A DNA stretch of 64,000 nucleotides from Halobacteriovoraceae bacterium. Its GTDB lineage: Bacteria; Bdellovibrionota; Bacteriovoracia; Bacteriovoracales; Bacteriovoracaceae. Positions 1 through 64,000 of the stretch are shown here, piece after piece. The position numbers and the translations under genes are program-made. How positions within the stretch are numbered: the stretch's first letter is position 1; each line of letters opens with the position of its first letter. The notes beneath the pieces are model-generated. The model was given only the letters and a program-made list of their open reading frames with translations, was not told where the DNA came from and did no database searches. The stretch is from positions 544,001-608,000 of the forward strand of contig CAVRCF010000001.1 in the NCBI GenBank assembly GCA_963719505.1. Direction: 5' to 3'.

Positions 1-134
1 GCATTTTCTTTCAGGTCACCATGAGCTCGCGCCTCTGCGATTTGAATCTTTAACTCCTCTCGATCATTTTTGAGAAGACTTTCAAGTTCTGCATCTAATT
101 GTTTTTTTCCAAAGACTGTCATTGGTGTAGACAT
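1..134 (-). CDS. greA: Transcription elongation factor GreA (5' part; runs off the window edge)
   Basis: Manual minus-strand translation from the ATG at 134 gives MSTPMTVFGKKQLDAELESLLKNDREELKIQIAEARAHGDLKENA, which contains the GreA ARAHGDLKEN motif. Confidence 0.93.
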   Translation of the reverse strand, partial: MSTPMTVFGKKQLDAELESLLKNDREELKIQIAEARAHGDLKEN

Positions 135-151
135 GTATTACCTCTTTATAT

Positions 152-442
152 CTATTTTTTAAAAAGTGCATCAGCTGCACTTAAGGCGCTTGCCTTTTTT
201 TCATTATCGTTATTTGTGCCATCTCCTAGCTTGAAGAAGTCACAAAAATTGGCTTTTTCTTTCTCTACTATTCTATCAGCGGTGGGTTCTCTGCAATCAT
301 TGTAAGAAGAAGTATCATAGAACTGACACATCTTGCAGCATCTAATGCTTGCGTTGCATTTTGTACAGTTTTCGTACCGGCTAATATCTTTTCCAACTTC
401 TAGTATTAGAATATCATTACACTTGTAACACTTTGCCGTCAT
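152..442 (-). CDS. Small Cys-rich hypothetical protein (probable Zn-binding)
   Basis: 96 aa ORF with CxxC, CxxC and CCxxC motifs plus further Cys; directly upstream of greA. Confidence 0.7.
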   Translation of the reverse strand: MTAKCYKCNDILILEVGKDISRYENCTKCNASIRCCKMCQFYDTSSYNDCREPTADRIVEKEKANFCDFFKLGDGTNNDNEKKASALSAADALFKK

Positions 443-976
443 CTAAAATTCCTGTGTATAACCAAGACCAAAACCTGAATTTGCCTCATCATTTGGGGCT
501 GTGAAATAAATTTGAGGAAGATTTCTTTTGTTATATTGGTCAACTGCACTTTTTAGAAGAGTCTCGTTATTGTACTGCAAGGTCTTTGATGTCAAATAGC
601 TCATAGCAACAAGAACGGCACCTCCAAGAATAAAAGTATTCTTATTTTGCACATTGCCATCATTATTTGTCTGAACAAGCCCGGCCAAAATCATTACACT
701 GCCAAGGGTACTGGTGGCAGCCCCCCAAATAGTTGGTCTATTTCTCTCTTGATACTCGTTGAGAAGGTCTTTTGCTTGATCGTCTTTCTCAAGATAAAAG
801 CGCAAGCCCTCTCCCTTTTTACTGGCACCGGCGTCGACAAGGACTTCTTGGTAATTAATGATCGCTACGCGGCTGCAGGTTTCTGCTGTGTGGGCAGAAG
901 TGATCAATAAGGTAAATATGGCAATTAGCTTTAAAAACATAAGGATTAGTTTATTCCAATACGACATATTATGCAA
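443..976 (-). CDS. Hypothetical exported/membrane protein
   Basis: Signal-peptide-like N-terminus (true start may be MFLKLI at 940) and two hydrophobic segments. Confidence 0.65.
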   Translation of the reverse strand: MHNMSYWNKLILMFLKLIAIFTLLITSAHTAETCSRVAIINYQEVLVDAGASKKGEGLRFYLEKDDQAKDLLNEYQERNRPTIWGAATSTLGSVMILAGLVQTNNDGNVQNKNTFILGGAVLVAMSYLTSKTLQYNNETLLKSAVDQYNKRNLPQIYFTAPNDEANSGFGLGYTQEF

Positions 977-1036
977 TTTTTGCTGTTAGTTGTTTTCTAG
1001 GCAGTTGCTAGTAATATTAATATATTAGGAAAATTT

Positions 1037-2755
1037 ATGGATATAGTTAAGACTGGAATTGGAATATCAAAAACGATTAAGAATGTTTCTCGTGGAAGAG
1101 AGATTCTCAATGTTCTTTGGAGAAACGGTTTTGATGAATTTATCATTAAAACTAAACTGCATTCCTATATTCCAGGTTTTGTGATTCCGCGAAGTCGATT
1201 CCAAAATGCCATCACTGAGCAAGGCGCAGATGATAACTTTTGGCAGTCGGTTGGCTTTAGACTGAGAAAGTCATTTGAAGAGTTGGGCCCAAGCTTTATC
1301 AAGCTAGGACAGCTTTTATCGACGAGAGAAGATATTCTTGATCCTGCTTTGATCAAAGAATTAAAACTCCTTCAAAACAAAGCGATAGGTATTCCTTTTG
1401 ACCAAGTTCGAGAAATCATTGAAAGAAATTTAGGCCTTTCGCTGGATGAGGCTTTTGACAGCTTTAACCGAGATCCCATAGGGATGGCTTCTATTGGCAT
1501 CGCTTACAAAGCTCAATTGAAGGATGGTACAGATGTCGTTGTTAAGGTTAGAAGACCTTTTATAGAAAAGACCATAAAAACGGACTTCGAAATAGTAGCT
1601 TTTATTATTTCTCAGGTTGAGAGGGTGTCTGGCGACTTCAAATATTTAGGAGCGAGTCGAGCGATTGATGATTTTTTCAAAAGCATACAACTAGAATTAA
1701 ACTTCATTATTGAGGCTCAGAACTGTAAAAAGCTAGCAAAAAACTTAGAATCAATTGATTCTAAAAATATGTTTGTCCTGCCTAAAATTTATGATGAGTA
1801 CACTTGTGAAGAAATTCTTGTCATGGATTTTTTAGATGGCAGACCCTTTAATGAAATTGGCGATCTCAAAAACGAAACCCCTGAACTATCAAATATGATG
1901 AATGAAAGTGTGAAAATGTTTATTCACACTTTATTGGCTGATGGTTTTTTTCATGCCGACCTTCATGGTGGAAACTTTTTTCTTTTAAAAAACGATAAAA
2001 TTGGGCTCATTGACTTTGGTCTTATGGGAAATCTCTCTAAGAAAAATAGAACAAATCTTGTTGCTATCCTCTTAGCTTTGGTGACCAATAATTATGAAAA
2101 TCTCGTCTATGAGTTTCTTGATGTCGCTGAATATGATGAGATCCCCAACCACGATATTCTGATTAGAGATATTCAAGAAGTTCTTTCACCTTTTTTGGGT
2201 CTCAGTGTTCAGCAAACAGATATGACGGCTCTTGTTCACTCTATCGTGACGACACTTGGAAAACATCAAATGTATCTTCCTCGAGAGTGGTTTATTATTT
2301 TTAGATCTCTTATGACTCTTGATGGCGTCGGTAAAGCAATAAATATAGATCTCAACATCTTTGAAGTTATCGACAGTCAGATTCACGATATTATGGGAGA
2401 GCTAGTTTCTAAAGAGTCAATTATGGAAGATGCTATGTGGATTGGGCGAGACACGCTTAATTCCATGAGGATTATCCCTAGACATTTGCGTTGGCTTTTA
2501 AAAGAATTTGCAAAAAAGAAATATCGATTAGATATTCAGCTGATAGGTATTGAAAAAGAAGTATCAGCGGTAAGTAAAAGCATGTTTTTTATGGGGTTGA
2601 TGCTTTTAACGTCGGCGCTGTTTTTCTCCGGAGTCTTTTTGTTAAAAGGGACGTCAGTTGAAAGTTTCAGTGACATCCCAATCATCGTCTGGTGCTTTTG
2701 GTCTCTGAGCTTATTAACTTTTATTCGATCAACATTTTTTCTAAGATCTAAATAG
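1037..2755 (+). CDS. UbiB/ABC1 (AarF) family atypical kinase
   Basis: LGPSFIKLGQLLSTR, ASIG, VVVKV, HADLHGGN and DFG motifs; C-terminal TM helices. Confidence 0.92.
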   Translation: MDIVKTGIGISKTIKNVSRGREILNVLWRNGFDEFIIKTKLHSYIPGFVIPRSRFQNAITEQGADDNFWQSVGFRLRKSFEELGPSFIKLGQLLSTREDILDPALIKELKLLQNKAIGIPFDQVREIIERNLGLSLDEAFDSFNRDPIGMASIGIAYKAQLKDGTDVVVKVRRPFIEKTIKTDFEIVAFIISQVERVSGDFKYLGASRAIDDFFKSIQLELNFIIEAQNCKKLAKNLESIDSKNMFVLPKIYDEYTCEEILVMDFLDGRPFNEIGDLKNETPELSNMMNESVKMFIHTLLADGFFHADLHGGNFFLLKNDKIGLIDFGLMGNLSKKNRTNLVAILLALVTNNYENLVYEFLDVAEYDEIPNHDILIRDIQEVLSPFLGLSVQQTDMTALVHSIVTTLGKHQMYLPREWFIIFRSLMTLDGVGKAINIDLNIFEVIDSQIHDIMGELVSKESIMEDAMWIGRDTLNSMRIIPRHLRWLLKEFAKKKYRLDIQLIGIEKEVSAVSKSMFFMGLMLLTSALFFSGVFLLKGTSVESFSDIPIIVWCFWSLSLLTFIRSTFFLRSK

Positions 2756-3725
2756 AGTCAAGACCGCTTATGTAGATAGGTGGAACCTTCGTGAGCTCCT
2801 CGAACCTTCCTGGACCAAAGATACCCGTCAAGAAAGCGTCAATCTCCATGACAATCTCTTTATTTTCAAAACTAAATTCAATATTGGTATTAACAGTTGA
2901 AATAGTAATAGCATTTTTCGTATAGAGAGAGATAAAGTCTTTAAACAGTGAAACAGTTCCAACTCTTAAGAGAGCGGCAAACTGAATTTCGTGATCTTCG
3001 AAATGAGCATGGGGAGACCAGAGAACTCCATACTTACTTATTTCTCTATAATCTTCAAAGTTTCCAACTTCTATAATAACACCATTTAAGTCTTCACCTT
3101 TATTCATTAAAAAGTAGTTGGTAATCTCGTCATTTTCTTTTTTTATATAAAGAGAAGATGAGGTGATTAACTTTAAAGACTCCCAGTCACTGACCTCTCT
3201 GTGTACACGTAGCTCTTTTTGTCCATTGTAGATGCTATTAAGGGTCGCTATTTGGGTGGTGGTCAACTCAGACAACGTAGTGGGAGAGTAGCTATCAACA
3301 TCATCCAGAGAGTGGTCGTATTCAAGTTGTTCAATGCATGGGAAGAAAGAAAACTTCTCATAGAGCTCAATTTGATCACTCCACAGTATATGAAAGGTGG
3401 AAGGTTTTTGAAGAGCCAGGACATGTTCAAAGAACTTTTTAAATATTCCTTGTCCTCTGTGCGACTCATCAACGGCAATGCCGCCGTACATATCGATAGG
3501 AAAGCTTTTATCTTCTACTTTGAAAAATCTTTTTGACACACCTATGTGAGCGATTACTCTGTCTCTCTCTATTATAATATGACAATTGTGGTGATTCTTT
3601 TTTTCTACAAGAGGTGCAAAGTCTACTTGAAAACTATTTTGAGCTGAGTAGTCGAAACTTTTTTCTATAAGAGTCATTGTTTCTTTAAAAAATTCAGGGT
3701 TTTTGGCCAGTGTCGTGTACTTCAT
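2748..3725 (-). CDS. GNAT-family N-acetyltransferase
   Basis: Acetyl-CoA-binding motif IAVDESHRGQGI and LYEKFSF. Confidence 0.8.
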   Translation of the reverse strand: MKYTTLAKNPEFFKETMTLIEKSFDYSAQNSFQVDFAPLVEKKNHHNCHIIIERDRVIAHIGVSKRFFKVEDKSFPIDMYGGIAVDESHRGQGIFKKFFEHVLALQKPSTFHILWSDQIELYEKFSFFPCIEQLEYDHSLDDVDSYSPTTLSELTTTQIATLNSIYNGQKELRVHREVSDWESLKLITSSSLYIKKENDEITNYFLMNKGEDLNGVIIEVGNFEDYREISKYGVLWSPHAHFEDHEIQFAALLRVGTVSLFKDFISLYTKNAITISTVNTNIEFSFENKEIVMEIDAFLTGIFGPGRFEELTKVPPIYISGLDSI

Positions 3726-3850
3726 CGTTAAACATTAACCTCTTTTTCTTAATTGGGCAAAATTATTCACAAGCTAAGTGATTGATTTTGTGAGCTTTTT
3801 TCTCGTTTGTAGGCAATTTATTCCCTGCTCATAATATTACAGTTATTTTT

Positions 3851-3877
3851 TTAAGAGTTCTTTTTATCCGTCGATAA
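3851..3877 (+). promoter_or_regulatory. Sigma28 (FliA)-type promoter of the first flagellin
   Basis: TTAA-N15-GTCGATAA, compared with consensus TAAA-N15-GCCGATAA, 70 nt upstream of the flagellin ATG. Confidence 0.65.
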
Positions 3878-3947
3878 AGTATTTGGATGCTTTAGGGCAT
3901 TTGGTGTGTCAAGGATTGACACAAAAACCAAGTTCAAGGAGGAACAC

Positions 3948-4793
3948 ATGGGTTTAAGAATTAATACTAATATTTCTTCTCTAAACGCTCAAAGAAATTT
4001 AAGCGGGACGAGATTAAATCAACAGAAGACGTTAGAGCAACTTTCGTCAGGTCAGAGAATTAACCGAGCAGGAGATGATGCTGCCGGATTAGCAATCTCA
4101 GAAAATCTTAAAGCACAAATCAGAGGATTAGGACAAGCAGAAAGAAATGCTCAAGATGGTATTTCACTCGTTCAAATCGCAGAGGGTGGTTTAACTGAAG
4201 TTTCAAACATAATGATTAGACTTAGAGAACTTGCAGTTCAGTCTGCATCGGATACTATCGGTCCTACTGAAAGAAAGTTCCTTAATGTTGAATTTGAACA
4301 ATTAACTGCGGAAGTAGATAGAATTGCAAACTCAACAGAATTTAACCGAGTACCACTTCTAAATGGTACGGGTGCAGTTTTTGATATCCAAATCGGAACA
4401 AGAAATGATCCTTTAGCTGATAGGCTTACGTTTGATGCTTCTAGTGCAGACATAAACGTTGCAGCTCTAGGTCTAAACTTAGCTTCTGTGTCGGATAAGA
4501 TTTCTTCTCAAAACTCTCTAAATGCAATTGACCAGGCTATTACGTCTGTATCAGGTATTAGAGCAGACTTTGGTGCTCTTCAAAACAGATTACAATCAAC
4601 GATTAATAATCTGCAGATTAGTATCGAGAACTTAAGTGCAGCAAACTCACGAGTTAGAGATGCAGATATTGCGAAAACAACCGCTGAATTAACAAAGAAC
4701 AATATTTTAATGCAAGCAGGGACATCGGTTCTAGCACAAGCTAACCAGTCTTCTACAAGTGCATTACAACTTATTCAACAAGCAGCCGGGTAA
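3948..4793 (+). CDS. fliC: Flagellin (short, D0/D1 only)
   Basis: MGLRINTN...LSSGQRINRAGDDAAGLAIS, GALQNRL and SRVRDAD motifs; SD AGGAGG before the ATG at 3948. Confidence 0.97.
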   Translation: MGLRINTNISSLNAQRNLSGTRLNQQKTLEQLSSGQRINRAGDDAAGLAISENLKAQIRGLGQAERNAQDGISLVQIAEGGLTEVSNIMIRLRELAVQSASDTIGPTERKFLNVEFEQLTAEVDRIANSTEFNRVPLLNGTGAVFDIQIGTRNDPLADRLTFDASSADINVAALGLNLASVSDKISSQNSLNAIDQAITSVSGIRADFGALQNRLQSTINNLQISIENLSAANSRVRDADIAKTTAELTKNNILMQAGTSVLAQANQSSTSALQLIQQAAG

Positions 4794-5026
4794 TAGCTAC
4801 CCCTAGCTCCGGCTAACGCTTTTGAATTGTAAAAAAAACACCTGCAAGTGTTATGTGAATTAACAACACCGTAGGTATGTGACGTCGAAACAATAGGGTT
4901 TCGTGCAAGATTGGGATGTTTGAAAAGTGCAAAAATTAGAAAACACCAATTTTGGATTAACAACAAAGAACAGTACGTTCGCTAATTACCAGGAGGTTAC
5001 AATGACTATACTAGACGGAGCTTAAT

Positions 5027-5857
5027 ATGTTCAGAATCAATACCAATGTCTCAAGCTTAGCGGCTCAAAGACATTTCGGAAATACAAAGACAGAATTAGA
5101 TAGCAGCATGAGAAAACTCTCAAGCGGCGAAAGAATAACAAGAGCTGGCGACGATGCTGCCGGCTTAGCAATAAGCGAAAAACTCAAAGCGAATATTAGG
5201 TCTTTGGGGCAAGCGAAAAGGAATGCAGGAGATGGAATCTCACTCATACAGACAGCAGAAGGTGGACTCTCAGAGGTATCTAATATTGTCATTCGTTTGC
5301 GAGAGCTCGCTATGCAAACAGCATCAGATACAGTTGGCGACACTGAGAGAGAATTTTCAAACATTGAGTTTCAACAGCTCAAAGATGAAATTCAAAGAAT
5401 CACTCAGTCAGCCGAGTTTAACGGAAGGAAACTTCTCGATGGAACAGGTGGAATCGTGGATATCCAAATTGGGATTAAAAACGATGCCTTTAATGACAGG
5501 ATTAGTTACGATAGTTCAAAAATCGCCTCTACTCTTGAAGACCTGGGAATTGGGGGGGAGCTTGTTGCAGATAAAGAATCATCGCAAATGGCCCTTTCAA
5601 AACTTGACGACGCCATTGTTAAAATTAACGGCAATAGAGCTGAGCTTGGTGCGCTCCAGAATCGTCTCCAATCTGTTACCAATTCAATTGGTATCACTGA
5701 AGAGAACCTTTCGGCGGCAAACTCAAGAATCAGAGATGTTGACGTGGCAAATGAGTCTGCCAGGCTAACGAGAAGTAATATCCTCGCGCAAGCAGGAACT
5801 TCAGTGTTGGCCCAGGCTAATCAAACGCCACAACTTGCACTAAAACTGATTGGATAG
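5027..5857 (+). CDS. fliC: Flagellin paralog (short)
   Basis: RINTN, LSSGERITRAGDDAAGLAIS, GALQNRL, SRIRDVD and LAQANQ motifs. Confidence 0.97.
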   Translation: MFRINTNVSSLAAQRHFGNTKTELDSSMRKLSSGERITRAGDDAAGLAISEKLKANIRSLGQAKRNAGDGISLIQTAEGGLSEVSNIVIRLRELAMQTASDTVGDTEREFSNIEFQQLKDEIQRITQSAEFNGRKLLDGTGGIVDIQIGIKNDAFNDRISYDSSKIASTLEDLGIGGELVADKESSQMALSKLDDAIVKINGNRAELGALQNRLQSVTNSIGITEENLSAANSRIRDVDVANESARLTRSNILAQAGTSVLAQANQTPQLALKLIG

Positions 5858-5869
5858 TCACATATCTAC

Positions 5870-5901
5870 AAGGTATCCCTCAAATGAGGGATACCTTTTT
5901 T
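5870..5901 (+). terminator. Intrinsic terminator after the flagellins
   Basis: AAGGTATCCCTC-AAAT-GAGGGATACCTT followed by a T run. Confidence 0.88.
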
Positions 5902-5946
5902 ATTTCTATCTATTTACCCTCGCGTAAAACCTGTTAAAATCAACCT

Positions 5947-6927
5947 ATGAATACAACCCCAAAAAATCAAAAAACGATTCTTATCTTTGGAGTTTCTTCC
6001 TTTTTAGGATCAAACTTGGCTGAATTACTCAAGGATAAGTACCGAGTAGTGGGGACTTACTTTAATAACGATACTAGAATCGATGGCGTTTTATCTCTCA
6101 AGTGTGACGTCCATCAAAAAGATCAAGTCCAAAAGCTATGTTTTATTATTAAGCCAGATGTAACAATTTATGCCATCGGTTTATCGAGTATTAGAGATTG
6201 TCATCAGTATCCAAAAGTTGCAGATGCTCTTAATACAGCGGGAGTTTTTAATGTCTCTGCCGCAGCAGAACGCTACAACTCAAAGTTTATTTATTTCTCT
6301 AGCTCATTTATTTTTTCTGGAGAAGACACTCTTTATAAAGAGAACGATACTCCGATGCCCTCGACGATGTATGGAAGTACAATGGCTTCCAGCGAATTCT
6401 ATGTCCAAAAATCATGCTTAAACTATATTATTTTTCGTTGTTCCCCTTTAATTGGAAGAGGGTATCAGTTTCATTCCTCTAATTGGATCGAGACACTTGA
6501 TCGATTAAACTATCAAGGGAAGAAGATCCTGTGCGACACAAAAATTTACACCGGTTTTATCGACGTATACACTCTCGCATCTATAGTTGATGAAGCTATA
6601 CAAAAGAAAATTACCAATAGGCTTTTCCAACTTTCCTCAACTGATATCATGAATAAATTTGAGTTTTCAGTGGAGTACTTGGATCATGTTAAAGGAAACC
6701 AATCTTTACTGTCGAAAGTTGATTGGGAGTTTCCAAAACTTGATAACCAAGTAACAAGGCAACAAGAGAGTGCTGAGAGCTTTTATCGTATGGACCTTGA
6801 TAATGCACGGGGAACTTTCTCCACTCCAATGCCTACTATAAAAGGTGCTATAAAGAGAATTCTAGATGAATACTCGGGGGCTATCGGTGGAGCAAAAAAG
6901 AAATCTTCTGGGGTTACTTTTATCTAG
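5947..6927 (+). CDS. RmlD-like NAD(P)-dependent sugar-nucleotide reductase/epimerase (extended SDR)
   Basis: GVSSFLG Rossmann motif, KPDVTI, FSSSFIFSG and YGSTM; the YxxxK lysine is replaced by Met. Confidence 0.8.
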   Translation: MNTTPKNQKTILIFGVSSFLGSNLAELLKDKYRVVGTYFNNDTRIDGVLSLKCDVHQKDQVQKLCFIIKPDVTIYAIGLSSIRDCHQYPKVADALNTAGVFNVSAAAERYNSKFIYFSSSFIFSGEDTLYKENDTPMPSTMYGSTMASSEFYVQKSCLNYIIFRCSPLIGRGYQFHSSNWIETLDRLNYQGKKILCDTKIYTGFIDVYTLASIVDEAIQKKITNRLFQLSSTDIMNKFEFSVEYLDHVKGNQSLLSKVDWEFPKLDNQVTRQQESAESFYRMDLDNARGTFSTPMPTIKGAIKRILDEYSGAIGGAKKKSSGVTFI

Positions 6928-7444
6928 CTGAGTGCTTAATAAATTCCGTTAAATAATGACGTGTAAGAGCGTCGACATCAACATTTTCACCATTAAATTT
7001 CCATGAGATTTTATTAAATGCACCCACGTGGGCTTTAATTTCATGAATCTTGGATGTTGGAGACTCTTCAAAGTTTAAGCGTGCCGAAAACAACCCACCT
7101 GTATTAGAGAGGAAACCAATAGTAATAACATCAGCAGATCTTCTAGCGATAACAAGTTTTAAGGAATTTCTATAAAGCATAAAGTCGTTGATAGTGTTTG
7201 AAATCTTGAATGACTTTATGAGGCCACTTTGACTTCCTCTAAACTCGTTAAACTTTGTGAGATAGATTTCAAATCTCTCTTTTAGTTCTTCCATAAGTTC
7301 AATAGAAGACTCTTCAAGGAGTTTAACTGGGTTTAGGTGTTCGCTAAAGTTAATAACACCAGTCTCTTCCATGTTGAGCTCTTCAAGAGCAAGAGTTTCA
7401 ATCCAGTTAGTAGCAATCGTATTATTAGTTAGTTGATTATTCAT
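6920..7444 (-). CDS. Hypothetical protein
   Basis: Long ORF; the ATG at 7444 is preferred over 7474 because a TTGACA-N17-GATCAT promoter lies just upstream. Confidence 0.7.
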   Translation of the reverse strand: MNNQLTNNTIATNWIETLALEELNMEETGVINFSEHLNPVKLLEESSIELMEELKERFEIYLTKFNEFRGSQSGLIKSFKISNTINDFMLYRNSLKLVIARRSADVITIGFLSNTGGLFSARLNFEESPTSKIHEIKAHVGAFNKISWKFNGENVDVDALTRHYLTEFIKHSAR

Positions 7445-7488
7445 ATAAAAATGATCAAGGTATTTGGACGACATGTCAAGAAATGAGA

Positions 7489-7670
7489 GGGTCTAGATAA
7501 TGCTTGTGGTTTCGCGCCCTAAATAAAAAGGTGGGTGCAATTAGTAATTATCTTAGGCTTCCCATTTATCAAACTTCGTTCGAAGTTTGTTGGGCATGCT
7601 CACAATAACCAGTGACAGCTCCCGCGAAAAGTAATGTAGGGCGAAACTTGTATTGCATTATCTAGAGCCC
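7489..7670 (-). ncRNA. ssrS: Probable 6S RNA
   Basis: 182-nt rod whose ends pair (CTAGATAATGC/GCATTATCTAG and TTTCGCCCTA/TAGGGCGCGAAA), with a central unpaired region, GGGAGCTG/GCACCCACC segments and an apical hairpin; extended -10 TGGTATACT 6 nt upstream of the 5' end on the minus strand. Confidence 0.8.
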
Positions 7671-7779
7671 ATAATCAGTATACCAGATTTGTGGGCAACA
7701 GTAGATAAGTAATATTAGCTGTCTTGATTTGTCTAACCTACCGGAAAGACGAAGAATTGGGGATTTATCTCATGTCGCT

Positions 7780-7808
7780 TTGCGAAAAACCGATTAAAAT
7801 GGTAAAAT
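7780..7808 (+). promoter_or_regulatory. Sigma70-type promoter upstream of flp pilin
   Basis: TTGCGA-N17-TAAAAT with extended TG. Confidence 0.5.
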
Positions 7809-7832
7809 ATAAGTATTAGAGAAACTTTTTTA

Positions 7833-7860
7833 TAAAGTTTAGGAACATTCAAGCCGAGAA
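7833..7860 (+). promoter_or_regulatory. Sigma28-type promoter upstream of flp pilin
   Basis: TAAAG-N15-GCCGAGAA, 30 nt before the ATG at 7891. Confidence 0.7.
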
Positions 7861-7890
7861 GTAAGAGTGTTCACTAATAGGAGAGTTGTG

Positions 7891-8079
7891 ATGAAGAATA
7901 AAGTTATTGAATTTTTAAAAGACGAAGAAGGACAAACATCTACAGAGTATATTCTGTTAGTTGCTATTGTGGCCCTCATTGTTATTAAGTTCGGTGATAA
8001 ACTCAAAGAAAAGTTGAATGCGATGGTAGACAAGGTCTTTACTAGAGCAGATGCTTCGCTTGAGGGATTCGAAGGTTAA
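7891..8079 (+). CDS. flp: Flp/Tad major pilin
   Basis: FLKDEEG|QTSTEYILLVAIVA Flp cleavage and E+5 motif; SD AGGAG. Confidence 0.93.
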   Translation: MKNKVIEFLKDEEGQTSTEYILLVAIVALIVIKFGDKLKEKLNAMVDKVFTRADASLEGFEG

Positions 8080-8138
8080 TCTTAGGAATTAATTTCCTAA
8101 AGCATACCTAGAGAGCTTTAATCATGTAACCTTGTTAC

Positions 8139-8366
8139 ATGCAGATAACAACTATCCTAAAATCATCGGGTCAAGCGACCATAGAATATCTATTTGTCTT
8201 AATCTTTATAGTAGGGATTTCCCTTAAAGTGGTCGGAGTTTTTTCAGATTTTATGAGAGACTCCGTCGGAAACCTTGGGCACGAGCTTTCAGTAAATCTG
8301 AGCTCGGGCGTCTGTGAATCTATCTGCTTTTTTTCTGGATATAAAAATGGGAATTCTGGAGAATGA
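8139..8366 (+). CDS. Flp/TadE-like minor pilin
   Basis: G|QATIEY motif followed by a hydrophobic helix. Confidence 0.8.
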   Translation: MQITTILKSSGQATIEYLFVLIFIVGISLKVVGVFSDFMRDSVGNLGHELSVNLSSGVCESICFFSGYKNGNSGE

Positions 8367-8866
8367 TCCCAACACTCTATCTCTTTCTTCTCATACAACT
8401 CGTCTTTGTCTCATTGCTGGATGCTAAATACAGAAAAATCTCCAATAACTGGAGTCTTTTAAATATTGCACTCTACTTAGGATTTATCATTTTTTTACCC
8501 TCGGTTCTGCCCTTCGCATGGTCAACCTTGGTTTTGAGTGGAGCTTTTCTGTGCTTTGGTTTTACACTTTTTGTTTTTAAAATAATGGGAGGAGGAGATG
8601 CAAAATATCTTACGACTTTTGCTTTGCTTATCCCAATTGAACTCCATCAACTTTTTTTAGAATACCTTTTTGTGGGAACAATTCTCTTCGCAGGATTTTT
8701 CTTTATTCGTAATGTTATAAAAAATAGAACTGATATTATCAACTACCTACGATCTTTTCACCTCCAAGGGGTAAAAAGTTTCTTTGGTACTAAATTTGCC
8801 TTCGCCCCTGTTATACTAGTTTCATGGATTTTACTTGGTCTAAATATTTATTTCGATCTCCTCTAA
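8363..8866 (+). CDS. cpaA: Prepilin peptidase (A24, CpaA/TadV-like)
   Basis: D..YRKISN and MGGGDAK aspartate motifs; polytopic membrane protein. Confidence 0.88.
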   Translation: MIPTLYLFLLIQLVFVSLLDAKYRKISNNWSLLNIALYLGFIIFLPSVLPFAWSTLVLSGAFLCFGFTLFVFKIMGGGDAKYLTTFALLIPIELHQLFLEYLFVGTILFAGFFFIRNVIKNRTDIINYLRSFHLQGVKSFFGTKFAFAPVILVSWILLGLNIYFDLL

Positions 8867-9144
8867 AACAAAAAGGTCAGTCTACGGTCGAATACATCAT
8901 GCTATTCGCAATGGTGGCGATTTTAGTGACTTCGGTTTTTAAAAGTGACTCATTCCAAAAGATTTTTGGAAAGCAAGGAACTTTTGCTAAGACCTATAAA
9001 GAAGAGATCGAATTCTCCTACCGTCACGCTTTGAGAGGAAGACAACAGTTTAGTCAACCCAACTATTCATCATCGCATATGTCCTATACCAATGGTGGAA
9101 CGACAAGATTTTTTGGAGCTAGAGATGCGTACCCTGCACAGTGA
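8824..9144 (+). CDS. Flp/TadE-like minor pilin
   Basis: KG|QSTVEYIMLFAMVAI motif. Confidence 0.8.
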   Translation: MDFTWSKYLFRSPLKQKGQSTVEYIMLFAMVAILVTSVFKSDSFQKIFGKQGTFAKTYKEEIEFSYRHALRGRQQFSQPNYSSSHMSYTNGGTTRFFGARDAYPAQ

Positions 9145-9640
9145 AGATGGACAATCGACAATCGAATTTATTCTCACTCTATCTTTTGCTATAGGTATAA
9201 CAATGCTTTTTGTCTCCCAAGCCCTAAATATGACAGTAGGGTTTATGGTTCATTATGGAACCTTCATGGGGGGGAGAACATTCTTAAGCTATGACAGTTT
9301 TGGTCGTGATGTTTCAAACTCAATAGGTCAGGCGGGAAATGTCGCCAAAGAGACATTTGATTTTTACAATTTACAGATCCTTGATATTTCTCCTGTTGTG
9401 AAAGTTGTAAAGCCAGAAGATGGAAATGCATTGATGAGTGGAATAACAGCTCAATACGATAAGCTTCTTTCTCCTTTTAAGCTCATCCTCAATGGAGAAA
9501 AGGCAACATTCTATTCTGAAGGTTTCTTGGGAAAAGAGCCGACTCGCGCAAGCTGCTATCAATCGACATGTGCGGCTATTGGTTCAGGTGGTAATTGCAC
9601 TGCAAATATGGATGTCACTCTTTTCGATAATGGATGTTAA
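9125..9640 (+). CDS. TadE-like pseudopilin
   Basis: EDG|QSTIEF motif plus a hydrophobic helix; GGAG SD before the ATG at 9125. Confidence 0.8.
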   Translation: MRTLHSEDGQSTIEFILTLSFAIGITMLFVSQALNMTVGFMVHYGTFMGGRTFLSYDSFGRDVSNSIGQAGNVAKETFDFYNLQILDISPVVKVVKPEDGNALMSGITAQYDKLLSPFKLILNGEKATFYSEGFLGKEPTRASCYQSTCAAIGSGGNCTANMDVTLFDNGC

Positions 9641-10150
9641 GTGAAAATATTTAAGCTATTAAAAAATCAAAAAGGGCAATCTCTAATAGAGTTTGTTTTA
9701 TTTTTGCCTTTTATGATGATGATCTACTCAGTGATCATTAATGTTTCAGGCGCTATAAATGCTTCCCTAAATCAGCAAAAAGTAACAAGGGCTTACTTTT
9801 ATTATAACATGCAAAATAACTCTACTATTCCTAAACCGAGAAGAGATGGAGCAGATCCGTCAGACTCTTGGCAAATGTTCGGCATGCAGATCATGGGCTG
9901 GACAACTGAGCTTGTTGATAACCAACCTGTTGCAGCTTGTTTTAAGTTTAACCTACCTTTAGGAACAGGTGATGGAGATATTTGTGAAGAGGCTTACTCA
10001 GGTAAAGCAACTCAATATATTAGAGTTGGGACTGTGTATGGTGTCTGTGGTGCCACTTACCAAAAAAGGGGAACAAGCAAAGTTAGGGTTCCCTCGGGTG
10101 GGGTCAATGTTGATGTCGCCGTAGCAGCCCAAGGCTGTTTTATCCAATAG
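9641..10150 (+). CDS. TadE-like pseudopilin
   Basis: KG|QSLIEFVLFLP motif; four Cys in the C-terminal domain. Confidence 0.82.
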   Translation: MKIFKLLKNQKGQSLIEFVLFLPFMMMIYSVIINVSGAINASLNQQKVTRAYFYYNMQNNSTIPKPRRDGADPSDSWQMFGMQIMGWTTELVDNQPVAACFKFNLPLGTGDGDICEEAYSGKATQYIRVGTVYGVCGATYQKRGTSKVRVPSGGVNVDVAVAAQGCFIQ

Positions 10151-10225
10151 AGGACATTTCTTCCTCATACTTTTAAAACTATCGTAAGTATATAATAAAA
10201 GGTGAATTGCTAGAAAAGGATTTCT

Positions 10226-11038
10226 ATGAATAGTCGCGCGTTTACCCTCAGTTTGATCATTGCCGTGATAGCGGTCTTTATGGTTCAGTCCTATATCGAA
10301 GGTAGAGAGTCAAAGTTTAAAGAAGAGTATGGGAATATGGTTCCAGTTGTTATCGCAAAAAGAGATATCAATGAGCTTGAACTTATTGACGATCGAAAAG
10401 TTCAAATGATTACGGTTCCTAAAAAATATAGAATGAATGGCGCCTTCGATAAACAAGAAAATCTTTATAATACAATCGCTGCAGTCCCAATAAAAAAAGG
10501 TGAGCAGATCACCAAGCCCAGAGTTACTTACCCCGGTGCACGTTCAGGTTTATCAAGACAAGTTGGAATCGGAAGTCGAGCTCTTTCGGTTCAGGTTAAT
10601 GAAAGTCAAGCTGTTAGTAAGCTTATTAAACCAGGAGACAGAGTCGATGTCTTAACTCTTGTGGATTTTGCCGGCGGTAAAAAAGAAAAAATGAAAGTAA
10701 AAACTGTCTTGCAAGATGTTTACGTCTTAGCAACAGGATTGAACGTCACCAAAGAGATTCCACTCATTGGTATGAAGGTCGATAAAGAAGTAAGAAAAAT
10801 GAACTTAAACAACTACACAAACTTCAATGCCGTGACCTTAGAATTAAAACCATACGAAGTCCAAAAGATGATCTTTCTCATTACTGCTGGTAATGGAATC
10901 TATCTTTCTTTAAGAAATAATGATGACAAGACTATTGAAAGGATAAGTGGAACGAGACTATACGATGTTTTGGGTGAAGATGCCCAGGATGCAAAAGCTT
11001 ACTTCGCAGAACAAGCAGCGCTCAAAAACAAAAGGTAG
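10226..11038 (+). CDS. cpaB: Flp pilus assembly protein CpaB/RcpC
   Basis: SAF-domain VVIAKRDI, RALSVQV, IKPGDRVDV, LQDVYVLA and VTLEL motifs. Confidence 0.93.
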   Translation: MNSRAFTLSLIIAVIAVFMVQSYIEGRESKFKEEYGNMVPVVIAKRDINELELIDDRKVQMITVPKKYRMNGAFDKQENLYNTIAAVPIKKGEQITKPRVTYPGARSGLSRQVGIGSRALSVQVNESQAVSKLIKPGDRVDVLTLVDFAGGKKEKMKVKTVLQDVYVLATGLNVTKEIPLIGMKVDKEVRKMNLNNYTNFNAVTLELKPYEVQKMIFLITAGNGIYLSLRNNDDKTIERISGTRLYDVLGEDAQDAKAYFAEQAALKNKR

Positions 11039-11040
11039 AA

Positions 11041-12525
11041 ATGTTTAAAACGTTATTTTTTATATTTTTAATATCAATAAATGTTTTTGCTCAAGAAGCA
11101 AAAGAGACGAACCTATCAATCGCTATTGGAATTGATGAGGTTGTGAAGCTCCAGTACAAATACAACACAAAAGTTCAGATCGGAAACCAAAAGATTGTCT
11201 CTTTAATTTTAGCACCTTCAAGACGAGAAATTACTTTTCGAGGAAAGAATGCAGGAAAAACTTCAGTTACTGTAAGGGATGCTGCTGGGGATATTAGAGA
11301 TAAATTTATTGTCAGTGTCTCAGCCGATGGCACCTCTCAAACGGTGAGGGAGCTCAGGGACCTTATTGGTAATATCGAAGGAATTGAAGTTCTTATCAAG
11401 GGTGGAAAGGTTGTTGTTGAAGGGATGATTGTCGTTCCTGGTGATATTGGGAGAATCAACACGGTTTTGGCCCAGTATGGAGATGTGGTAAGGCTTATTG
11501 AACTTTCACCTCAAACACAGCGAGTTATTGCTCGTAAGATGCAAGAAGAAATTAATAAAAATAATATGAAAGATGTTACCGTTAGAATCGTTAATGGTGA
11601 TTTCTGGATCGAAGGAGTTGTAAACTCAGAGCAGAAAAAAGCCGTGGCTGATCAAATAGCAAAACAATATCTTCCGGATAGGCTTGATTCTTTAGCGGCT
11701 CAAAGTGGAGGATCAAGTTTTCAGGCCAAAGAGAGATATGCCATTGTAAACTTTGTCTCGGTTAACGAGAAGAAAGATCCTGAACCTCCAGCAAAGCTCG
11801 TTAAAATAAGTGCTCAGTTTGTTGAACTTTCAAAAGACTACCAAAAAATATTTGGCTTTCAGTGGACACCGACTCTTACTTCTGGCGGCTCCATCTCATT
11901 TGGTAAAACAGAGTCGGGTGACGTCACGACCAATGAGAACGACACTTTGAGTGGAACGATAGCCTCTTTGTTTCCAAAGCTTCAATCAGCCAAGCAAGCA
12001 GGTTATGCAAGGGTTATCCAGTCAGCAATGCTGATAACAAAAGATCGGAAACAAGCTACGGTTAGTAAGTCTCGAGCTGTTCCTTACTCCATTGGTGCTG
12101 GTGACCTTCAGACGGCTGGTCAAGCTCAATTTAAATTTTCTTTAACGGTTACGCCGTCAATTGGTGATAAGGAAGTCGTTAATCTAGACTCATTAACAGT
12201 AACGGTGGCATTGCCATCGGGTAGAGCAAACGGTGGACAACCAACTTCAACAGACAACACAATCACAACAAATATTGCAGTTAAGTCCAAAGAATCTGCA
12301 GCCATTGGTGGAATTGTACAGAGTTCTTCAACAACAAGTTATGACAAAGATGTTCAACCTCCTACACCTGAAGAGGGAACCCAGTTACTATTCAACTTGG
12401 GTAGAGGAAAAAGTTATACAACGGACAAAGCACAGTTTGTCGTTTTTGTGACTCCCGAAATAATTGAGTCCGCAGCGGATGGAACAAATGAAATTCGTAA
12501 AAAATTTAGAAAAAGAGAACGGTAA
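11041..12525 (+). CDS. cpaC: Tad pilus secretin CpaC/RcpA
   Basis: Signal peptide, N-terminal GKTSVTV domain, BON-like region and secretin C-terminus (AIGG...FVVFVTPEII). Confidence 0.88.
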   Translation: MFKTLFFIFLISINVFAQEAKETNLSIAIGIDEVVKLQYKYNTKVQIGNQKIVSLILAPSRREITFRGKNAGKTSVTVRDAAGDIRDKFIVSVSADGTSQTVRELRDLIGNIEGIEVLIKGGKVVVEGMIVVPGDIGRINTVLAQYGDVVRLIELSPQTQRVIARKMQEEINKNNMKDVTVRIVNGDFWIEGVVNSEQKKAVADQIAKQYLPDRLDSLAAQSGGSSFQAKERYAIVNFVSVNEKKDPEPPAKLVKISAQFVELSKDYQKIFGFQWTPTLTSGGSISFGKTESGDVTTNENDTLSGTIASLFPKLQSAKQAGYARVIQSAMLITKDRKQATVSKSRAVPYSIGAGDLQTAGQAQFKFSLTVTPSIGDKEVVNLDSLTVTVALPSGRANGGQPTSTDNTITTNIAVKSKESAAIGGIVQSSSTTSYDKDVQPPTPEEGTQLLFNLGRGKSYTTDKAQFVVFVTPEIIESAADGTNEIRKKFRKRER

Positions 12526-14627
12526 TGGCAGGTCATATAATAAGTATTATTGGTGGTAAAGGTGGGGTTGGAAAATCTCAAGTTGCGGCCAATCTCGCTT
12601 TCGCGTTTGCTGCCGAAAACAGATCTAAAACACTTTTGTTGGATTTTGATAAAGTAGCTTCTGGTGATCAAAATATAATTACTGGTATAAAATTTAAAAA
12701 AAGTATAAAAGACTTATCGGAGTTTAACGGGGCTATGGATCCGCGTTCCATCAATATGTTTGTCGGTCAGCATAAAAATGGTGTCCACTTTATTGGGATG
12801 CCAAATGATCCCAATGTTTCAGACTCTATTGATCCTGAGGGGTTAGGCAAAACTCTTAAAGCCTTACCAAATCTTTACCAAACCACAGTCATTGATTGTG
12901 GAAGTGAACTCAACGATCTCGCTTTAAAGGCACTCGAATTTTCAACACTTATTTTTTTAGTGGTGACACCAGATCTTTTGGCTGCAAATCAGACAAAGAG
13001 AGTTTTCTCAGATCTTACAACAATGCTTTTTCCAAAAGAGATGATGCATATTATTGTTAACCAATTTCAAAAAGGCCATCCTGTTACTCCCGAAACTATC
13101 GGCAGACAAATAGGAAAACCTGTTTTTGGTGTTGTCGCAAAAGATGATCAAAGTTGCTTAAGGGCTTTATCAAGTTCTACTCCTTTATATGTTATTGCTA
13201 AGAATTCACCTTTCTCTCAAGGTATTACTGATATTGTGAGAAAGTTGAAGCAAAGAAGTATTTTAAGTGCTTTAGAAAAACTTCAAAAACCAGAAGGAGC
13301 TGCACAAAAGAAAAGTGATAACAAAGCTTCTGCAGTTAAAGGTGGAAAGAATCCTTGGTTGGATCTTAAATCTCGAATTCATAAATCTCTCGTTGAAGAG
13401 ATGGATATGAAAAAACAAGATGATAATGATCCTAAAGCAAAAATTATTCTAAGAGAGAAGACAAAAAAGTTGGTTGTAGAACTTTTAGGTAAAGAAGATA
13501 CCAAAGGTGTTTTAAACACCCGCGAAGATATGAATCAAATTGTTAAAGAAGTTCTGGATGAGGCTTTGGGTCTTGGTCCACTTGAAGATATGTTAGCAGA
13601 TAAAACAATTTCGGAGATTATGGTCGTTGGTCCAGATAAAATATTCTACGAGCAAGGTGGTAAGGTTAAGATGTCTGAAGTTGTCTTCACTAATAATCGC
13701 CAGGTGTTAAATGTCATAGAGAGAATCGTTGCTCCTATTGGAAGGCGTATTGATGAAAAGACTCCTTATGTTGATGCTCGACTACAAGATGGCTCAAGAG
13801 TTCACGCCATCATTCCTCCTTGTGCATTACAGGGTGGGACAATAACAATTCGAAAATTTCCTGAAAATAGACTGACCTATAAAGATCTTGTTAACTTTGG
13901 CTCATTGACTATGAACATGGCTGACTTTTTAAGAATTTCTGTTGAGGCCCATCGAAATATCGTCGTCTCAGGTGGTACAGGATCTGGTAAGACGACTCTT
14001 ATAAATATGCTTGGGGGTTTTATTCCTGCGAACGAGAGGATTATTACCTGTGAAGATGCAGCTGAGCTCGATTTTCCTCAAGATCATGTTGTGAGTCTCG
14101 AGACTAAGCCGCCTTCATTAGAGGGGGATGGTGCTGTCGATATTAGATGTCTGGTAAAGCAGACCCTAAGAATGCGACCAGACAGAATTGTCGTAGGAGA
14201 GTGTCGTGGTGGTGAAACACTTGATATGCTTCAGGCAATGAATACAGGCCACGATGGCTCAATGACAACAGTTCACTCAAATACGCCAAGAGACTGTATG
14301 TCTCGACTCGAAACACTGGTTCAGTACTCGGGTGTTCCAATCTCACCTCGAGCGATTCGTGAAATGATCGCCTCAGCTGTTCATATGGTTATTCAACAAT
14401 CAAGACTTGAAGATGGTTCAAGAAGAATTATGAATATTACTGAGATTGGAGGAATGCAAGGTGATATTATTACATTGCAAGATATCTTTGTCTTTAAGCA
14501 AGAGGGAATGAATAAACAAGGAAAAATTGTTGGAAAGTACATGGCCACTGGTTTTATTCCAAAGTTCATCGAGAACTTAGAAAAGAAAGGTTATAAAGTA
14601 CCTAGAGGGTTGTTTAACAATGAATAA
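12525..14627 (+). CDS. tadA: Fused CpaE/TadZ-like (MinD-type) domain plus CpaF/TadA pilus ATPase
   Basis: N-terminal GGKGGVGKS deviant Walker A; C-terminal GGTGSGKT, EDAAEL, LRMRPDRIVVGECRG and MNTGHDGSMTTVH. Confidence 0.93.
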   Translation: MAGHIISIIGGKGGVGKSQVAANLAFAFAAENRSKTLLLDFDKVASGDQNIITGIKFKKSIKDLSEFNGAMDPRSINMFVGQHKNGVHFIGMPNDPNVSDSIDPEGLGKTLKALPNLYQTTVIDCGSELNDLALKALEFSTLIFLVVTPDLLAANQTKRVFSDLTTMLFPKEMMHIIVNQFQKGHPVTPETIGRQIGKPVFGVVAKDDQSCLRALSSSTPLYVIAKNSPFSQGITDIVRKLKQRSILSALEKLQKPEGAAQKKSDNKASAVKGGKNPWLDLKSRIHKSLVEEMDMKKQDDNDPKAKIILREKTKKLVVELLGKEDTKGVLNTREDMNQIVKEVLDEALGLGPLEDMLADKTISEIMVVGPDKIFYEQGGKVKMSEVVFTNNRQVLNVIERIVAPIGRRIDEKTPYVDARLQDGSRVHAIIPPCALQGGTITIRKFPENRLTYKDLVNFGSLTMNMADFLRISVEAHRNIVVSGGTGSGKTTLINMLGGFIPANERIITCEDAAELDFPQDHVVSLETKPPSLEGDGAVDIRCLVKQTLRMRPDRIVVGECRGGETLDMLQAMNTGHDGSMTTVHSNTPRDCMSRLETLVQYSGVPISPRAIREMIASAVHMVIQQSRLEDGSRRIMNITEIGGMQGDIITLQDIFVFKQEGMNKQGKIVGKYMATGFIPKFIENLEKKGYKVPRGLFNNE

Positions 14628-15579
14628 GATCTTAAGTTTTCTTTTTCTTCTTTCAACTTCAGCTTTTGCTCAAGAAAAAGAGCCCGAGCTAAACTTTATG
14701 ACCGATATTTTAGGACGAAAAGGTCTTGTTCTTCTCATCTTTGTCATCGTCTTCGCTTACTCTTACAAAAATTCATTAAAACTTTTTGATTGGATTGAGG
14801 ATCAAACCTTTGGTACTCGAGATTATATTTTACAAAAGTGCGAACTTCTTCATATTGAAATCGAACCTAGACGAATCACTTATATTCTTCTCTTTCTCTC
14901 CTTTGGTTTCAGCGTAATCGTTTTTGGAATTTTCGCAGTCTTTGGACACTTCTTAGCTGGTGCTATAGTTGCAAGTATTACCTCTATCATTGGTTGGAGG
15001 GTGCCAAGGCCTTTTATGGATGCACTTGTTAATAGAAGAATAAATGCCTACAAGAATCAAATGGTTGATGCTCTTCAGCTACTTTCAAATGGTCTTCGTG
15101 CTGGACTTTCTCTACCTCAGTCTTTAGGGATGGTTGTAGATGAATTACCAAATCCGGTTGCCCAAGAGATGAACTCTGTTCTTCAACAAACCAAAATCGG
15201 TGTTCCTCTAGAGGAGGCATTTGAGAATTTAGTAACAAGAATTCCAACTCAAGACAATGATATGTTCGTATCTGCAATTTCTATCTTAAAGGAAACCGGT
15301 GGTAATCTTTCAGAAGTTTTCGACACAATCGCAGCTGTTATTCGTGAACGGGTAAGACTGCAACAAAAAATTGACACTTTTACGGCACAAGGTAAGTTTC
15401 AAGGATTTACTATATTTGCTATGCCATTCGCCCTTGGAGCCGTTTTTGCAGCTTCTGACCCCGCCTCAATGATTCCACTGTTTACAACACCTTTGGGCCT
15501 GGTCATGCTTGTAGCGGCCTTAGGATTGGACCTGTTGGGCTTGTGGGCGATATTTAAAGTCGTAAAAATAGAGGTTTAG
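14620..15579 (+). CDS. tadB: TadB (type II secretion system F family) inner-membrane platform protein
   Basis: DALQLLSNGLRAGLS, ETGGNLSE and RER motifs; TM helices. Confidence 0.9.
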   Translation: MNKILSFLFLLSTSAFAQEKEPELNFMTDILGRKGLVLLIFVIVFAYSYKNSLKLFDWIEDQTFGTRDYILQKCELLHIEIEPRRITYILLFLSFGFSVIVFGIFAVFGHFLAGAIVASITSIIGWRVPRPFMDALVNRRINAYKNQMVDALQLLSNGLRAGLSLPQSLGMVVDELPNPVAQEMNSVLQQTKIGVPLEEAFENLVTRIPTQDNDMFVSAISILKETGGNLSEVFDTIAAVIRERVRLQQKIDTFTAQGKFQGFTIFAMPFALGAVFAASDPASMIPLFTTPLGLVMLVAALGLDLLGLWAIFKVVKIEV

Positions 15580-15607
15580 AATGTTGTAACAATGTTAAAA
15601 TAATCTC

Positions 15608-15635
15608 TAAAGGTAAGCGAAGAAAGTACCGATAA
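15608..15635 (+). promoter_or_regulatory. Sigma28-type promoter of the YD-repeat gene
   Basis: TAAAG-N15-ACCGATAA, near consensus. Confidence 0.75.
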
Positions 15636-15683
15636 ACTCAAAGACTATAAAAAGTATTTTGGATGAAACCAAAGGATAAGGGA

Positions 15684-17341
15684 ATGAAAAAAACAAATTT
15701 GATGCTACTTTTACTAGGCGTTTTTGCACTTTCTGCGAATGCTGGAGTTAACCTAAAAAATGGTAACTTTTATATCTCCTACACTGATATTATTGTTCCA
15801 GGTGGTGGTAAAAAACTAGAAATTACTCGTACCTATAACTCGAAGTCAACATCAGTTGGATGGTTTGGTTTTGGTTGGGGTAACGTTTACGAGACAAGTC
15901 TTATACCTTCACCGGACGGATGTGTTGTTGTTAGCGAATACGGTTCTGGTGGAAGACAAGATTTTGTCCAAAATCTAAAGTCGACCCAGAAGAAGCAGCT
16001 CAAAAAATTGTTGAGGCGATGAGAAAAAAATCAAAAACTGAGCTTCCATGAATCATCTTTAAAAACGTTAATAGAAAGATTAAAAACAAATTCTGACCTT
16101 CGTCATGCTTATGCAAAAAACTTTGGTGTTAAATCAACAATTGCAAAAGGGACGACTCTTTATTCAAACGAGAGAGGAATTCAGGAAATTAAAGTTACTG
16201 GTCAAGGTTATGAAAGACACTCAAATAGTGGAAAGAAAGAATACTTTGATAAAAGTGGTAACCTCACAAAAATCCAAGAAAAAAATGGATACTATGTTGA
16301 ATTCAGATATGACAACAATAAGCTACGAGTCTTTAAAAGATTCACAAGCTAAGCAAGTATTCTTTAAGTGGAATTCAAATGGAAAGATCTCTGAACTTTG
16401 GTCAACAGGTGATGCTAAGGCTACTTTTAAGTATGATGGCGACAACATGGTTTTCTCCCAAGATGTTGCAGGTAATAGTTATGCATTTAGCTACGATAAA
16501 AGTCATAACTTAACTAAGGTTGTTTATAACCATTACAGAGCGAAGGATGTTAAAGAAGACGCTATGATAATGGAATATGAGCCAAAGACGTTCTTTGTGT
16601 CGAAAATCATCGACAGAAGTGGAGATGCTGTAAGCTATAAATATGGTTCCAATCCTAAAAATGCTAGATAATCACTACTGGACTGAAGTTACTAAAACTG
16701 GTTTCTCAGGGAAGCCGGTAACTAATAAGTATGAGTATGAAATTAAATCTCGTCCAGATGGATCAAGTTATACTTACAGAATTTATACGAGTATTAATAA
16801 TATTAAAACTGAGACCATATATTCTGAATGTTGTGGGCTTCCACTTAAAATTGCGAGAGGGAAACACGTAACAAACTTTGAGTATAATGATAAAGGCTTA
16901 CTCACTAAAAAGCAGTCTACTAAAGGTGATTTCGTTCAAATTAAATATGACAAAACGTTGAATAAAATATCTGAAGTCAAAAACAATGCTGGGTGGACTA
17001 AGTTTAAGTATGACAGAAAAGGTAACTTAACAACGGCTCAAAATAGTAAAAGCCAAGCTGTAAAATTGATTTATGACAGAAAGGGAAAGATCAACAAAAT
17101 GGTTGATAAGAATATGAAAACAAAGGAAACAAGAACATTATCCTTTAAGTATAATGCGCTTGGAAAGCCAGTTGAGATTTCAATGAGTAAGGTTGGAAAA
17201 ATTAATGTGGCTTATGATAACTTTGGTGAGATTAAGCGAGTTGAATCTAAGGCTGGTCATAAAATGGCTCTACAAGTTACCCAGGCTTTTCAAAACCTTC
17301 TATCAATTGTTAAGCCCGCAGGTGTCAACTTAAATATGTAA
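15684..17341 (+). CDS. Secreted YD/RHS-repeat protein (Bd0109/WapA-like), split by about 4 apparent indels
   Basis: Signal peptide, VNLKNGNF...RTYNS...GWFGFGW N-terminal RHS-associated domain and many xYDxxGxL repeats; one protein continues across ORFs 15663, 16105 and 16643 and the intervening frames. Confidence 0.85.
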
Positions 17342-17362
17342 CAAAGGTTACAGGAGAAATAT

Positions 17363-17695
17363 ATGAAAAAATTACTAGTTACTTTTACAATGCTTACCTC
17401 GGTAGTCGCATTTGCTGAATGTTCAGTGGATGTTTCAAAGCTTGAAGGTCTCGACTTTCAAAGTGTGCCATTTTGCTCGTTTGATGTTTCGAACATGGGA
17501 ACACAAAAGACCGACTCTTTGAAAGAGGTTGCACAGAAGTATAATGAACTAGCGGGTACATGTACTTGTCCCGGTGGAGATAATGGCGGTGATAACGATG
17601 CTTCTCGTTGCGCTATTAATAGAATTGAAGCAAAACCTGTTAGCGGAAGAGAGGGGTATTCAACACTTCAATCTGCTGGTGGTGTACAAAACTAA
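17363..17695 (+). CDS. Small secreted Cys/Gly-rich protein (positional equivalent of Bdellovibrio hit/Bd0108)
   Basis: Sec signal ending AFA, 110 aa, SD AGGAG, directly after the YD gene and before a strong hairpin. Confidence 0.75.
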   Translation: MKKLLVTFTMLTSVVAFAECSVDVSKLEGLDFQSVPFCSFDVSNMGTQKTDSLKEVAQKYNELAGTCTCPGGDNGGDNDASRCAINRIEAKPVSGREGYSTLQSAGGVQN

Positions 17696-17703
17696 AGAAT
17701 GAA

Positions 17704-17745
17704 TTTAATATAGCCCTGTTCCAATGTGAACAGGGCTATATTAAA
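17704..17745. terminator. Perfect 18-bp hairpin, probable terminator
   Basis: TTTAATATAGCCCTGTTC-N6-GAACAGGGCTATATTAAA. Confidence 0.7.
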
Positions 17746-17767
17746 ACTCCCACGGAACGGAAGGTTT

Positions 17768-18094
17768 ATGAAGATTTACGGATACATCTTATTTTCAATT
17801 TTATTAGTCTCTTGTGCCTCAACGAATAAAAGAGGTATAGCAAGCGACCAAAAATCAAGAAAAGATATTGAGCAATCAATTTTTCACGATTTAAGGATGG
17901 CAGAGTCACATCTAGCGACAGCCAAAATAAATGGTTATCGTACATACTTATCCTCACTAAATGAAGTTCAATTAGAACAACTCCAACAAGAAATTAAAGA
18001 CATTCGTTTGCGATCAAAGGATCTTCATCAGGCTGTTACTGACTGGATCTCAACCCTATCACATGCTGAAATGAAAGAGATTCGGGGGAAATAA
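17768..18094 (+). CDS. Hypothetical lipoprotein
   Basis: MKIYGYILFSILLVS-C lipobox followed by KRGIAS; helical remainder. Confidence 0.75.
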   Translation: MKIYGYILFSILLVSCASTNKRGIASDQKSRKDIEQSIFHDLRMAESHLATAKINGYRTYLSSLNEVQLEQLQQEIKDIRLRSKDLHQAVTDWISTLSHAEMKEIRGK

Positions 18095-18099
18095 ATTCT

Positions 18100-19536
18100 A
18101 TGAAATTTTTGATATTATCTCTATTTATCTTCTCTTCAGTTCAAGCAGTAGTCTGTGAAACCCCCACAAAAGAGGGACTTCTCAGTTACATGAACGAATT
18201 TGTTAACGAGAGAATGAAGGTCACCGGCGTGGACAGTGAGGCTCTTTTGAAGAGTTTTACTAAAAAGTACGCAGAGTGTGAAAGTGAAATAAATGCAAAT
18301 AACGTGGCTGGCTGTTTTGAAAATCTTAAAAATTTTTCAAGAAGGAAAATCGCGGTGTCTGAAGCAGACTTTGCAGGATTTGAAGTTTCAAGAGATGACT
18401 ACTTTAACTCTCGCCCAAAAGAGGCTTATGCCCTACCAGAAGAACTACAAGGTGGAATCCCTGACAACTATAGAAAACTGGCAAAGGATAAAGGTTGGAA
18501 GGTTATAGAATACAGATCACGTACCGTTGGAAATCCTGGACGTCATGGTAACGGACGTTCATACAACAGACTTCTTATTCTTGTAGAGGGAAGTCCTTAT
18601 GATAAATATATACAATTCACATTGCCTAATGAAAATGGCAAACCTCAACAACTTGTGGATTTTATCTCTGTAGATAAATCAAAATCACCCAAAGAAATAA
18701 CTTTTAATCAGTTCGATAGAGATATTGAAGGCAAAAATCCAAAGCCTAGAGAGTTTTTTGATTCGTGTTTTAGTTGCCATCCAAACGGTATGAGAAACCT
18801 CTCGCCAGCTCCAGGATCTGTGTCAAAAGAAGACACTGAAAATTTAGATTACATGAATAATAAGATGGATAGTTATAAAAAGATGAGCTGGGGAAAAGCA
18901 GTTGTTCCTGAGCATGATGGGCCGGCCTTGGGTGAAGCGCAGGGGTGTGTTCGTTGTCACAATGGATACACAGGGCAAGAAGGTATCTCCAGAGGTGCTC
19001 TAACAAACTCTACAGCTGGTAGTCATATTAGACATAAGGTCGAAGGCGACGCAAGTATGCCTGTGGCAGATTATAAATCTGAGCAAGACCTTCTTGATTA
19101 TCTTAAAAATGTTCAACTGCAACTCTCAGAGCCAGAAAGAAAAGAATTATTTAATGAACTTTATATTAAAAATAGCGACGATGCCTTTAGTTTAGTAACG
19201 TATCAAAGAATTCTAAAATTTATGAATGAAAAAGGTAAACTCTCTAATAAAGACTTTACAAAAATGAAGTTCGTATTAAACGGAAATCCCGACTATCCAA
19301 ACTGTTTGGGAGACGAAAATTGTTTTCAAGGTTTAAACAAAAGAACAAGCGAGTCTTATAATATTAAAGACAGGGCTGTTGTTTATGAATCGTTTAAAAA
19401 GTGGGCGACAGAAGGCTGTGACTTTGGTGAGCCTGTGCCTAATGTTAATGAGAATCCAAGGACTTTAGAAGAAAATTCCGGGACTTCGGGCGGTGCCCAG
19501 AGTACACCAATAAGCTCGGGAGTAATAAATGATTAA
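18100..19536 (+). CDS. Secreted di-haem c-type cytochrome of unknown function
   Basis: Signal peptide (VQA); two CxxCH motifs (CFSCH, CVRCH); distal SMP. Confidence 0.75.
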   Translation: MKFLILSLFIFSSVQAVVCETPTKEGLLSYMNEFVNERMKVTGVDSEALLKSFTKKYAECESEINANNVAGCFENLKNFSRRKIAVSEADFAGFEVSRDDYFNSRPKEAYALPEELQGGIPDNYRKLAKDKGWKVIEYRSRTVGNPGRHGNGRSYNRLLILVEGSPYDKYIQFTLPNENGKPQQLVDFISVDKSKSPKEITFNQFDRDIEGKNPKPREFFDSCFSCHPNGMRNLSPAPGSVSKEDTENLDYMNNKMDSYKKMSWGKAVVPEHDGPALGEAQGCVRCHNGYTGQEGISRGALTNSTAGSHIRHKVEGDASMPVADYKSEQDLLDYLKNVQLQLSEPERKELFNELYIKNSDDAFSLVTYQRILKFMNEKGKLSNKDFTKMKFVLNGNPDYPNCLGDENCFQGLNKRTSESYNIKDRAVVYESFKKWATEGCDFGEPVPNVNENPRTLEENSGTSGGAQSTPISSGVIND

Positions 19537-20257
19537 GCTTATTATTTTTATTTCTCTATTGGCTTTAAATTGTTTCTCTAGCATTCATAATAAATCAGAA
19601 AAAGAGGTTTTTGACACTATTGACTGCAAGGCGGAAGTTTCTAATCAGTTAGTACAATGGAATAGTTTGAGTGATTGGACTAGGCACTTTGTTGATAAAA
19701 AGACGATAAAGTTTATGTCACCGACAAAAGAAATTGGAAGATGGGTTGAGATCTATTTTGGTAAGATTAATAATGAAATGAAATTGGTTACACCTACAGA
19801 GCTGCTAGTCGTTAAATTTGGAAAAAACTGTGAAAAGAAAGTCTACCTAAAAAAATCAGATAGGGTTGTCAATGGAAATGAATTCTCTGATGGAGACTTG
19901 GCGAATTTAGTAGAATCAAATAAAAATGGAATCATTTATACATTTGGCCCTCAAATGCCTTTGTCTCTAGATGGGATAAAAGAGATTAGAGCTGCAGCTA
20001 AAAAATCTGGCTTAAAACTCACTCTTTTATTGCCTTCAAAAAGTTCAATGAAAGAATTAAAAGAGCTTTTAAAGAAAAAGAAAATAGAAGTTGATAGCCT
20101 TGTGGTGTCAAACTCTATGGAGCTATCCTATAGGGGAGCTTTTCTGCATCTGCCTTCAGTGCTGACTTATCATAATAAACAACTTGCTCGCCGAGCAAGA
20201 CCTGGACATGAAAAATCATATTACTATGAAAAATATCTAGAAAAGGAGATGAAGTGA
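19529..20257 (+). CDS. Secreted hypothetical protein, possible thioredoxin-like C-terminal domain without CxxC
   Basis: Signal peptide; IIYTFGPQMPLS...HLPSVL pattern; overlaps both neighbours. Confidence 0.6.
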   Translation: MIKLIIFISLLALNCFSSIHNKSEKEVFDTIDCKAEVSNQLVQWNSLSDWTRHFVDKKTIKFMSPTKEIGRWVEIYFGKINNEMKLVTPTELLVVKFGKNCEKKVYLKKSDRVVNGNEFSDGDLANLVESNKNGIIYTFGPQMPLSLDGIKEIRAAAKKSGLKLTLLLPSKSSMKELKELLKKKKIEVDSLVVSNSMELSYRGAFLHLPSVLTYHNKQLARRARPGHEKSYYYEKYLEKEMK

Positions 20258-22002
20258 AAAGGTTTTCAATTACCCTCTTTCTTTTTTGTTCAACCGTCTT
20301 TGCTCAAGATTTTTGTGAACTCGCTGTAAATAAACCAATAAAAAGTGTAATGCTCCCAGGAGCGCCAAGTTGGTTTATCAGTGCAAACCCAGATGGTAAG
20401 TCTGTCGGTGTTATAATGAATGGCGAAAATAGAATGTTTTCAATGGATGAAGTTGATGAAAATGGTGAGCCCAAAATGATAAACGTTCCTGGTGACGTTG
20501 ATCCAGTGTATTCACCTGATAGTTGGTTTTTTACAAGTCCAGGAAAATTTTATGACGCTGAGGTTATCCCTGAGATGCTTTCCAACGAAGAGAATGCTGA
20601 AAGTTTAGAAAGATTGGGTGATACATCCCTTCATAGCGTTTACCAGTCAATTGGTGTTCTTAAAACCGATAGTAAAACTAAGGCTGAGTATATTTACATT
20701 GCGGATCCGAATTCGGTTCAAGACAATATATTCGGATATTTAGAATACTCTATTATGTCTGCGACGAGAAACCCTACAACAAAAGAAAAAACTTTAAAAG
20801 AAGTTGATAAAGGAATTTTGTGTAAAGGCTTTGTCGGTCATACACCTATGATTTCCTCTGATGGAAAATACCTTTCTATTATTAATGATGAAACGATGAC
20901 AACTCAGATTTTAAAAGTTGATACAAGTAAAGGGACATGTAGCCTTATGGTCGACCTAGGTGTTCCTACGGGTAAAGTTTCATTTAATATGAGTGAGGAT
21001 CCTAGAAAGATTACTTTTCACGTGGATAAGCACAATACTACGATTGATTGGTTTGAGGGGATTCCCTACAATATGTCTAAAGATACCTACGTAATGGATT
21101 TTGATGTTCAAAACGATGGAACAAAAGATGAAAAGTGGGATATTGCTAGCCTTCAACGAATTTCAAATAATAATGAAACAGGGACAGGGGTCTACTACCC
21201 ACGATTCACCAGAGATGGTGATATTATCGCTATTAAAAATGCTGGTGATAATTACTATTTAGAAAAGTATGACCTTAGTAATGGAACTGATGCTTCTTTT
21301 GATAGAAACCTTTTATACCCTGTCTCAAAAGAAGTTTATAGTTGTGAATCTCCTGAGTTTCAAAAGTTTGCGGCGGTCTATGGACTAGCTAGTATTTATG
21401 CTGAAATTTGTGAGGACAATCAAAACTCTATTCGGGAAAAGGATGCTGTGCTAACCGTTTTAGCCATGGATAAAGACAATTGTGAAAGTTTAGTTAACAA
21501 GTACTTTGAATCAGGATCTGGAAAGATCGATTCGAGCAAAGTAAAAAATTTGAGTGAGAATAAAAGAAGATCAATCGAATCGATAACAAAAGAAGAGATG
21601 CTTGGGGTGTGCCCTGAAAGTAAAGCAAAAGATAAAGATGTTGATACATTAGTTGTCTCCAATACAGTGGTGGCCGATACCCCTGAAAATGCTTTCAGAA
21701 GAAACTGCTCAGGCTGTCACTTACCAGATGAGACCAGTGGAGGTTACTCCTTTCTGACTGACGACGGGTCGATTAATAATGGAAGTGGTTCTGTAAATGG
21801 TCTCAACGCTAACTCAGCTTGGAAATCAGTGAATCTTATGCTGAATAACGATTCAATTAATCAGATGCCACCAAATGGTCATCAAATGTCTGAAAAAGAT
21901 CTTCGGAATACAGTTGAATATCTTAAATCTCAGTTGTCAGATAATGCACAAATCAAAGCAGTCGAAAAACTTTTAGGAAAAAAGATTAGAGACGAATACT
22001 AA
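20254..22002 (+). CDS. Secreted beta-propeller-like protein with a C-terminal cytochrome c domain
   Basis: Signal peptide (VFA); PD40/TolB-like blade motifs (SANPDGK, PVYSPDS, PMISSDGK, PRFTRDG); CSGCH...MPP. Confidence 0.72.
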   Translation: MKRFSITLFLFCSTVFAQDFCELAVNKPIKSVMLPGAPSWFISANPDGKSVGVIMNGENRMFSMDEVDENGEPKMINVPGDVDPVYSPDSWFFTSPGKFYDAEVIPEMLSNEENAESLERLGDTSLHSVYQSIGVLKTDSKTKAEYIYIADPNSVQDNIFGYLEYSIMSATRNPTTKEKTLKEVDKGILCKGFVGHTPMISSDGKYLSIINDETMTTQILKVDTSKGTCSLMVDLGVPTGKVSFNMSEDPRKITFHVDKHNTTIDWFEGIPYNMSKDTYVMDFDVQNDGTKDEKWDIASLQRISNNNETGTGVYYPRFTRDGDIIAIKNAGDNYYLEKYDLSNGTDASFDRNLLYPVSKEVYSCESPEFQKFAAVYGLASIYAEICEDNQNSIREKDAVLTVLAMDKDNCESLVNKYFESGSGKIDSSKVKNLSENKRRSIESITKEEMLGVCPESKAKDKDVDTLVVSNTVVADTPENAFRRNCSGCHLPDETSGGYSFLTDDGSINNGSGSVNGLNANSAWKSVNLMLNNDSINQMPPNGHQMSEKDLRNTVEYLKSQLSDNAQIKAVEKLLGKKIRDEY

Positions 22003-22011
22003 GGATATAAA

Positions 22012-22734
22012 ATGAAGTTTTTATTTATGACGGTTTTACTCTCATCCTCATCGGTTGTAACCGCCCAAGAAAATGACTTTACACCAAAGTTTGGAAGCTT
22101 TAATGGCCACCATATCTCCTCCTTTGAACCTTGTGTTCATAGAGAGCAAAGAGGCGGCTGGTATGATCACTGCTTCTTTAACATGGAAGGGACCAACAGT
22201 TTTGGAGATAAGGTGTCTCCTGAAGCCAAGGAATGTGGAGTTGAGGCAAACAAAAGACTTCATAATTGGCTTAATACAAAGGGCAGCGATGTAGAAAATG
22301 CTATGTCAGTCCTTGAAAGAGTTCATGGGAGTAAATCGATCTATATTATTGTGACAGATACTATGGGGACGACCATTCCAGGGCAATCCAGAGAATCGTC
22401 TAGTTTATGGACATGGTCAGGAACAGGTGAAGGTTCAAACGGTCGTGGACATTACTTTAAGTTTAATATTGGTATCTCTAAAACTGGTAAGTGCTCTATA
22501 CCAACAGAAGATGAAATGCTCTCTACAATTAGAGGATGGGTTGGAGAAGAGAAGTTTGACCTAGAGCTTAGCAATATAGTTGCAGGGGCTTCTGAATCGG
22601 TTCCTGTCAGCGTTGAGGATTCACCTCGTACATTTCTTCAAAAAATCTTTGGAACAAAAGAGAGCAGGGCTGAGAAGCGCGAGGCAAGACAACAGCGTAG
22701 AGAGCTTCGTAGACAAGGTGTTCGAGATAATTAA
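22012..22734 (+). CDS. Secreted hypothetical protein
   Basis: Signal peptide, four Cys and a charged C-terminal tail ending GVRDN. Confidence 0.7.
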   Translation: MKFLFMTVLLSSSSVVTAQENDFTPKFGSFNGHHISSFEPCVHREQRGGWYDHCFFNMEGTNSFGDKVSPEAKECGVEANKRLHNWLNTKGSDVENAMSVLERVHGSKSIYIIVTDTMGTTIPGQSRESSSLWTWSGTGEGSNGRGHYFKFNIGISKTGKCSIPTEDEMLSTIRGWVGEEKFDLELSNIVAGASESVPVSVEDSPRTFLQKIFGTKESRAEKREARQQRRELRRQGVRDN

Positions 22735-22757
22735 GTTAAAATAATGAATAAAAAATA

Positions 22758-22784
22758 GACAGTGACTAAAGTCTGGTCACTGTC
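22758..22784. promoter_or_regulatory. Inverted repeat upstream of a sigma54 promoter (candidate activator site)
   Basis: GACAGTGAC-N9-GTCACTGTC. Confidence 0.45.
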
Positions 22785-22819
22785 ATCACACAAAATCAAG
22801 CATTTATACCTTTCTTTTT

Positions 22820-22836
22820 TTGGCACGTTTCTCGCA
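22820..22836 (+). promoter_or_regulatory. Sigma54 promoter
   Basis: TTGGCAC-GTTTC-TCGCA with exact GG-N10-GC spacing. Confidence 0.75.
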
Positions 22837-22871
22837 TATACTAGTGTAAGAGAAATAACAGGAGAGAGATT

Positions 22872-23054
22872 ATGAAATCACTATTTTTAACAGCAATTTT
22901 GGCATTAACATTTTCAACAGTGGCTAGCGCCTTTGAAACAAGTGGAGTTGAATGTCCAGCACTTGCAGAGTCAAACAAAAGAGAAGGTAAAGTTGTCGCT
23001 GAAACTTCAACTGCATCTAATGAAACACAAGTATCTAACGTAACAGAAGAATAA
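22872..23054 (+). CDS. Small secreted peptide, paralog 1
   Basis: SD AGGAG, Sec signal (ASA) and the core GVECPALAESNKREGKV shared with paralog 2. Confidence 0.85.
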   Translation: MKSLFLTAILALTFSTVASAFETSGVECPALAESNKREGKVVAETSTASNETQVSNVTEE

Positions 23055-23102
23055 AAGTTACCTGGTGATTTTTTCACCAAGTATTCTTCCCTTTCCCAAA
23101 AT

Positions 23103-23135
23103 AGACCACGTTTTCCCCGACGTGGTCTTTTTTTT
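23103..23135 (+). terminator. Intrinsic terminator
   Basis: AGACCACGT-N8-ACGTGGTCT followed by a T run. Confidence 0.8.
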
Positions 23136-23195
23136 ACACTGTCAAATTTTTACTCAACCATTTATCGTAAAAACGAGGTGTTAGCCCTGTAAATC

Positions 23196-23212
23196 TTGGC
23201 ATGTTGCTTGCT
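23196..23212 (+). promoter_or_regulatory. Sigma54 promoter
   Basis: TTGGCAT-GTTGC-TTGCT with exact GG-N10-GC spacing. Confidence 0.8.
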
Positions 23213-23245
23213 TATATATAAGTAAGAAAAACAAAGGGAGAGATT

Positions 23246-23425
23246 ATGAAAGCATTATTTTTAACAGCAATTTTAACATTAACAATTTCGAGCGTTGCTC
23301 AAGCATTTGAAGTTCAAGGCGTAGAGTGTCCAGCACTTGCAGAGTCAAACAAAAGAGAAGGTAAAGTTATTAACGAAACATCTTCTACAGTAAAAGCTGA
23401 GACAATAGACGTTATTGGAAACTAG
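23246..23425 (+). CDS. Small secreted peptide, paralog 2 (59 aa, absent from the ORF track)
   Basis: Manual translation MKALFLTAILTLTISSVAQAFEVQGVECPALAESNKREGKVINETSSTVKAETIDVIGN; SD GGGAG. Confidence 0.85.
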   Translation: MKALFLTAILTLTISSVAQAFEVQGVECPALAESNKREGKVINETSSTVKAETIDVIGN

Positions 23426-23862
23426 TAAGCCTGTCCTTCAGGCTTTTTAGCTCCTGGGGGATTAGACCCAAAGAGAGACTTTACATACAGAGACATCGCC
23501 ATGATTTCTTTATCTGTTAAGGTTTTCTCAAAAGCTCGCATACCTTTACTAGGTATTCCATATCTAATGATCTTATAGATATCTTGTGTAGAGCCTTTTC
23601 CGTAAATCCAAAACTTGTCCGTCAAGTTTGGACCAACTAAGCCTCCGCCTTTATACCCATGACATGAATTGCAATGTCTTGAATAGAGCTTTTCTGTTTT
23701 GGCCATAAGCGCAGTATCTTCGCGAACACTCTTGAATTGACCAATATTAAAATCATTTTGATTATCAAAATCAATCTCTTGAACAGGCGCTTGTTTAAAG
23801 CATGAACTACTTATTAATAATATTATCCAAAGCTTTCTTTTCTGAATGATGAAGTTCTTCAC
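23422..23862 (-). CDS. Mono-haem cytochrome c (CcoP C-terminal-like), possible lipoprotein
   Basis: CNSCH, GPNLTDKFWIYG and GMRAF motifs. Confidence 0.85.
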   Translation of the reverse strand: MKNFIIQKRKLWIILLISSSCFKQAPVQEIDFDNQNDFNIGQFKSVREDTALMAKTEKLYSRHCNSCHGYKGGGLVGPNLTDKFWIYGKGSTQDIYKIIRYGIPSKGMRAFEKTLTDKEIMAMSLYVKSLFGSNPPGAKKPEGQAY

Positions 23863-24142
23863 TAGTCTTCCCGTTTTGTCTTATTCGTTGTCTTCTTTTC
23901 TTTAGGATGGCGCTTTGTTTACTTTTAACACTGTCACTGCCTGAGAAGAGATTATTACTTATCTGTTTTGTCTTTTTTACTGTGTTATCAACACTTTTTG
24001 AAAAAGAGCTTTTTATGTCACTCCCCAAAGGTCCGGTGAATCCAGAAATATGCTGAAAGAGAGGTTTATTTGAAATGGGAATTGATAAAACAATAAAGCT
24101 TATAACAAACGCGATGGTTGACTTAAAAATTATTCCTAACAT
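23807..24142 (-). CDS. Hypothetical membrane-anchored basic protein
   Basis: N-terminal TM segment from the ATG at 24142; basic C-terminus. Confidence 0.6.
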   Translation of the reverse strand: MLGIIFKSTIAFVISFIVLSIPISNKPLFQHISGFTGPLGSDIKSSFSKSVDNTVKKTKQISNNLFSGSDSVKSKQSAILKKRRQRIRQNGKTSEELHHSEKKALDNIINK

Positions 24143-24143
24143 A

Positions 24144-24548
24144 TTAAACCTCTTTAGCTTCAAGTGGATTTGCATAAAAATGCACCTTACAATTATAAGA
24201 ATCAGTAAGGGTATAAAGTTCATATTCTAAATGGGTCGCGATTTTGTAGTCTGCCTGGTCGACATCTTTTATCAAAGAGAGAGGAGGTTCAAGCTCGCAA
24301 AAAAGGTCACTTTCAGTTTCTAAATTAGTGAGAAGCTGCCCTAGAAGAATATTCATACTCTCTACGAACAAAGAAAAGTCGACTTGCTTGGATGTTTCAC
24401 ACACCACAAAACCACAAAGCTCACCTTTGATGGGAAATAGAATACTATTGATATTAGAGATCTGCTGCTTCTGAGGACTTTCGGCTGCTAATTTCAGGAC
24501 CGCCTGACCGTACACGTTAATGTTTGAAGGGGACGAGCTAGAAATCAT
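24144..24548 (-). CDS. CheX/CheC-like phosphatase-fold protein
   Basis: ExxN motif (ESMNILLG), upstream GELCG strand and downstream PP; adjacent to a receiver protein. Confidence 0.55.
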   Translation of the reverse strand: MISSSSPSNINVYGQAVLKLAAESPQKQQISNINSILFPIKGELCGFVVCETSKQVDFSLFVESMNILLGQLLTNLETESDLFCELEPPLSLIKDVDQADYKIATHLEYELYTLTDSYNCKVHFYANPLEAKEV

Positions 24549-24938
24549 CTAAACCTCTTCCATATTTGAAATAAGCTTTTCAATAGAATTAATTAAAGTC
24601 TCTTTGGTGAAAGGCTTTTGAAGAAAGTCTGAAGCCCCAGAACTGATGGCATCAATGACAATATTCTCCTGCGCCAAGGATGAGATCATGATAATGAGAA
24701 CATCTTTGAAGTTTTCAGAGATCTTTTTAGCGAGTTCAAATCCACTCATGCCGGGCATAACAATATCAATTATTGCAATATCGGGTGCTCTTTCGTTCAA
24801 AGAGTTTATGGCCTCTGCACCGTCGGCAGCCTCTCCAATTATTGAGTATCTTTGAGAATCCAGCATTTGTGAAATACTCGTCCTCGAAAAATCTGAATCA
24901 TCTACAATAAGAATTTTATAGGTTTTTTCTGCATCCAT
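24549..24938 (-). CDS. Single-domain response regulator (CheY-like)
   Basis: ILIVDD, DIVMPGMSG, ISS and KPF motifs; SD GGAG before the ATG at 24938. Confidence 0.92.
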   Translation of the reverse strand: MDAEKTYKILIVDDSDFSRTSISQMLDSQRYSIIGEAADGAEAINSLNERAPDIAIIDIVMPGMSGFELAKKISENFKDVLIIMISSLAQENIVIDAISSGASDFLQKPFTKETLINSIEKLISNMEEV

Positions 24939-24992
24939 GCATTTGTCTCCGTTGTAACTATAGTGTAACGCAAAAGATTGGATGGTGAAAAT

Positions 24993-25018
24993 AAAAAAGG
25001 GACCCATTCGGATCCCTT
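24993..25018 (-). terminator. Intrinsic terminator after lon
   Basis: Minus strand AAGGGATCC-GAAT-GGGTCCCTTTTTT. Confidence 0.75.
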
Positions 25019-25055
25019 CTATATTGATTAAACCGTGTGATTAAATCAGTTTTCT

Positions 25056-27475
25056 TTAGGCAGCAATTTGAGAGCCACCTTTTGCAGTCGTGTTTGTTGT
25101 CGTTGTTGGTTTTTCTTTTTGAGGTTCCCAGTCAAGTAATGCAACCTCTAAAACCTCTCTAAAATTCCTTACAGGAACAAAGTTAATCTTCTTTCTGTAT
25201 TCTTCTGGAATATCAGCGAGATCCTTTTGATTTTTCCAAGGAATGATAATCGTATCAATTCCACATCTCATGGCAGCGAGAGCTTTCTCTTTAACACCAC
25301 CCACTGGTAAAACTTTTCCAGTCAAAGTGATCTCACCTGTCATAGCAATATCTTTACTAATAAAGGAGTTGGTTAAGAGTGACACAATCGTGGTCGCAAG
25401 AGTGATACCAGCACTTGGTCCATCTTTAGGAATTGCACCAGCTGGTAGGTGAATATGGATTTCATTTTCATCAAAGATGTCCTCATTTATTCCAAGCATC
25501 GCCGCGTTACTTCTAATATATCCCATAGCTGCTTGAGCTGATTCCTTCATAACATCACCAAGTTGACCAGTAAGAGTGATTCCTCTTCCTTTCATCTTAG
25601 TTGCTTCAATAAAGAGAATTTCTCCGCCGACTGCTGTCCAAGCTAGACCTGTTGCTACTCCGACTTCATCAAATTCTTTTACATCTTCTTTTGAGTAATG
25701 AGCAGGTCCTAAAAGTGTCTCCACCATATCAGACATAATGTGTGTTTTATCTGTTTCACCAGTTGCAATTTTCTTTGCAACTTTTCTACAAAGTGAGCCA
25801 ATTTGTCTCTCAAGATTTCTAAGTCCCGCTTCTCTTGTAAAGCCATCAATTACTTTCTTTACACCTTCTTCGTGAAACTCAACGTGATCGTTTGTTATAC
25901 CATTTTCATCCATTTGTTTCGGAATGAGATATCTCTTTGATATTTCCAGTTTTTCTTCTTGGCTGTACCCACTAAGATTAATCACTTCCATTCTATCTCT
26001 TAGACGGTCCAGGAATGTTTTCAAGCACGTTTGCTGTTGCGACAAACATGACATCAGATAGATCGTAAGGAACATTTAAATAATGATCTCTAAACTCAGA
26101 ATTTTGTTCTGGATCTAAGACTTCTAGTAAGGCACTTGAAGGATCACCCTTATAGTCAGAACCCATTTTATCTAATTCATCGAGCATGATAACTGGATTT
26201 CTTGTTTTTGCTTGCTTCATCGCTTGAATAAATCTTCCAGGCATCGCACCAACATAGGTTCTTCTATGACCACTAATCTCAGACTCATCTTTAACACCAC
26301 CAAGACTAATTCTTACGAATTCTCGTCCTGTAGCTTTGGCAATCGATTTTCCAAGACTTGTTTTCCCAACTCCTGGAGGTCCAGAAAAACAAAGGATAGG
26401 ACCTTTAACTTTTCCACCTTTAAGAGATCTAACTGCTAGATGCTCTAGAATTCTTTCTTTAATTTTTTTAAGGTCAAAATGATCTTTATCTAAAACTGTT
26501 TTCGCATAGGCCAAGTCTGTTTTCTCTTCGCTAACTTCATTCCAAGGAATGTCAATCATCCACTCTATATAACTTCTAAGGATACTTGACTCTGATGAAT
26601 CTGGATGCATTCTCTCTAATCTTCCCAATTGCTTTAAAGTTTCTTTTTCAGATTCTTCTGGCATTTGTTTAGCTAGGAGCTTCTCTTTAATTTCAGCAAA
26701 CTCATCTTGAGCTTGATCGTCGTCATCAAGTTCTGTTTTCATTTGCTTTGATTTGCTCTCTTAAAAAATATTCTTTTTGAGTCTTTGATATTTCTTCTTT
26801 TGCATTAGATTTTAATTTGTTCTTGAACAGCAATTATTTCTAACTCTCTTCAAGAATTTCATTTATTGTGTTGAGCTTTTCAACGGGGTCAAGAGTTTCA
26901 AGTATCTGTTGTGCTTCTTGAACTTTTAAGTTTAAATTTGAAGCCACGATGTCAGCTAGTCTTCCAGGGTCTTGTATATCTTCTAAGACCATTAAAATAT
27001 CTGGTGATAAAACTTTTCCCGTGTTGATAACTTTTTCAAGATTTTCTCTTACACTTCTCATAAGAGCTTCGACAGTTCTTTTTGTTTGGGTCGACTCTAC
27101 GGCTTCAACTTTTTCAACTTTTACTTTGAAAAACGGCTCTGTACCTTCAAAGCTTGTAATTCGTGCTTTAGCCAATCCTTGAATGAGGATTTTAATTCTT
27201 CCATCGGGAAGCTTTCTCATTCTCACAATCATTGCAATTGTACCCATTTCATAAATCTCAGCTGGACTTGGGTTTTCAGCATGAATATCCTTTTGACTTG
27301 ATAAGAGAATCAATCTATCGGTATTATTCAAAGCTTCTTCAACTGCTTTGATGGAAGACTCTCTTCCTACAAATAGGGGTAAAATCATGAATGGATAGAC
27401 TACAATGTCTCTAATCGGCAGGAGAGGGAGTGTTTCTTTGAAATCAATATCTTCACCCTCGTAATTTGTAACCAT
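25056..27475 (-). CDS. lon: ATP-dependent protease La (apparent frameshifts near 26000 and 26750-26850)
   Basis: LPLLPIRD N-domain, GPPGVGKT Walker A, LDELDK Walker B, PKDGPSAG catalytic Ser and GGVKEK Lys, spread over three ORF pieces. Confidence 0.95.
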
Positions 27476-27534
27476 AACGTGTTCCTCCACTTATTATTTG
27501 AACGCTTTTTTAACAAATCCTTTTGCTATTTTAT

Positions 27535-27562
27535 TTTTCGGGATAAATCGCTGTAACCTTTA
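27535..27562 (-). promoter_or_regulatory. Sigma28-type promoter of lon
   Basis: Minus strand TAAAG-N15-CCCGAAAA. Confidence 0.55.
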
Positions 27563-27645
27563 AGCTTTTTTAGTCTTTTTCTTTTTTTTATTTCCATCTA
27601 AGTGGTAATATAAGGACGAATTACTTGATATTTAAGGATAATTTA

Positions 27646-29022
27646 ATGACTGACAAAACTAGTATAGTAATCCTCGCCGCTGGCAAGGGAACTCGCTTGA
27701 AGATGGATATACCTAAGCCTTTAGCGCCTTTGGAAGAGAGAACATTGGTCGATTTCGTGCTCGATGCAGCCTCAGGGTTCGGTGAAGTTACTTTAATCAC
27801 TGGTTATAAAAGAGAGCAAGTCGAAAGCCACATGGAAAAGCATTGGGGAGACTTAAAATATAATATTGTTCATCAAAAAGAACAGCTTGGAACCGGTCAC
27901 GCTGTCAGAACTTACTTTGACAATTTTACTTCTGCTGATGACTTTAAATATACAATTGTGGCATGTGCTGACACACCCCTTTTGACTAAAGAGACTTTTG
28001 AGTCTTTAACTCAGGAAATAGAAAAAGGCTTCGACGCTGTTTGTGCTTCATTTATAGATAATAATCCCACCGGCTATGGCAGAATTGTTCGAGCAAAACA
28101 AGGATTTAAAATTGTAGAGGAGAAAGATGCTACTGAAGCAGAAAAGGCTGTAACTGAAGTTAATTCTGGTCTTTATATTTTTAATACCGCTTACCTTAAG
28201 AAAAATATTTATGGCCTTGATACTAATAATAACTCTGGTGAGTTTTACTTAACAGATACGTGTAAAGTTGATGCGAACGTTAAAGCCTTAACCTTTTATG
28301 ACAAAGACCTTTTCCTGGGTGTGAATGATCTTTATCAATTGTCAGTTGCAGGGATAAGATTGAGAAAAAGAAATATGATGACCATTCTCAAAGCAGGTGT
28401 TCAGGTCATGGATCCAAGCCATACCTTTATTAGTACGACTAACGTAGGTGTGGGCTCATTTATATACCCAAACGTTCATATTGATTCCAAATCAACTATT
28501 GGAAAAAACGTTGTGATTGAGCCTGGCTGCTTTATAAGGAACTCGATAATAGAAGACGGTGTACATTTAAAAGCCTATACCTATATTACGGACTCAATCG
28601 TGAGAAAAAATGCGAAAGTGGGACCAATGAGTCAACTTCGTCCCGGTGCAGATATAGGTGAGTCTGCAAAGCTTGGTAATTTTGTTGAAGTTAAGAAGTC
28701 CACCATTGCTAAAAACTCAAGTGTCAGCCATCTCAGCTATCTCGGTGATGCACAAATTGGCGAAAATGTTAATATTGGCTGCGGCTTTATAACCTGTAAC
28801 TTCGATGGCGCAAACAAACATATGACTATCATTGGGGACGGATCTTTTATAGGATCTGACTGTCAAATGGTTGCCCCTGTTACTATCGGAAAAGAAGCCT
28901 ATATTGGAAGTGGATCAACAATAAATAAAGACGTACCAGATGGGGCATTTGCTATCGCCAGGCAGAGGCAAGTGACAAAAGAAAATATGGCGAAAAAATT
29001 TATTAAAACTAAAAATAAATAA
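27646..29022 (+). CDS. glmU: Bifunctional UDP-GlcNAc pyrophosphorylase/acetyltransferase
   Basis: ILAAGKGTR, QLGTGHAV, GYGRIVR, GNFVEVK and HLSYLGDA motifs; hexapeptide repeats. Confidence 0.97.
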   Translation: MTDKTSIVILAAGKGTRLKMDIPKPLAPLEERTLVDFVLDAASGFGEVTLITGYKREQVESHMEKHWGDLKYNIVHQKEQLGTGHAVRTYFDNFTSADDFKYTIVACADTPLLTKETFESLTQEIEKGFDAVCASFIDNNPTGYGRIVRAKQGFKIVEEKDATEAEKAVTEVNSGLYIFNTAYLKKNIYGLDTNNNSGEFYLTDTCKVDANVKALTFYDKDLFLGVNDLYQLSVAGIRLRKRNMMTILKAGVQVMDPSHTFISTTNVGVGSFIYPNVHIDSKSTIGKNVVIEPGCFIRNSIIEDGVHLKAYTYITDSIVRKNAKVGPMSQLRPGADIGESAKLGNFVEVKKSTIAKNSSVSHLSYLGDAQIGENVNIGCGFITCNFDGANKHMTIIGDGSFIGSDCQMVAPVTIGKEAYIGSGSTINKDVPDGAFAIARQRQVTKENMAKKFIKTKNK

Positions 29023-29033
29023 AAGGAAAATCT

Positions 29034-30845
29034 ATGTGTGGAATAGTTGGATACAGTGGAACGAGTGATGCTACTAACCCTGTGATGGAAGGACTAGCTA
29101 GACTTGAGTACAGGGGCTATGACTCGGCTGGAATAAGCTATCGCTTTGATGACAAACTGCATATTCTTAAAAAAGAGGGAAAGCTAGAAAACCTTAAAAA
29201 GGTTATCGGCGACGTTAAGCCTGTTACCAACACGGCTATAGGTCATACCAGATGGGCAACTCACGGAAAAGTGAACGATGAAAATGCTCACCCACACGGT
29301 AATGACCAAATCTCGATTGTTCATAATGGAATCATTGAAAATGCCAATGTATTGCGCCAAAGACTAAAAGATGAAGGATTGGAATTCCAGTCTGAAACGG
29401 ACTCGGAAGTTTTTTTAAACCTTTTGACTTTTAATTTAAGAAGCGAAAAAAGCTTAAAAAGAGCAATCATTAAAACTTTTAAGGAGGTTGATGGAAACTC
29501 GGCTTTCGTTATTATGAATAGAGAAAACCATATCCTTTATTCAATCAAAAGGTCTGCTCCTCTGGTTTGTGGACTCAATCCGAAAAGCTCAGATGTCTAT
29601 GTTTCAAGTGATCCCTACGCACTAGTGGGCTTTGCTAGTAAGATCTACTTTCCTGAAGATGAAGTTCTCTGTGAGTCTGACTATACTAATATCGAGTCTC
29701 CAGTTAAGTTCTATGAGCTTGATGAGTCGGAATCAAAGAGATTTAAGATTCAAGAAAAACAAGTCAAGCTCGATGTTGTCAGTAAAGGTAAGTATGAGCA
29801 CTTCATGCTTAAAGAGATTCATGAGCAACCAGAGCTAATTAAAAGACTTATTAGTATTTATTTTTCTGATTCAGGTCAGACACAATTAAAGAGAATACAA
29901 GAAAAAAGCTTTCCATTTATTCATATCGCGGCTTGCGGTACCGCTTTACACGCAGGTCTTATTATAAAAAATTATTTAGAAAAGCATACGCAATCAAGAG
30001 TTCAATCGGATTACGCTAGTGAGTTTAGATATAAAAACCCAAGTCTTAGAAAAGATGAGCTTGGACTTTTTATTAGTCAGTCTGGAGAGACGGCAGATAC
30101 TCTTGCCTGCCAAGAACTTTGCTCAGAAAAAGGCTTAACAAATTACTCTATCGTTAATACAGAAGGCTCAACCCTCTATAGAAATTGCGATGAAAACCTT
30201 CTGATTTATGCCGGGATTGAGATTGGTGTTGCAAGTACGAAAGCGTTCACCCAACAAGTACTTGTTGGAAATCTAATGGCAAAAGCGATTGGAAAAAAAC
30301 TTGAAACAGAATCAATAAAAAAGGAATTTGAATTACTAGCAGAGCAAATATCTAATGTCCTTAGTCGAGAAGAAGAGATAAAAAATATCGCACTAGAGAT
30401 CTATCAGTATGATGGTTTTATTTTTACCGGACGTGGAATGCAGTATCCAATAGCTCTCGAAGGAGCCTTGAAGCTTAAAGAGATCGCTTATGTTCACGCA
30501 GAAGGCTATGCAGCAGGAGAGCTAAAGCATGGGCCCATTTCTCTAATTGATGAGAATATGGTGAATATTGCCATTGTCACACCTGATCTTTACGATAAAA
30601 CGCTTTCCAACGCCGAGGAAGTCAAAGCCAGAAGAGGTATAATGATGATCGTTGGTGAACAAGGAAATAGAGAGTTGGAAGATATGTCGGACTTCTTTTT
30701 TGGTGTAAATCTAGAGGGTCTTGAAGATACAGCTCCAGTTTTAACAAATGTGGTTCTTCAGATCTTGAGTTATCACATTGCAAAACTTAAAGGAACAGAT
30801 ATTGATAAGCCAAGAAACCTTGCAAAGTCTGTTACTGTAGAATAA
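29034..30845 (+). CDS. glmS: Glutamine-fructose-6-phosphate aminotransferase
   Basis: MCGIVG, RGYDSAG, GHTRWATHG, SQSGETAD and PRNLAKSVTVE. Confidence 0.98.
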   Translation: MCGIVGYSGTSDATNPVMEGLARLEYRGYDSAGISYRFDDKLHILKKEGKLENLKKVIGDVKPVTNTAIGHTRWATHGKVNDENAHPHGNDQISIVHNGIIENANVLRQRLKDEGLEFQSETDSEVFLNLLTFNLRSEKSLKRAIIKTFKEVDGNSAFVIMNRENHILYSIKRSAPLVCGLNPKSSDVYVSSDPYALVGFASKIYFPEDEVLCESDYTNIESPVKFYELDESESKRFKIQEKQVKLDVVSKGKYEHFMLKEIHEQPELIKRLISIYFSDSGQTQLKRIQEKSFPFIHIAACGTALHAGLIIKNYLEKHTQSRVQSDYASEFRYKNPSLRKDELGLFISQSGETADTLACQELCSEKGLTNYSIVNTEGSTLYRNCDENLLIYAGIEIGVASTKAFTQQVLVGNLMAKAIGKKLETESIKKEFELLAEQISNVLSREEEIKNIALEIYQYDGFIFTGRGMQYPIALEGALKLKEIAYVHAEGYAAGELKHGPISLIDENMVNIAIVTPDLYDKTLSNAEEVKARRGIMMIVGEQGNRELEDMSDFFFGVNLEGLEDTAPVLTNVVLQILSYHIAKLKGTDIDKPRNLAKSVTVE

Positions 30846-33064
30846 TGCAATTAGAGCACTTAAATGAATCACAACAAAAAGCGGTCCTAAGTACGGAGGG
30901 GCCGTTGATGATCCTTGCAGGTGCTGGATCCGGAAAAACTCGAACACTTGTTACTAAAATTCAATATTTATTAGAGGAAAAAGGCGTTAGTCCCTATCAT
31001 CTTTTGGCCGTAACATTTTCAAATAAAGCGGCTAAAGAGATGAGAGAAAGAATTGCTGCGCAGTCAGAAGTAGACCTCGGAGCCCTGCAAATTACAACCT
31101 TTCACTCTTTTTGCGCTCGTCTTTTGAGGTCAGAAGCGACATATCTTGGGCTCAGTAGAAACTTTACTATTTACGACACCACAGAATCAAAATCGGTTAT
31201 AAAAAATATTTTGGGAAAAAGAGGAATAAGTCTTAAAGAGGTTAGTCCAGCTCAGGTACAATACTACATCGATGATGTAAAAAATAATGGTCACTATGTT
31301 GGTGCAAAAGAGGATGAGCTCCTCGACGAGATAGATAAAGACGACCCTTTCTATGACTATTTTTTAGACTACGAAGCTGAACTTCATCGAAATAATGCCG
31401 TAGATTTTGGTGGTTTAATTACTGGCGTTTTAAATCTCTTTGATAACTTCCCAGAAGTTCTTAAAAGGTATCAAAAAAGATTCCGTTATCTTCTGGTGGA
31501 TGAGTATCAAGATACCAATAGGTGCCAATTTAAACTAGTTACCATGCTGGCAGAAATGAATAAAAATATTTGTGTCGTGGGAGATGAGGATCAGTCTATT
31601 TATTCCTGGAGGGGAGCGGATATAAGAAATATCCTTGATTTTGAAAATGTCTATCCAAAAGCTAGTCTTATCAAGTTAGAGCAAAACTATAGATCCTCAA
31701 AAAATATAATTGATGCCGCAACGAGTGTCATATCTAAAAATCTTCAGAGGAAGGGAAAAGATATGTGGACTGACAATGACGTCGGCGACTCGATTAGTAT
31801 TATAGAATGTAAAGACGATAGAGTTGAAGCAGAGTTCGTCGCCCAAAATATTCAAAAGCTCATTAAAGAGGAAGGTATTAGCGGTGATGAAATTGCCGTG
31901 TTTTATCGTACCAATGCCCAATCTCGGATATTGGAAGATGCCCTGCGAACAAATAAAATTGCATATAGAGTGGTTGCTGGAATAAAATTCTATGAAAGAA
32001 AAGAAATTAAAGACCTTCTTTCCTACTTAAAAGTTGTCGTCAATGATAAAGACTCACTGGCCCTGTCTCGTGTTATCAATACACCTGTGCGGGGAATTGG
32101 TCCTAGGACATTAAGAAAGATTGAAGATGAAGCCCTAAAGAATGACCTCTCACTTTGGGAGATGATTGAAAAGATCGTTCTTTCTCCCGATGATTATAAA
32201 TACTTAAAACTAACGGCAAAGGTAAAGGCCGGAATTGCTAACTTTGTCTCTTTGGTTCAAGAAGTAAAAGAATTAGAAAAAACTCAAGAGTTACCATCAA
32301 ATTGCTATGAAAAGCTTTTAATGGAATCAGGATATTATGAAAATCTAGTCGCAGAAAAAAGTTATGAGTCTCAAGCCAGACTAGAAAATCTTGATGAACT
32401 TTTATCAGCAATAAGACAATTTGAAGAAACATTTGCAAAGCCTACACTTCTAGATTTTCTTGAAACAATTACCTTAGACACTTCTACTGATGAGGAGCAA
32501 AGCCGTGAGGTTTCCATGATGACAATTCACGGTGCTAAAGGGCTTGAATACTCTTATGTCTTTGTGTGTGGAGCTGAAGAGAACGTCTTTCCATCCTTTC
32601 AAAGTGTTGAAAACGGTGACGAAGCAATTGAAGAAGAGAGAAGGCTCTTTTATGTTGCTATGACTAGAGCAATGAAAAAGCTCTACATTCTTTTTGCCCA
32701 AGGCAGAATGCTATGGGGAAGTATTAAGTTTAATGGGCCCAGTCGATTTCTTGATGAAATACCAGAAGATTATTATAAATGGATAAATATTGGTGGAAGT
32801 AAAAATAGACTTCCGACTAAAAACTTTGAGGATTTCTCACAACAGGACTCCTCAAGAGATGAAATTAGTGTGACCTATGCTTCTAAGCCTCAGATAAAAA
32901 GGCGATTTGAAGTTGGTACTAATGTGAAACATAAACTATACGGAGTTGGGAAAGTTTTAGAGTGTGAAGGTCTAGGTCAAGATGAAAAAATAGTTATTCT
33001 TTTCCCAGAAGGGACGCGAAAAAAATTTCTTGTTAAATTTGCTCCACTTGAGGCCGTAAAATGA
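30845..33064 (+). CDS. pcrA: ATP-dependent DNA helicase UvrD/PcrA
   Basis: AGAGSGKT, VDEYQD, NYRS, TIHGAKGLE and YVAMTRA motifs; C-terminal Tudor-like domain. Confidence 0.95.
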   Translation: MQLEHLNESQQKAVLSTEGPLMILAGAGSGKTRTLVTKIQYLLEEKGVSPYHLLAVTFSNKAAKEMRERIAAQSEVDLGALQITTFHSFCARLLRSEATYLGLSRNFTIYDTTESKSVIKNILGKRGISLKEVSPAQVQYYIDDVKNNGHYVGAKEDELLDEIDKDDPFYDYFLDYEAELHRNNAVDFGGLITGVLNLFDNFPEVLKRYQKRFRYLLVDEYQDTNRCQFKLVTMLAEMNKNICVVGDEDQSIYSWRGADIRNILDFENVYPKASLIKLEQNYRSSKNIIDAATSVISKNLQRKGKDMWTDNDVGDSISIIECKDDRVEAEFVAQNIQKLIKEEGISGDEIAVFYRTNAQSRILEDALRTNKIAYRVVAGIKFYERKEIKDLLSYLKVVVNDKDSLALSRVINTPVRGIGPRTLRKIEDEALKNDLSLWEMIEKIVLSPDDYKYLKLTAKVKAGIANFVSLVQEVKELEKTQELPSNCYEKLLMESGYYENLVAEKSYESQARLENLDELLSAIRQFEETFAKPTLLDFLETITLDTSTDEEQSREVSMMTIHGAKGLEYSYVFVCGAEENVFPSFQSVENGDEAIEEERRLFYVAMTRAMKKLYILFAQGRMLWGSIKFNGPSRFLDEIPEDYYKWINIGGSKNRLPTKNFEDFSQQDSSRDEISVTYASKPQIKRRFEVGTNVKHKLYGVGKVLECEGLGQDEKIVILFPEGTRKKFLVKFAPLEAVK

Positions 33065-34101
33065 TCCCTGTTAAACCGATAGATTTTATTGATGGAAAAC
33101 TCGTTTTGCTAGATCAAAGACTTCTTCCGCACGAAGAGGTTTATGTTGAGTGCAATTCCTTAGAAGATGGCTTCGTTGCGATAGAACAGATGGTGGTCAG
33201 AGGGGCTCCTTGTATCGGCTTCGCTGGTATTTTTAGTTTAGCTCTTTGGTGTCATACGAATAAGTTTGATTTAAAAGAATTTAAAAAAGCCTGTGATTAT
33301 TTAAAAACCTCAAGACCTACAGCCGTAAATCTCGCTTTTGAAATTGATAACGTTTTTAAATTAATTGAAAAGCATTCACATGATGAGAGCCCGCAGAAGA
33401 CTATTACTGATTTTGGTTTTTTACAGATAAGGTCATTGGAAGAGAAAAACTCCTTGATGGCCGATGCAGCAATCGCAGAGCTTGACTCGATTTATCCCGG
33501 AAAAAAACTCAATATTTTGACCCATTGTAATACAGGCTTTTTGGCCTGTGGAACTATTGGGACAGCCTTAGGGGTTATTCAGAAACTTGGGGAACAAAAT
33601 AGAATTGAAAATGTTTGGGTTGACGAGACCAGACCTTATTTACAAGGAAGTCGCCTCACTGCTTATGAGTTACAGAAGCTAGGGATACCTTTTAAAGTGG
33701 TGGTCGAGGGATGCTCCAGCTACCTTATGAGGGAAAAGTTAGTCGACGCCATCTTCGTTGGAGCCGATAGGATTGTCCTAAATGGAGACACCGCTAATAA
33801 AGTGGGGACTTCGAGTCTTTCAATTGTAGCAAATCACTATGGTGTTCCTTTTTATGTCGTAGCTCCCTTGAGTTCATTTGATCCTCAAATGGAAACTGGT
33901 GATGAGATTGAAATTGAGTTAAGGCCTGAATTCGAAATTACACAGTTTAAGGATATGAAAATATCTCCTGATGGAACGAGAGCTTTAAACCCAAGCTTTG
34001 ATGTCACCAGCGCAGAAACGATCACGAAAATAATTTGTGAAAAGGGTTGTCTTGCCAAGCCATTTACAAAGTCAATCAAGGAATTATTCTATGAAAATTA
34101 A
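33061..34101 (+). CDS. mtnA: S-methyl-5-thioribose-1-phosphate isomerase
   Basis: LDQRLLP, VRGAP, RPTAVNL, THCNTG, ETRPYLQG, GDTANKVG and NPSFDVT. Confidence 0.95.
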   Translation: MIPVKPIDFIDGKLVLLDQRLLPHEEVYVECNSLEDGFVAIEQMVVRGAPCIGFAGIFSLALWCHTNKFDLKEFKKACDYLKTSRPTAVNLAFEIDNVFKLIEKHSHDESPQKTITDFGFLQIRSLEEKNSLMADAAIAELDSIYPGKKLNILTHCNTGFLACGTIGTALGVIQKLGEQNRIENVWVDETRPYLQGSRLTAYELQKLGIPFKVVVEGCSSYLMREKLVDAIFVGADRIVLNGDTANKVGTSSLSIVANHYGVPFYVVAPLSSFDPQMETGDEIEIELRPEFEITQFKDMKISPDGTRALNPSFDVTSAETITKIICEKGCLAKPFTKSIKELFYEN

Positions 34102-35014
34102 AGGTTCAATTGATATAGGGTCAAATAGTATTCTTCTTCTGATAGGGGAATTTGATAACGGCGAATTTAAAGAGCTTGCCAATGAGTCTACTGTGACAGC
34201 TTTAGGAAGAGACCTGGATAAAACCGGAGTCTTCCACGAGCAAAGCAAGGAAGACTCTATGGAGACTTTAATAAAATACTCAGAAATTGCAAAATTGGTG
34301 GGACTCGAGCCTGAAAAAATAGTGGCAACAGCAACTGAGGCCTCAAGAGTTGCAACAAACTCTTTCGAATTTTTTAATGAAGTAAAAAAGAAAACCGGTA
34401 TCGACGTGAAGATTATTACTCCAGAAGCTGAAGCTCATTTCTCCACATCAGGTATTTGTTTTGACACCACTTTTAATATTAACCCAATTCATATTATGGA
34501 TATCGGGGGAGCTTCAACTGAAGTTATTAGGTTTGATCATAAGAAAAATGAAATTTTGCACGACTTTAGTATCCCTTTTGGTGCAGTCCGTATGACGAAC
34601 TGGGAAGAGGAAGGAATTTTAGAAGAGAAGTTATCAACTGTCCTTCAAGACTATGCTGAAGATTTGAGTAAAGTGCATTGTCAAAAACTTTTCTGCGTGG
34701 CTGGCACGATGACATCTGCGGCCAATATGCATTTAGGGCATCAGGAATTTCAAGAAAGAGAGATTCATGGGTTGGAGATAACGACAAAAGATATTCGAAG
34801 TCTTGCTGATAAATATAGAAGTTATTCGCCAGAACAGTTTCTTAAAGAGTTTCCTTTTCTTGGAAAAAGAGCAAAATCAATAAACGGTGGTCTTCGCGTT
34901 GCAACTGAGATTTTCGAAAGGCTTGGAGTAGAGAGCGTGGAGATTTCAACTTATGGCTTGAGGTATGGCACAATTCAAGTGGAGGGTATAGATCATGGAT
35001 ATCTTGTTAGATAG
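34091..35014 (+). CDS. Ppx/GppA family phosphatase
   Basis: IDIGSNS, ATEASR, DIGGASTE, AGT and GLRYG motifs. Confidence 0.9.
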   Translation: MKIKGSIDIGSNSILLLIGEFDNGEFKELANESTVTALGRDLDKTGVFHEQSKEDSMETLIKYSEIAKLVGLEPEKIVATATEASRVATNSFEFFNEVKKKTGIDVKIITPEAEAHFSTSGICFDTTFNINPIHIMDIGGASTEVIRFDHKKNEILHDFSIPFGAVRMTNWEEEGILEEKLSTVLQDYAEDLSKVHCQKLFCVAGTMTSAANMHLGHQEFQEREIHGLEITTKDIRSLADKYRSYSPEQFLKEFPFLGKRAKSINGGLRVATEIFERLGVESVEISTYGLRYGTIQVEGIDHGYLVR

Positions 35015-35444
35015 TGACATTGAAACTTTAGTTTATGAAAAAGATTCTGTTATTTTTAAAGAGGGGGATGCGCCAGAGTCTTTCTATATAGTAGAGACAG
35101 GTAGTGTGAGATGCTTAAAGTGGAATGATAAAAGACTCTCTCCGGTCTTTACTGCCTCTTCTGGGGAAATGGTCGGTGAGGACTGCGTTTTAAGTGATTC
35201 AAATCAATATTTCTATTCTGCAGTTGCTTTGATACAATGTAGGCTTATCAAAATAGATAAAAATGATGTTTTTAAATATCTAAATTCCCAGAGTCCTTGG
35301 GTAAGAATGATCCTTGATAATTTAAGTGAAAAGATTCAGCACACAACAGATGTTATTGCAGAACATAGAATTATAGATGATTCGCTTTTAAAAAATATTG
35401 ACTTCTCCGAAGCTGAAGAAGTCACCTTTAAAAATAAATTATAG
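34995..35444 (+). CDS. Stand-alone cyclic-nucleotide-binding (Crp-like) domain protein
   Basis: IFKEGD, FYIVETGSV, GEMVGE and SAVA; no HTH. Confidence 0.8.
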   Translation: MDILLDSDIETLVYEKDSVIFKEGDAPESFYIVETGSVRCLKWNDKRLSPVFTASSGEMVGEDCVLSDSNQYFYSAVALIQCRLIKIDKNDVFKYLNSQSPWVRMILDNLSEKIQHTTDVIAEHRIIDDSLLKNIDFSEAEEVTFKNKL

Positions 35445-35864
35445 TTGAATCATATTTCGGCGACTAAGTTGAATGGCCGTGGCAAGAATCTTGTCTTGAG
35501 CTTTCTTGCATTCAAGCTTTTTGTGACTGAGGTTCTGATTCATCACTCTAAAAGCTTCCTCAGCATCAACTCTTTCCATTAGATTTAGAGTTTTCCTTTG
35601 AACTTTAGTTGAAGAAAGAAAAAGAGCTAGCCCTATAATCGTAGGATTTATATGCTGGAGGATTCTTCTGGTGACAGAGTCATCTAGTTGAAAAAGATCC
35701 CTAAAAGACAAACTTTGCTCTGAGAGTTCTCGGGCCATACTGGCATTTCTATTTTTAATATTTGATAGCAGTTTTCTTCTTTCTTCTTCATTCATGAATT
35801 GAAGCATATCGATGATTTGCTTTTTACCATTAATAAAGATTCCACCTTCGTTCGTGTTACTCAT
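35439..35864 (-). CDS. FliG C-terminal-domain-like protein
   Basis: LSFRDLFQLDD..RRIL..IGLAL...AQDKIL resembles the FliG-C pattern. Confidence 0.65.
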   Translation of the reverse strand: MSNTNEGGIFINGKKQIIDMLQFMNEEERRKLLSNIKNRNASMARELSEQSLSFRDLFQLDDSVTRRILQHINPTIIGLALFLSSTKVQRKTLNLMERVDAEEAFRVMNQNLSHKKLECKKAQDKILATAIQLSRRNMIQL

Positions 35865-35875
35865 CCTTTAGTCCT

Positions 35876-36331
35876 TTAAGCTTCTAGCTTAGTCAATTCA
35901 GCTTCATATTTTTGTCGTGCAGTTTCTAAATGATCTCTGTGATCATCATGGACTTGATCTATTTGATTTTCTTGTGACACTTTTATTTCGTTTACTTTTG
36001 CCTCGTGATTGGCTTTCATCTCGCTAATGATGGACTCATACCTTGCTTCTTCTCTTTTTATTGTCTCTTCATTTTTTCGACGAAGTCTGATTAAGTCTTT
36101 TTCCAGCTTATTTTGTTCGGCTGCTTCTTCATTTTTATAATCTTTACTAAGTTTTACCTCAGTATCTTGATTATTCTCTTTGAGTTTTTCAAGTTCGTTG
36201 GCATGGCCTCTTTTAAGCTTTCTAATCTCATACAAATGACGATTGTTTTCAGCCTCTTGCTGCCTTGTGTGTATTTGTTCTTTAATACCGTCCATTTCTA
36301 CTTCCTTGATTTCTACTGTCTTTACCGACAT
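35876..36331 (-). CDS. Coiled-coil hypothetical protein
   Basis: E/K/Q-rich helical ORF co-oriented with the FliG-like gene. Confidence 0.65.
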   Translation of the reverse strand: MSVKTVEIKEVEMDGIKEQIHTRQQEAENNRHLYEIRKLKRGHANELEKLKENNQDTEVKLSKDYKNEEAAEQNKLEKDLIRLRRKNEETIKREEARYESIISEMKANHEAKVNEIKVSQENQIDQVHDDHRDHLETARQKYEAELTKLEA

Positions 36332-36379
36332 TATTAACTATAATACTTGGAATTGATTAACTGGTTCAAGGAGGCAAAA

Positions 36380-37567
36380 ATGTCAGGAAAGAGTCTAAAT
36401 AGTGGTAAACGCGTGTTTTTAGTAGGAGGGAAGAGAACTCCCTTTGGTAAATTTGGTGGAAGCCTAAAAAATATCACTCCAGTGGACCTAGCAGTTCATG
36501 CTTCAAAAGCTCTTTTGGAGGAATTAAACATTGCTCCCAGTCAAATTGACCATGTTATTTTTGGAAATGTTGCCCCTTCAACTACAGATACAATGTATGC
36601 CGGAAGACATCTGGCCCTAAAACTAGGTATGCCGGAGCAAACGCCTGGTTATGTTGTTAACAGACTTTGTGGATCAGGTATCCAGGTTATTTTGGATGCC
36701 GTCAGACAGATAAAGCTTGAAGAGTCTGAGTGTGTCTTGGCCGCTGGAGCCGAAAATATGTCGATGATGCCACACCTTGTTTATGGAAGTCGATTTGGAA
36801 CTCGCTATGGTGCTTTAGAGACAGTAGATATGCTGCTAGATACTTTGACTGATAAGTTCACCCAAACACCAATGGGGATCACAGCAGAAAACTTAGCTAA
36901 AAGTCATAGTATTACCAGAGAAGACACTGACGTCTATTCCCTAAATGCTCACAAAAAGGCAGCTGCCGCTCAAAAGCATCTTGCAGGTGAAATCGCACCA
37001 ATTATTGAAGGAAGAGTTTCTTGTTCTGAGGATGAGCATATAAGGTTGGATGCAACTCTTGATCAAATGCAGAAATTAAAGCCAAGTTTTCAAAAAGATG
37101 GAACCGTCACTCCTGCAACTGCATCGGGAATAGTCGATGGAGCAAGTTGTGTTATCGTTGCCTCTGAGGACTTTGTGAAAAAGCATGGATTAAAACCCCT
37201 CGCTGAAATTATTGATGGCCATGTTGTTGGAGTCGATCCTAAAATAATGGGAATTGGACCAGTTCCAGCGATTAAAAGTCTCCTAGAAAAAAATAACTTG
37301 TCACTATCTGATATAGATCTGTTTGAAATCAACGAAGCTTTTGCGGCGCAAGTTATAGCCTGTAAGAAAGACTTAGAGATTCCAGATGATAAGTTAAATA
37401 TTTGGGGGGGAGCTGTCGCTATCGGGCATCCACTAGCAGCAACTGGAACACGTATTACAACTACGCTTGCTAGACAGTTAAAAATGAATAATAAAAGCTA
37501 CGGTGTAGCATCTGCCTGCATAGGTGGCGGCCAAGGAATATCAATCTTGTTAAAAGCAGTTGAATGA
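36380..37567 (+). CDS. Acetyl-CoA C-acyltransferase (thiolase)
   Basis: RTPFG, NRLCGSG, EINEAFA, GHPLAATG and CIGGGQG; SD AGGAGG. Confidence 0.96.
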   Translation: MSGKSLNSGKRVFLVGGKRTPFGKFGGSLKNITPVDLAVHASKALLEELNIAPSQIDHVIFGNVAPSTTDTMYAGRHLALKLGMPEQTPGYVVNRLCGSGIQVILDAVRQIKLEESECVLAAGAENMSMMPHLVYGSRFGTRYGALETVDMLLDTLTDKFTQTPMGITAENLAKSHSITREDTDVYSLNAHKKAAAAQKHLAGEIAPIIEGRVSCSEDEHIRLDATLDQMQKLKPSFQKDGTVTPATASGIVDGASCVIVASEDFVKKHGLKPLAEIIDGHVVGVDPKIMGIGPVPAIKSLLEKNNLSLSDIDLFEINEAFAAQVIACKKDLEIPDDKLNIWGGAVAIGHPLAATGTRITTTLARQLKMNNKSYGVASACIGGGQGISILLKAVE

Positions 37568-38868
37568 AAGAAAAGTTAATTCTCACAGAAATAGAGCAAA
37601 ATGAGTTCCAGCTATGGTTGGAACTCAATCTCAATAGTATCTCGTGGGAAGGAAGATATATTGACGATTTTAATTCATTTTGGAAAGGTTTGTTTCCCAG
37701 TGATATTACAGTCGCCGACCAATTCGATAAGCTGAAAAAGTCTATGATGATGTCTAAGTCTGGGCCACTGATATCATGGTTTAGCTGGTTAAAAAATAAA
37801 CTTGTCTGTTATCTTTTTTCAAGGTGTGAACTCACAATCTTAGAAATAAGCCAAGAGTCAAAAATTTCAGTTCGAGAGGTCTCTGTGGTTTTAAGAGACT
37901 TCTTTGTTGAGCGTCACGCTCATTTAGATGAACAGTTAAGTGACTATTTCCAACTCTCGCATGTAACAAGTGAAAAAATACACTTTAAGTTTTCGGACCT
38001 CTCTAAGAAACTTGATCTTGACTCCGTCCAAAGTGGATCCTCTGAAGATGAGATTTTGAGAAATCTCGAAGTCACTCTCTACAAAGACTGGGGTGTTCTC
38101 AACGAGAAGATCTCAATGAAAAACTCAGACTTAGAAGTTGATATTGAAAGAGTCAAAAAGAAAACATCCATGAAGAAGCAAGTTAAGTTTTTGCAGGACT
38201 TGGTTGTGCTTTTCTTGATTGGGGGGTTGTTCATTGCAGCGGTGAAGTTTGGAAATGAATGGTACGAAAAAAAACTAGTCAAAGAGATAACGTTATTTGA
38301 ACCTAACTTTTTTTGGTTGGATAAAGGGATTAACTATCAGGCTCAAGATCCTCTTGATGCAAAGAATATTAAACTCAGTTATAGAGAGTTAGAAGAGCTG
38401 GAGAAGTTGGAGTCAAAGGAAGTTTTTGAAGATAATGAAGAGACTGCACGCTTTGATGTTGAGTCCGACGTTGTTCTCACTTCAGTAAACTCTATTCCTA
38501 AAGATTTTACCTCTGCAGACTTAGAGCAGTCAGCGTATGAGGAAAATCGAAAAGGTGGCTATCGAAACTCTAGGTATGGAGGAAGAAAGGCTTATAGAGT
38601 CATGATGACTTCCGACAGCCCTCAGATCACAAAAGACGAACTTGTCGACTTACTAGAGAGATACGATATTAAACAGGTAGATAATGTGAAGCCCGGAACA
38701 AGCATCCCAGGCGGAATTTACTTTAACCTTCACGTGCCTCAAAAATTTATCAAGGAGTTTCTCTCTCATGTAACATCAGTGAAAGAGTCTAGAATCCTTG
38801 AGAGTCAAACTGTCTTTGGCGGACCAAAAGGCACGAGCAAAGTTTTTATTTGGATAAAACAGATTTAA
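37564..38868 (+). CDS. Hypothetical bitopic membrane protein
   Basis: 434 aa ORF with one central TM helix; overlaps the thiolase stop codon. Confidence 0.7.
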   Translation: MKEKLILTEIEQNEFQLWLELNLNSISWEGRYIDDFNSFWKGLFPSDITVADQFDKLKKSMMMSKSGPLISWFSWLKNKLVCYLFSRCELTILEISQESKISVREVSVVLRDFFVERHAHLDEQLSDYFQLSHVTSEKIHFKFSDLSKKLDLDSVQSGSSEDEILRNLEVTLYKDWGVLNEKISMKNSDLEVDIERVKKKTSMKKQVKFLQDLVVLFLIGGLFIAAVKFGNEWYEKKLVKEITLFEPNFFWLDKGINYQAQDPLDAKNIKLSYRELEELEKLESKEVFEDNEETARFDVESDVVLTSVNSIPKDFTSADLEQSAYEENRKGGYRNSRYGGRKAYRVMMTSDSPQITKDELVDLLERYDIKQVDNVKPGTSIPGGIYFNLHVPQKFIKEFLSHVTSVKESRILESQTVFGGPKGTSKVFIWIKQI

Positions 38869-38870
38869 GC

Positions 38871-39395
38871 TTACTCTAAAGTGACACTTATCATTTTATC
38901 ACCTTTTTGAATTTTATTTGCCACATCCAAACCTTCACCTACAAAGCCAAAGACTGTGTACTTATTATCTAGGTGGGGATGAGTTCCAAGAGAGATGTAA
39001 AATTGAGAGTCAGCAGAATTGGGGTCACTTGACCTGGCCATCGCTACAGTTCCAGGAACATGCTTGTTTTTGTTAAACTCTGCCACTATATTTTTACCGC
39101 TTCCCCCAGTTCCGTTACCTTTAGGATCTCCACCTTGGACCACAAATCCTGGGATGACCCTATGAAAGGTTAGCCCATTGTAGAAGCCACTGGTGATTAA
39201 TTCTTTAATTCTGGCCGTTGTATTGGGAGCATCTTTTTTATAAAAATAGAAAACAATATCTCCATGAACAGTTTTAATTCTGGCTTTTGTTGCTGAGGAA
39301 TCACCTTTTGCCGTTGAAGGAGAAGATGATACGGGTTGTTTGTCGTCACAGCCAAAGGAAAATACGAGGAGGGCTGCAAGCATTAAAGTTTTCAT
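38871..39395 (-). CDS. Cyclophilin-type peptidyl-prolyl isomerase, lipoprotein
   Basis: Lipobox FSFGC; FHRVIPGFVVQGGDP, AMARS, SQFYI and YTVFG. Confidence 0.95.
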   Translation of the reverse strand: MKTLMLAALLVFSFGCDDKQPVSSSPSTAKGDSSATKARIKTVHGDIVFYFYKKDAPNTTARIKELITSGFYNGLTFHRVIPGFVVQGGDPKGNGTGGSGKNIVAEFNKNKHVPGTVAMARSSDPNSADSQFYISLGTHPHLDNKYTVFGFVGEGLDVANKIQKGDKMISVTLE

Positions 39396-39518
39396 TAGGT
39401 ATCCTTATTTTATAGTCAGTTTTTCCAATTTTTTTATCCCCAAACAGTTTGGGATAAATACCTTTTAAGTGTAGTGGAAAAAAAAATCAAAAAAAGTTTT
39501 TTTTCTTAAAAAATACTA

Positions 39519-39547
39519 TTGACAGCTAAAAAGAACTTAAATACATT
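39519..39547 (+). promoter_or_regulatory. Sigma70 promoter of the tRNA-Ala/rrn operon
   Basis: TTGACA-N17-TACATT with upstream A/T tracts (UP-element-like). Confidence 0.8.
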
Positions 39548-39582
39548 AGGTCTCCGCAATCAAAAAGATTTGAGAAGTAAAT

Positions 39583-39658
39583 GGGGGTGTAGCTCAGTTG
39601 GGAGAGCATCTGATTTGCATTCAGAGGGTCGCAGGTTCGACTCCTGTCATCTCCACCA
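39583..39658 (+). tRNA. tRNA-Ala(UGC)
   Basis: 76-nt cloverleaf, anticodon TGC, G3:U70 pair, GGTTCGA T-loop and encoded CCA. Confidence 0.97.
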
Positions 39659-39738
39659 TTCTCAAAAAACTTTAAGAAAGCGAAAATAAATGTTGCCTTA
39701 AAAATACATAAGTGTTAGAAAGACAGCCTTTGAAAAAT

Positions 39739-39750
39739 TGATCTTTGACA
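39739..39750 (+). promoter_or_regulatory. boxA-like antitermination element (second copy at ~41690-41700)
   Basis: TGATCTTTGACA before 16S and ATCTTTGACA before 23S. Confidence 0.65.
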
Positions 39751-39944
39751 TTTGAATAATGAAATAAGTTTTGAATCCCTCGGGATTCGAAAATAGACGA
39801 GAAAGAACCAAATTAATAGTTCTAGACAGATGAATTGATATAAAGACTTCGGTTTTTATTCTGTCGGCAACCATTATAATGATGAGTTGTTCTATCAAGC
39901 CACAAAACGAACATGAGTTAATTTATTAAATAATTTAAGTTTTA

Positions 39945-41488
<1,544 letters not shown>

Positions 41489-41582
41489 TTAAGGATATAA
41501 ATTATCCAGGTCAATACTATTAAACATTTTGGTTCTTTCTCCTCTCTATTTTCTATATAAATTTAAAAATATCTTTAAGTCT

Positions 41583-41659
41583 GGGTGTATAGCTCAGCTG
41601 GTTAGAGTACGTCCCTGATAAGGACGGGGTCCCAGGTTCAAGTCCTGGTACACCCACCA
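41583..41659 (+). tRNA. tRNA-Ile(GAU)
   Basis: 77-nt cloverleaf, anticodon GAT and encoded CCA; lies in the 16S-23S spacer. Confidence 0.97.
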
Positions 41660-41780
41660 TGCTAGAGTGTGGATACGACTTAAAGACATTATCTTTGACA
41701 ATTACATAACAGGATCAGATAGAAGACGAGAACATAGTAAATTAACGATACATTTTCGAATGTATCGCCCAAAAAACTAG

Positions 41781-44705
<2,925 letters not shown>

Positions 44706-44837
44706 TTTAATGTTTTTTGGGAATGTTAATTTACTATGTTTGAATCTTTTATCTGATTTTGTTTTGTAATTGCAAAAGCGACGTAGCTGTCGTAAAAGAG
44801 CTAAGTTAAAAATATTGCTTAAATTGTTATACGATTT

Positions 44838-44953
44838 GGGTGTGTTTATAGCGCAGGGGAAACACCTAGTTACATCTCGAACCTAGAAGTTAAGTCCTGT
44901 TGCGGCGAAAGTAGTGCATGGGCGACTGTGTGTGAGGTTAGCAAAATGCACCC
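44838..44953 (+). rRNA. rrf: 5S rRNA (ends approximate)
   Basis: GGGTG...CACCC terminal helix, CGAAC..AGAAGTTAAG loop C, ~116 nt. Confidence 0.93.
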
Positions 44954-44983
44954 TTTAATTTTTCTCTTCGGGGAAAGATATAT

Positions 44984-45013
44984 AAAGAGGATCTTCGGAT
45001 CCTCTTTTTTTTT
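44984..45013 (+). terminator. rrn terminator
   Basis: AAAGAGGATC-TTCG-GATCCTCTTT followed by a long T run. Confidence 0.9.
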
Positions 45014-45055
45014 GTCTTTTTTGAACTGTCTTTGAAAAAAACCTCCTTAAAACAG

Positions 45056-46805
45056 GTAACTGCTCAATAAAGTGTTCTTCAAATCTTTAAAAATATTTAT
45101 TTTGAACTAAACATCAGAAATTGTTTGGCCATCCATCTCTTTTTTGTAAATATATCTCCATGGCATTTGATGAATTAAAAAACATGGCAATGGGATGGGT
45201 AAATACTTGGAATAAAGGCAAACTCAAAAGAAAGTTAAAAGAGACTGCTCAGCGTGCTGTAGACCTTACTATAGAAAATTCAGAGTTGGAAAAAAAGAAT
45301 AGTGAACTCATAGATGAAGTTCGTCGTCTCAAAGGTGAAAAAGAAAAACCTAAAATAAAGCCAACAAATACTAGTGACCTAAATCCACCTCCGAAGAAAG
45401 AACATAAGAAAAAGTCTAAAAAGAAAGATATCGAAGTTGATGAAGAGATTGAAATTTCTCCAGATAAAAATGAACTCCCTAAAGACGCTAAATTCATCGG
45501 TTCTAGAGATGTTGTGGTCCAAGAAATAGTATTTAATCGCAGAAATATAAAATTCTCTATTAAGAGATATTACTCTGAAAGTCTCGGTAGAGTTATCGAA
45601 GGTGAGATACCTTCAGGTTTCAAGGGCCATCAGTTTGGTCCTAAACTTCGGTCCCACATTCTTTATTTGAATTACAAATTAAGAGTTCCCCACGAAAAGA
45701 TTAGAGAAATGCTCTCTGAGCTGAAAATTGATATTAGTGCAGGAACTATAAATTCAATTCTAAATAACCTGACTGATGACTTTCAGGTTGATCTGGAATC
45801 CGCAAGACATGCAGGACTAAAAAGAGATTCGAAAGTTCATATCGATGATACTGGGGCGAAAGTTAATGGAGTAAAAGCTTACACATTTGGAGTAAGCCAT
45901 AAGTACTTTACTAGCTTCACTACGAGTTTTGAAAAGAATCGTTGGGCATCGGTGGGAGCACTCTTTGGAGGTGAGCAAAGGTTTATTTTCGATAGAGCTG
46001 CAATTGATTTTATTGGTAAGAAACTAAAACGTCCCAAGGTTACAGTATTTTTTAACCTTCTAGAAAAGAAGATAAGTTTTAGTCGAGAAGAATTAGAGGT
46101 CTTTTTTGAAGATTCGACTTTCTCAGATGTAACTAAAAAACAAAAAGATATCGTTAGAACTGCTGGTGCACTTAGTTATGCGAACTCTAGAGCGAATGGA
46201 CCACCAATAAGATTTTTAATCTCAGATGAAGGGACAAATTTTAATGGGCTTCATAGGAACCATCAGCTTTGTTGGGTGCATGAGATTCGTAAATATAAGC
46301 TATGTGAGGTTTTCAAAAGAATAGAGAGTGAAACCCTTGAGAAATTGGTTCGTCAGTGGAGAGCTTTTTATAAGCTCATGAAGAGGTACAGGAATAATCC
46401 TGACGCCGTTAAGAGAATACAGATTCGATCAGAATTTGAGAGGATCACGTCTTTAAAAACATTAGTTAAACCACTGGATGCACAGCTTGGAAGAACAAGA
46501 AAGAATAGAGATAAACTTTTACTATTTTTGAAATACCCACAACTTCCTCTGGATAATAACCTTTGCGAAAGAGACCTTCGAGAACGAGTGATAAAAAGAA
46601 AAATCTCACTTCAAAACCGCTCATTGAAAGGAATGAAGTCTTGGGACTTGATGCTTTCACTGGCCTCAACTTGTAGAAAAATAAATTTGAGTTTTTGGCG
46701 ATATTTAGAAGATCGAATCTCCCAACGAGAAGAAATTCCATACCTGGGCAAGCTAGTTCAAGCTATTTAAATCCTATAAATTTAAACACAATATTGAGCA
46801 GTTAC
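45056..46805 (+). mobile_element. IS66-family insertion sequence, single-ORF (ISBst12-like) type, 1750 bp
   Basis: 14-bp perfect TIR GTAACTGCTCAATA; 8-bp TSD TAAAACAG at 45048-45055 and 46806-46813. Confidence 0.93.
45160..46770 (+). CDS. IS66-family transposase (TnpC-like)
   Basis: N-terminal coiled coil; HIDDTG, LISD, QLCWVHEIR and PLDNNLCERDLR..VIKRKIS. Confidence 0.93.
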   Translation: MAFDELKNMAMGWVNTWNKGKLKRKLKETAQRAVDLTIENSELEKKNSELIDEVRRLKGEKEKPKIKPTNTSDLNPPPKKEHKKKSKKKDIEVDEEIEISPDKNELPKDAKFIGSRDVVVQEIVFNRRNIKFSIKRYYSESLGRVIEGEIPSGFKGHQFGPKLRSHILYLNYKLRVPHEKIREMLSELKIDISAGTINSILNNLTDDFQVDLESARHAGLKRDSKVHIDDTGAKVNGVKAYTFGVSHKYFTSFTTSFEKNRWASVGALFGGEQRFIFDRAAIDFIGKKLKRPKVTVFFNLLEKKISFSREELEVFFEDSTFSDVTKKQKDIVRTAGALSYANSRANGPPIRFLISDEGTNFNGLHRNHQLCWVHEIRKYKLCEVFKRIESETLEKLVRQWRAFYKLMKRYRNNPDAVKRIQIRSEFERITSLKTLVKPLDAQLGRTRKNRDKLLLFLKYPQLPLDNNLCERDLRERVIKRKISLQNRSLKGMKSWDLMLSLASTCRKINLSFWRYLEDRISQREEIPYLGKLVQAI

Positions 46806-46924
46806 TAAAACAGTGACCAAAGTTTTTACACCCCTATGTAACTTTTCTAAATTGAAAACTATGGGCGCCATATTTTGTTATTGTTGTGGCTAAAGAATCT
46901 TATCTCTATAAAAGGAGCCGACTT

Positions 46925-47575
46925 ATGCGCTTATTAACGACCTCTTTACTGGCAATGACCTTATTTAGCTCAGCCTTTGCATCTGACTATTACTGTAAGA
47001 GCTCATATGATGCTAAGCTGGAGAGAATCGAAGCTAATCGTACAGTTCGCATGATCGGACAAGGTACACTGGGCTTGGGATTAATTGTATCAGGAGTTGC
47101 CGTGCCTATGATTATCTATGGTGGTGGAGCCGCTGGGATTTCAATTATATCTGCCCTCGTTACTGGACCAACAGCACAGTGGTTAATGGAAATTGTTGAT
47201 CGTGAGGATGGTTTATTGATGGCAAAAAAATTCATTGAATTATCGCAACTAAATCGAGACGACCTTAAAGCTTCATCGTATGAAGACTTTATTGATGAGA
47301 AGTTGAAAAAAAGAAATAGAGGCTCTGATATTGAAGTCACTAGAGAGCAAGTTTATTCAGCTTACCCTTTTAGTGAATTTCAAATGAATTCAATCGTGGA
47401 CTTAGCTTTAGAAAGAGTTAATAAGAAGAGACAGAGCAGATCCTTGGAAAAATTGTCTTACGAAGGATTTCAGGCTGAAGTTGACCTTATGTTAAAAACA
47501 GATCTTTTCTGCCAAAATCGTGCCCAAACTTATCGTAAAGTTGTTAAACTTATGAAAAATAAACTCAAACACTAA
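46925..47575 (+). CDS. Secreted/membrane hypothetical protein
   Basis: SD AGGAG, signal peptide (AFA) and a Gly-rich hydrophobic hairpin. Confidence 0.7.
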   Translation: MRLLTTSLLAMTLFSSAFASDYYCKSSYDAKLERIEANRTVRMIGQGTLGLGLIVSGVAVPMIIYGGGAAGISIISALVTGPTAQWLMEIVDREDGLLMAKKFIELSQLNRDDLKASSYEDFIDEKLKKRNRGSDIEVTREQVYSAYPFSEFQMNSIVDLALERVNKKRQSRSLEKLSYEGFQAEVDLMLKTDLFCQNRAQTYRKVVKLMKNKLKH

Positions 47576-47682
47576 AATTGTATTGGTAATAAGGTAGTAG
47601 CTGACTTTTAAGCTCTACCTTTTGTTCAATGTAGCTCTTTAAATAACTTGAAACTTCTTTCGCACTTCATTATCATTTTATA

Positions 47683-50025
47683 ATGATAAGAAAATTAAAT
47701 AGATACCAACTTTTAATCCTATGCCTACTCTCAAGTATAAATATTATATTTTACTTCATGGGCGATATGGTTCCCGACAATACTTTTCAAATTCAAGGCG
47801 ATACGAGCTCAATCAATTCATTTACTTACTATTTGTCGTCAATGGCTTCTTACGTATCTTATTACGTTGGTCCTTGGATTATTCTTCCTTTTTTTGCCTC
47901 TGCTTTTGTCTATTCATTTCTTATTTCAAAAAGAGAAAGTGAAATTGATATTTTCATACCAACCTCTCTGATTCTAGTGTTTTATTTTTTTAGCCTTCTT
48001 ATATTTCCAAATTTGGTCGGATCAGGTCTTACGTTTTTAAGCTACAAAGCCTTCTCTACTTACACGATATTCTTTTCAACATTAATTTTTTCCATCGTTG
48101 CACTCTACCTTTGCTTACAAGGATCTTTTATCGATACCCTTCAGGCATTCCAAGTTGCTGCGGAAAGAATTGGAGCTGTTATCTGGAGATCATTTGGCCG
48201 TGGATTAAATCGATTTAAAGAGGTTTCGATAGCCGAATCTGGTAAGAGCAAAAAGATTCAACTGCAACAAAAAGCTATCGGCTTTATAAAAGATGGTGCA
48301 GAAAAACTAAAAGATGTGGCGATCAAAAAAGATAAAGAGGAGATCTCAAATACAGACAAATCTCCAGAGAAAATAACCCCCATCGTTAGGCAAAACCTTG
48401 AAGAAGTTGAAACAAAAGTAATTGTTGAAGATACTGAACAAGAAGATGATTTCGGTATGAGCACAAGTGCTTTAACTAGTAGCCATGAAAAAGAAGAGCT
48501 TTTAGACAAACCTGTAAGAAGACCGACAAAAGCGCCAACATTTTTTAAAAGTTCTGAACTTGTGGATTGCATAAATATTGCTAATAAAGTCATCAATAAC
48601 ACAGGAGATGACTCTCATTACTTTAATAAAATAATGGCAGCAATTGAAGATAAGCTTCAAGAATTTAAACTGCCTGCTAAAATTATAAATGTTTTAAAAG
48701 GTCCAGTCGTTGATACATTTGAGTTAGAGCTAGGTGAGGGTGTTAAACTTTCTAAAGTTTTGAATTTATCTGATGATATTGGACTCGCTCTTAATGGTGT
48801 ACCGATTAGAATTGTCTACCCTCTTCGTGGAAAGTCTACCATTGGTATTGAAGTTCCAAGAAACCCACGAGAAATTATTTATCTTGATGATGTTCTAAAG
48901 AATAAAGCTTATGGAAACTCAACGCTAAGATTACCTGTAATGATGGGGAAGGACGCATTTGGCGAAACAAAAGTCGTCGATCTCGCGGCTATGCCTCACA
49001 TGCTTGTTGCTGGTGCCACCGGTGCTGGTAAGTCTGTATTTATAAATACAATGCTTGTTTCTCTTATTATTAAAAAGTCACCGCGAGAATTAAAACTGAT
49101 ACTTGTCGATCCTAAGCAACTTGAACTTGCTTTGTATGAGAGACTTCCCCACCTCTTAATGCCTGTTATTACCGAGGCTAAACTCGCTTCGGTAGCGATG
49201 CTTTGGCTTGTTCAGGAAATGGATAGAAGATATTCTATTCTGAAAGACATGGCGGTTAAAAATATCGAAGGCTTTAATAAGAAAGTTAAAACTTGTGATG
49301 AAAAGATGCTTCAGAGAATTAATAAATACTATGAAGATCAGCAGGATGATGGTTATGAACTTCCCTATATCGTTTGTGTTATCGATGAATTCGCAGACCT
49401 AATTCTTACAAAAACTGGTAAAGAGATTGAAATCAATGTTAATAGACTGGCAGCTAAAGCCAGAGCAGCGGGAATTCACTTGGTTGTAGCGACACAAAGA
49501 CCATCAACTGACGTCGTGACCGGGACTATTAAGGCAAACTTTCCAACTCGAGTGGCATTTACTGTTACTACTGGGATTGATTCGAGAACTATTCTTGATC
49601 AGTATGGAGCTGAAAAACTATTGAAGCGTGGAGATATGCTATTTAAACAAGGGGTTGACCTCTTTAGACTCCACTCCGCCTATGTTGAGGAAGAAGAAAT
49701 TGAAGGCTTAGTTGATAAGCTAGCAGAAATTCCTGCTGTCTTTAATGCTAGTGCTGTTAACTTTATTGAAAATACTGGTGAAGATGATGACATGAATGGA
49801 GAGGTAAAAACTACATTTGTTTCAGGGACAAGCGATGACCCAGTTTACAATGAAGCCATTGAAATTGTTATGGATAAGGGATCAGCTTCGGCTTCAATGC
49901 TGCAACGAGCATTAAGGGTTGGGTACAATAGGGCTGCAAATATTATTGATGAAATGGAGAAAAATGGAATTGTTGGACCAGCCCAAGGTTCAAAGCCAAG
50001 AAAAGTTGTTGGACGCGCTGAGTAG
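47683..50025 (+). CDS. ftsK: DNA translocase FtsK
   Basis: N-terminal TM helices; PHMLVAGATGAGKS, IDEFAD and ATQRPS; gamma domain LQRALRVGYNRAA. Confidence 0.96.
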   Translation: MIRKLNRYQLLILCLLSSINIIFYFMGDMVPDNTFQIQGDTSSINSFTYYLSSMASYVSYYVGPWIILPFFASAFVYSFLISKRESEIDIFIPTSLILVFYFFSLLIFPNLVGSGLTFLSYKAFSTYTIFFSTLIFSIVALYLCLQGSFIDTLQAFQVAAERIGAVIWRSFGRGLNRFKEVSIAESGKSKKIQLQQKAIGFIKDGAEKLKDVAIKKDKEEISNTDKSPEKITPIVRQNLEEVETKVIVEDTEQEDDFGMSTSALTSSHEKEELLDKPVRRPTKAPTFFKSSELVDCINIANKVINNTGDDSHYFNKIMAAIEDKLQEFKLPAKIINVLKGPVVDTFELELGEGVKLSKVLNLSDDIGLALNGVPIRIVYPLRGKSTIGIEVPRNPREIIYLDDVLKNKAYGNSTLRLPVMMGKDAFGETKVVDLAAMPHMLVAGATGAGKSVFINTMLVSLIIKKSPRELKLILVDPKQLELALYERLPHLLMPVITEAKLASVAMLWLVQEMDRRYSILKDMAVKNIEGFNKKVKTCDEKMLQRINKYYEDQQDDGYELPYIVCVIDEFADLILTKTGKEIEINVNRLAAKARAAGIHLVVATQRPSTDVVTGTIKANFPTRVAFTVTTGIDSRTILDQYGAEKLLKRGDMLFKQGVDLFRLHSAYVEEEEIEGLVDKLAEIPAVFNASAVNFIENTGEDDDMNGEVKTTFVSGTSDDPVYNEAIEIVMDKGSASASMLQRALRVGYNRAANIIDEMEKNGIVGPAQGSKPRKVVGRAE

Positions 50026-50141
50026 TCGCTGAGAGAATGATCGCCAAATATCAAAATTTGAGAGAGAAGAAAATCTTCTCTCTTGCCGTTTTCAACCCTG
50101 CATGCTAAAAACACTAACAATATTTAAGCTATAAATACGTT

Positions 50142-50190
50142 AATCGCTTGATTTGGATGGTCCCTACATTTCGTGGGGTAACAAGCGATT
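50142..50190 (+). promoter_or_regulatory. Structured rpsB leader (candidate uS2 autoregulatory RNA)
   Basis: AATCGCTTG/CAAGCGATT outer stem and CCCTAC/GTGGGG inner stem in the rpsB 5' UTR. Confidence 0.5.
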
Positions 50191-50216
50191 CGACACAACC
50201 AACCAAGGAGACATTC

Positions 50217-51003
50217 ATGGCTAAAGAATTAAGTTTAACAGAAATGCTAGAAGCAGGTGCACACTTCGGTCACCAAACTCACAAGTGGAACCCAAAAATG
50301 AAACCATATGTTTATGGTGAAAGAAACGGGATCTACATCATCGATCTTCAACAAACAGTACCAATGGCTAAGAAAGCTTATGACTTCATAAAGAAGACAG
50401 CATCTAGTGGAAAATCGGTTCTTTTTGTTGGAACTAAAAGACAAGCAGTCAGAAGTCGTTAGAAACAAGCGCTATTGAATGTGGAGCTTTCCATGTTACT
50501 AACAGATGGTTAGGTGGAATGCTTACAAATTATAAAACTATTGCTCAATCAATTGATAAACTTAGAAAAGTTGAAAAAATGAAAGAGACTGGTGACTTCA
50601 AACTTCTTAAAAAGAAAGAACAATCAAAAATCGAAAAAGATATCGCAAAGCTTAGAAAAAAACCTTGGTGGAATCAAGAACATGAGAAAGCTTCCTGGAG
50701 CTATCGTTGTTGTTGATCCAAATAATGAAAGAATTGCGGTTAAAGAGGCAAATCTTTTAGGTATTCCAGTTGTTGCAGTTGTTGATACTAACTGTGACCC
50801 AGAAGGTGTTGATTACATCGTTCCTGGAAATGACGATGCAATCAAGTCTATCACTATGTTCTCTGAGTACTTTGCTAATGCTGTTGCAGAGGGAAGTAAG
50901 AGGGGCTAAGAGAGAAACTGGTGAAGTAAAAGACATGAGTCTCTGAAAAAGAGATTCTTGAAAAATACGAAAAAGACGTTGAATTAAAGTTGAAGGTGAA
51001 TAA
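50217..51003 (+). CDS. rpsB: 30S ribosomal protein S2 (several apparent indels; 3' end approximate)
   Basis: [34 protein letters not shown] and PGNDDA spread over different frames. Confidence 0.95.
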
Positions 51004-51031
51004 TAATAATTAAATTATAAGGATTTGAATC

Positions 51032-51956
51032 ATGTCATTTGGTGCTAAAGATGTAAAAGAACTAAGAGAAAAAACTGGTGCAGGAATGATGGACTGTAAA
51101 AAAGCCCTTACTGAAACTAGTGGTGATATGGAAGCAGCTGTAGACTTTTTGAGAGCAAAAGGTTTAGCTGCTGCTGCAAAAAAAGCAAGTAGAATTGCTG
51201 CAGAAGGTTTGATTGGAGCAGTTGTTGAAGGTAATGTTGGTGTTGTTGTTGAAGTTAACTGTGAGACAGACTTTGTTGCAAAAAATGATGACTTTAAAAA
51301 GTTTGTAAACGATATTGCTAACTTTCTTAATCACGAGCAATGCCACAGATGTTGCAAGCTCTTAAAGCTGAAAAAATGGGCAATTCAACTGTTGACTGAA
51401 ACAGTTCAAGAGTTAACATTAAAATTGGTGAAAAAATCGATATAAGAAGATTTGAAAAAAGAACAATTTCTGGTGATGGAACAAGTTGGTTCATACGTTC
51501 ACGGTGGAAAAATTGGTGTTTTAGTTGAAGTTGCTTCTGATAAAGCAGATGCTACTAAAAACTCCTGAATTTCAAGAACTCGTTAAACGACTTATGTCTT
51601 CACACAGCAGCTGCGATCCCAAGATTTTTAAGCTCAAGTGAAATTGATGAAGATTTTAAAAAAAGAGAAGCTGAAGTTTATGAAGCTCAACTAAAAGAGC
51701 AAGGTAAGCCAGAAAATATGATTCCAAATATTATTAAAGGAAAAATGAATAAGCTTGCTTCAGAAGTTTGTCTTCTGGATCAAAAGTTTGTTAAAGATCC
51801 AGATCAGTCAATTGCTAAACTTGTTGAAAGAAGTTGGCATCAAAGATTGGTGCTAAGCTTGAAGTTAAAGGTTTTACTAAACTAGACTTAGGTGAAGGTA
51901 TTGAGAAAAAAGAGGATAACCTTGCAGATGAAGTAGCAAAGTTAACAAAAGGCTAA
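51032..51956 (+). CDS. tsf: Elongation factor Ts (several apparent indels)
   Basis: [19 protein letters not shown] and [17 protein letters not shown] and [10 protein letters not shown] in other frames. Confidence 0.95.
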
Positions 51957-51978
51957 GAAAATTATTTTAAAAATACTG

Positions 51979-52003
51979 AGGGACCCTTAAAGGGTCCCTT
52001 TTT
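51979..52003 (+). terminator. Terminator after tsf
   Basis: AGGGACCCT-TAA-AGGGTCCCT followed by TTTT. Confidence 0.8.
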
Positions 52004-52005
52004 AG

Positions 52006-52741
<736 letters not shown>

Positions 52742-52753
52742 AAGGAGATTTAA

Positions 52754-53311
52754 ATGATTGATGAAATTAAAACGATATTAGAAGACCAAATGACAAAGAC
52801 AATTAAGTCTCTTCAGACACAGTTCTTAAAAGTCAGAACAGGAAGAGCAAATGCCAACGTCCTCGATGGTGTTAATGTCGATTACTATGGAACGCCAACA
52901 CCTTTGAAACAAGTTGGGCAAATCTCTACTCCAGAAGCTAGGCTTCTTCAAATTCAACCGTTTGATAAGACTATTATTGCTGATATTGAAAAAGCTATTA
53001 TTAATGCTAACTTAGGTTTAAATCCTGGTAACGATGGAAATCTTATTAGAATTCAATTTCCCGCTTTAACTGAAGAAACGAGAAAAGATCTTGTTAGGCA
53101 GATCAAAAAAATGGGAGAGGATGCAAAAATATCGATTAGAAACTCTCGTAGAGATCAAAATGAAATTGTAAAAAAAGCGGAAAAAGATAAAGAAATCACT
53201 GAAGATGATGTAAAAAAGTTCGCAGATGAAATTCAAAAAGTTACAGACGTTTATGTAAAGCAAGTTGATGACATGATGATTGCTAAAGAAAAAGACTTGA
53301 TGACAGTTTAA
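52754..53311 (+). CDS. frr: Ribosome recycling factor
   Basis: RTGRAN, YYG, PALTEETRK and IRNSRRD. Confidence 0.97.
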   Translation: MIDEIKTILEDQMTKTIKSLQTQFLKVRTGRANANVLDGVNVDYYGTPTPLKQVGQISTPEARLLQIQPFDKTIIADIEKAIINANLGLNPGNDGNLIRIQFPALTEETRKDLVRQIKKMGEDAKISIRNSRRDQNEIVKKAEKDKEITEDDVKKFADEIQKVTDVYVKQVDDMMIAKEKDLMTV

Positions 53312-54048
53312 TGGAATCAAGTCTTCGTCATATTGCAATCGTTATGGATGGAAATGGCCGCTGGGCTACAGAGAGAAATCGACCAAGAGTTTGGGGCCAT
53401 ATCAGAGGCTCAAATATAGTGACATCTGTGGTTGAGAAAGCCTCAGATTTAAAACTTGATGCTTTGACTCTCTACGCTTTTTCTACTGAAAATTGGTCTC
53501 GACCAGATCTTGAAATAAAAACTCTTTTTAAACTTTTAAAAAAATTTTTAAAGAAAGAGCAAAAGTCGATTCTGAAAAATAATATAGTTTTTGATGTTAT
53601 TGGAGATACCTCTGGGCTGGATCAGGCCACTCAAGATATTATTAAACAGACAAGAGACCTCTCAAGGAACAACAGCGGACTAAAATTATCTTTTGCTTTT
53701 AGCTACGGTGGTAGACAAGAAATTATTCACGCTGTTAATCAGTATATCAGAAAATCACCAGGTCTAAAAATTGATGAAAAGTTGTTGGAGCAAAACCTTT
53801 ATCGTCCAGAAATAGGAGATGTTGATCTTCTTATAAGGACTGGAGGAGACAAGAGGGTGTCTAACTTTCTTTTATGGCAAGTCAGCTATGCCGAGCTCTA
53901 TTTTACTGATATCAAATGGCCAGACTTTACGGCAAGTCAGTTTGAAGCCATAGTTGAGGAAGTTAAAAGTCGAAGCAGACGTTTTGGAAGCCTTGACAAT
54001 AATGGAAGTCTAGAAAAGACAAAAATTTTATTAGAAGGAAAACAATGA
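53311..54048 (+). CDS. uppS: Polyprenyl diphosphate synthase
   Basis: HIAIVMDGNGRWA, FSTENWSR, SYGGR and RVSNFLLWQ. Confidence 0.96.
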   Translation: MESSLRHIAIVMDGNGRWATERNRPRVWGHIRGSNIVTSVVEKASDLKLDALTLYAFSTENWSRPDLEIKTLFKLLKKFLKKEQKSILKNNIVFDVIGDTSGLDQATQDIIKQTRDLSRNNSGLKLSFAFSYGGRQEIIHAVNQYIRKSPGLKIDEKLLEQNLYRPEIGDVDLLIRTGGDKRVSNFLLWQVSYAELYFTDIKWPDFTASQFEAIVEEVKSRSRRFGSLDNNGSLEKTKILLEGKQ

Positions 54049-54860
54049 GTAATACACAATTAAGAATAGTCTCAGCATTAGTTTTGGCATTGATCGTTAC
54101 TCTTTGTTTGATTATTGGTAAGTCTGCAACCCTCCTCTTTATAGGATTGGTCGGTTTTTTCGTTATAGACGAATTTATCTTGAACTTTTTGAATTTTAGC
54201 AGGAGTAACAAAAGTTATATCATCTCAATTGTAACTTTTGTGTCAGGGTATTTTTACTTTAACTTTTTTGATCATTCAGATGCTCTGACTAAAGGTCTAA
54301 ATAGCTTGGGTCTAATTATGAGTGGTGGACTTATTTACTATTTGTTCCTTACAAAACACGACTCTTTGAAAATCCAAAGGTTTCTTGGAAAATATACTTT
54401 ATTTGTAGGTATCCTTATTCTCATTCCTTTTTTAAACCTCTCTGCTATCGTTCACGAAAAGCAATGGTTGCTGAAGATGATTGGCTTAGTCATTCTAAAC
54501 TTTTCAGTTGATACAGCGGCTTGGTTTTGGGGAAAGAACTTTGGAAAAACGAAGCTTTGGCCAAAAGTTAGTCCGAAAAAAACAATTGAAGGCTTTGTTG
54601 GTGGAGTTATTTCATCAGTTTTAATTACGGGTGTATACTGGAGTATTTTTATTCAAGTCCCCTCTTCGTTTGTATTTGTCTCATTTTTTCTCATTGCCAC
54701 CTGTTCTCAAATTGGAGATCTGGTACAATCTAAGATGAAAAGACAATTCGATATCAAAGATAGTTCGAATCTAATCCCAGGCCATGGCGGGGTTTATGAC
54801 AGAGTAGATAGTTTACTTTTTGTTGCCCCTCTTTATCTATGGCTAATGTTACAATTGTAG
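54045..54860 (+). CDS. cdsA: Phosphatidate cytidylyltransferase
   Basis: SPKKTIEG, GDLVQS and KDSSNLIPGHGGVYDRVDS. Confidence 0.95.
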   Translation: MSNTQLRIVSALVLALIVTLCLIIGKSATLLFIGLVGFFVIDEFILNFLNFSRSNKSYIISIVTFVSGYFYFNFFDHSDALTKGLNSLGLIMSGGLIYYLFLTKHDSLKIQRFLGKYTLFVGILILIPFLNLSAIVHEKQWLLKMIGLVILNFSVDTAAWFWGKNFGKTKLWPKVSPKKTIEGFVGGVISSVLITGVYWSIFIQVPSSFVFVSFFLIATCSQIGDLVQSKMKRQFDIKDSSNLIPGHGGVYDRVDSLLFVAPLYLWLMLQL

Positions 54861-54866
54861 GTTGTT

Positions 54867-56444
54867 ATGCTTTTAGTTTACGCAGAGAAAATTTTTCATT
54901 TTATGATATTCCTAGGTCCCTTAGTTTTCTTTCATGAGCTCGGACACTTTCTTTTTGCGCGCTTAGCGGGAGTGAGAGTTGAGGTTTTCTCCATAGGGTT
55001 CGGACCTAAAATTTTTAGAAAAAAATGGGGACAAACAGAATATGCGTTGTCTCTGATTCCACTGGGTGGCTATGTAAAAATGTTCGGAGATAATCCTTTG
55101 GATGATGCTGAACTCACAGAGGAAGAAAAAAAGGTCGCATTTACTCATAAGTCTAAATGGAGACGGTTTTGGATTGTCTTTGGCGGACCTTTAGCAAACT
55201 TTATCTTAGCTTATGTTATTTATTTCTTTTTGGTTGTTAGTGGTGAAAAAGTTCCAGAGGCTAGAGTTGGAATTGTTCCTGAAAACTCTGATTACTATTC
55301 CTTAGGACTACGCTCAGGTGACGTCTTGAAAAAAATCAATGATTCTCGAATTTTAAGTTTTGACGACCTCAATATGATCGATACCAATGTTAAATCAATT
55401 ACGGTTTTCAGAAGAGGTGAGAGTGTTGAACTAGAAGTTAATACAAATGGTATTGAATTCATTCAAAACTTCTCAAAAATACGTTCTGGTTTGCGTGCGC
55501 CTATTGTTCTCAATCAAAAAGGTGAGCAGTTTTTTATATCCTTCGATGGTAAATCGGATTTCTACCTTTCTTTAGATAACCTAAAAGAAGAGCAGGGGAG
55601 AGCCTTTGAGTTAACTCCTATTATTTCTGATGTTGAACAACTTAAGAGGATTGAAGATATTGAGCTTGACTCGAATAAGTCTATAACCTTTACAGCAGCT
55701 AGTTCTGAAAGTGTTTTCAATACCCTTGTTAAAAAAGGTTATTACCCTAGAGATTTAGTGATCGAAAATGTTCTTATGGGCTCAGCAGCTGATAAAGCCG
55801 GCTTAAATAAGGGCGATATTATTTCCAAAGTTAATGGAAAAAATATTTTAAGCTTTGATGGATTGAGAAAAGAAGTTCTTGAAAGTGGTGACGGTGAAGC
55901 CATCACTGTCACTGTTCTTGAGAAAGGCAAAGAAGTTAAAAAGAGTCTGATACCTGAGATCGTTGATCAAGGCGGTCAGAAGATAAAAGCAATTGGTGTT
56001 CAAAGTGGGATCGTTTTTCTTCCTCTCAAGATGGTTGAATATAAGACAGATGGATTTTTTGCTGCAGTAGCAATGGCTTATCATAGAACTGTTGATGGGA
56101 TAGCTAAAACATTTGATGGATTTAAAAAACTAATTTTAGGCGAGGTCTCACTTAATAATCTTGGTGGTCCTTTAACTATTGGGAAGGTTGCTTCTGATTC
56201 ATTTAATGTTGGAGCCTCAATGTTCTTGAGACTTATGGCAATCATTTCTATAAATTTGGGTCTCATAAATTTATTCCCAATACCAGTTTTGGATGGCGGA
56301 CATATTGTTTTTCTTATTTTAGAGGCCATTAATGGTGGACCACTATCTAAGAAAAAGGTTCAAATTGCTCAACAGGTTGGAATGTCGATGTTGTTTCTTT
56401 TAATTTTTGTTTCATTATTTAACGATATATCTCGACTTTTTTAA
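54867..56444 (+). CDS. rseP: RIP metalloprotease RseP
   Basis: HELGH, GGYVKM, PDZ-like domains and NLFPIPVLDGG. Confidence 0.96.
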   Translation: MLLVYAEKIFHFMIFLGPLVFFHELGHFLFARLAGVRVEVFSIGFGPKIFRKKWGQTEYALSLIPLGGYVKMFGDNPLDDAELTEEEKKVAFTHKSKWRRFWIVFGGPLANFILAYVIYFFLVVSGEKVPEARVGIVPENSDYYSLGLRSGDVLKKINDSRILSFDDLNMIDTNVKSITVFRRGESVELEVNTNGIEFIQNFSKIRSGLRAPIVLNQKGEQFFISFDGKSDFYLSLDNLKEEQGRAFELTPIISDVEQLKRIEDIELDSNKSITFTAASSESVFNTLVKKGYYPRDLVIENVLMGSAADKAGLNKGDIISKVNGKNILSFDGLRKEVLESGDGEAITVTVLEKGKEVKKSLIPEIVDQGGQKIKAIGVQSGIVFLPLKMVEYKTDGFFAAVAMAYHRTVDGIAKTFDGFKKLILGEVSLNNLGGPLTIGKVASDSFNVGASMFLRLMAIISINLGLINLFPIPVLDGGHIVFLILEAINGGPLSKKKVQIAQQVGMSMLFLLIFVSLFNDISRLF

Positions 56445-57047
56445 ATGCATCTCTACTTAGATACTACATTTGGAGTCACCGTTGGATTGTTAGATGAAGA
56501 TTTTAAGTGGCTTTATTATACATTCTCTGATGAGAAAAAAAGTTCGACTATTATTCACAGTCAGATTAATCAAGCTCTAAGCGGTGCTTCACTTGAGATT
56601 TCAAAATTGTCGAGCGTTATCTGTGTTGCAGGTCCAGGTTCCTATACAGGAATGAGAGTTTCAAAAGGCATAACAGATGTTTTGGAGTGGCAAGGAATAG
56701 AGGTCTACTCTTTTTACCAGTACGATGTCCCCCTTCTTGTCGATCGTTCTGAGGGAATTTGGTTTTCAAATGCCTTTAAGGGAGAATATTTTCTCCATGA
56801 GTTTAAAGGTGATAAAGCTTCACAAAAACTGGTAGAAAAAAGTAAAGCTCTCGAAAAAATAAATGATTCGGATATTCCTATATTCTGTCTTAGAAATGAG
56901 GAAGGAGAAAACTTTATTTCGACACAGTCATTGATACACGAAAATAGTGAAATGCTTTTTAAAAAGGTAGTCGATAGAAAAATGAAACGTGAATTGTTTT
57001 ATTACAGAGGTTTAGATCAGGAGTTCTCAAAGGCCAAAGCTCAATGA
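56445..57047 (+). CDS. tsaB: tRNA t6A biosynthesis protein TsaB
   Basis: LDTT N-terminus and GPGSYTGMR motif. Confidence 0.85.
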   Translation: MHLYLDTTFGVTVGLLDEDFKWLYYTFSDEKKSSTIIHSQINQALSGASLEISKLSSVICVAGPGSYTGMRVSKGITDVLEWQGIEVYSFYQYDVPLLVDRSEGIWFSNAFKGEYFLHEFKGDKASQKLVEKSKALEKINDSDIPIFCLRNEEGENFISTQSLIHENSEMLFKKVVDRKMKRELFYYRGLDQEFSKAKAQ

Positions 57048-57685
57048 ATAGATTCTTTATCAACTCTGATAATTACCATAAGCTAGTTATCATAAGCTTT
57101 TGTGTGCTCTTTTTGTTGCCGTTTAAAATTTTTATTTTATGGTCGATCTTTATTTCGGCTTTTCTTTTGTTATTTAAGAAAAACAAAGTCATCGTGAAGG
57201 ATGCACTGACAAACTCTGATGATATTGTCATCACTCCAATTACGGGCACTATAAAAAACATTGAAAATGGAAATGGTAGTGTCAGATATCTAATTGCGTC
57301 ACCCTTTTATGGAAACTTTGGTTTATATTTTCCCTCCTCTTCAACAATCGAGAAATTTGAAACTAAGGTAGGAGAAAAAATTCAAAGAGTTGGCAGGACC
57401 AATAAAATTTCTCAAGATGCAGACAAAGTTGAGTTAAGCTTTGTAAATAAAACTGGTAGGAAAGTTGGTATTAATATATATAGGTCTCTTCTGAGTGGAA
57501 AGCCGCATGTATGGCCTAAAGTAGGTGACAAGGGACGCGTGAGTGCGAACTTTGGTTTTCTCCCTTTTGGTGGCATCGTTGAGGTTATCATTTTTGGAGA
57601 ATCAAACCAGCTTGTTAGAAACGGAGAGAAGGTTTTGTCGGGCTCAACCCCATTAGCAGGACTGAAAGGAAATAGTAATGAATGA
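57044..57685 (+). CDS. Phosphatidylserine decarboxylase-like protein with degenerate active site
   Basis: N-terminal TM, ITPITG, FGFLPFGG and GEKVLSGSTPLA match the PsdA layout; directly upstream of pssA. Confidence 0.6.
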   Translation: MNRFFINSDNYHKLVIISFCVLFLLPFKIFILWSIFISAFLLLFKKNKVIVKDALTNSDDIVITPITGTIKNIENGNGSVRYLIASPFYGNFGLYFPSSSTIEKFETKVGEKIQRVGRTNKISQDADKVELSFVNKTGRKVGINIYRSLLSGKPHVWPKVGDKGRVSANFGFLPFGGIVEVIIFGESNQLVRNGEKVLSGSTPLAGLKGNSNE

Positions 57686-58442
57686 TAAAAAATTTGCATT
57701 TTTTCTGCCAAATATTTTCACGGCCATGAATATTGGTTGTGGATTTGTCGCTATAATGCTGTCAATGAATGGTGAGTTTTACAAAGCGTGTATGTTTATA
57801 TTTTTGGGAGCTATTTTTGACTCTGTTGATGGTCGTGTAGCGCGACTGACGGGGACAAGCTCAGCATTCGGAGAGCAGTTTGATTCAATGAGCGATTTGA
57901 TCTCATTTGGTATGGCTCCGGCGATAATGTTCTATAACCGTTTTCTTTATGATTCAGGAAGGCTAGGAATGGTTATAGCATTTCTTTATCTTTTATGTGG
58001 AGCCTTAAGGCTTGCTAGATTCAACGCTAATATTTCAAAGGTAGAGTCTAATTACTTCCAAGGACTACCAATTCCGGGAGCGGCAATTGCCGTTCTTAGT
58101 TTTATTTTAGTCTCACTTGTTTATCCAACACTTTTTGTTAATAAGTACATTGCTGGACCATATATAATATTTTATGCACTTCTGATGATTTCAAATGTGC
58201 CCTTTCCATCTTTTAAAGGTTCACCTTGGGTAAAAAACAATAGAAAAAAAGTTCTATTTATTATCTTTCTTACGGCCTCTTCCCTTTTTGTTTATGAAGA
58301 AGTAATGATTCCAATCATCATTTCACTTTATGTGATTGGATCTATTGTCTACGTTATCATGCATAAAGAGCAGTTTGATGGAATCTTTGATTGGGATGAA
58401 AATGTCGATAAAAAAGTAGAACAAGACTCTAGTGGAATCTAA
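57678..58442 (+). CDS. pssA: CDP-diacylglycerol--serine O-phosphatidyltransferase
   Basis: LPNIFT, DSVDGRVAR...G..FDSMSD.ISFG, RLARFN and FQGLP. Confidence 0.94.
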   Translation: MNDKKFAFFLPNIFTAMNIGCGFVAIMLSMNGEFYKACMFIFLGAIFDSVDGRVARLTGTSSAFGEQFDSMSDLISFGMAPAIMFYNRFLYDSGRLGMVIAFLYLLCGALRLARFNANISKVESNYFQGLPIPGAAIAVLSFILVSLVYPTLFVNKYIAGPYIIFYALLMISNVPFPSFKGSPWVKNNRKKVLFIIFLTASSLFVYEEVMIPIIISLYVIGSIVYVIMHKEQFDGIFDWDENVDKKVEQDSSGI

Positions 58443-59202
58443 TTATTATAGACTAACGATTGAGTTTAAAGGAACACGCTTCTTTGGGTGGCAAAAGCAA
58501 AAAGACTTTTGCCCTACGGTGCAAGATGACTTAGAAGCGGCATTAAAGAAAATTTTCAAAACACAAGAAATCAAATCCATTGGATCAGGAAGAACGGACA
58601 CAGGTGTTCACTCTCTTGGGCATATTGTTAAAGTCTGTGTTCCTTTTGAAATTGAAGAAGAAAGCTTAAAAAAAGCTTTAAACTCAAACCTTTCTCAAGA
58701 TATTCGGGTCAAGTATGTCCAAAGATGTGAGAAAGATTTTAGACCGACAAATGATGCAGTCTCAAGAGAGTATATTTACCTGTTTTCTAATTTAGACAGC
58801 CCTAATGCATTCCAAACAGACTTCATTCCAAATATCTCTCATAAACTTGATATTACAAAGATGCAAAAAGCGTGTTCCCTCTTTATTGGAGTCCATGATT
58901 TCAAAAACTTCTACTGCACAGGTAGTCAAATAAACTCTACACAACGAGAGATTTATGACTGCTCGTTATCTTACACGGATCTTAACTTTCATAATATTCT
59001 ACCCTCACACTACGAGTTAAAAATCGAGGGATCTGGTTTTCTAAAACAGATGGTCCGATTAATAGTAGGCACAATATGGCAAGTTGGTAGAGGAAAAGTG
59101 TCCCTAGAAGAACTTGAGAGTGAACTGCGAACTCCAGGTGTTAAAAAGCTCGGTATTACCGCCCCAGCTTGTGGTCTATTCAAAACGAAGGTTAAATATT
59201 AG
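58432..59202 (+). CDS. truA: tRNA pseudouridine(38-40) synthase
   Basis: FGWQKQ, GRTDTGVH, GVHDF and FLKQMVR. Confidence 0.95.
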   Translation: MESNYYRLTIEFKGTRFFGWQKQKDFCPTVQDDLEAALKKIFKTQEIKSIGSGRTDTGVHSLGHIVKVCVPFEIEEESLKKALNSNLSQDIRVKYVQRCEKDFRPTNDAVSREYIYLFSNLDSPNAFQTDFIPNISHKLDITKMQKACSLFIGVHDFKNFYCTGSQINSTQREIYDCSLSYTDLNFHNILPSHYELKIEGSGFLKQMVRLIVGTIWQVGRGKVSLEELESELRTPGVKKLGITAPACGLFKTKVKY

Positions 59203-59226
59203 GGAGCGTTTGGGCAAAGCTTTCCT

Positions 59227-59255
59227 TTGACTTTCAGTGTAATTCTAGCTACTTT
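59227..59255 (+). promoter_or_regulatory. Sigma70 promoter of tig
   Basis: TTGACT-N17-TACTTT. Confidence 0.55.
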
Positions 59256-59312
59256 CAACTACTTTTTTAATAATATTAAACGCGGTGCGCGTAACAGATA
59301 AATGAGGTCCAG

Positions 59313-60596
59313 ATGTCTTATACAATTGAAAATATCAACGGTTGCACGAAAAAACTTTTATTTAATTTCGATGGAGTTGATCTTGCTTCACAAATCGATT
59401 CAGTACTTAAAGAGAAGCAAAAGTCTTCTAACCTTAAGGGGTTTAGAAAAGGTAAAGCTCCTATGGGTATGGTAAAGCAAGTATACGGAGCCCAAGCTGA
59501 GAATGATGCTCTTTACAGATTTGTTTCACAAGAATTTTATAAGGCTCTTCAAGAAGAAAAGTTAAATGCTGTAGGCTATCCAAGCTTTGGAAATACAAAC
59601 TTCGAAGATGGGAATAAGGTATCGTTCGAGGCGACTGTAGAAATTTTTCCAGAATTTCAACTAGCGGACTTTTCAAAATATGAATTCAAAAAAGAAGATG
59701 AAAAAGTTTCAGAAAAAGATTTAGCTGATCTTAAAAAACAATACTTAGAGCCAAAATCTGAGATGGTAGAAATCAAAGATGAGAAAGCGAAAATTGAAAA
59801 TGGCACGTTCGCTGTTTTTAACTTCGAAGGTGAAAAAGAAGATGGTGAAAAGCCAGACAATATGAAGGCTGAAGAATTTTTACTTGAGATTGGATCAGGT
59901 CAGTTTATCCCTGGTTTTGAAGAGGGAATGATTGGGTTAAAAAAAGGTGACAAAGAAACAATCGAAGTTACTTTCCCAAGTGACTATCATGAAGAAAATC
60001 TTCAAGGAGCTAAAGTAAAGTTTCATGTTGAGATCCTCGAACTTAAAGAGAAAAAAGTTCCAGAGCTTACAGACGAATTAGCAAAAGAGTTTGGCTTTGA
60101 ATCAGCTGAGGACTTCACAGCAAAAAATAAAGACCGATTAGTGGCTTCCAAGAAAAAAGAAGTTCAAGGAAAGCTACAAGAAGATATCTTAAAGAAACTA
60201 ATTGAAGATAATAAATTTGATGTTCCAAATGCACTTATTGAATCTCAAAAGAAAAGTGTTCAAGAAGAGTTAGCTGCGAACCTTAAACAACAGGGCTTCA
60301 ATGAGGATATGGTTAAAACATATTTTGAAAAATGGGATATGGATGTAACAGCGAAAGCTGAGTTTCAAGTAAGATCAGGCCTTATCCTCGATAAGCTGTC
60401 AAAGCAATATGAAGTTGAAGCAACAGATGCTGACTTCGATCTTAAGATTGAAGAAATGGCCACTCAGTCAGGAATGGATAAGGAGCAAATCGCTTCTTAT
60501 TACAAGTCTAACGAGCAGATCAAGGGAAATATCATGTATGCTATTCGCGAAGAAAAGACATTTGATAAGTTGATCTCAGAAATGAAAGTAAAATAA
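59313..60596 (+). CDS. tig: Trigger factor
   Basis: GFRKGKAP ribosome-binding motif and FKBP-like GSGQFIPGFEE. Confidence 0.97.
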   Translation: MSYTIENINGCTKKLLFNFDGVDLASQIDSVLKEKQKSSNLKGFRKGKAPMGMVKQVYGAQAENDALYRFVSQEFYKALQEEKLNAVGYPSFGNTNFEDGNKVSFEATVEIFPEFQLADFSKYEFKKEDEKVSEKDLADLKKQYLEPKSEMVEIKDEKAKIENGTFAVFNFEGEKEDGEKPDNMKAEEFLLEIGSGQFIPGFEEGMIGLKKGDKETIEVTFPSDYHEENLQGAKVKFHVEILELKEKKVPELTDELAKEFGFESAEDFTAKNKDRLVASKKKEVQGKLQEDILKKLIEDNKFDVPNALIESQKKSVQEELAANLKQQGFNEDMVKTYFEKWDMDVTAKAEFQVRSGLILDKLSKQYEVEATDADFDLKIEEMATQSGMDKEQIASYYKSNEQIKGNIMYAIREEKTFDKLISEMKVK

Positions 60597-61655
60597 TCAA
60601 TAAAGCTCAGGCCCTCCATATCGGAGGGCTTTTTTTTTGCAAATCACCTCCCAAAAAGATTCTCGAAAATTTCTTTTGCAAACTCTATTAAAATAAAAAT
60701 ATTTGTCACGTGAAATCTTTAGTACCATTGAAAGATCTGGCTGAGACGCCAAGTAAGAAGGGTTTGAAATCTCACTACTGGCAACATGAATCGGGCTAAA
60801 ATGAAGAAAAATTAAAACTCCGATAAACCTTTTTTTAGAAAATCCAAAGTTCGCTAATAAAAAAAGAACAATAACAGAGAATGAACTATAAAAGTTTAGA
60901 AAGCTAAAAGTCTCTGAAGTAAAGATGATAGTCTCGTTAAAAAAATAGATGAAGTGATTTGATAGATCATAAATCCAAGTGAAGTTAAAAACCCAGAAAT
61001 TTAAACTGAGAAGAGGAAACACACTGCTGAAGATACCTGTGAGCATTGGATTGACAAAAAGACCGAGAAAGTTAAGCTCTTGTTCTAAAAAGAACGATAT
61101 TAAAAGCTGAGTTGTAAATAAGTTACAAAGAAGCTTCGTTTTCGTTTCGGAAAAAATAATTGTCCCCCAGCAAAGAAAACTAAAAGAGAAGCTCATAGGA
61201 CTTAGGGTATATCCGCCGAAAATTAAGTCGAACAAAAATGTTAATATAAATGAGGCTTTGGTCTTTTTCGTTAATATTTTGAAAAGGTGAAAATAGATAA
61301 TTCTTTTTAAAGAGTAAAATCCCACAATATAAAAAGAGATAATAAGGAGTGGGACATAAATAACCAATCGATACTTTCCTCGAACAAAGAGAAATATGAG
61401 GATGAGGATTGAAGAGAGATGAATACCGGAAGGTGTCATGAGGTGCAATAAACCGAAAACCCTATAGCTCTCTTTTAAATTTCTAGAAACCTCTTTTTTA
61501 TTACCTGTTTGGGTTGCAATTAAAATTGACCGCTCATTCCTTTTCCAGTTTTTAAGCTCTTCCTTTTGAAAGGAAGTTCTTTTTTTAAAAGGAGATTTTT
61601 CCGTTGGAAGACATAAAAGAAAACTAGAAAAAATAAAAATGAGTACCACTTTCAT
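60597..61655 (-). CDS. ComEC/Rec2 competence-domain membrane protein (short, divergent)
   Basis: GLLHLMTPSGIHL resembles the ComEC HxxxxSGxH motif; SFSFSF; many TM helices. Confidence 0.7.
   Translation of the reverse strand: MKVVLIFIFSSFLLCLPTEKSPFKKRTSFQKEELKNWKRNERSILIATQTGNKKEVSRNLKESYRVFGLLHLMTPSGIHLSSILILIFLFVRGKYRLVIYVPLLIISFYIVGFYSLKRIIYFHLFKILTKKTKASFILTFLFDLIFGGYTLSPMSFSFSFLCWGTIIFSETKTKLLCNLFTTQLLISFFLEQELNFLGLFVNPMLTGIFSSVFPLLSLNFWVFNFTWIYDLSNHFIYFFNETIIFTSETFSFLNFYSSFSVIVLFLLANFGFSKKRFIGVLIFLHFSPIHVASSEISNPSYLASQPDLSMVLKISRDKYFYFNRVCKRNFRESFWEVICKKKALRYGGPELY
60610..60638 (+). terminator. Terminator after tig (inside the 3' end of the convergent gene)
   Basis: GCCCTCC-N5-GGAGGGC followed by T9. 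Confidence 0.8.
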
Positions 61656-61783
61656 ATTAGGTCTCGCATTCAAGGATTGTGTAAGTCGGAACGACACAAC
61701 CTGTTGATATTACGAAGTCTCGTCGCGATGCAAATTGTTGATTTGACCCTGAAATAATGCTAAAAATCACCAAAGGATACACA

Positions 61784-62635
61784 ATGACACTAAACTCTAG
61801 AGCTTTGGAAGAGTATTTCGCTGGCTTCTTCAAAGAAGACGATCTTTCCAGAAATTTTCACTACCTAAATTCTCTTCCAAAAGAGATGGTGTCCTGTCAG
61901 TTAAAGTTTAAGGATGACCTTGTTATCTCCGGGCTTCCCTATTTCTTTGAGGCTTTTAACTATTTGATTCCCGGATGTATAAATTATGAAGAATTTCTAA
62001 TCAATGAAGGCAGAACGGTTCAAAAAGAAGAGAAGTTCGAGCTACTCTTTGATCTTCCCTTTAATCTTGTTTTAACGGCTGAGAGAATTGCTCTAAATCT
62101 TTTGCAAAGGTCTTCTTCAATAGCAACTCACACAAATAGATTTACTTCTGTGGCGAGCAAAAAAGGTATCTCTATTCTAGATACTCGAAAAACAACACCG
62201 GGTCACAGAGGTCTTGAAAAATACTCTGTGCAAATTGGCGGTGGTAAAAATCATCGTTTTGGACAGGCAGACTGTTGGATGGTTAAAGATAATCACAAGT
62301 CATTTTTTGTTGGTGTTGATAAAGCCATTAATTATTTTGAGAATATGAATTCATTTTACACGCCTTTGATTGTAGAGGTTCATTCAATTGAAGAGATTGA
62401 TGAAGCCATAGTTGCCGGAGCAAAACATCTCATGTTGGATAATTTTACACCTAAGCAAATTGAAGAGGCGATCAAGTTTAAGAAGGACCATATTACCTAT
62501 GAAGTCTCTGGCGGTATTACCTTAGATTCTTTGGAGAGTTATCTCATCGATGGTGTTGATGCCATTAGCTGTGGGTCTTTGACTTACGGAGCTCCTCATG
62601 TGGATATCTCACTAAAATACCAAAGAAAACTATGA
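61784..62635 (+). CDS. nadC: Nicotinate-nucleotide diphosphorylase (carboxylating)
   Basis: ERIALN, DTRKTTPG, NHR, KDNH, MLDN and EVSGG. Confidence 0.96.
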   Translation: MTLNSRALEEYFAGFFKEDDLSRNFHYLNSLPKEMVSCQLKFKDDLVISGLPYFFEAFNYLIPGCINYEEFLINEGRTVQKEEKFELLFDLPFNLVLTAERIALNLLQRSSSIATHTNRFTSVASKKGISILDTRKTTPGHRGLEKYSVQIGGGKNHRFGQADCWMVKDNHKSFFVGVDKAINYFENMNSFYTPLIVEVHSIEEIDEAIVAGAKHLMLDNFTPKQIEEAIKFKKDHITYEVSGGITLDSLESYLIDGVDAISCGSLTYGAPHVDISLKYQRKL

Positions 62636-64000
62636 GCGCAAATACTTACGATATTCTCGTTATTGGTTGCGGAGTAGCAGGTCTATCTTGTGCTATCAAA
62701 CTAGCTGAAAAAAACTTGAGTGTTGCGATCATAACTCGTGATAAAAAACCTGAAGAAACAAATACTCTTTGGGCGCAGGGAGGAATCATCTATTCCAAAG
62801 ATGATGATAAGTTGATTTCTGATATCGAAGTTGCGAGTGCTATGACATCTAATCCTTTGGCGGCAGAGATTTTACAAGCAGAATCACCAAGGATTTTGGA
62901 AGAACTTCTTTTTGAAAAAGCTAAAACCTCTTTTGACCGAGATGATAACAATGGCCTTTTATTTACCAAAGAAGCCGCTCATTCAAAGGCGAGAATTATT
63001 TATAAAGGAGATTACACTGGGAAAGAGATTCAGATTTCACTTTTGAATTTTTTAAATGATAAATCAAGATTTCCAAATGTGAGTTTTCTAACAAAGCATA
63101 CTGCAATAGATCTTATTACTCCTAATCATCACGGTGTTTCCATTAAGCAGCGCTACGAGCCTCATCAGGTTTTGGGGGCTTATGTTTTTGATCAGGAAAG
63201 TGGACAAGTTAAAAAAGTATTAGCAAAAAAGACCGTTCTTGCAACAGGAGGAATTGGTGCTTTGTATTTACATAACTCAAATAATGAAGGTGCTAGAGGA
63301 GATGGACATGCAATGGCCGAAAGAGCTGGTGCTTATATTTCCAATATGGAGTTTATTCAATTTCATCCAACAACATTTTTTTCAGAGAATGTTCACCGAC
63401 GCTTTTTAATATCAGAAGCCGTAAGAGGCGAGGGAGCTATTTTAAAGAACTCCAAAGGTGAGAGGTTCATGCAAAACTATCATCCGGATGCAGAGCTTGC
63501 TCCCCGAGATGTTGTTTCTAGAGCAATCTTAGCTGAGATGATCAGGTTAAAAGATGACTGTGTTTACCTCGATATTTCTTCAAAGCCCAAGGAGTGGCTT
63601 GAACAAAGATTTCCAACGATTTTCAAATATTGCCTAGATCACAAGGTGGATATCTCAAAAGAAGCTATTCCGGTTGTTCCTGCTGCTCATTATACTTGTG
63701 GTGGGGTAAAGACTGACTTGGTTGGAAGAACGAACCTTCCCCATCTTTATGCCGTGGGGGAAGTTGCCAATAATGGACTTCACGGGGCCAACAGACTTGC
63801 CTCAACTTCACTGCTTGAGGGGTTAACATTTGGTTATAGGGCAGCAGATGATATTTCTAAGTCACTGGACTTTTGTGATTTTTATGATGAAACAAAAATT
63901 AGAGATTGGAGAGTCGGCGGTGAAGAGCTTGACCTGGGACTCATCTCACAAGATATACAAACAATAAAGCAGACAATGTGGAACTACCTTGGCTTAAAGA
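62632..64000 (+). CDS. nadB: L-aspartate oxidase (partial; runs off the window edge)
   Basis: MSANTYDILVIGCGVAGL, WAQGG, QFHPT, SEAVRGEG, LAPRDVV, HYTCGG and HGANRLASTSL. Confidence 0.95.
   Translation, partial: MSANTYDILVIGCGVAGLSCAIKLAEKNLSVAIITRDKKPEETNTLWAQGGIIYSKDDDKLISDIEVASAMTSNPLAAEILQAESPRILEELLFEKAKTSFDRDDNNGLLFTKEAAHSKARIIYKGDYTGKEIQISLLNFLNDKSRFPNVSFLTKHTAIDLITPNHHGVSIKQRYEPHQVLGAYVFDQESGQVKKVLAKKTVLATGGIGALYLHNSNNEGARGDGHAMAERAGAYISNMEFIQFHPTTFFSENVHRRFLISEAVRGEGAILKNSKGERFMQNYHPDAELAPRDVVSRAILAEMIRLKDDCVYLDISSKPKEWLEQRFPTIFKYCLDHKVDISKEAIPVVPAAHYTCGGVKTDLVGRTNLPHLYAVGEVANNGLHGANRLASTSLLEGLTFGYRAADDISKSLDFCDFYDETKIRDWRVGGEELDLGLISQDIQTIKQTMWNYLGLK

Follow-up and report, generated by a model that had tools for sequence, protein, structure and literature searches.

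Five genes beside a Tad pilus cluster and an RHS-repeat gene of a Halobacteriovoraceae bacterium encode proteins with different cores whose C-termini had been proposed to share one polar tail, with an acidic/polar...Arg motif and a Val three to four residues from the end, that would mark them for sorting or delivery to prey after Sec export. Do these proteins carry a common sorting signal, and what kind of locus encodes them? We addressed this in a 64,000-nt window (GCA_963719505.1, contig CAVRCF010000001.1, positions 544,001-608,000 of the forward strand); all coordinates refer to this window, ORFs are named by their start, and the genome holding it is designated G000. It seems to us slightly more probable than the contrary that the prediction lumped together three things: a 'hit' (host-interaction) locus with its peptides, an inserted cytochrome block, and a docking tail private to two protein families. 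The features concerned are:

7891..15579, + strand, Tad/Flp pilus operon (Pfam matches)
15663..17341, + strand, Bd0109-type YD/RHS-repeat gene, last of the Tad operon (DUF6531 and RHS_repeat Pfam matches)
17363..17695, + strand, 110-aa orphan with signal peptide, six Cys and a polar end (ORF)
17768..18094, + strand, 108-aa lipoprotein-like coiled-coil protein that opens the inserted cytochrome operon (ORF, lipobox-like LLVSC)
18100..19536, + strand, 478-aa secreted, di-haem cytochrome-c-like protein with two CXXCH motifs (ORF, homologues)
19420..19533, + strand, tail of the 478-aa protein: motif A VNENPR, Gly/Ser/Thr-rich run, end GVIND (family tail alignment)
19529..20257, + strand, 242-aa secreted protein of unassigned family (synteny in G014 and two g7 genomes)
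20254..22002, + strand, 582-aa secreted protein with C-terminal cytochrome c domain (Pfam Cytochrome_CBB3 at residues 474-557; synteny in G014)
22012..22734, + strand, 240-aa secreted protein of unassigned family (ORF, homologues, structure model)
22591..22731, + strand, tail of the 240-aa protein: VEDSPR, short amphipathic FLQKIFG, lineage-specific Arg/Glu-rich helix, end GVRDN (family tails)
22872..23054, + strand, hit-locus-type small secreted peptide, copy 1, 60 aa (family alignment A3, synteny)
23246..23425, + strand, hit-locus-type small secreted peptide, copy 2, 59 aa, tandem duplicate (family alignment A3, DNA repeat)
23807..25007, - strand, convergent conserved neighbours: 111/138-aa protein, 134-aa protein and CheY-like receiver (blastp synteny; Response_reg Pfam match)

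The window contains the hit locus of a Bacteriovoracaceae-type predator, in the layout published for Bacteriovorax. Its Tad operon encodes a Flp pilin, an A24 prepilin peptidase, RcpC/CpaB, a secretin, a fused ParA-like and TadA ATPase and a TadB/C-like T2SSF protein, a gene order also found in four relatives and in two genomes from another family of the phylum. The YD gene was matched in 143 of 151 genomes of the phylum, G000 included, and is unbroken in all of them except G000, where an in-frame TGA (near 16020) and two frameshifts (near 16330 and 16666) split it into three frames, all spanned by the intact 559-aa homologue of G002 used as tblastn query. The locus order in relatives runs from Tad through YD and one or more small signal-peptide ORFs to convergent CheY/Lon genes, and the convergent neighbours at 23807..25007 mark the locus boundary there. 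YD lies within 1.5 kb in 11 of 17 short loci and upstream in G001, G002, G014 and G097, for which longer regions were retrieved; in 12 of 12 further loci, two to three small, Cys-containing polar proteins with signal peptides follow it. According to published passages on the hit locus of Bacteriovorax (Halobacteriovorax) marinus SJ, the tandem genes BMS0183/BMS0184, whose short products (about 60-67 aa) have a signal peptide and scarcely resemble Bd0108, adjoin the Bd0109 homologue BMS_0182 (PMC3526173, PMC4267844). By this layout and description, both loci proceed from a Tad/Flp operon to a YD-repeat protein and a tandem pair of short signal-peptide proteins, whereas the window differs from the B. 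marinus locus as described there in its broken YD gene and in a 5.5-kb, six-gene insert between YD and the peptides. The position and logic also resemble those reported for Bdellovibrio bacteriovorus HD100, where the small, Sec-exported, polar and disordered Bd0108 is encoded beside the RHS/YD protein Bd0109 at the Flp/Tad cluster (PMC3818213, PMC4267844). In the other family of the phylum the slot after YD holds a 101-aa signal-peptide protein with a CxxC motif, which fits the description of Bd0108 given in PMC4267844.

The peptides 22872 and 23246 are a tandem pair belonging to a widespread family of about 60 aa, probably of the kind published as BMS0183/0184. The two are identical at 37 of 47 positions (79%) and their DNA forms a 165-nt tandem repeat (78% identical), with a terminator-like hairpin (23103-23128) downstream of the first copy; being paralogs, they do not count as independent cases of a tail, as the original prediction had done. 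With the family profile, members were detected in 160 of 237 genomes of the bacterial family, spread over 35 of 69 genera and usually present in two copies, and in 206 clusters of a library of 1.84 billion proteins, the best 150 of which measure 44-100 aa. Its core reads C-P-x3-[QE]-x-N-K-R-E-x-K, with a conserved Cys...NKRE; this spread and this core come from our own analysis and are absent from the published hit-locus passages. The 'Arg motif' attributed to the two peptides is this core of their own family. They had been described as little more than a signal peptide plus the common tail; they instead form a free-standing family, and profile-profile comparison (hhalign) of their mature parts with the tails of the larger proteins gave a probability of 0.2%. 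The supposed tail of these small proteins is their entire mature chain. The peptides fall 40 aa short of Bd0108-type proteins in length and carry a single conserved Cys in place of CXXC, and homology with the 101-aa protein is undetectable past the signal peptide (8.2 bits), so that their role is assigned from position alone: by analogy with Bd0108/Bd0109, they would bind the YD protein and act in the periplasm on it and on pilus control.

The insert (17363-22734) consists of the orphan 17363, a cytochrome operon (108, 478, 242 and 582 aa) and the 240-aa gene. The orphan, with a hairpin (17704-17745) just 3' of its ORF, fills the variable slot of the hit locus in which the first small secreted protein beside the YD gene is encoded, and has a single, weak relative among 201 genomes searched. 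The cytochrome operon has counterparts elsewhere: in G014 a 102-aa version of the 108-aa protein is encoded upstream of a 476-aa gene, and the 242-aa gene always adjoins the 478-aa one, its product ending in EKEMK and lacking the tail module described below. The 478-aa protein matched no Pfam or NCBIfam family, and its AF2 model (pTM 0.76) retrieved zero PDB structures by Foldseek at E<=0.001. Its 21 homologues have both CXXCH motifs invariant, and the family occurs in 15 of the 237 genomes. Position in G000 is all that connects the tailed proteins with the Tad secretin or YD protein, a link also proposed. The contigs that carry the 478-aa and 240-aa genes in G014 and other genomes are not the one with the Tad/YD locus.

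As a general signal, the tail finds no support. The five ORFs and the tail strings quoted for them exist, and all five have a signal-peptide-like N-terminus according to our own heuristic, which divides G000 into 957 secreted-like and 2,144 cytoplasmic-like proteins; in this sense the observation is partly confirmed. The Val has no discriminating value, a V at -3/-4 occurring in 12.4% of the secreted-like and 11.3% of the cytoplasmic-like proteins, and acidic/polar...Arg patterns common to at least four of the five tails are not enriched in secreted tails of G000 (for example, [NQ][KR].[DE] in 5.3% of secreted vs 5.9% of cytoplasmic tails). Likewise, 150 of 922 runs of eight consecutive secreted proteins include at least five that share a residue at one or other adjacent pair within the last five positions, compared with 12.3% under shuffled gene order. 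This lack of enrichment over cytoplasmic controls is the outcome that the original prediction itself had named as refuting it. A profile built from seven tails of each larger family (alignment A7) retrieved only the two genes in four of five other genomes (E<1e-5) and nothing in G159, and a scan of G000 found no further member. Private to two families and showing no genome-wide enrichment, the tail is therefore not a general sorting signal, whether or not confined to predators.

What stands is the likeness between 18100 and 22012, whose unrelated cores carry one portable C-terminal tail, predicted to be disordered; for these two of the five, the proposed interpretation is supported in part. 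In both families it comprises about 35-45 residues: motif A (V-[NE]-D-[SG]-x-R, its Arg invariant across A7), in most lineages a Phe/Trp-rich amphipathic stretch of about 10 residues, and a run rich in Gly/Ser/Asp whose last residue is Q or R. An HMM from eight tails of the 478-aa family placed C-termini of the 240-aa family at ranks 1-4 of 4,056 proteins, 12 of them spiked in (E 0.005-0.23), and one from five tails of the 240-aa family placed 478-aa proteins at ranks 1, 3, 4 and 5 of 4,064, 20 of them spiked in (best E 4.8e-5), all matches lying at the C-terminus. Only one single E-value falls below 0.001, so the case depends on the ranks, the C-terminal placement and the co-occurrence of the families: 11 of 237 genomes contain both, four the 478-aa family only, two the 240-aa family only and 220 neither, on a base of about four genera (g63, g12, g7 and g1) in which kin genomes are not independent. 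The g7 tails keep motif A alone, and the A7 profile fails there. In G000 the module is recognised only via relatives, as its own tails score poorly: the 240-aa tail ranks 126 with the 478-aa-tail HMM and 128 in another search of G000, and the 478-aa protein is not among the matches listed for the 240-aa-tail HMM. Both tails of the window are degenerate, the 478-aa copy having lost the amphipathic part and the 240-aa copy having gained a charged helix; the GVIND end is particular to the window, with V at -3/-4 in none of 19 478-aa homologues. The resemblance of VNENPRT to VEDSPRT is the worn-down form of a module kept at the C-termini of both families elsewhere. The hydrophobic moment of the amphipathic segment is 0.33-0.65, with eight of 10 segments ranking within the top 14% among shuffled versions of themselves, a modest signal.

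As a portable C-terminal element carried by Sec-exported proteins whose cores are unrelated, the tail recalls PEP-CTERM/exosortase, GlyGly-CTERM/rhombosortase, LPXTG/sortase and the T9SS C-terminal domain. Such tags mark many cargo proteins per genome, are built either as a transmembrane helix with a basic cluster or as a folded domain of about 80-100 aa, and have a dedicated sorting enzyme. In contrast, the tail occurs on only two families per genome as disordered residues without a hydrophobic helix, and no sorting enzyme was seen among the locus neighbours. Soluble proteins such as low-molecular-weight PBPs, or those with MinD-type membrane-targeting helices, bear C-terminal amphipathic membrane anchors, which the tail resembles in having a predicted flexible linker and, after it, a short amphipathic helix (residues 208-212 in the AF2 model of the 240-aa protein). 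Unlike these anchors, the helix is preceded by a conserved V-x-D-x-x-R that they do not need, is followed by a further Gly/Ser/Asp-rich run and occurs neither in the 478-aa protein of the window nor in the g7 lineage; membrane binding by the tail is putative. We think that the tail, a module detected across co-occurring families, limited to these two and predicted to be disordered, is a flexible docking or tethering element rather than an export ticket; we infer its target and purpose, namely that it would recruit both proteins to one common partner or membrane surface.

Could these tails be ordinary low-complexity disordered extensions, alike through composition and chance and without shared function? 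The original prediction had allowed for chance alignment. Nothing sets the five apart statistically in G000; polar tails of at least 25 aa are about as common in cytoplasmic-like (2.8%) as in secreted proteins (19/957, 2.0%), most cross-family HMMER E-values exceed 0.001, and distant members of the 240-aa family have different tails or none. We nevertheless consider this reading unlikely: the reciprocal ranks, all at C-termini, are very improbable by chance (about 4e-11 for the first set by our own arithmetic), the three parts of the tail follow in the same order in both families within the same genomes, and the families strongly co-occur. A docking element also has to be weighed against a C-terminal propeptide, in which motif A would be a processing site and the downstream part, removed in the periplasm, would serve only transiently in the maturation or inhibition of two proteins that work together. 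Motif A is the best conserved part and holds the only invariant residue, what follows varies in length and kind between lineages, and the tail is modelled as disordered (pLDDT below 50 at residues 446-478 of the 478-aa protein and 195-217 of the 240-aa protein, with helices at 208-212 and 216-234), and would therefore be accessible to processing. The 240-aa core, moreover, most resembles thermolysin-like, zincin-type peptidases (Z 5.5, rmsd 3.8 over 128 residues), a weak likeness under the level that the comparison tool treats as meaningful, and no HExxH motif was seen in its sequence. Within lineages, conservation extends to the amphipathic segment and the Q/R end, which is unexpected for a discarded piece, and this reading strikes us as very doubtful.

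One regularity suggests more than a docking tail confined to two families would explain. Among five protein classes (the 478-aa and 240-aa proteins and three small ones), the last residue agrees within genomes in 39 of 60 pairs, a value reached in 0 of 20,000 permutations; because three genera only back the test, it overstates the effect. The residues are Q,Q and Q,Q,Q in G066, R,R and R,R,R in G014, R,R and Q,Q,R in G146 and D,N and N,E,N in G000, the fourth lineage (g7, G159) being less concordant (Q,R and V,Q,R). This agreement, unaccounted for by docking alone, keeps alive a private sorting or hand-over tag, quite improbable in our estimation, in which a single co-evolving receptor, for example the Bd0109-type YD protein or some part associated with Tad, would recognise both tails and the small-protein ends, and a small fixed set of about five secreted proteins would share their handling, export or delivery. 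It sits poorly with the hhalign result, with the distance of the two genes from the Tad/YD locus outside G000 and with the broken YD gene of G000 itself; none of four larger proteins from the YD-to-peptide gap of relatives has such a tail, and strict motif A occurs in only two of 80 small YD neighbours (0.21 expected, p 0.02). In its favour, INDGSR is present in the first small YD neighbour of G014, and a peptide and the 478-aa protein of G066 both end in GSGSQQ with only 20 of the last 36 nt identical, so that the sameness lies at the protein level and does not reflect gene conversion. Ends of the type V[IVQR][NDG][DN]? are found on eight secreted proteins of G000, four of them encoded in this locus, and the 61-aa protein in the same slot of the same-genus G001 ends in EVVND.

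The genome of this Halobacteriovoraceae bacterium (G000; 3.69 Mb in 5 contigs, 37% GC) yielded 4,240 ORFs with a crude codon-score caller, and 3,891 of the predicted proteins have at least 50 aa. We sorted these with our own heuristic, not SignalP, into 957 signal-peptide-like (hereafter, secreted) and 2,144 cytoplasmic-like proteins, setting aside ~790 membrane or ambiguous ones. As a positive control, aromatic last residues, typical of outer-membrane proteins, are over-represented in the secreted set, as expected. Few ORFs were called at window positions 40001-44000, where GC content reaches 0.48-0.49 against a background of 0.37, probably an rRNA operon. The five ORFs of the original prediction are present, with C-termini identical to those quoted in it, and all five proteins fall in the secreted set. 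They lie downstream of a Tad/Flp operon followed by a YD/RHS gene:

15663-17341: YD/RHS-repeat gene of the Bd0109 type
17363: 110-aa orphan protein
18100: 478-aa di-haem protein
22012: 240-aa protein
22872 and 23246: two peptides of ~60 aa

A sorting tag common to these proteins would have been important for understanding how Bdellovibrio-like predators direct proteins past their own periplasm. General C-terminal sorting signals (PEP-CTERM, GlyGly-CTERM, T9SS-CTD) occur on many different secreted proteins per genome and are enriched at secreted C-termini; they consist of a hydrophobic transmembrane helix plus a basic cluster, or of a folded C-terminal domain of ~80-100 aa, and are served by a dedicated sorting enzyme or machine. 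In the proteome of G000, which our whole-proteome analysis covered, a Val at position -3 or -4, proposed as the shared mark of the five proteins, occurs in 12.4% of secreted and 11.3% of cytoplasmic-like proteins. End patterns derived from the five are barely or not enriched at secreted C-termini when the five are excluded (GV.{1,3}$ in 15/952 secreted versus 16/2144 cytoplasmic-like proteins, p 0.048; V[IVQR][NDG][DN]?$ in 4/952 versus 3/2144, p 0.21), a regex for the “...PRT” motif finds it confined to the 478-aa and 240-aa proteins, and patterns common to at least four of the five are equally frequent on cytoplasmic tails. A discriminative gapped-pattern search, which recovered outer-membrane beta-signal-like patterns as a positive control, found nothing enriched that the five carry. 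When the last 45 aa of all secreted proteins were compared with one another by BLAST, 108 pairs reached E<0.05; in 35 of these the cores are unrelated, and none of the five appeared in any pair. HMMs built from 19 tails of the 478-aa family, or from a 6-member subset of them, matched their query alone in this proteome. As a look-elsewhere control, we took all 922 runs of eight secreted proteins in succession: in 150 of them at least five members share a residue at some adjacent end position, compared with 12.3% of runs after shuffling. Polar tails of at least 25 aa are not a trait of secreted proteins in G000 either (19/957, three of them from this locus, versus 2.8% of cytoplasmic-like proteins). 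Thus, by HMM, tail BLAST, regex and gapped patterns, a tail motif common to all five shows no enrichment over controls in G000 and does not exceed chance.

A separate feature of the same proteome is a penultimate Cys, ~3 times commoner in secreted (38/957) than in cytoplasmic-like (28/2,144) proteins; its carriers have no common motif and it therefore probably reflects terminal disulfides.

The idea of one tail on unrelated cores nonetheless holds for two of the five, the 478-aa and 240-aa proteins, on which a private, portable tail is real. The 478-aa protein has 21 homologues, in which two CXXCH motifs are invariant and the last conserved Cys is followed by V-[ENV]-D-[GS]-x-R, a variable Gly/Ser-rich stretch and an end such as GSxSQQ. 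The tail seemed unconserved in the six homologues of the 240-aa protein examined first. The member of this family in a related genome, G014, carries I-Q-D-S-N-R, then G-F-L-N-R-I-Q-N-F-F and finally SSGSAR, the same three-part build as in the 478-aa family: a V-[NE]-D-[SG]-x-R motif (motif A), a Phe/Trp-rich amphipathic stretch, and a Gly/Ser/Asp-rich run ending in Q or R. A 478-aa-family gene is present in five further genomes, each of which has a 240-aa-family gene as well, and in the improved tail alignment (A7) four of these five 240-aa-family tails hold the full module, that of G093 retaining only its first part. The profile of our first alignment (A6) was insensitive, with matches in 7/237 genomes and five 240-aa-family tails obvious by eye missed. 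Cross-family tests were kept non-circular by building the HMM from the tails of one family and scoring it on the other. The HMM of 478-aa-family tails alone placed four 240-aa-family C-termini at ranks 1-4 of 4,056 proteins (12 spiked in), and the reciprocal HMM placed 478-aa-family proteins at ranks 1, 3, 4 and 5 of 4,064 (20 spiked in), with a best E of 4.8e-5. The two families, found in 15/237 and 13/237 genomes, respectively, also co-occur (both in 11 genomes, only the 478-aa family in 4, only the 240-aa family in 2, neither in 220), in counts that are not independent since about four genera are involved.

This tail is not a sorting tag of the general kind. In contrast to PEP-CTERM, GlyGly-CTERM or T9SS-CTD, it has few carriers in G000 and in five other genomes: the A7 profile retrieved exactly two genes, those for the 478-aa and 240-aa proteins, at E<1e-5 in four of the five, and none in G159. 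The next-best match, a candidate third carrier in G066 (E 0.03), does not lie at a C-terminus and looks spurious. Also unlike those signals, the tails are polar (35-47 residues) and have low pLDDT, with neither a hydrophobic helix plus basic cluster nor a folded domain. They are modelled as disordered, with pLDDT <50 at residues 446-478 in the 478-aa protein and at residues 195-217 in the 240-aa one. A Pfam and NCBIfam scan of the locus neighbours revealed no sortase-like enzyme. The proposal of a general sorting or secretion signal is not supported, given both the lack of enrichment in G000 and the restriction to the same two genes elsewhere. The Phe/Trp-rich part is moderately amphipathic, with a hydrophobic moment in the top 14% of its own shuffles in 8/10 segments (the window's own FLQKIFG-containing segment, 0.46, is not among them), and is a putative membrane anchor. 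Both window copies of the tail are worn: that of the 478-aa protein lacks its amphipathic stretch and is extended by GVIND, an addition absent from the homologues (0/19 with V at -3/-4), and that of the 240-aa protein combines a short FLQKIFG with an added Arg/Glu-rich helix common only to two homologues (81-87% identity). We found no DNA repeats connecting the tails. The tail may serve in docking or tethering. In the part of the Bdellovibrio secretion-signal literature covered by a limited search, we found no description of a C-terminal tail of such kind. The analysis documents a portable tail, predicted to be disordered, on two uncharacterized periplasmic proteins that co-occur, of which one is a di-haem cytochrome that belongs to no known family. 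Private tails of this sort offer an inexpensive way to look for interaction partners.

The gene of the 478-aa di-haem CXXCH protein belongs to a conserved four-gene operon of secreted proteins (17768-22002 in the window, and in L002, a locus of G014). It is preceded by that of a small coiled-coil lipoprotein and followed by genes for a 242-aa protein and for a 582-aa one that has a cytochrome c domain at its C-terminus. The 478-then-242 order is kept in G014 and in the genus g7, and the 242-aa and 582-aa partners have no such tail. Although its model is confident (pTM 0.76), the 478-aa protein matches no entry of Pfam or NCBIfam and no PDB fold. The operon, found in only 15/237 genomes of the family, may represent an undescribed periplasmic redox system. 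Foldseek searches of PDB with the 478-aa and 240-aa models gave no match at E<=0.001; a wide VIA structure search with the 240-aa model reached a best Z of 5.5, and the Atlas entries that resemble the 478-aa protein are all hypothetical, cytochrome c domains being present in some.

The two small peptides had been read as little more than a signal peptide plus the shared tail; they turn out to form a family of their own with a Cys...NKRE core. They are tandem paralogs (79% identity over 47 aa, with a 165-nt direct repeat). A single-sequence search found relatives in 18/201 genomes of the bacterial family. In the peptide alignment (A3, 26 sequences) a Cys is invariant and an Arg nearly so, the core being [ED]-C-P-x3-[QE]-[ST]-N-K-R-E-[AG]-K, and its profile matches 160/237 genomes and 35/69 genera, usually twice per genome. 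Run against 1.84 billion library representatives, the same profile matched 206 clusters; proteins in the best 150 of these have 44-100 aa, so that among them the family stands alone and not as a module on larger proteins. In these best 150, the Cys is kept in 145, 112 end in K, Q or R, and an aliphatic residue occupies -3/-4 in 83 (Val in 50), which makes the Val near the end of both window peptides a trait of their own family. Comparison of the tails (A7) with the mature peptides (A8) by hhalign gave a probability of 0.2%, and strict motif A occurs in 2/80 small neighbours of YD genes versus 0.21 expected. Co-folding of the G002 YD protein (residues 20-551, A4) with its cognate mature peptide (19-57, A5) scored 0.16 against a mark of 0.32, which speaks neither for nor against binding. 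As to the surrounding DNA, a perfect 18-bp inverted repeat (17704-17745) directly follows the 110-aa gene, the first peptide gene is followed by a strong, terminator-like hairpin that has a T-run (23103-23128), and a related half-site (23182-23199) lies between the two peptide genes; together, the hairpins and half-site suggest that the small genes may be separate short transcripts.

The host-interaction (hit) locus governs the predatory versus axenic life style in Bdellovibrio. Proteins of the Bd0109 type are secreted, have ~550 aa and combine DUF6531 at the N-terminus with RHS/YD repeats. The window's YD gene is of this type, having DUF6531 and RHS/YD repeats (Pfam), a YD_repeat_2x match (NCBIfam) and the last position in the Tad operon. 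Its protein has matches in 143/151 genomes sampled across the phylum (G000 included) and 35-36% identity to a 550-aa protein in genomes of f9, another family of the phylum. Relatives show the order Tad genes, intact YD protein of 542-559 aa, variable gap, peptide(s), and a convergent small-protein/CheY/Lon block; in 12/12 further loci, 2-3 small secreted, Cys-containing, polar proteins follow the YD gene. The block 17363-22734 of G000 represents an insertion at the site of this gap, whose genes are different ones in G014, G001 and G002; this 5.5-kb insertion separates the peptides from the YD gene, and the 110-aa orphan occupies the slot of first small neighbour.

Bd0109 is an RHS/YD protein beside Flp genes that binds Bd0108, a 101-aa, signal-peptide-bearing, intrinsically disordered protein, according to two reports (PMC3818213; PMC4267844). 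Another (PMC3526173) describes a tandem duplication of the hit gene in B. marinus SJ, giving BMS0183/0184, both of which are shorter by 34 aa and only weakly similar. The window peptides resemble these hit-locus small proteins in being short ORFs with a Sec signal peptide after a Bd0109-type YD gene that ends a Flp/Tad cluster, and, like B. marinus SJ, they show tandem duplication, with two copies in most relatives. In contrast, they have no detectable sequence homology to Bd0108, in agreement with the “no significant homology” noted in PMC4267844. Two genomes of another family of the phylum encode a 101-aa CxxC protein in the slot after a 550-aa YD gene; the A3 profile aligned only with its signal peptide (8.2 bits), so that the peptides, which are members of the known hit-locus small-protein kind, belong to it by position and not by homology. 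After the 101-aa CxxC (Bd0108-like) gene, two loci of the other family encode a second small secreted protein of 64-66 aa (L043, 1984-2184; L044, 1917-2111) with a single Cys, then ...SGR... and a polar chain rich in Lys, Ala and Thr; this protein is reminiscent of the window's single-Cys peptides and has no significant match to the peptide profile (1.4 bits). The two tiny peptides are now placed in a large, conserved hit-locus family, and their single Cys plus NKRE is a defined motif to mutate in marine predators.

The last residues of the five protein classes tend to agree within a genome.

Last residues, listed as 478-aa, 240-aa / three small proteins
G066: Q, Q / Q, Q, Q
G109: Q, Q / E, Q, Q
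G146: R, R / Q, Q, R
G093: R, R / V, R, R
G014: R, R / R, R, R
G000: D, N / N, E, N

Within-genome pairs match in 39/60 cases, all from only three genera, a value reached by 0/20,000 permutations. A fourth lineage fits less well (G159: Q, R / V, Q, R). Gene conversion, as a source of like tails and ends, can be rejected because the DNA of the ends is unconserved, with only 11-20/36 identical positions over the last 36 nt of tail pairs. On a reading based on this agreement, the hit-type peptides, the first YD neighbour, the di-haem protein and the 240-aa protein would share a C-terminal signature that drifts by lineage (...GS-x-Q for one genus, ...[GS]-x-R for a second and ...GV-x-[ND][DN] for G000) because one co-evolving receptor reads their free C-termini, the Bd0109-type YD shell being the obvious candidate. 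We consider such a private sorting code very improbable; if true, it would give the hit locus, itself enigmatic, a defined set of clients. The agreement across five protein classes is a small oddity, open to testing.

The YD gene of G000 (15663-17341) itself carries three lesions within 1.7 kb: a TGA in frame, near 16020, and two frameshifts, one near 16330 and one near 16666. These reflect either true decay of a hit-locus gene into a pseudogene or a local assembly error. The 8 kb of Tad genes ahead of it are intact, and YD is one open frame in the other genomes matched. Marker completeness of the genome is just 83.5% though it has only 5 contigs. The Lon protease gene (25056-26742, - strand) is split by a single-base frameshift in a highly conserved stretch (...GP / LRDRMEVI...), at a site not in a homopolymer run. 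Within the Tad genes, 12525-14627 encodes a 700-aa fusion of a ParA/MinD-like (TadZ-like) domain with a TadA-type T2SSE ATPase, and relatives have the same fusion (699-748 aa).
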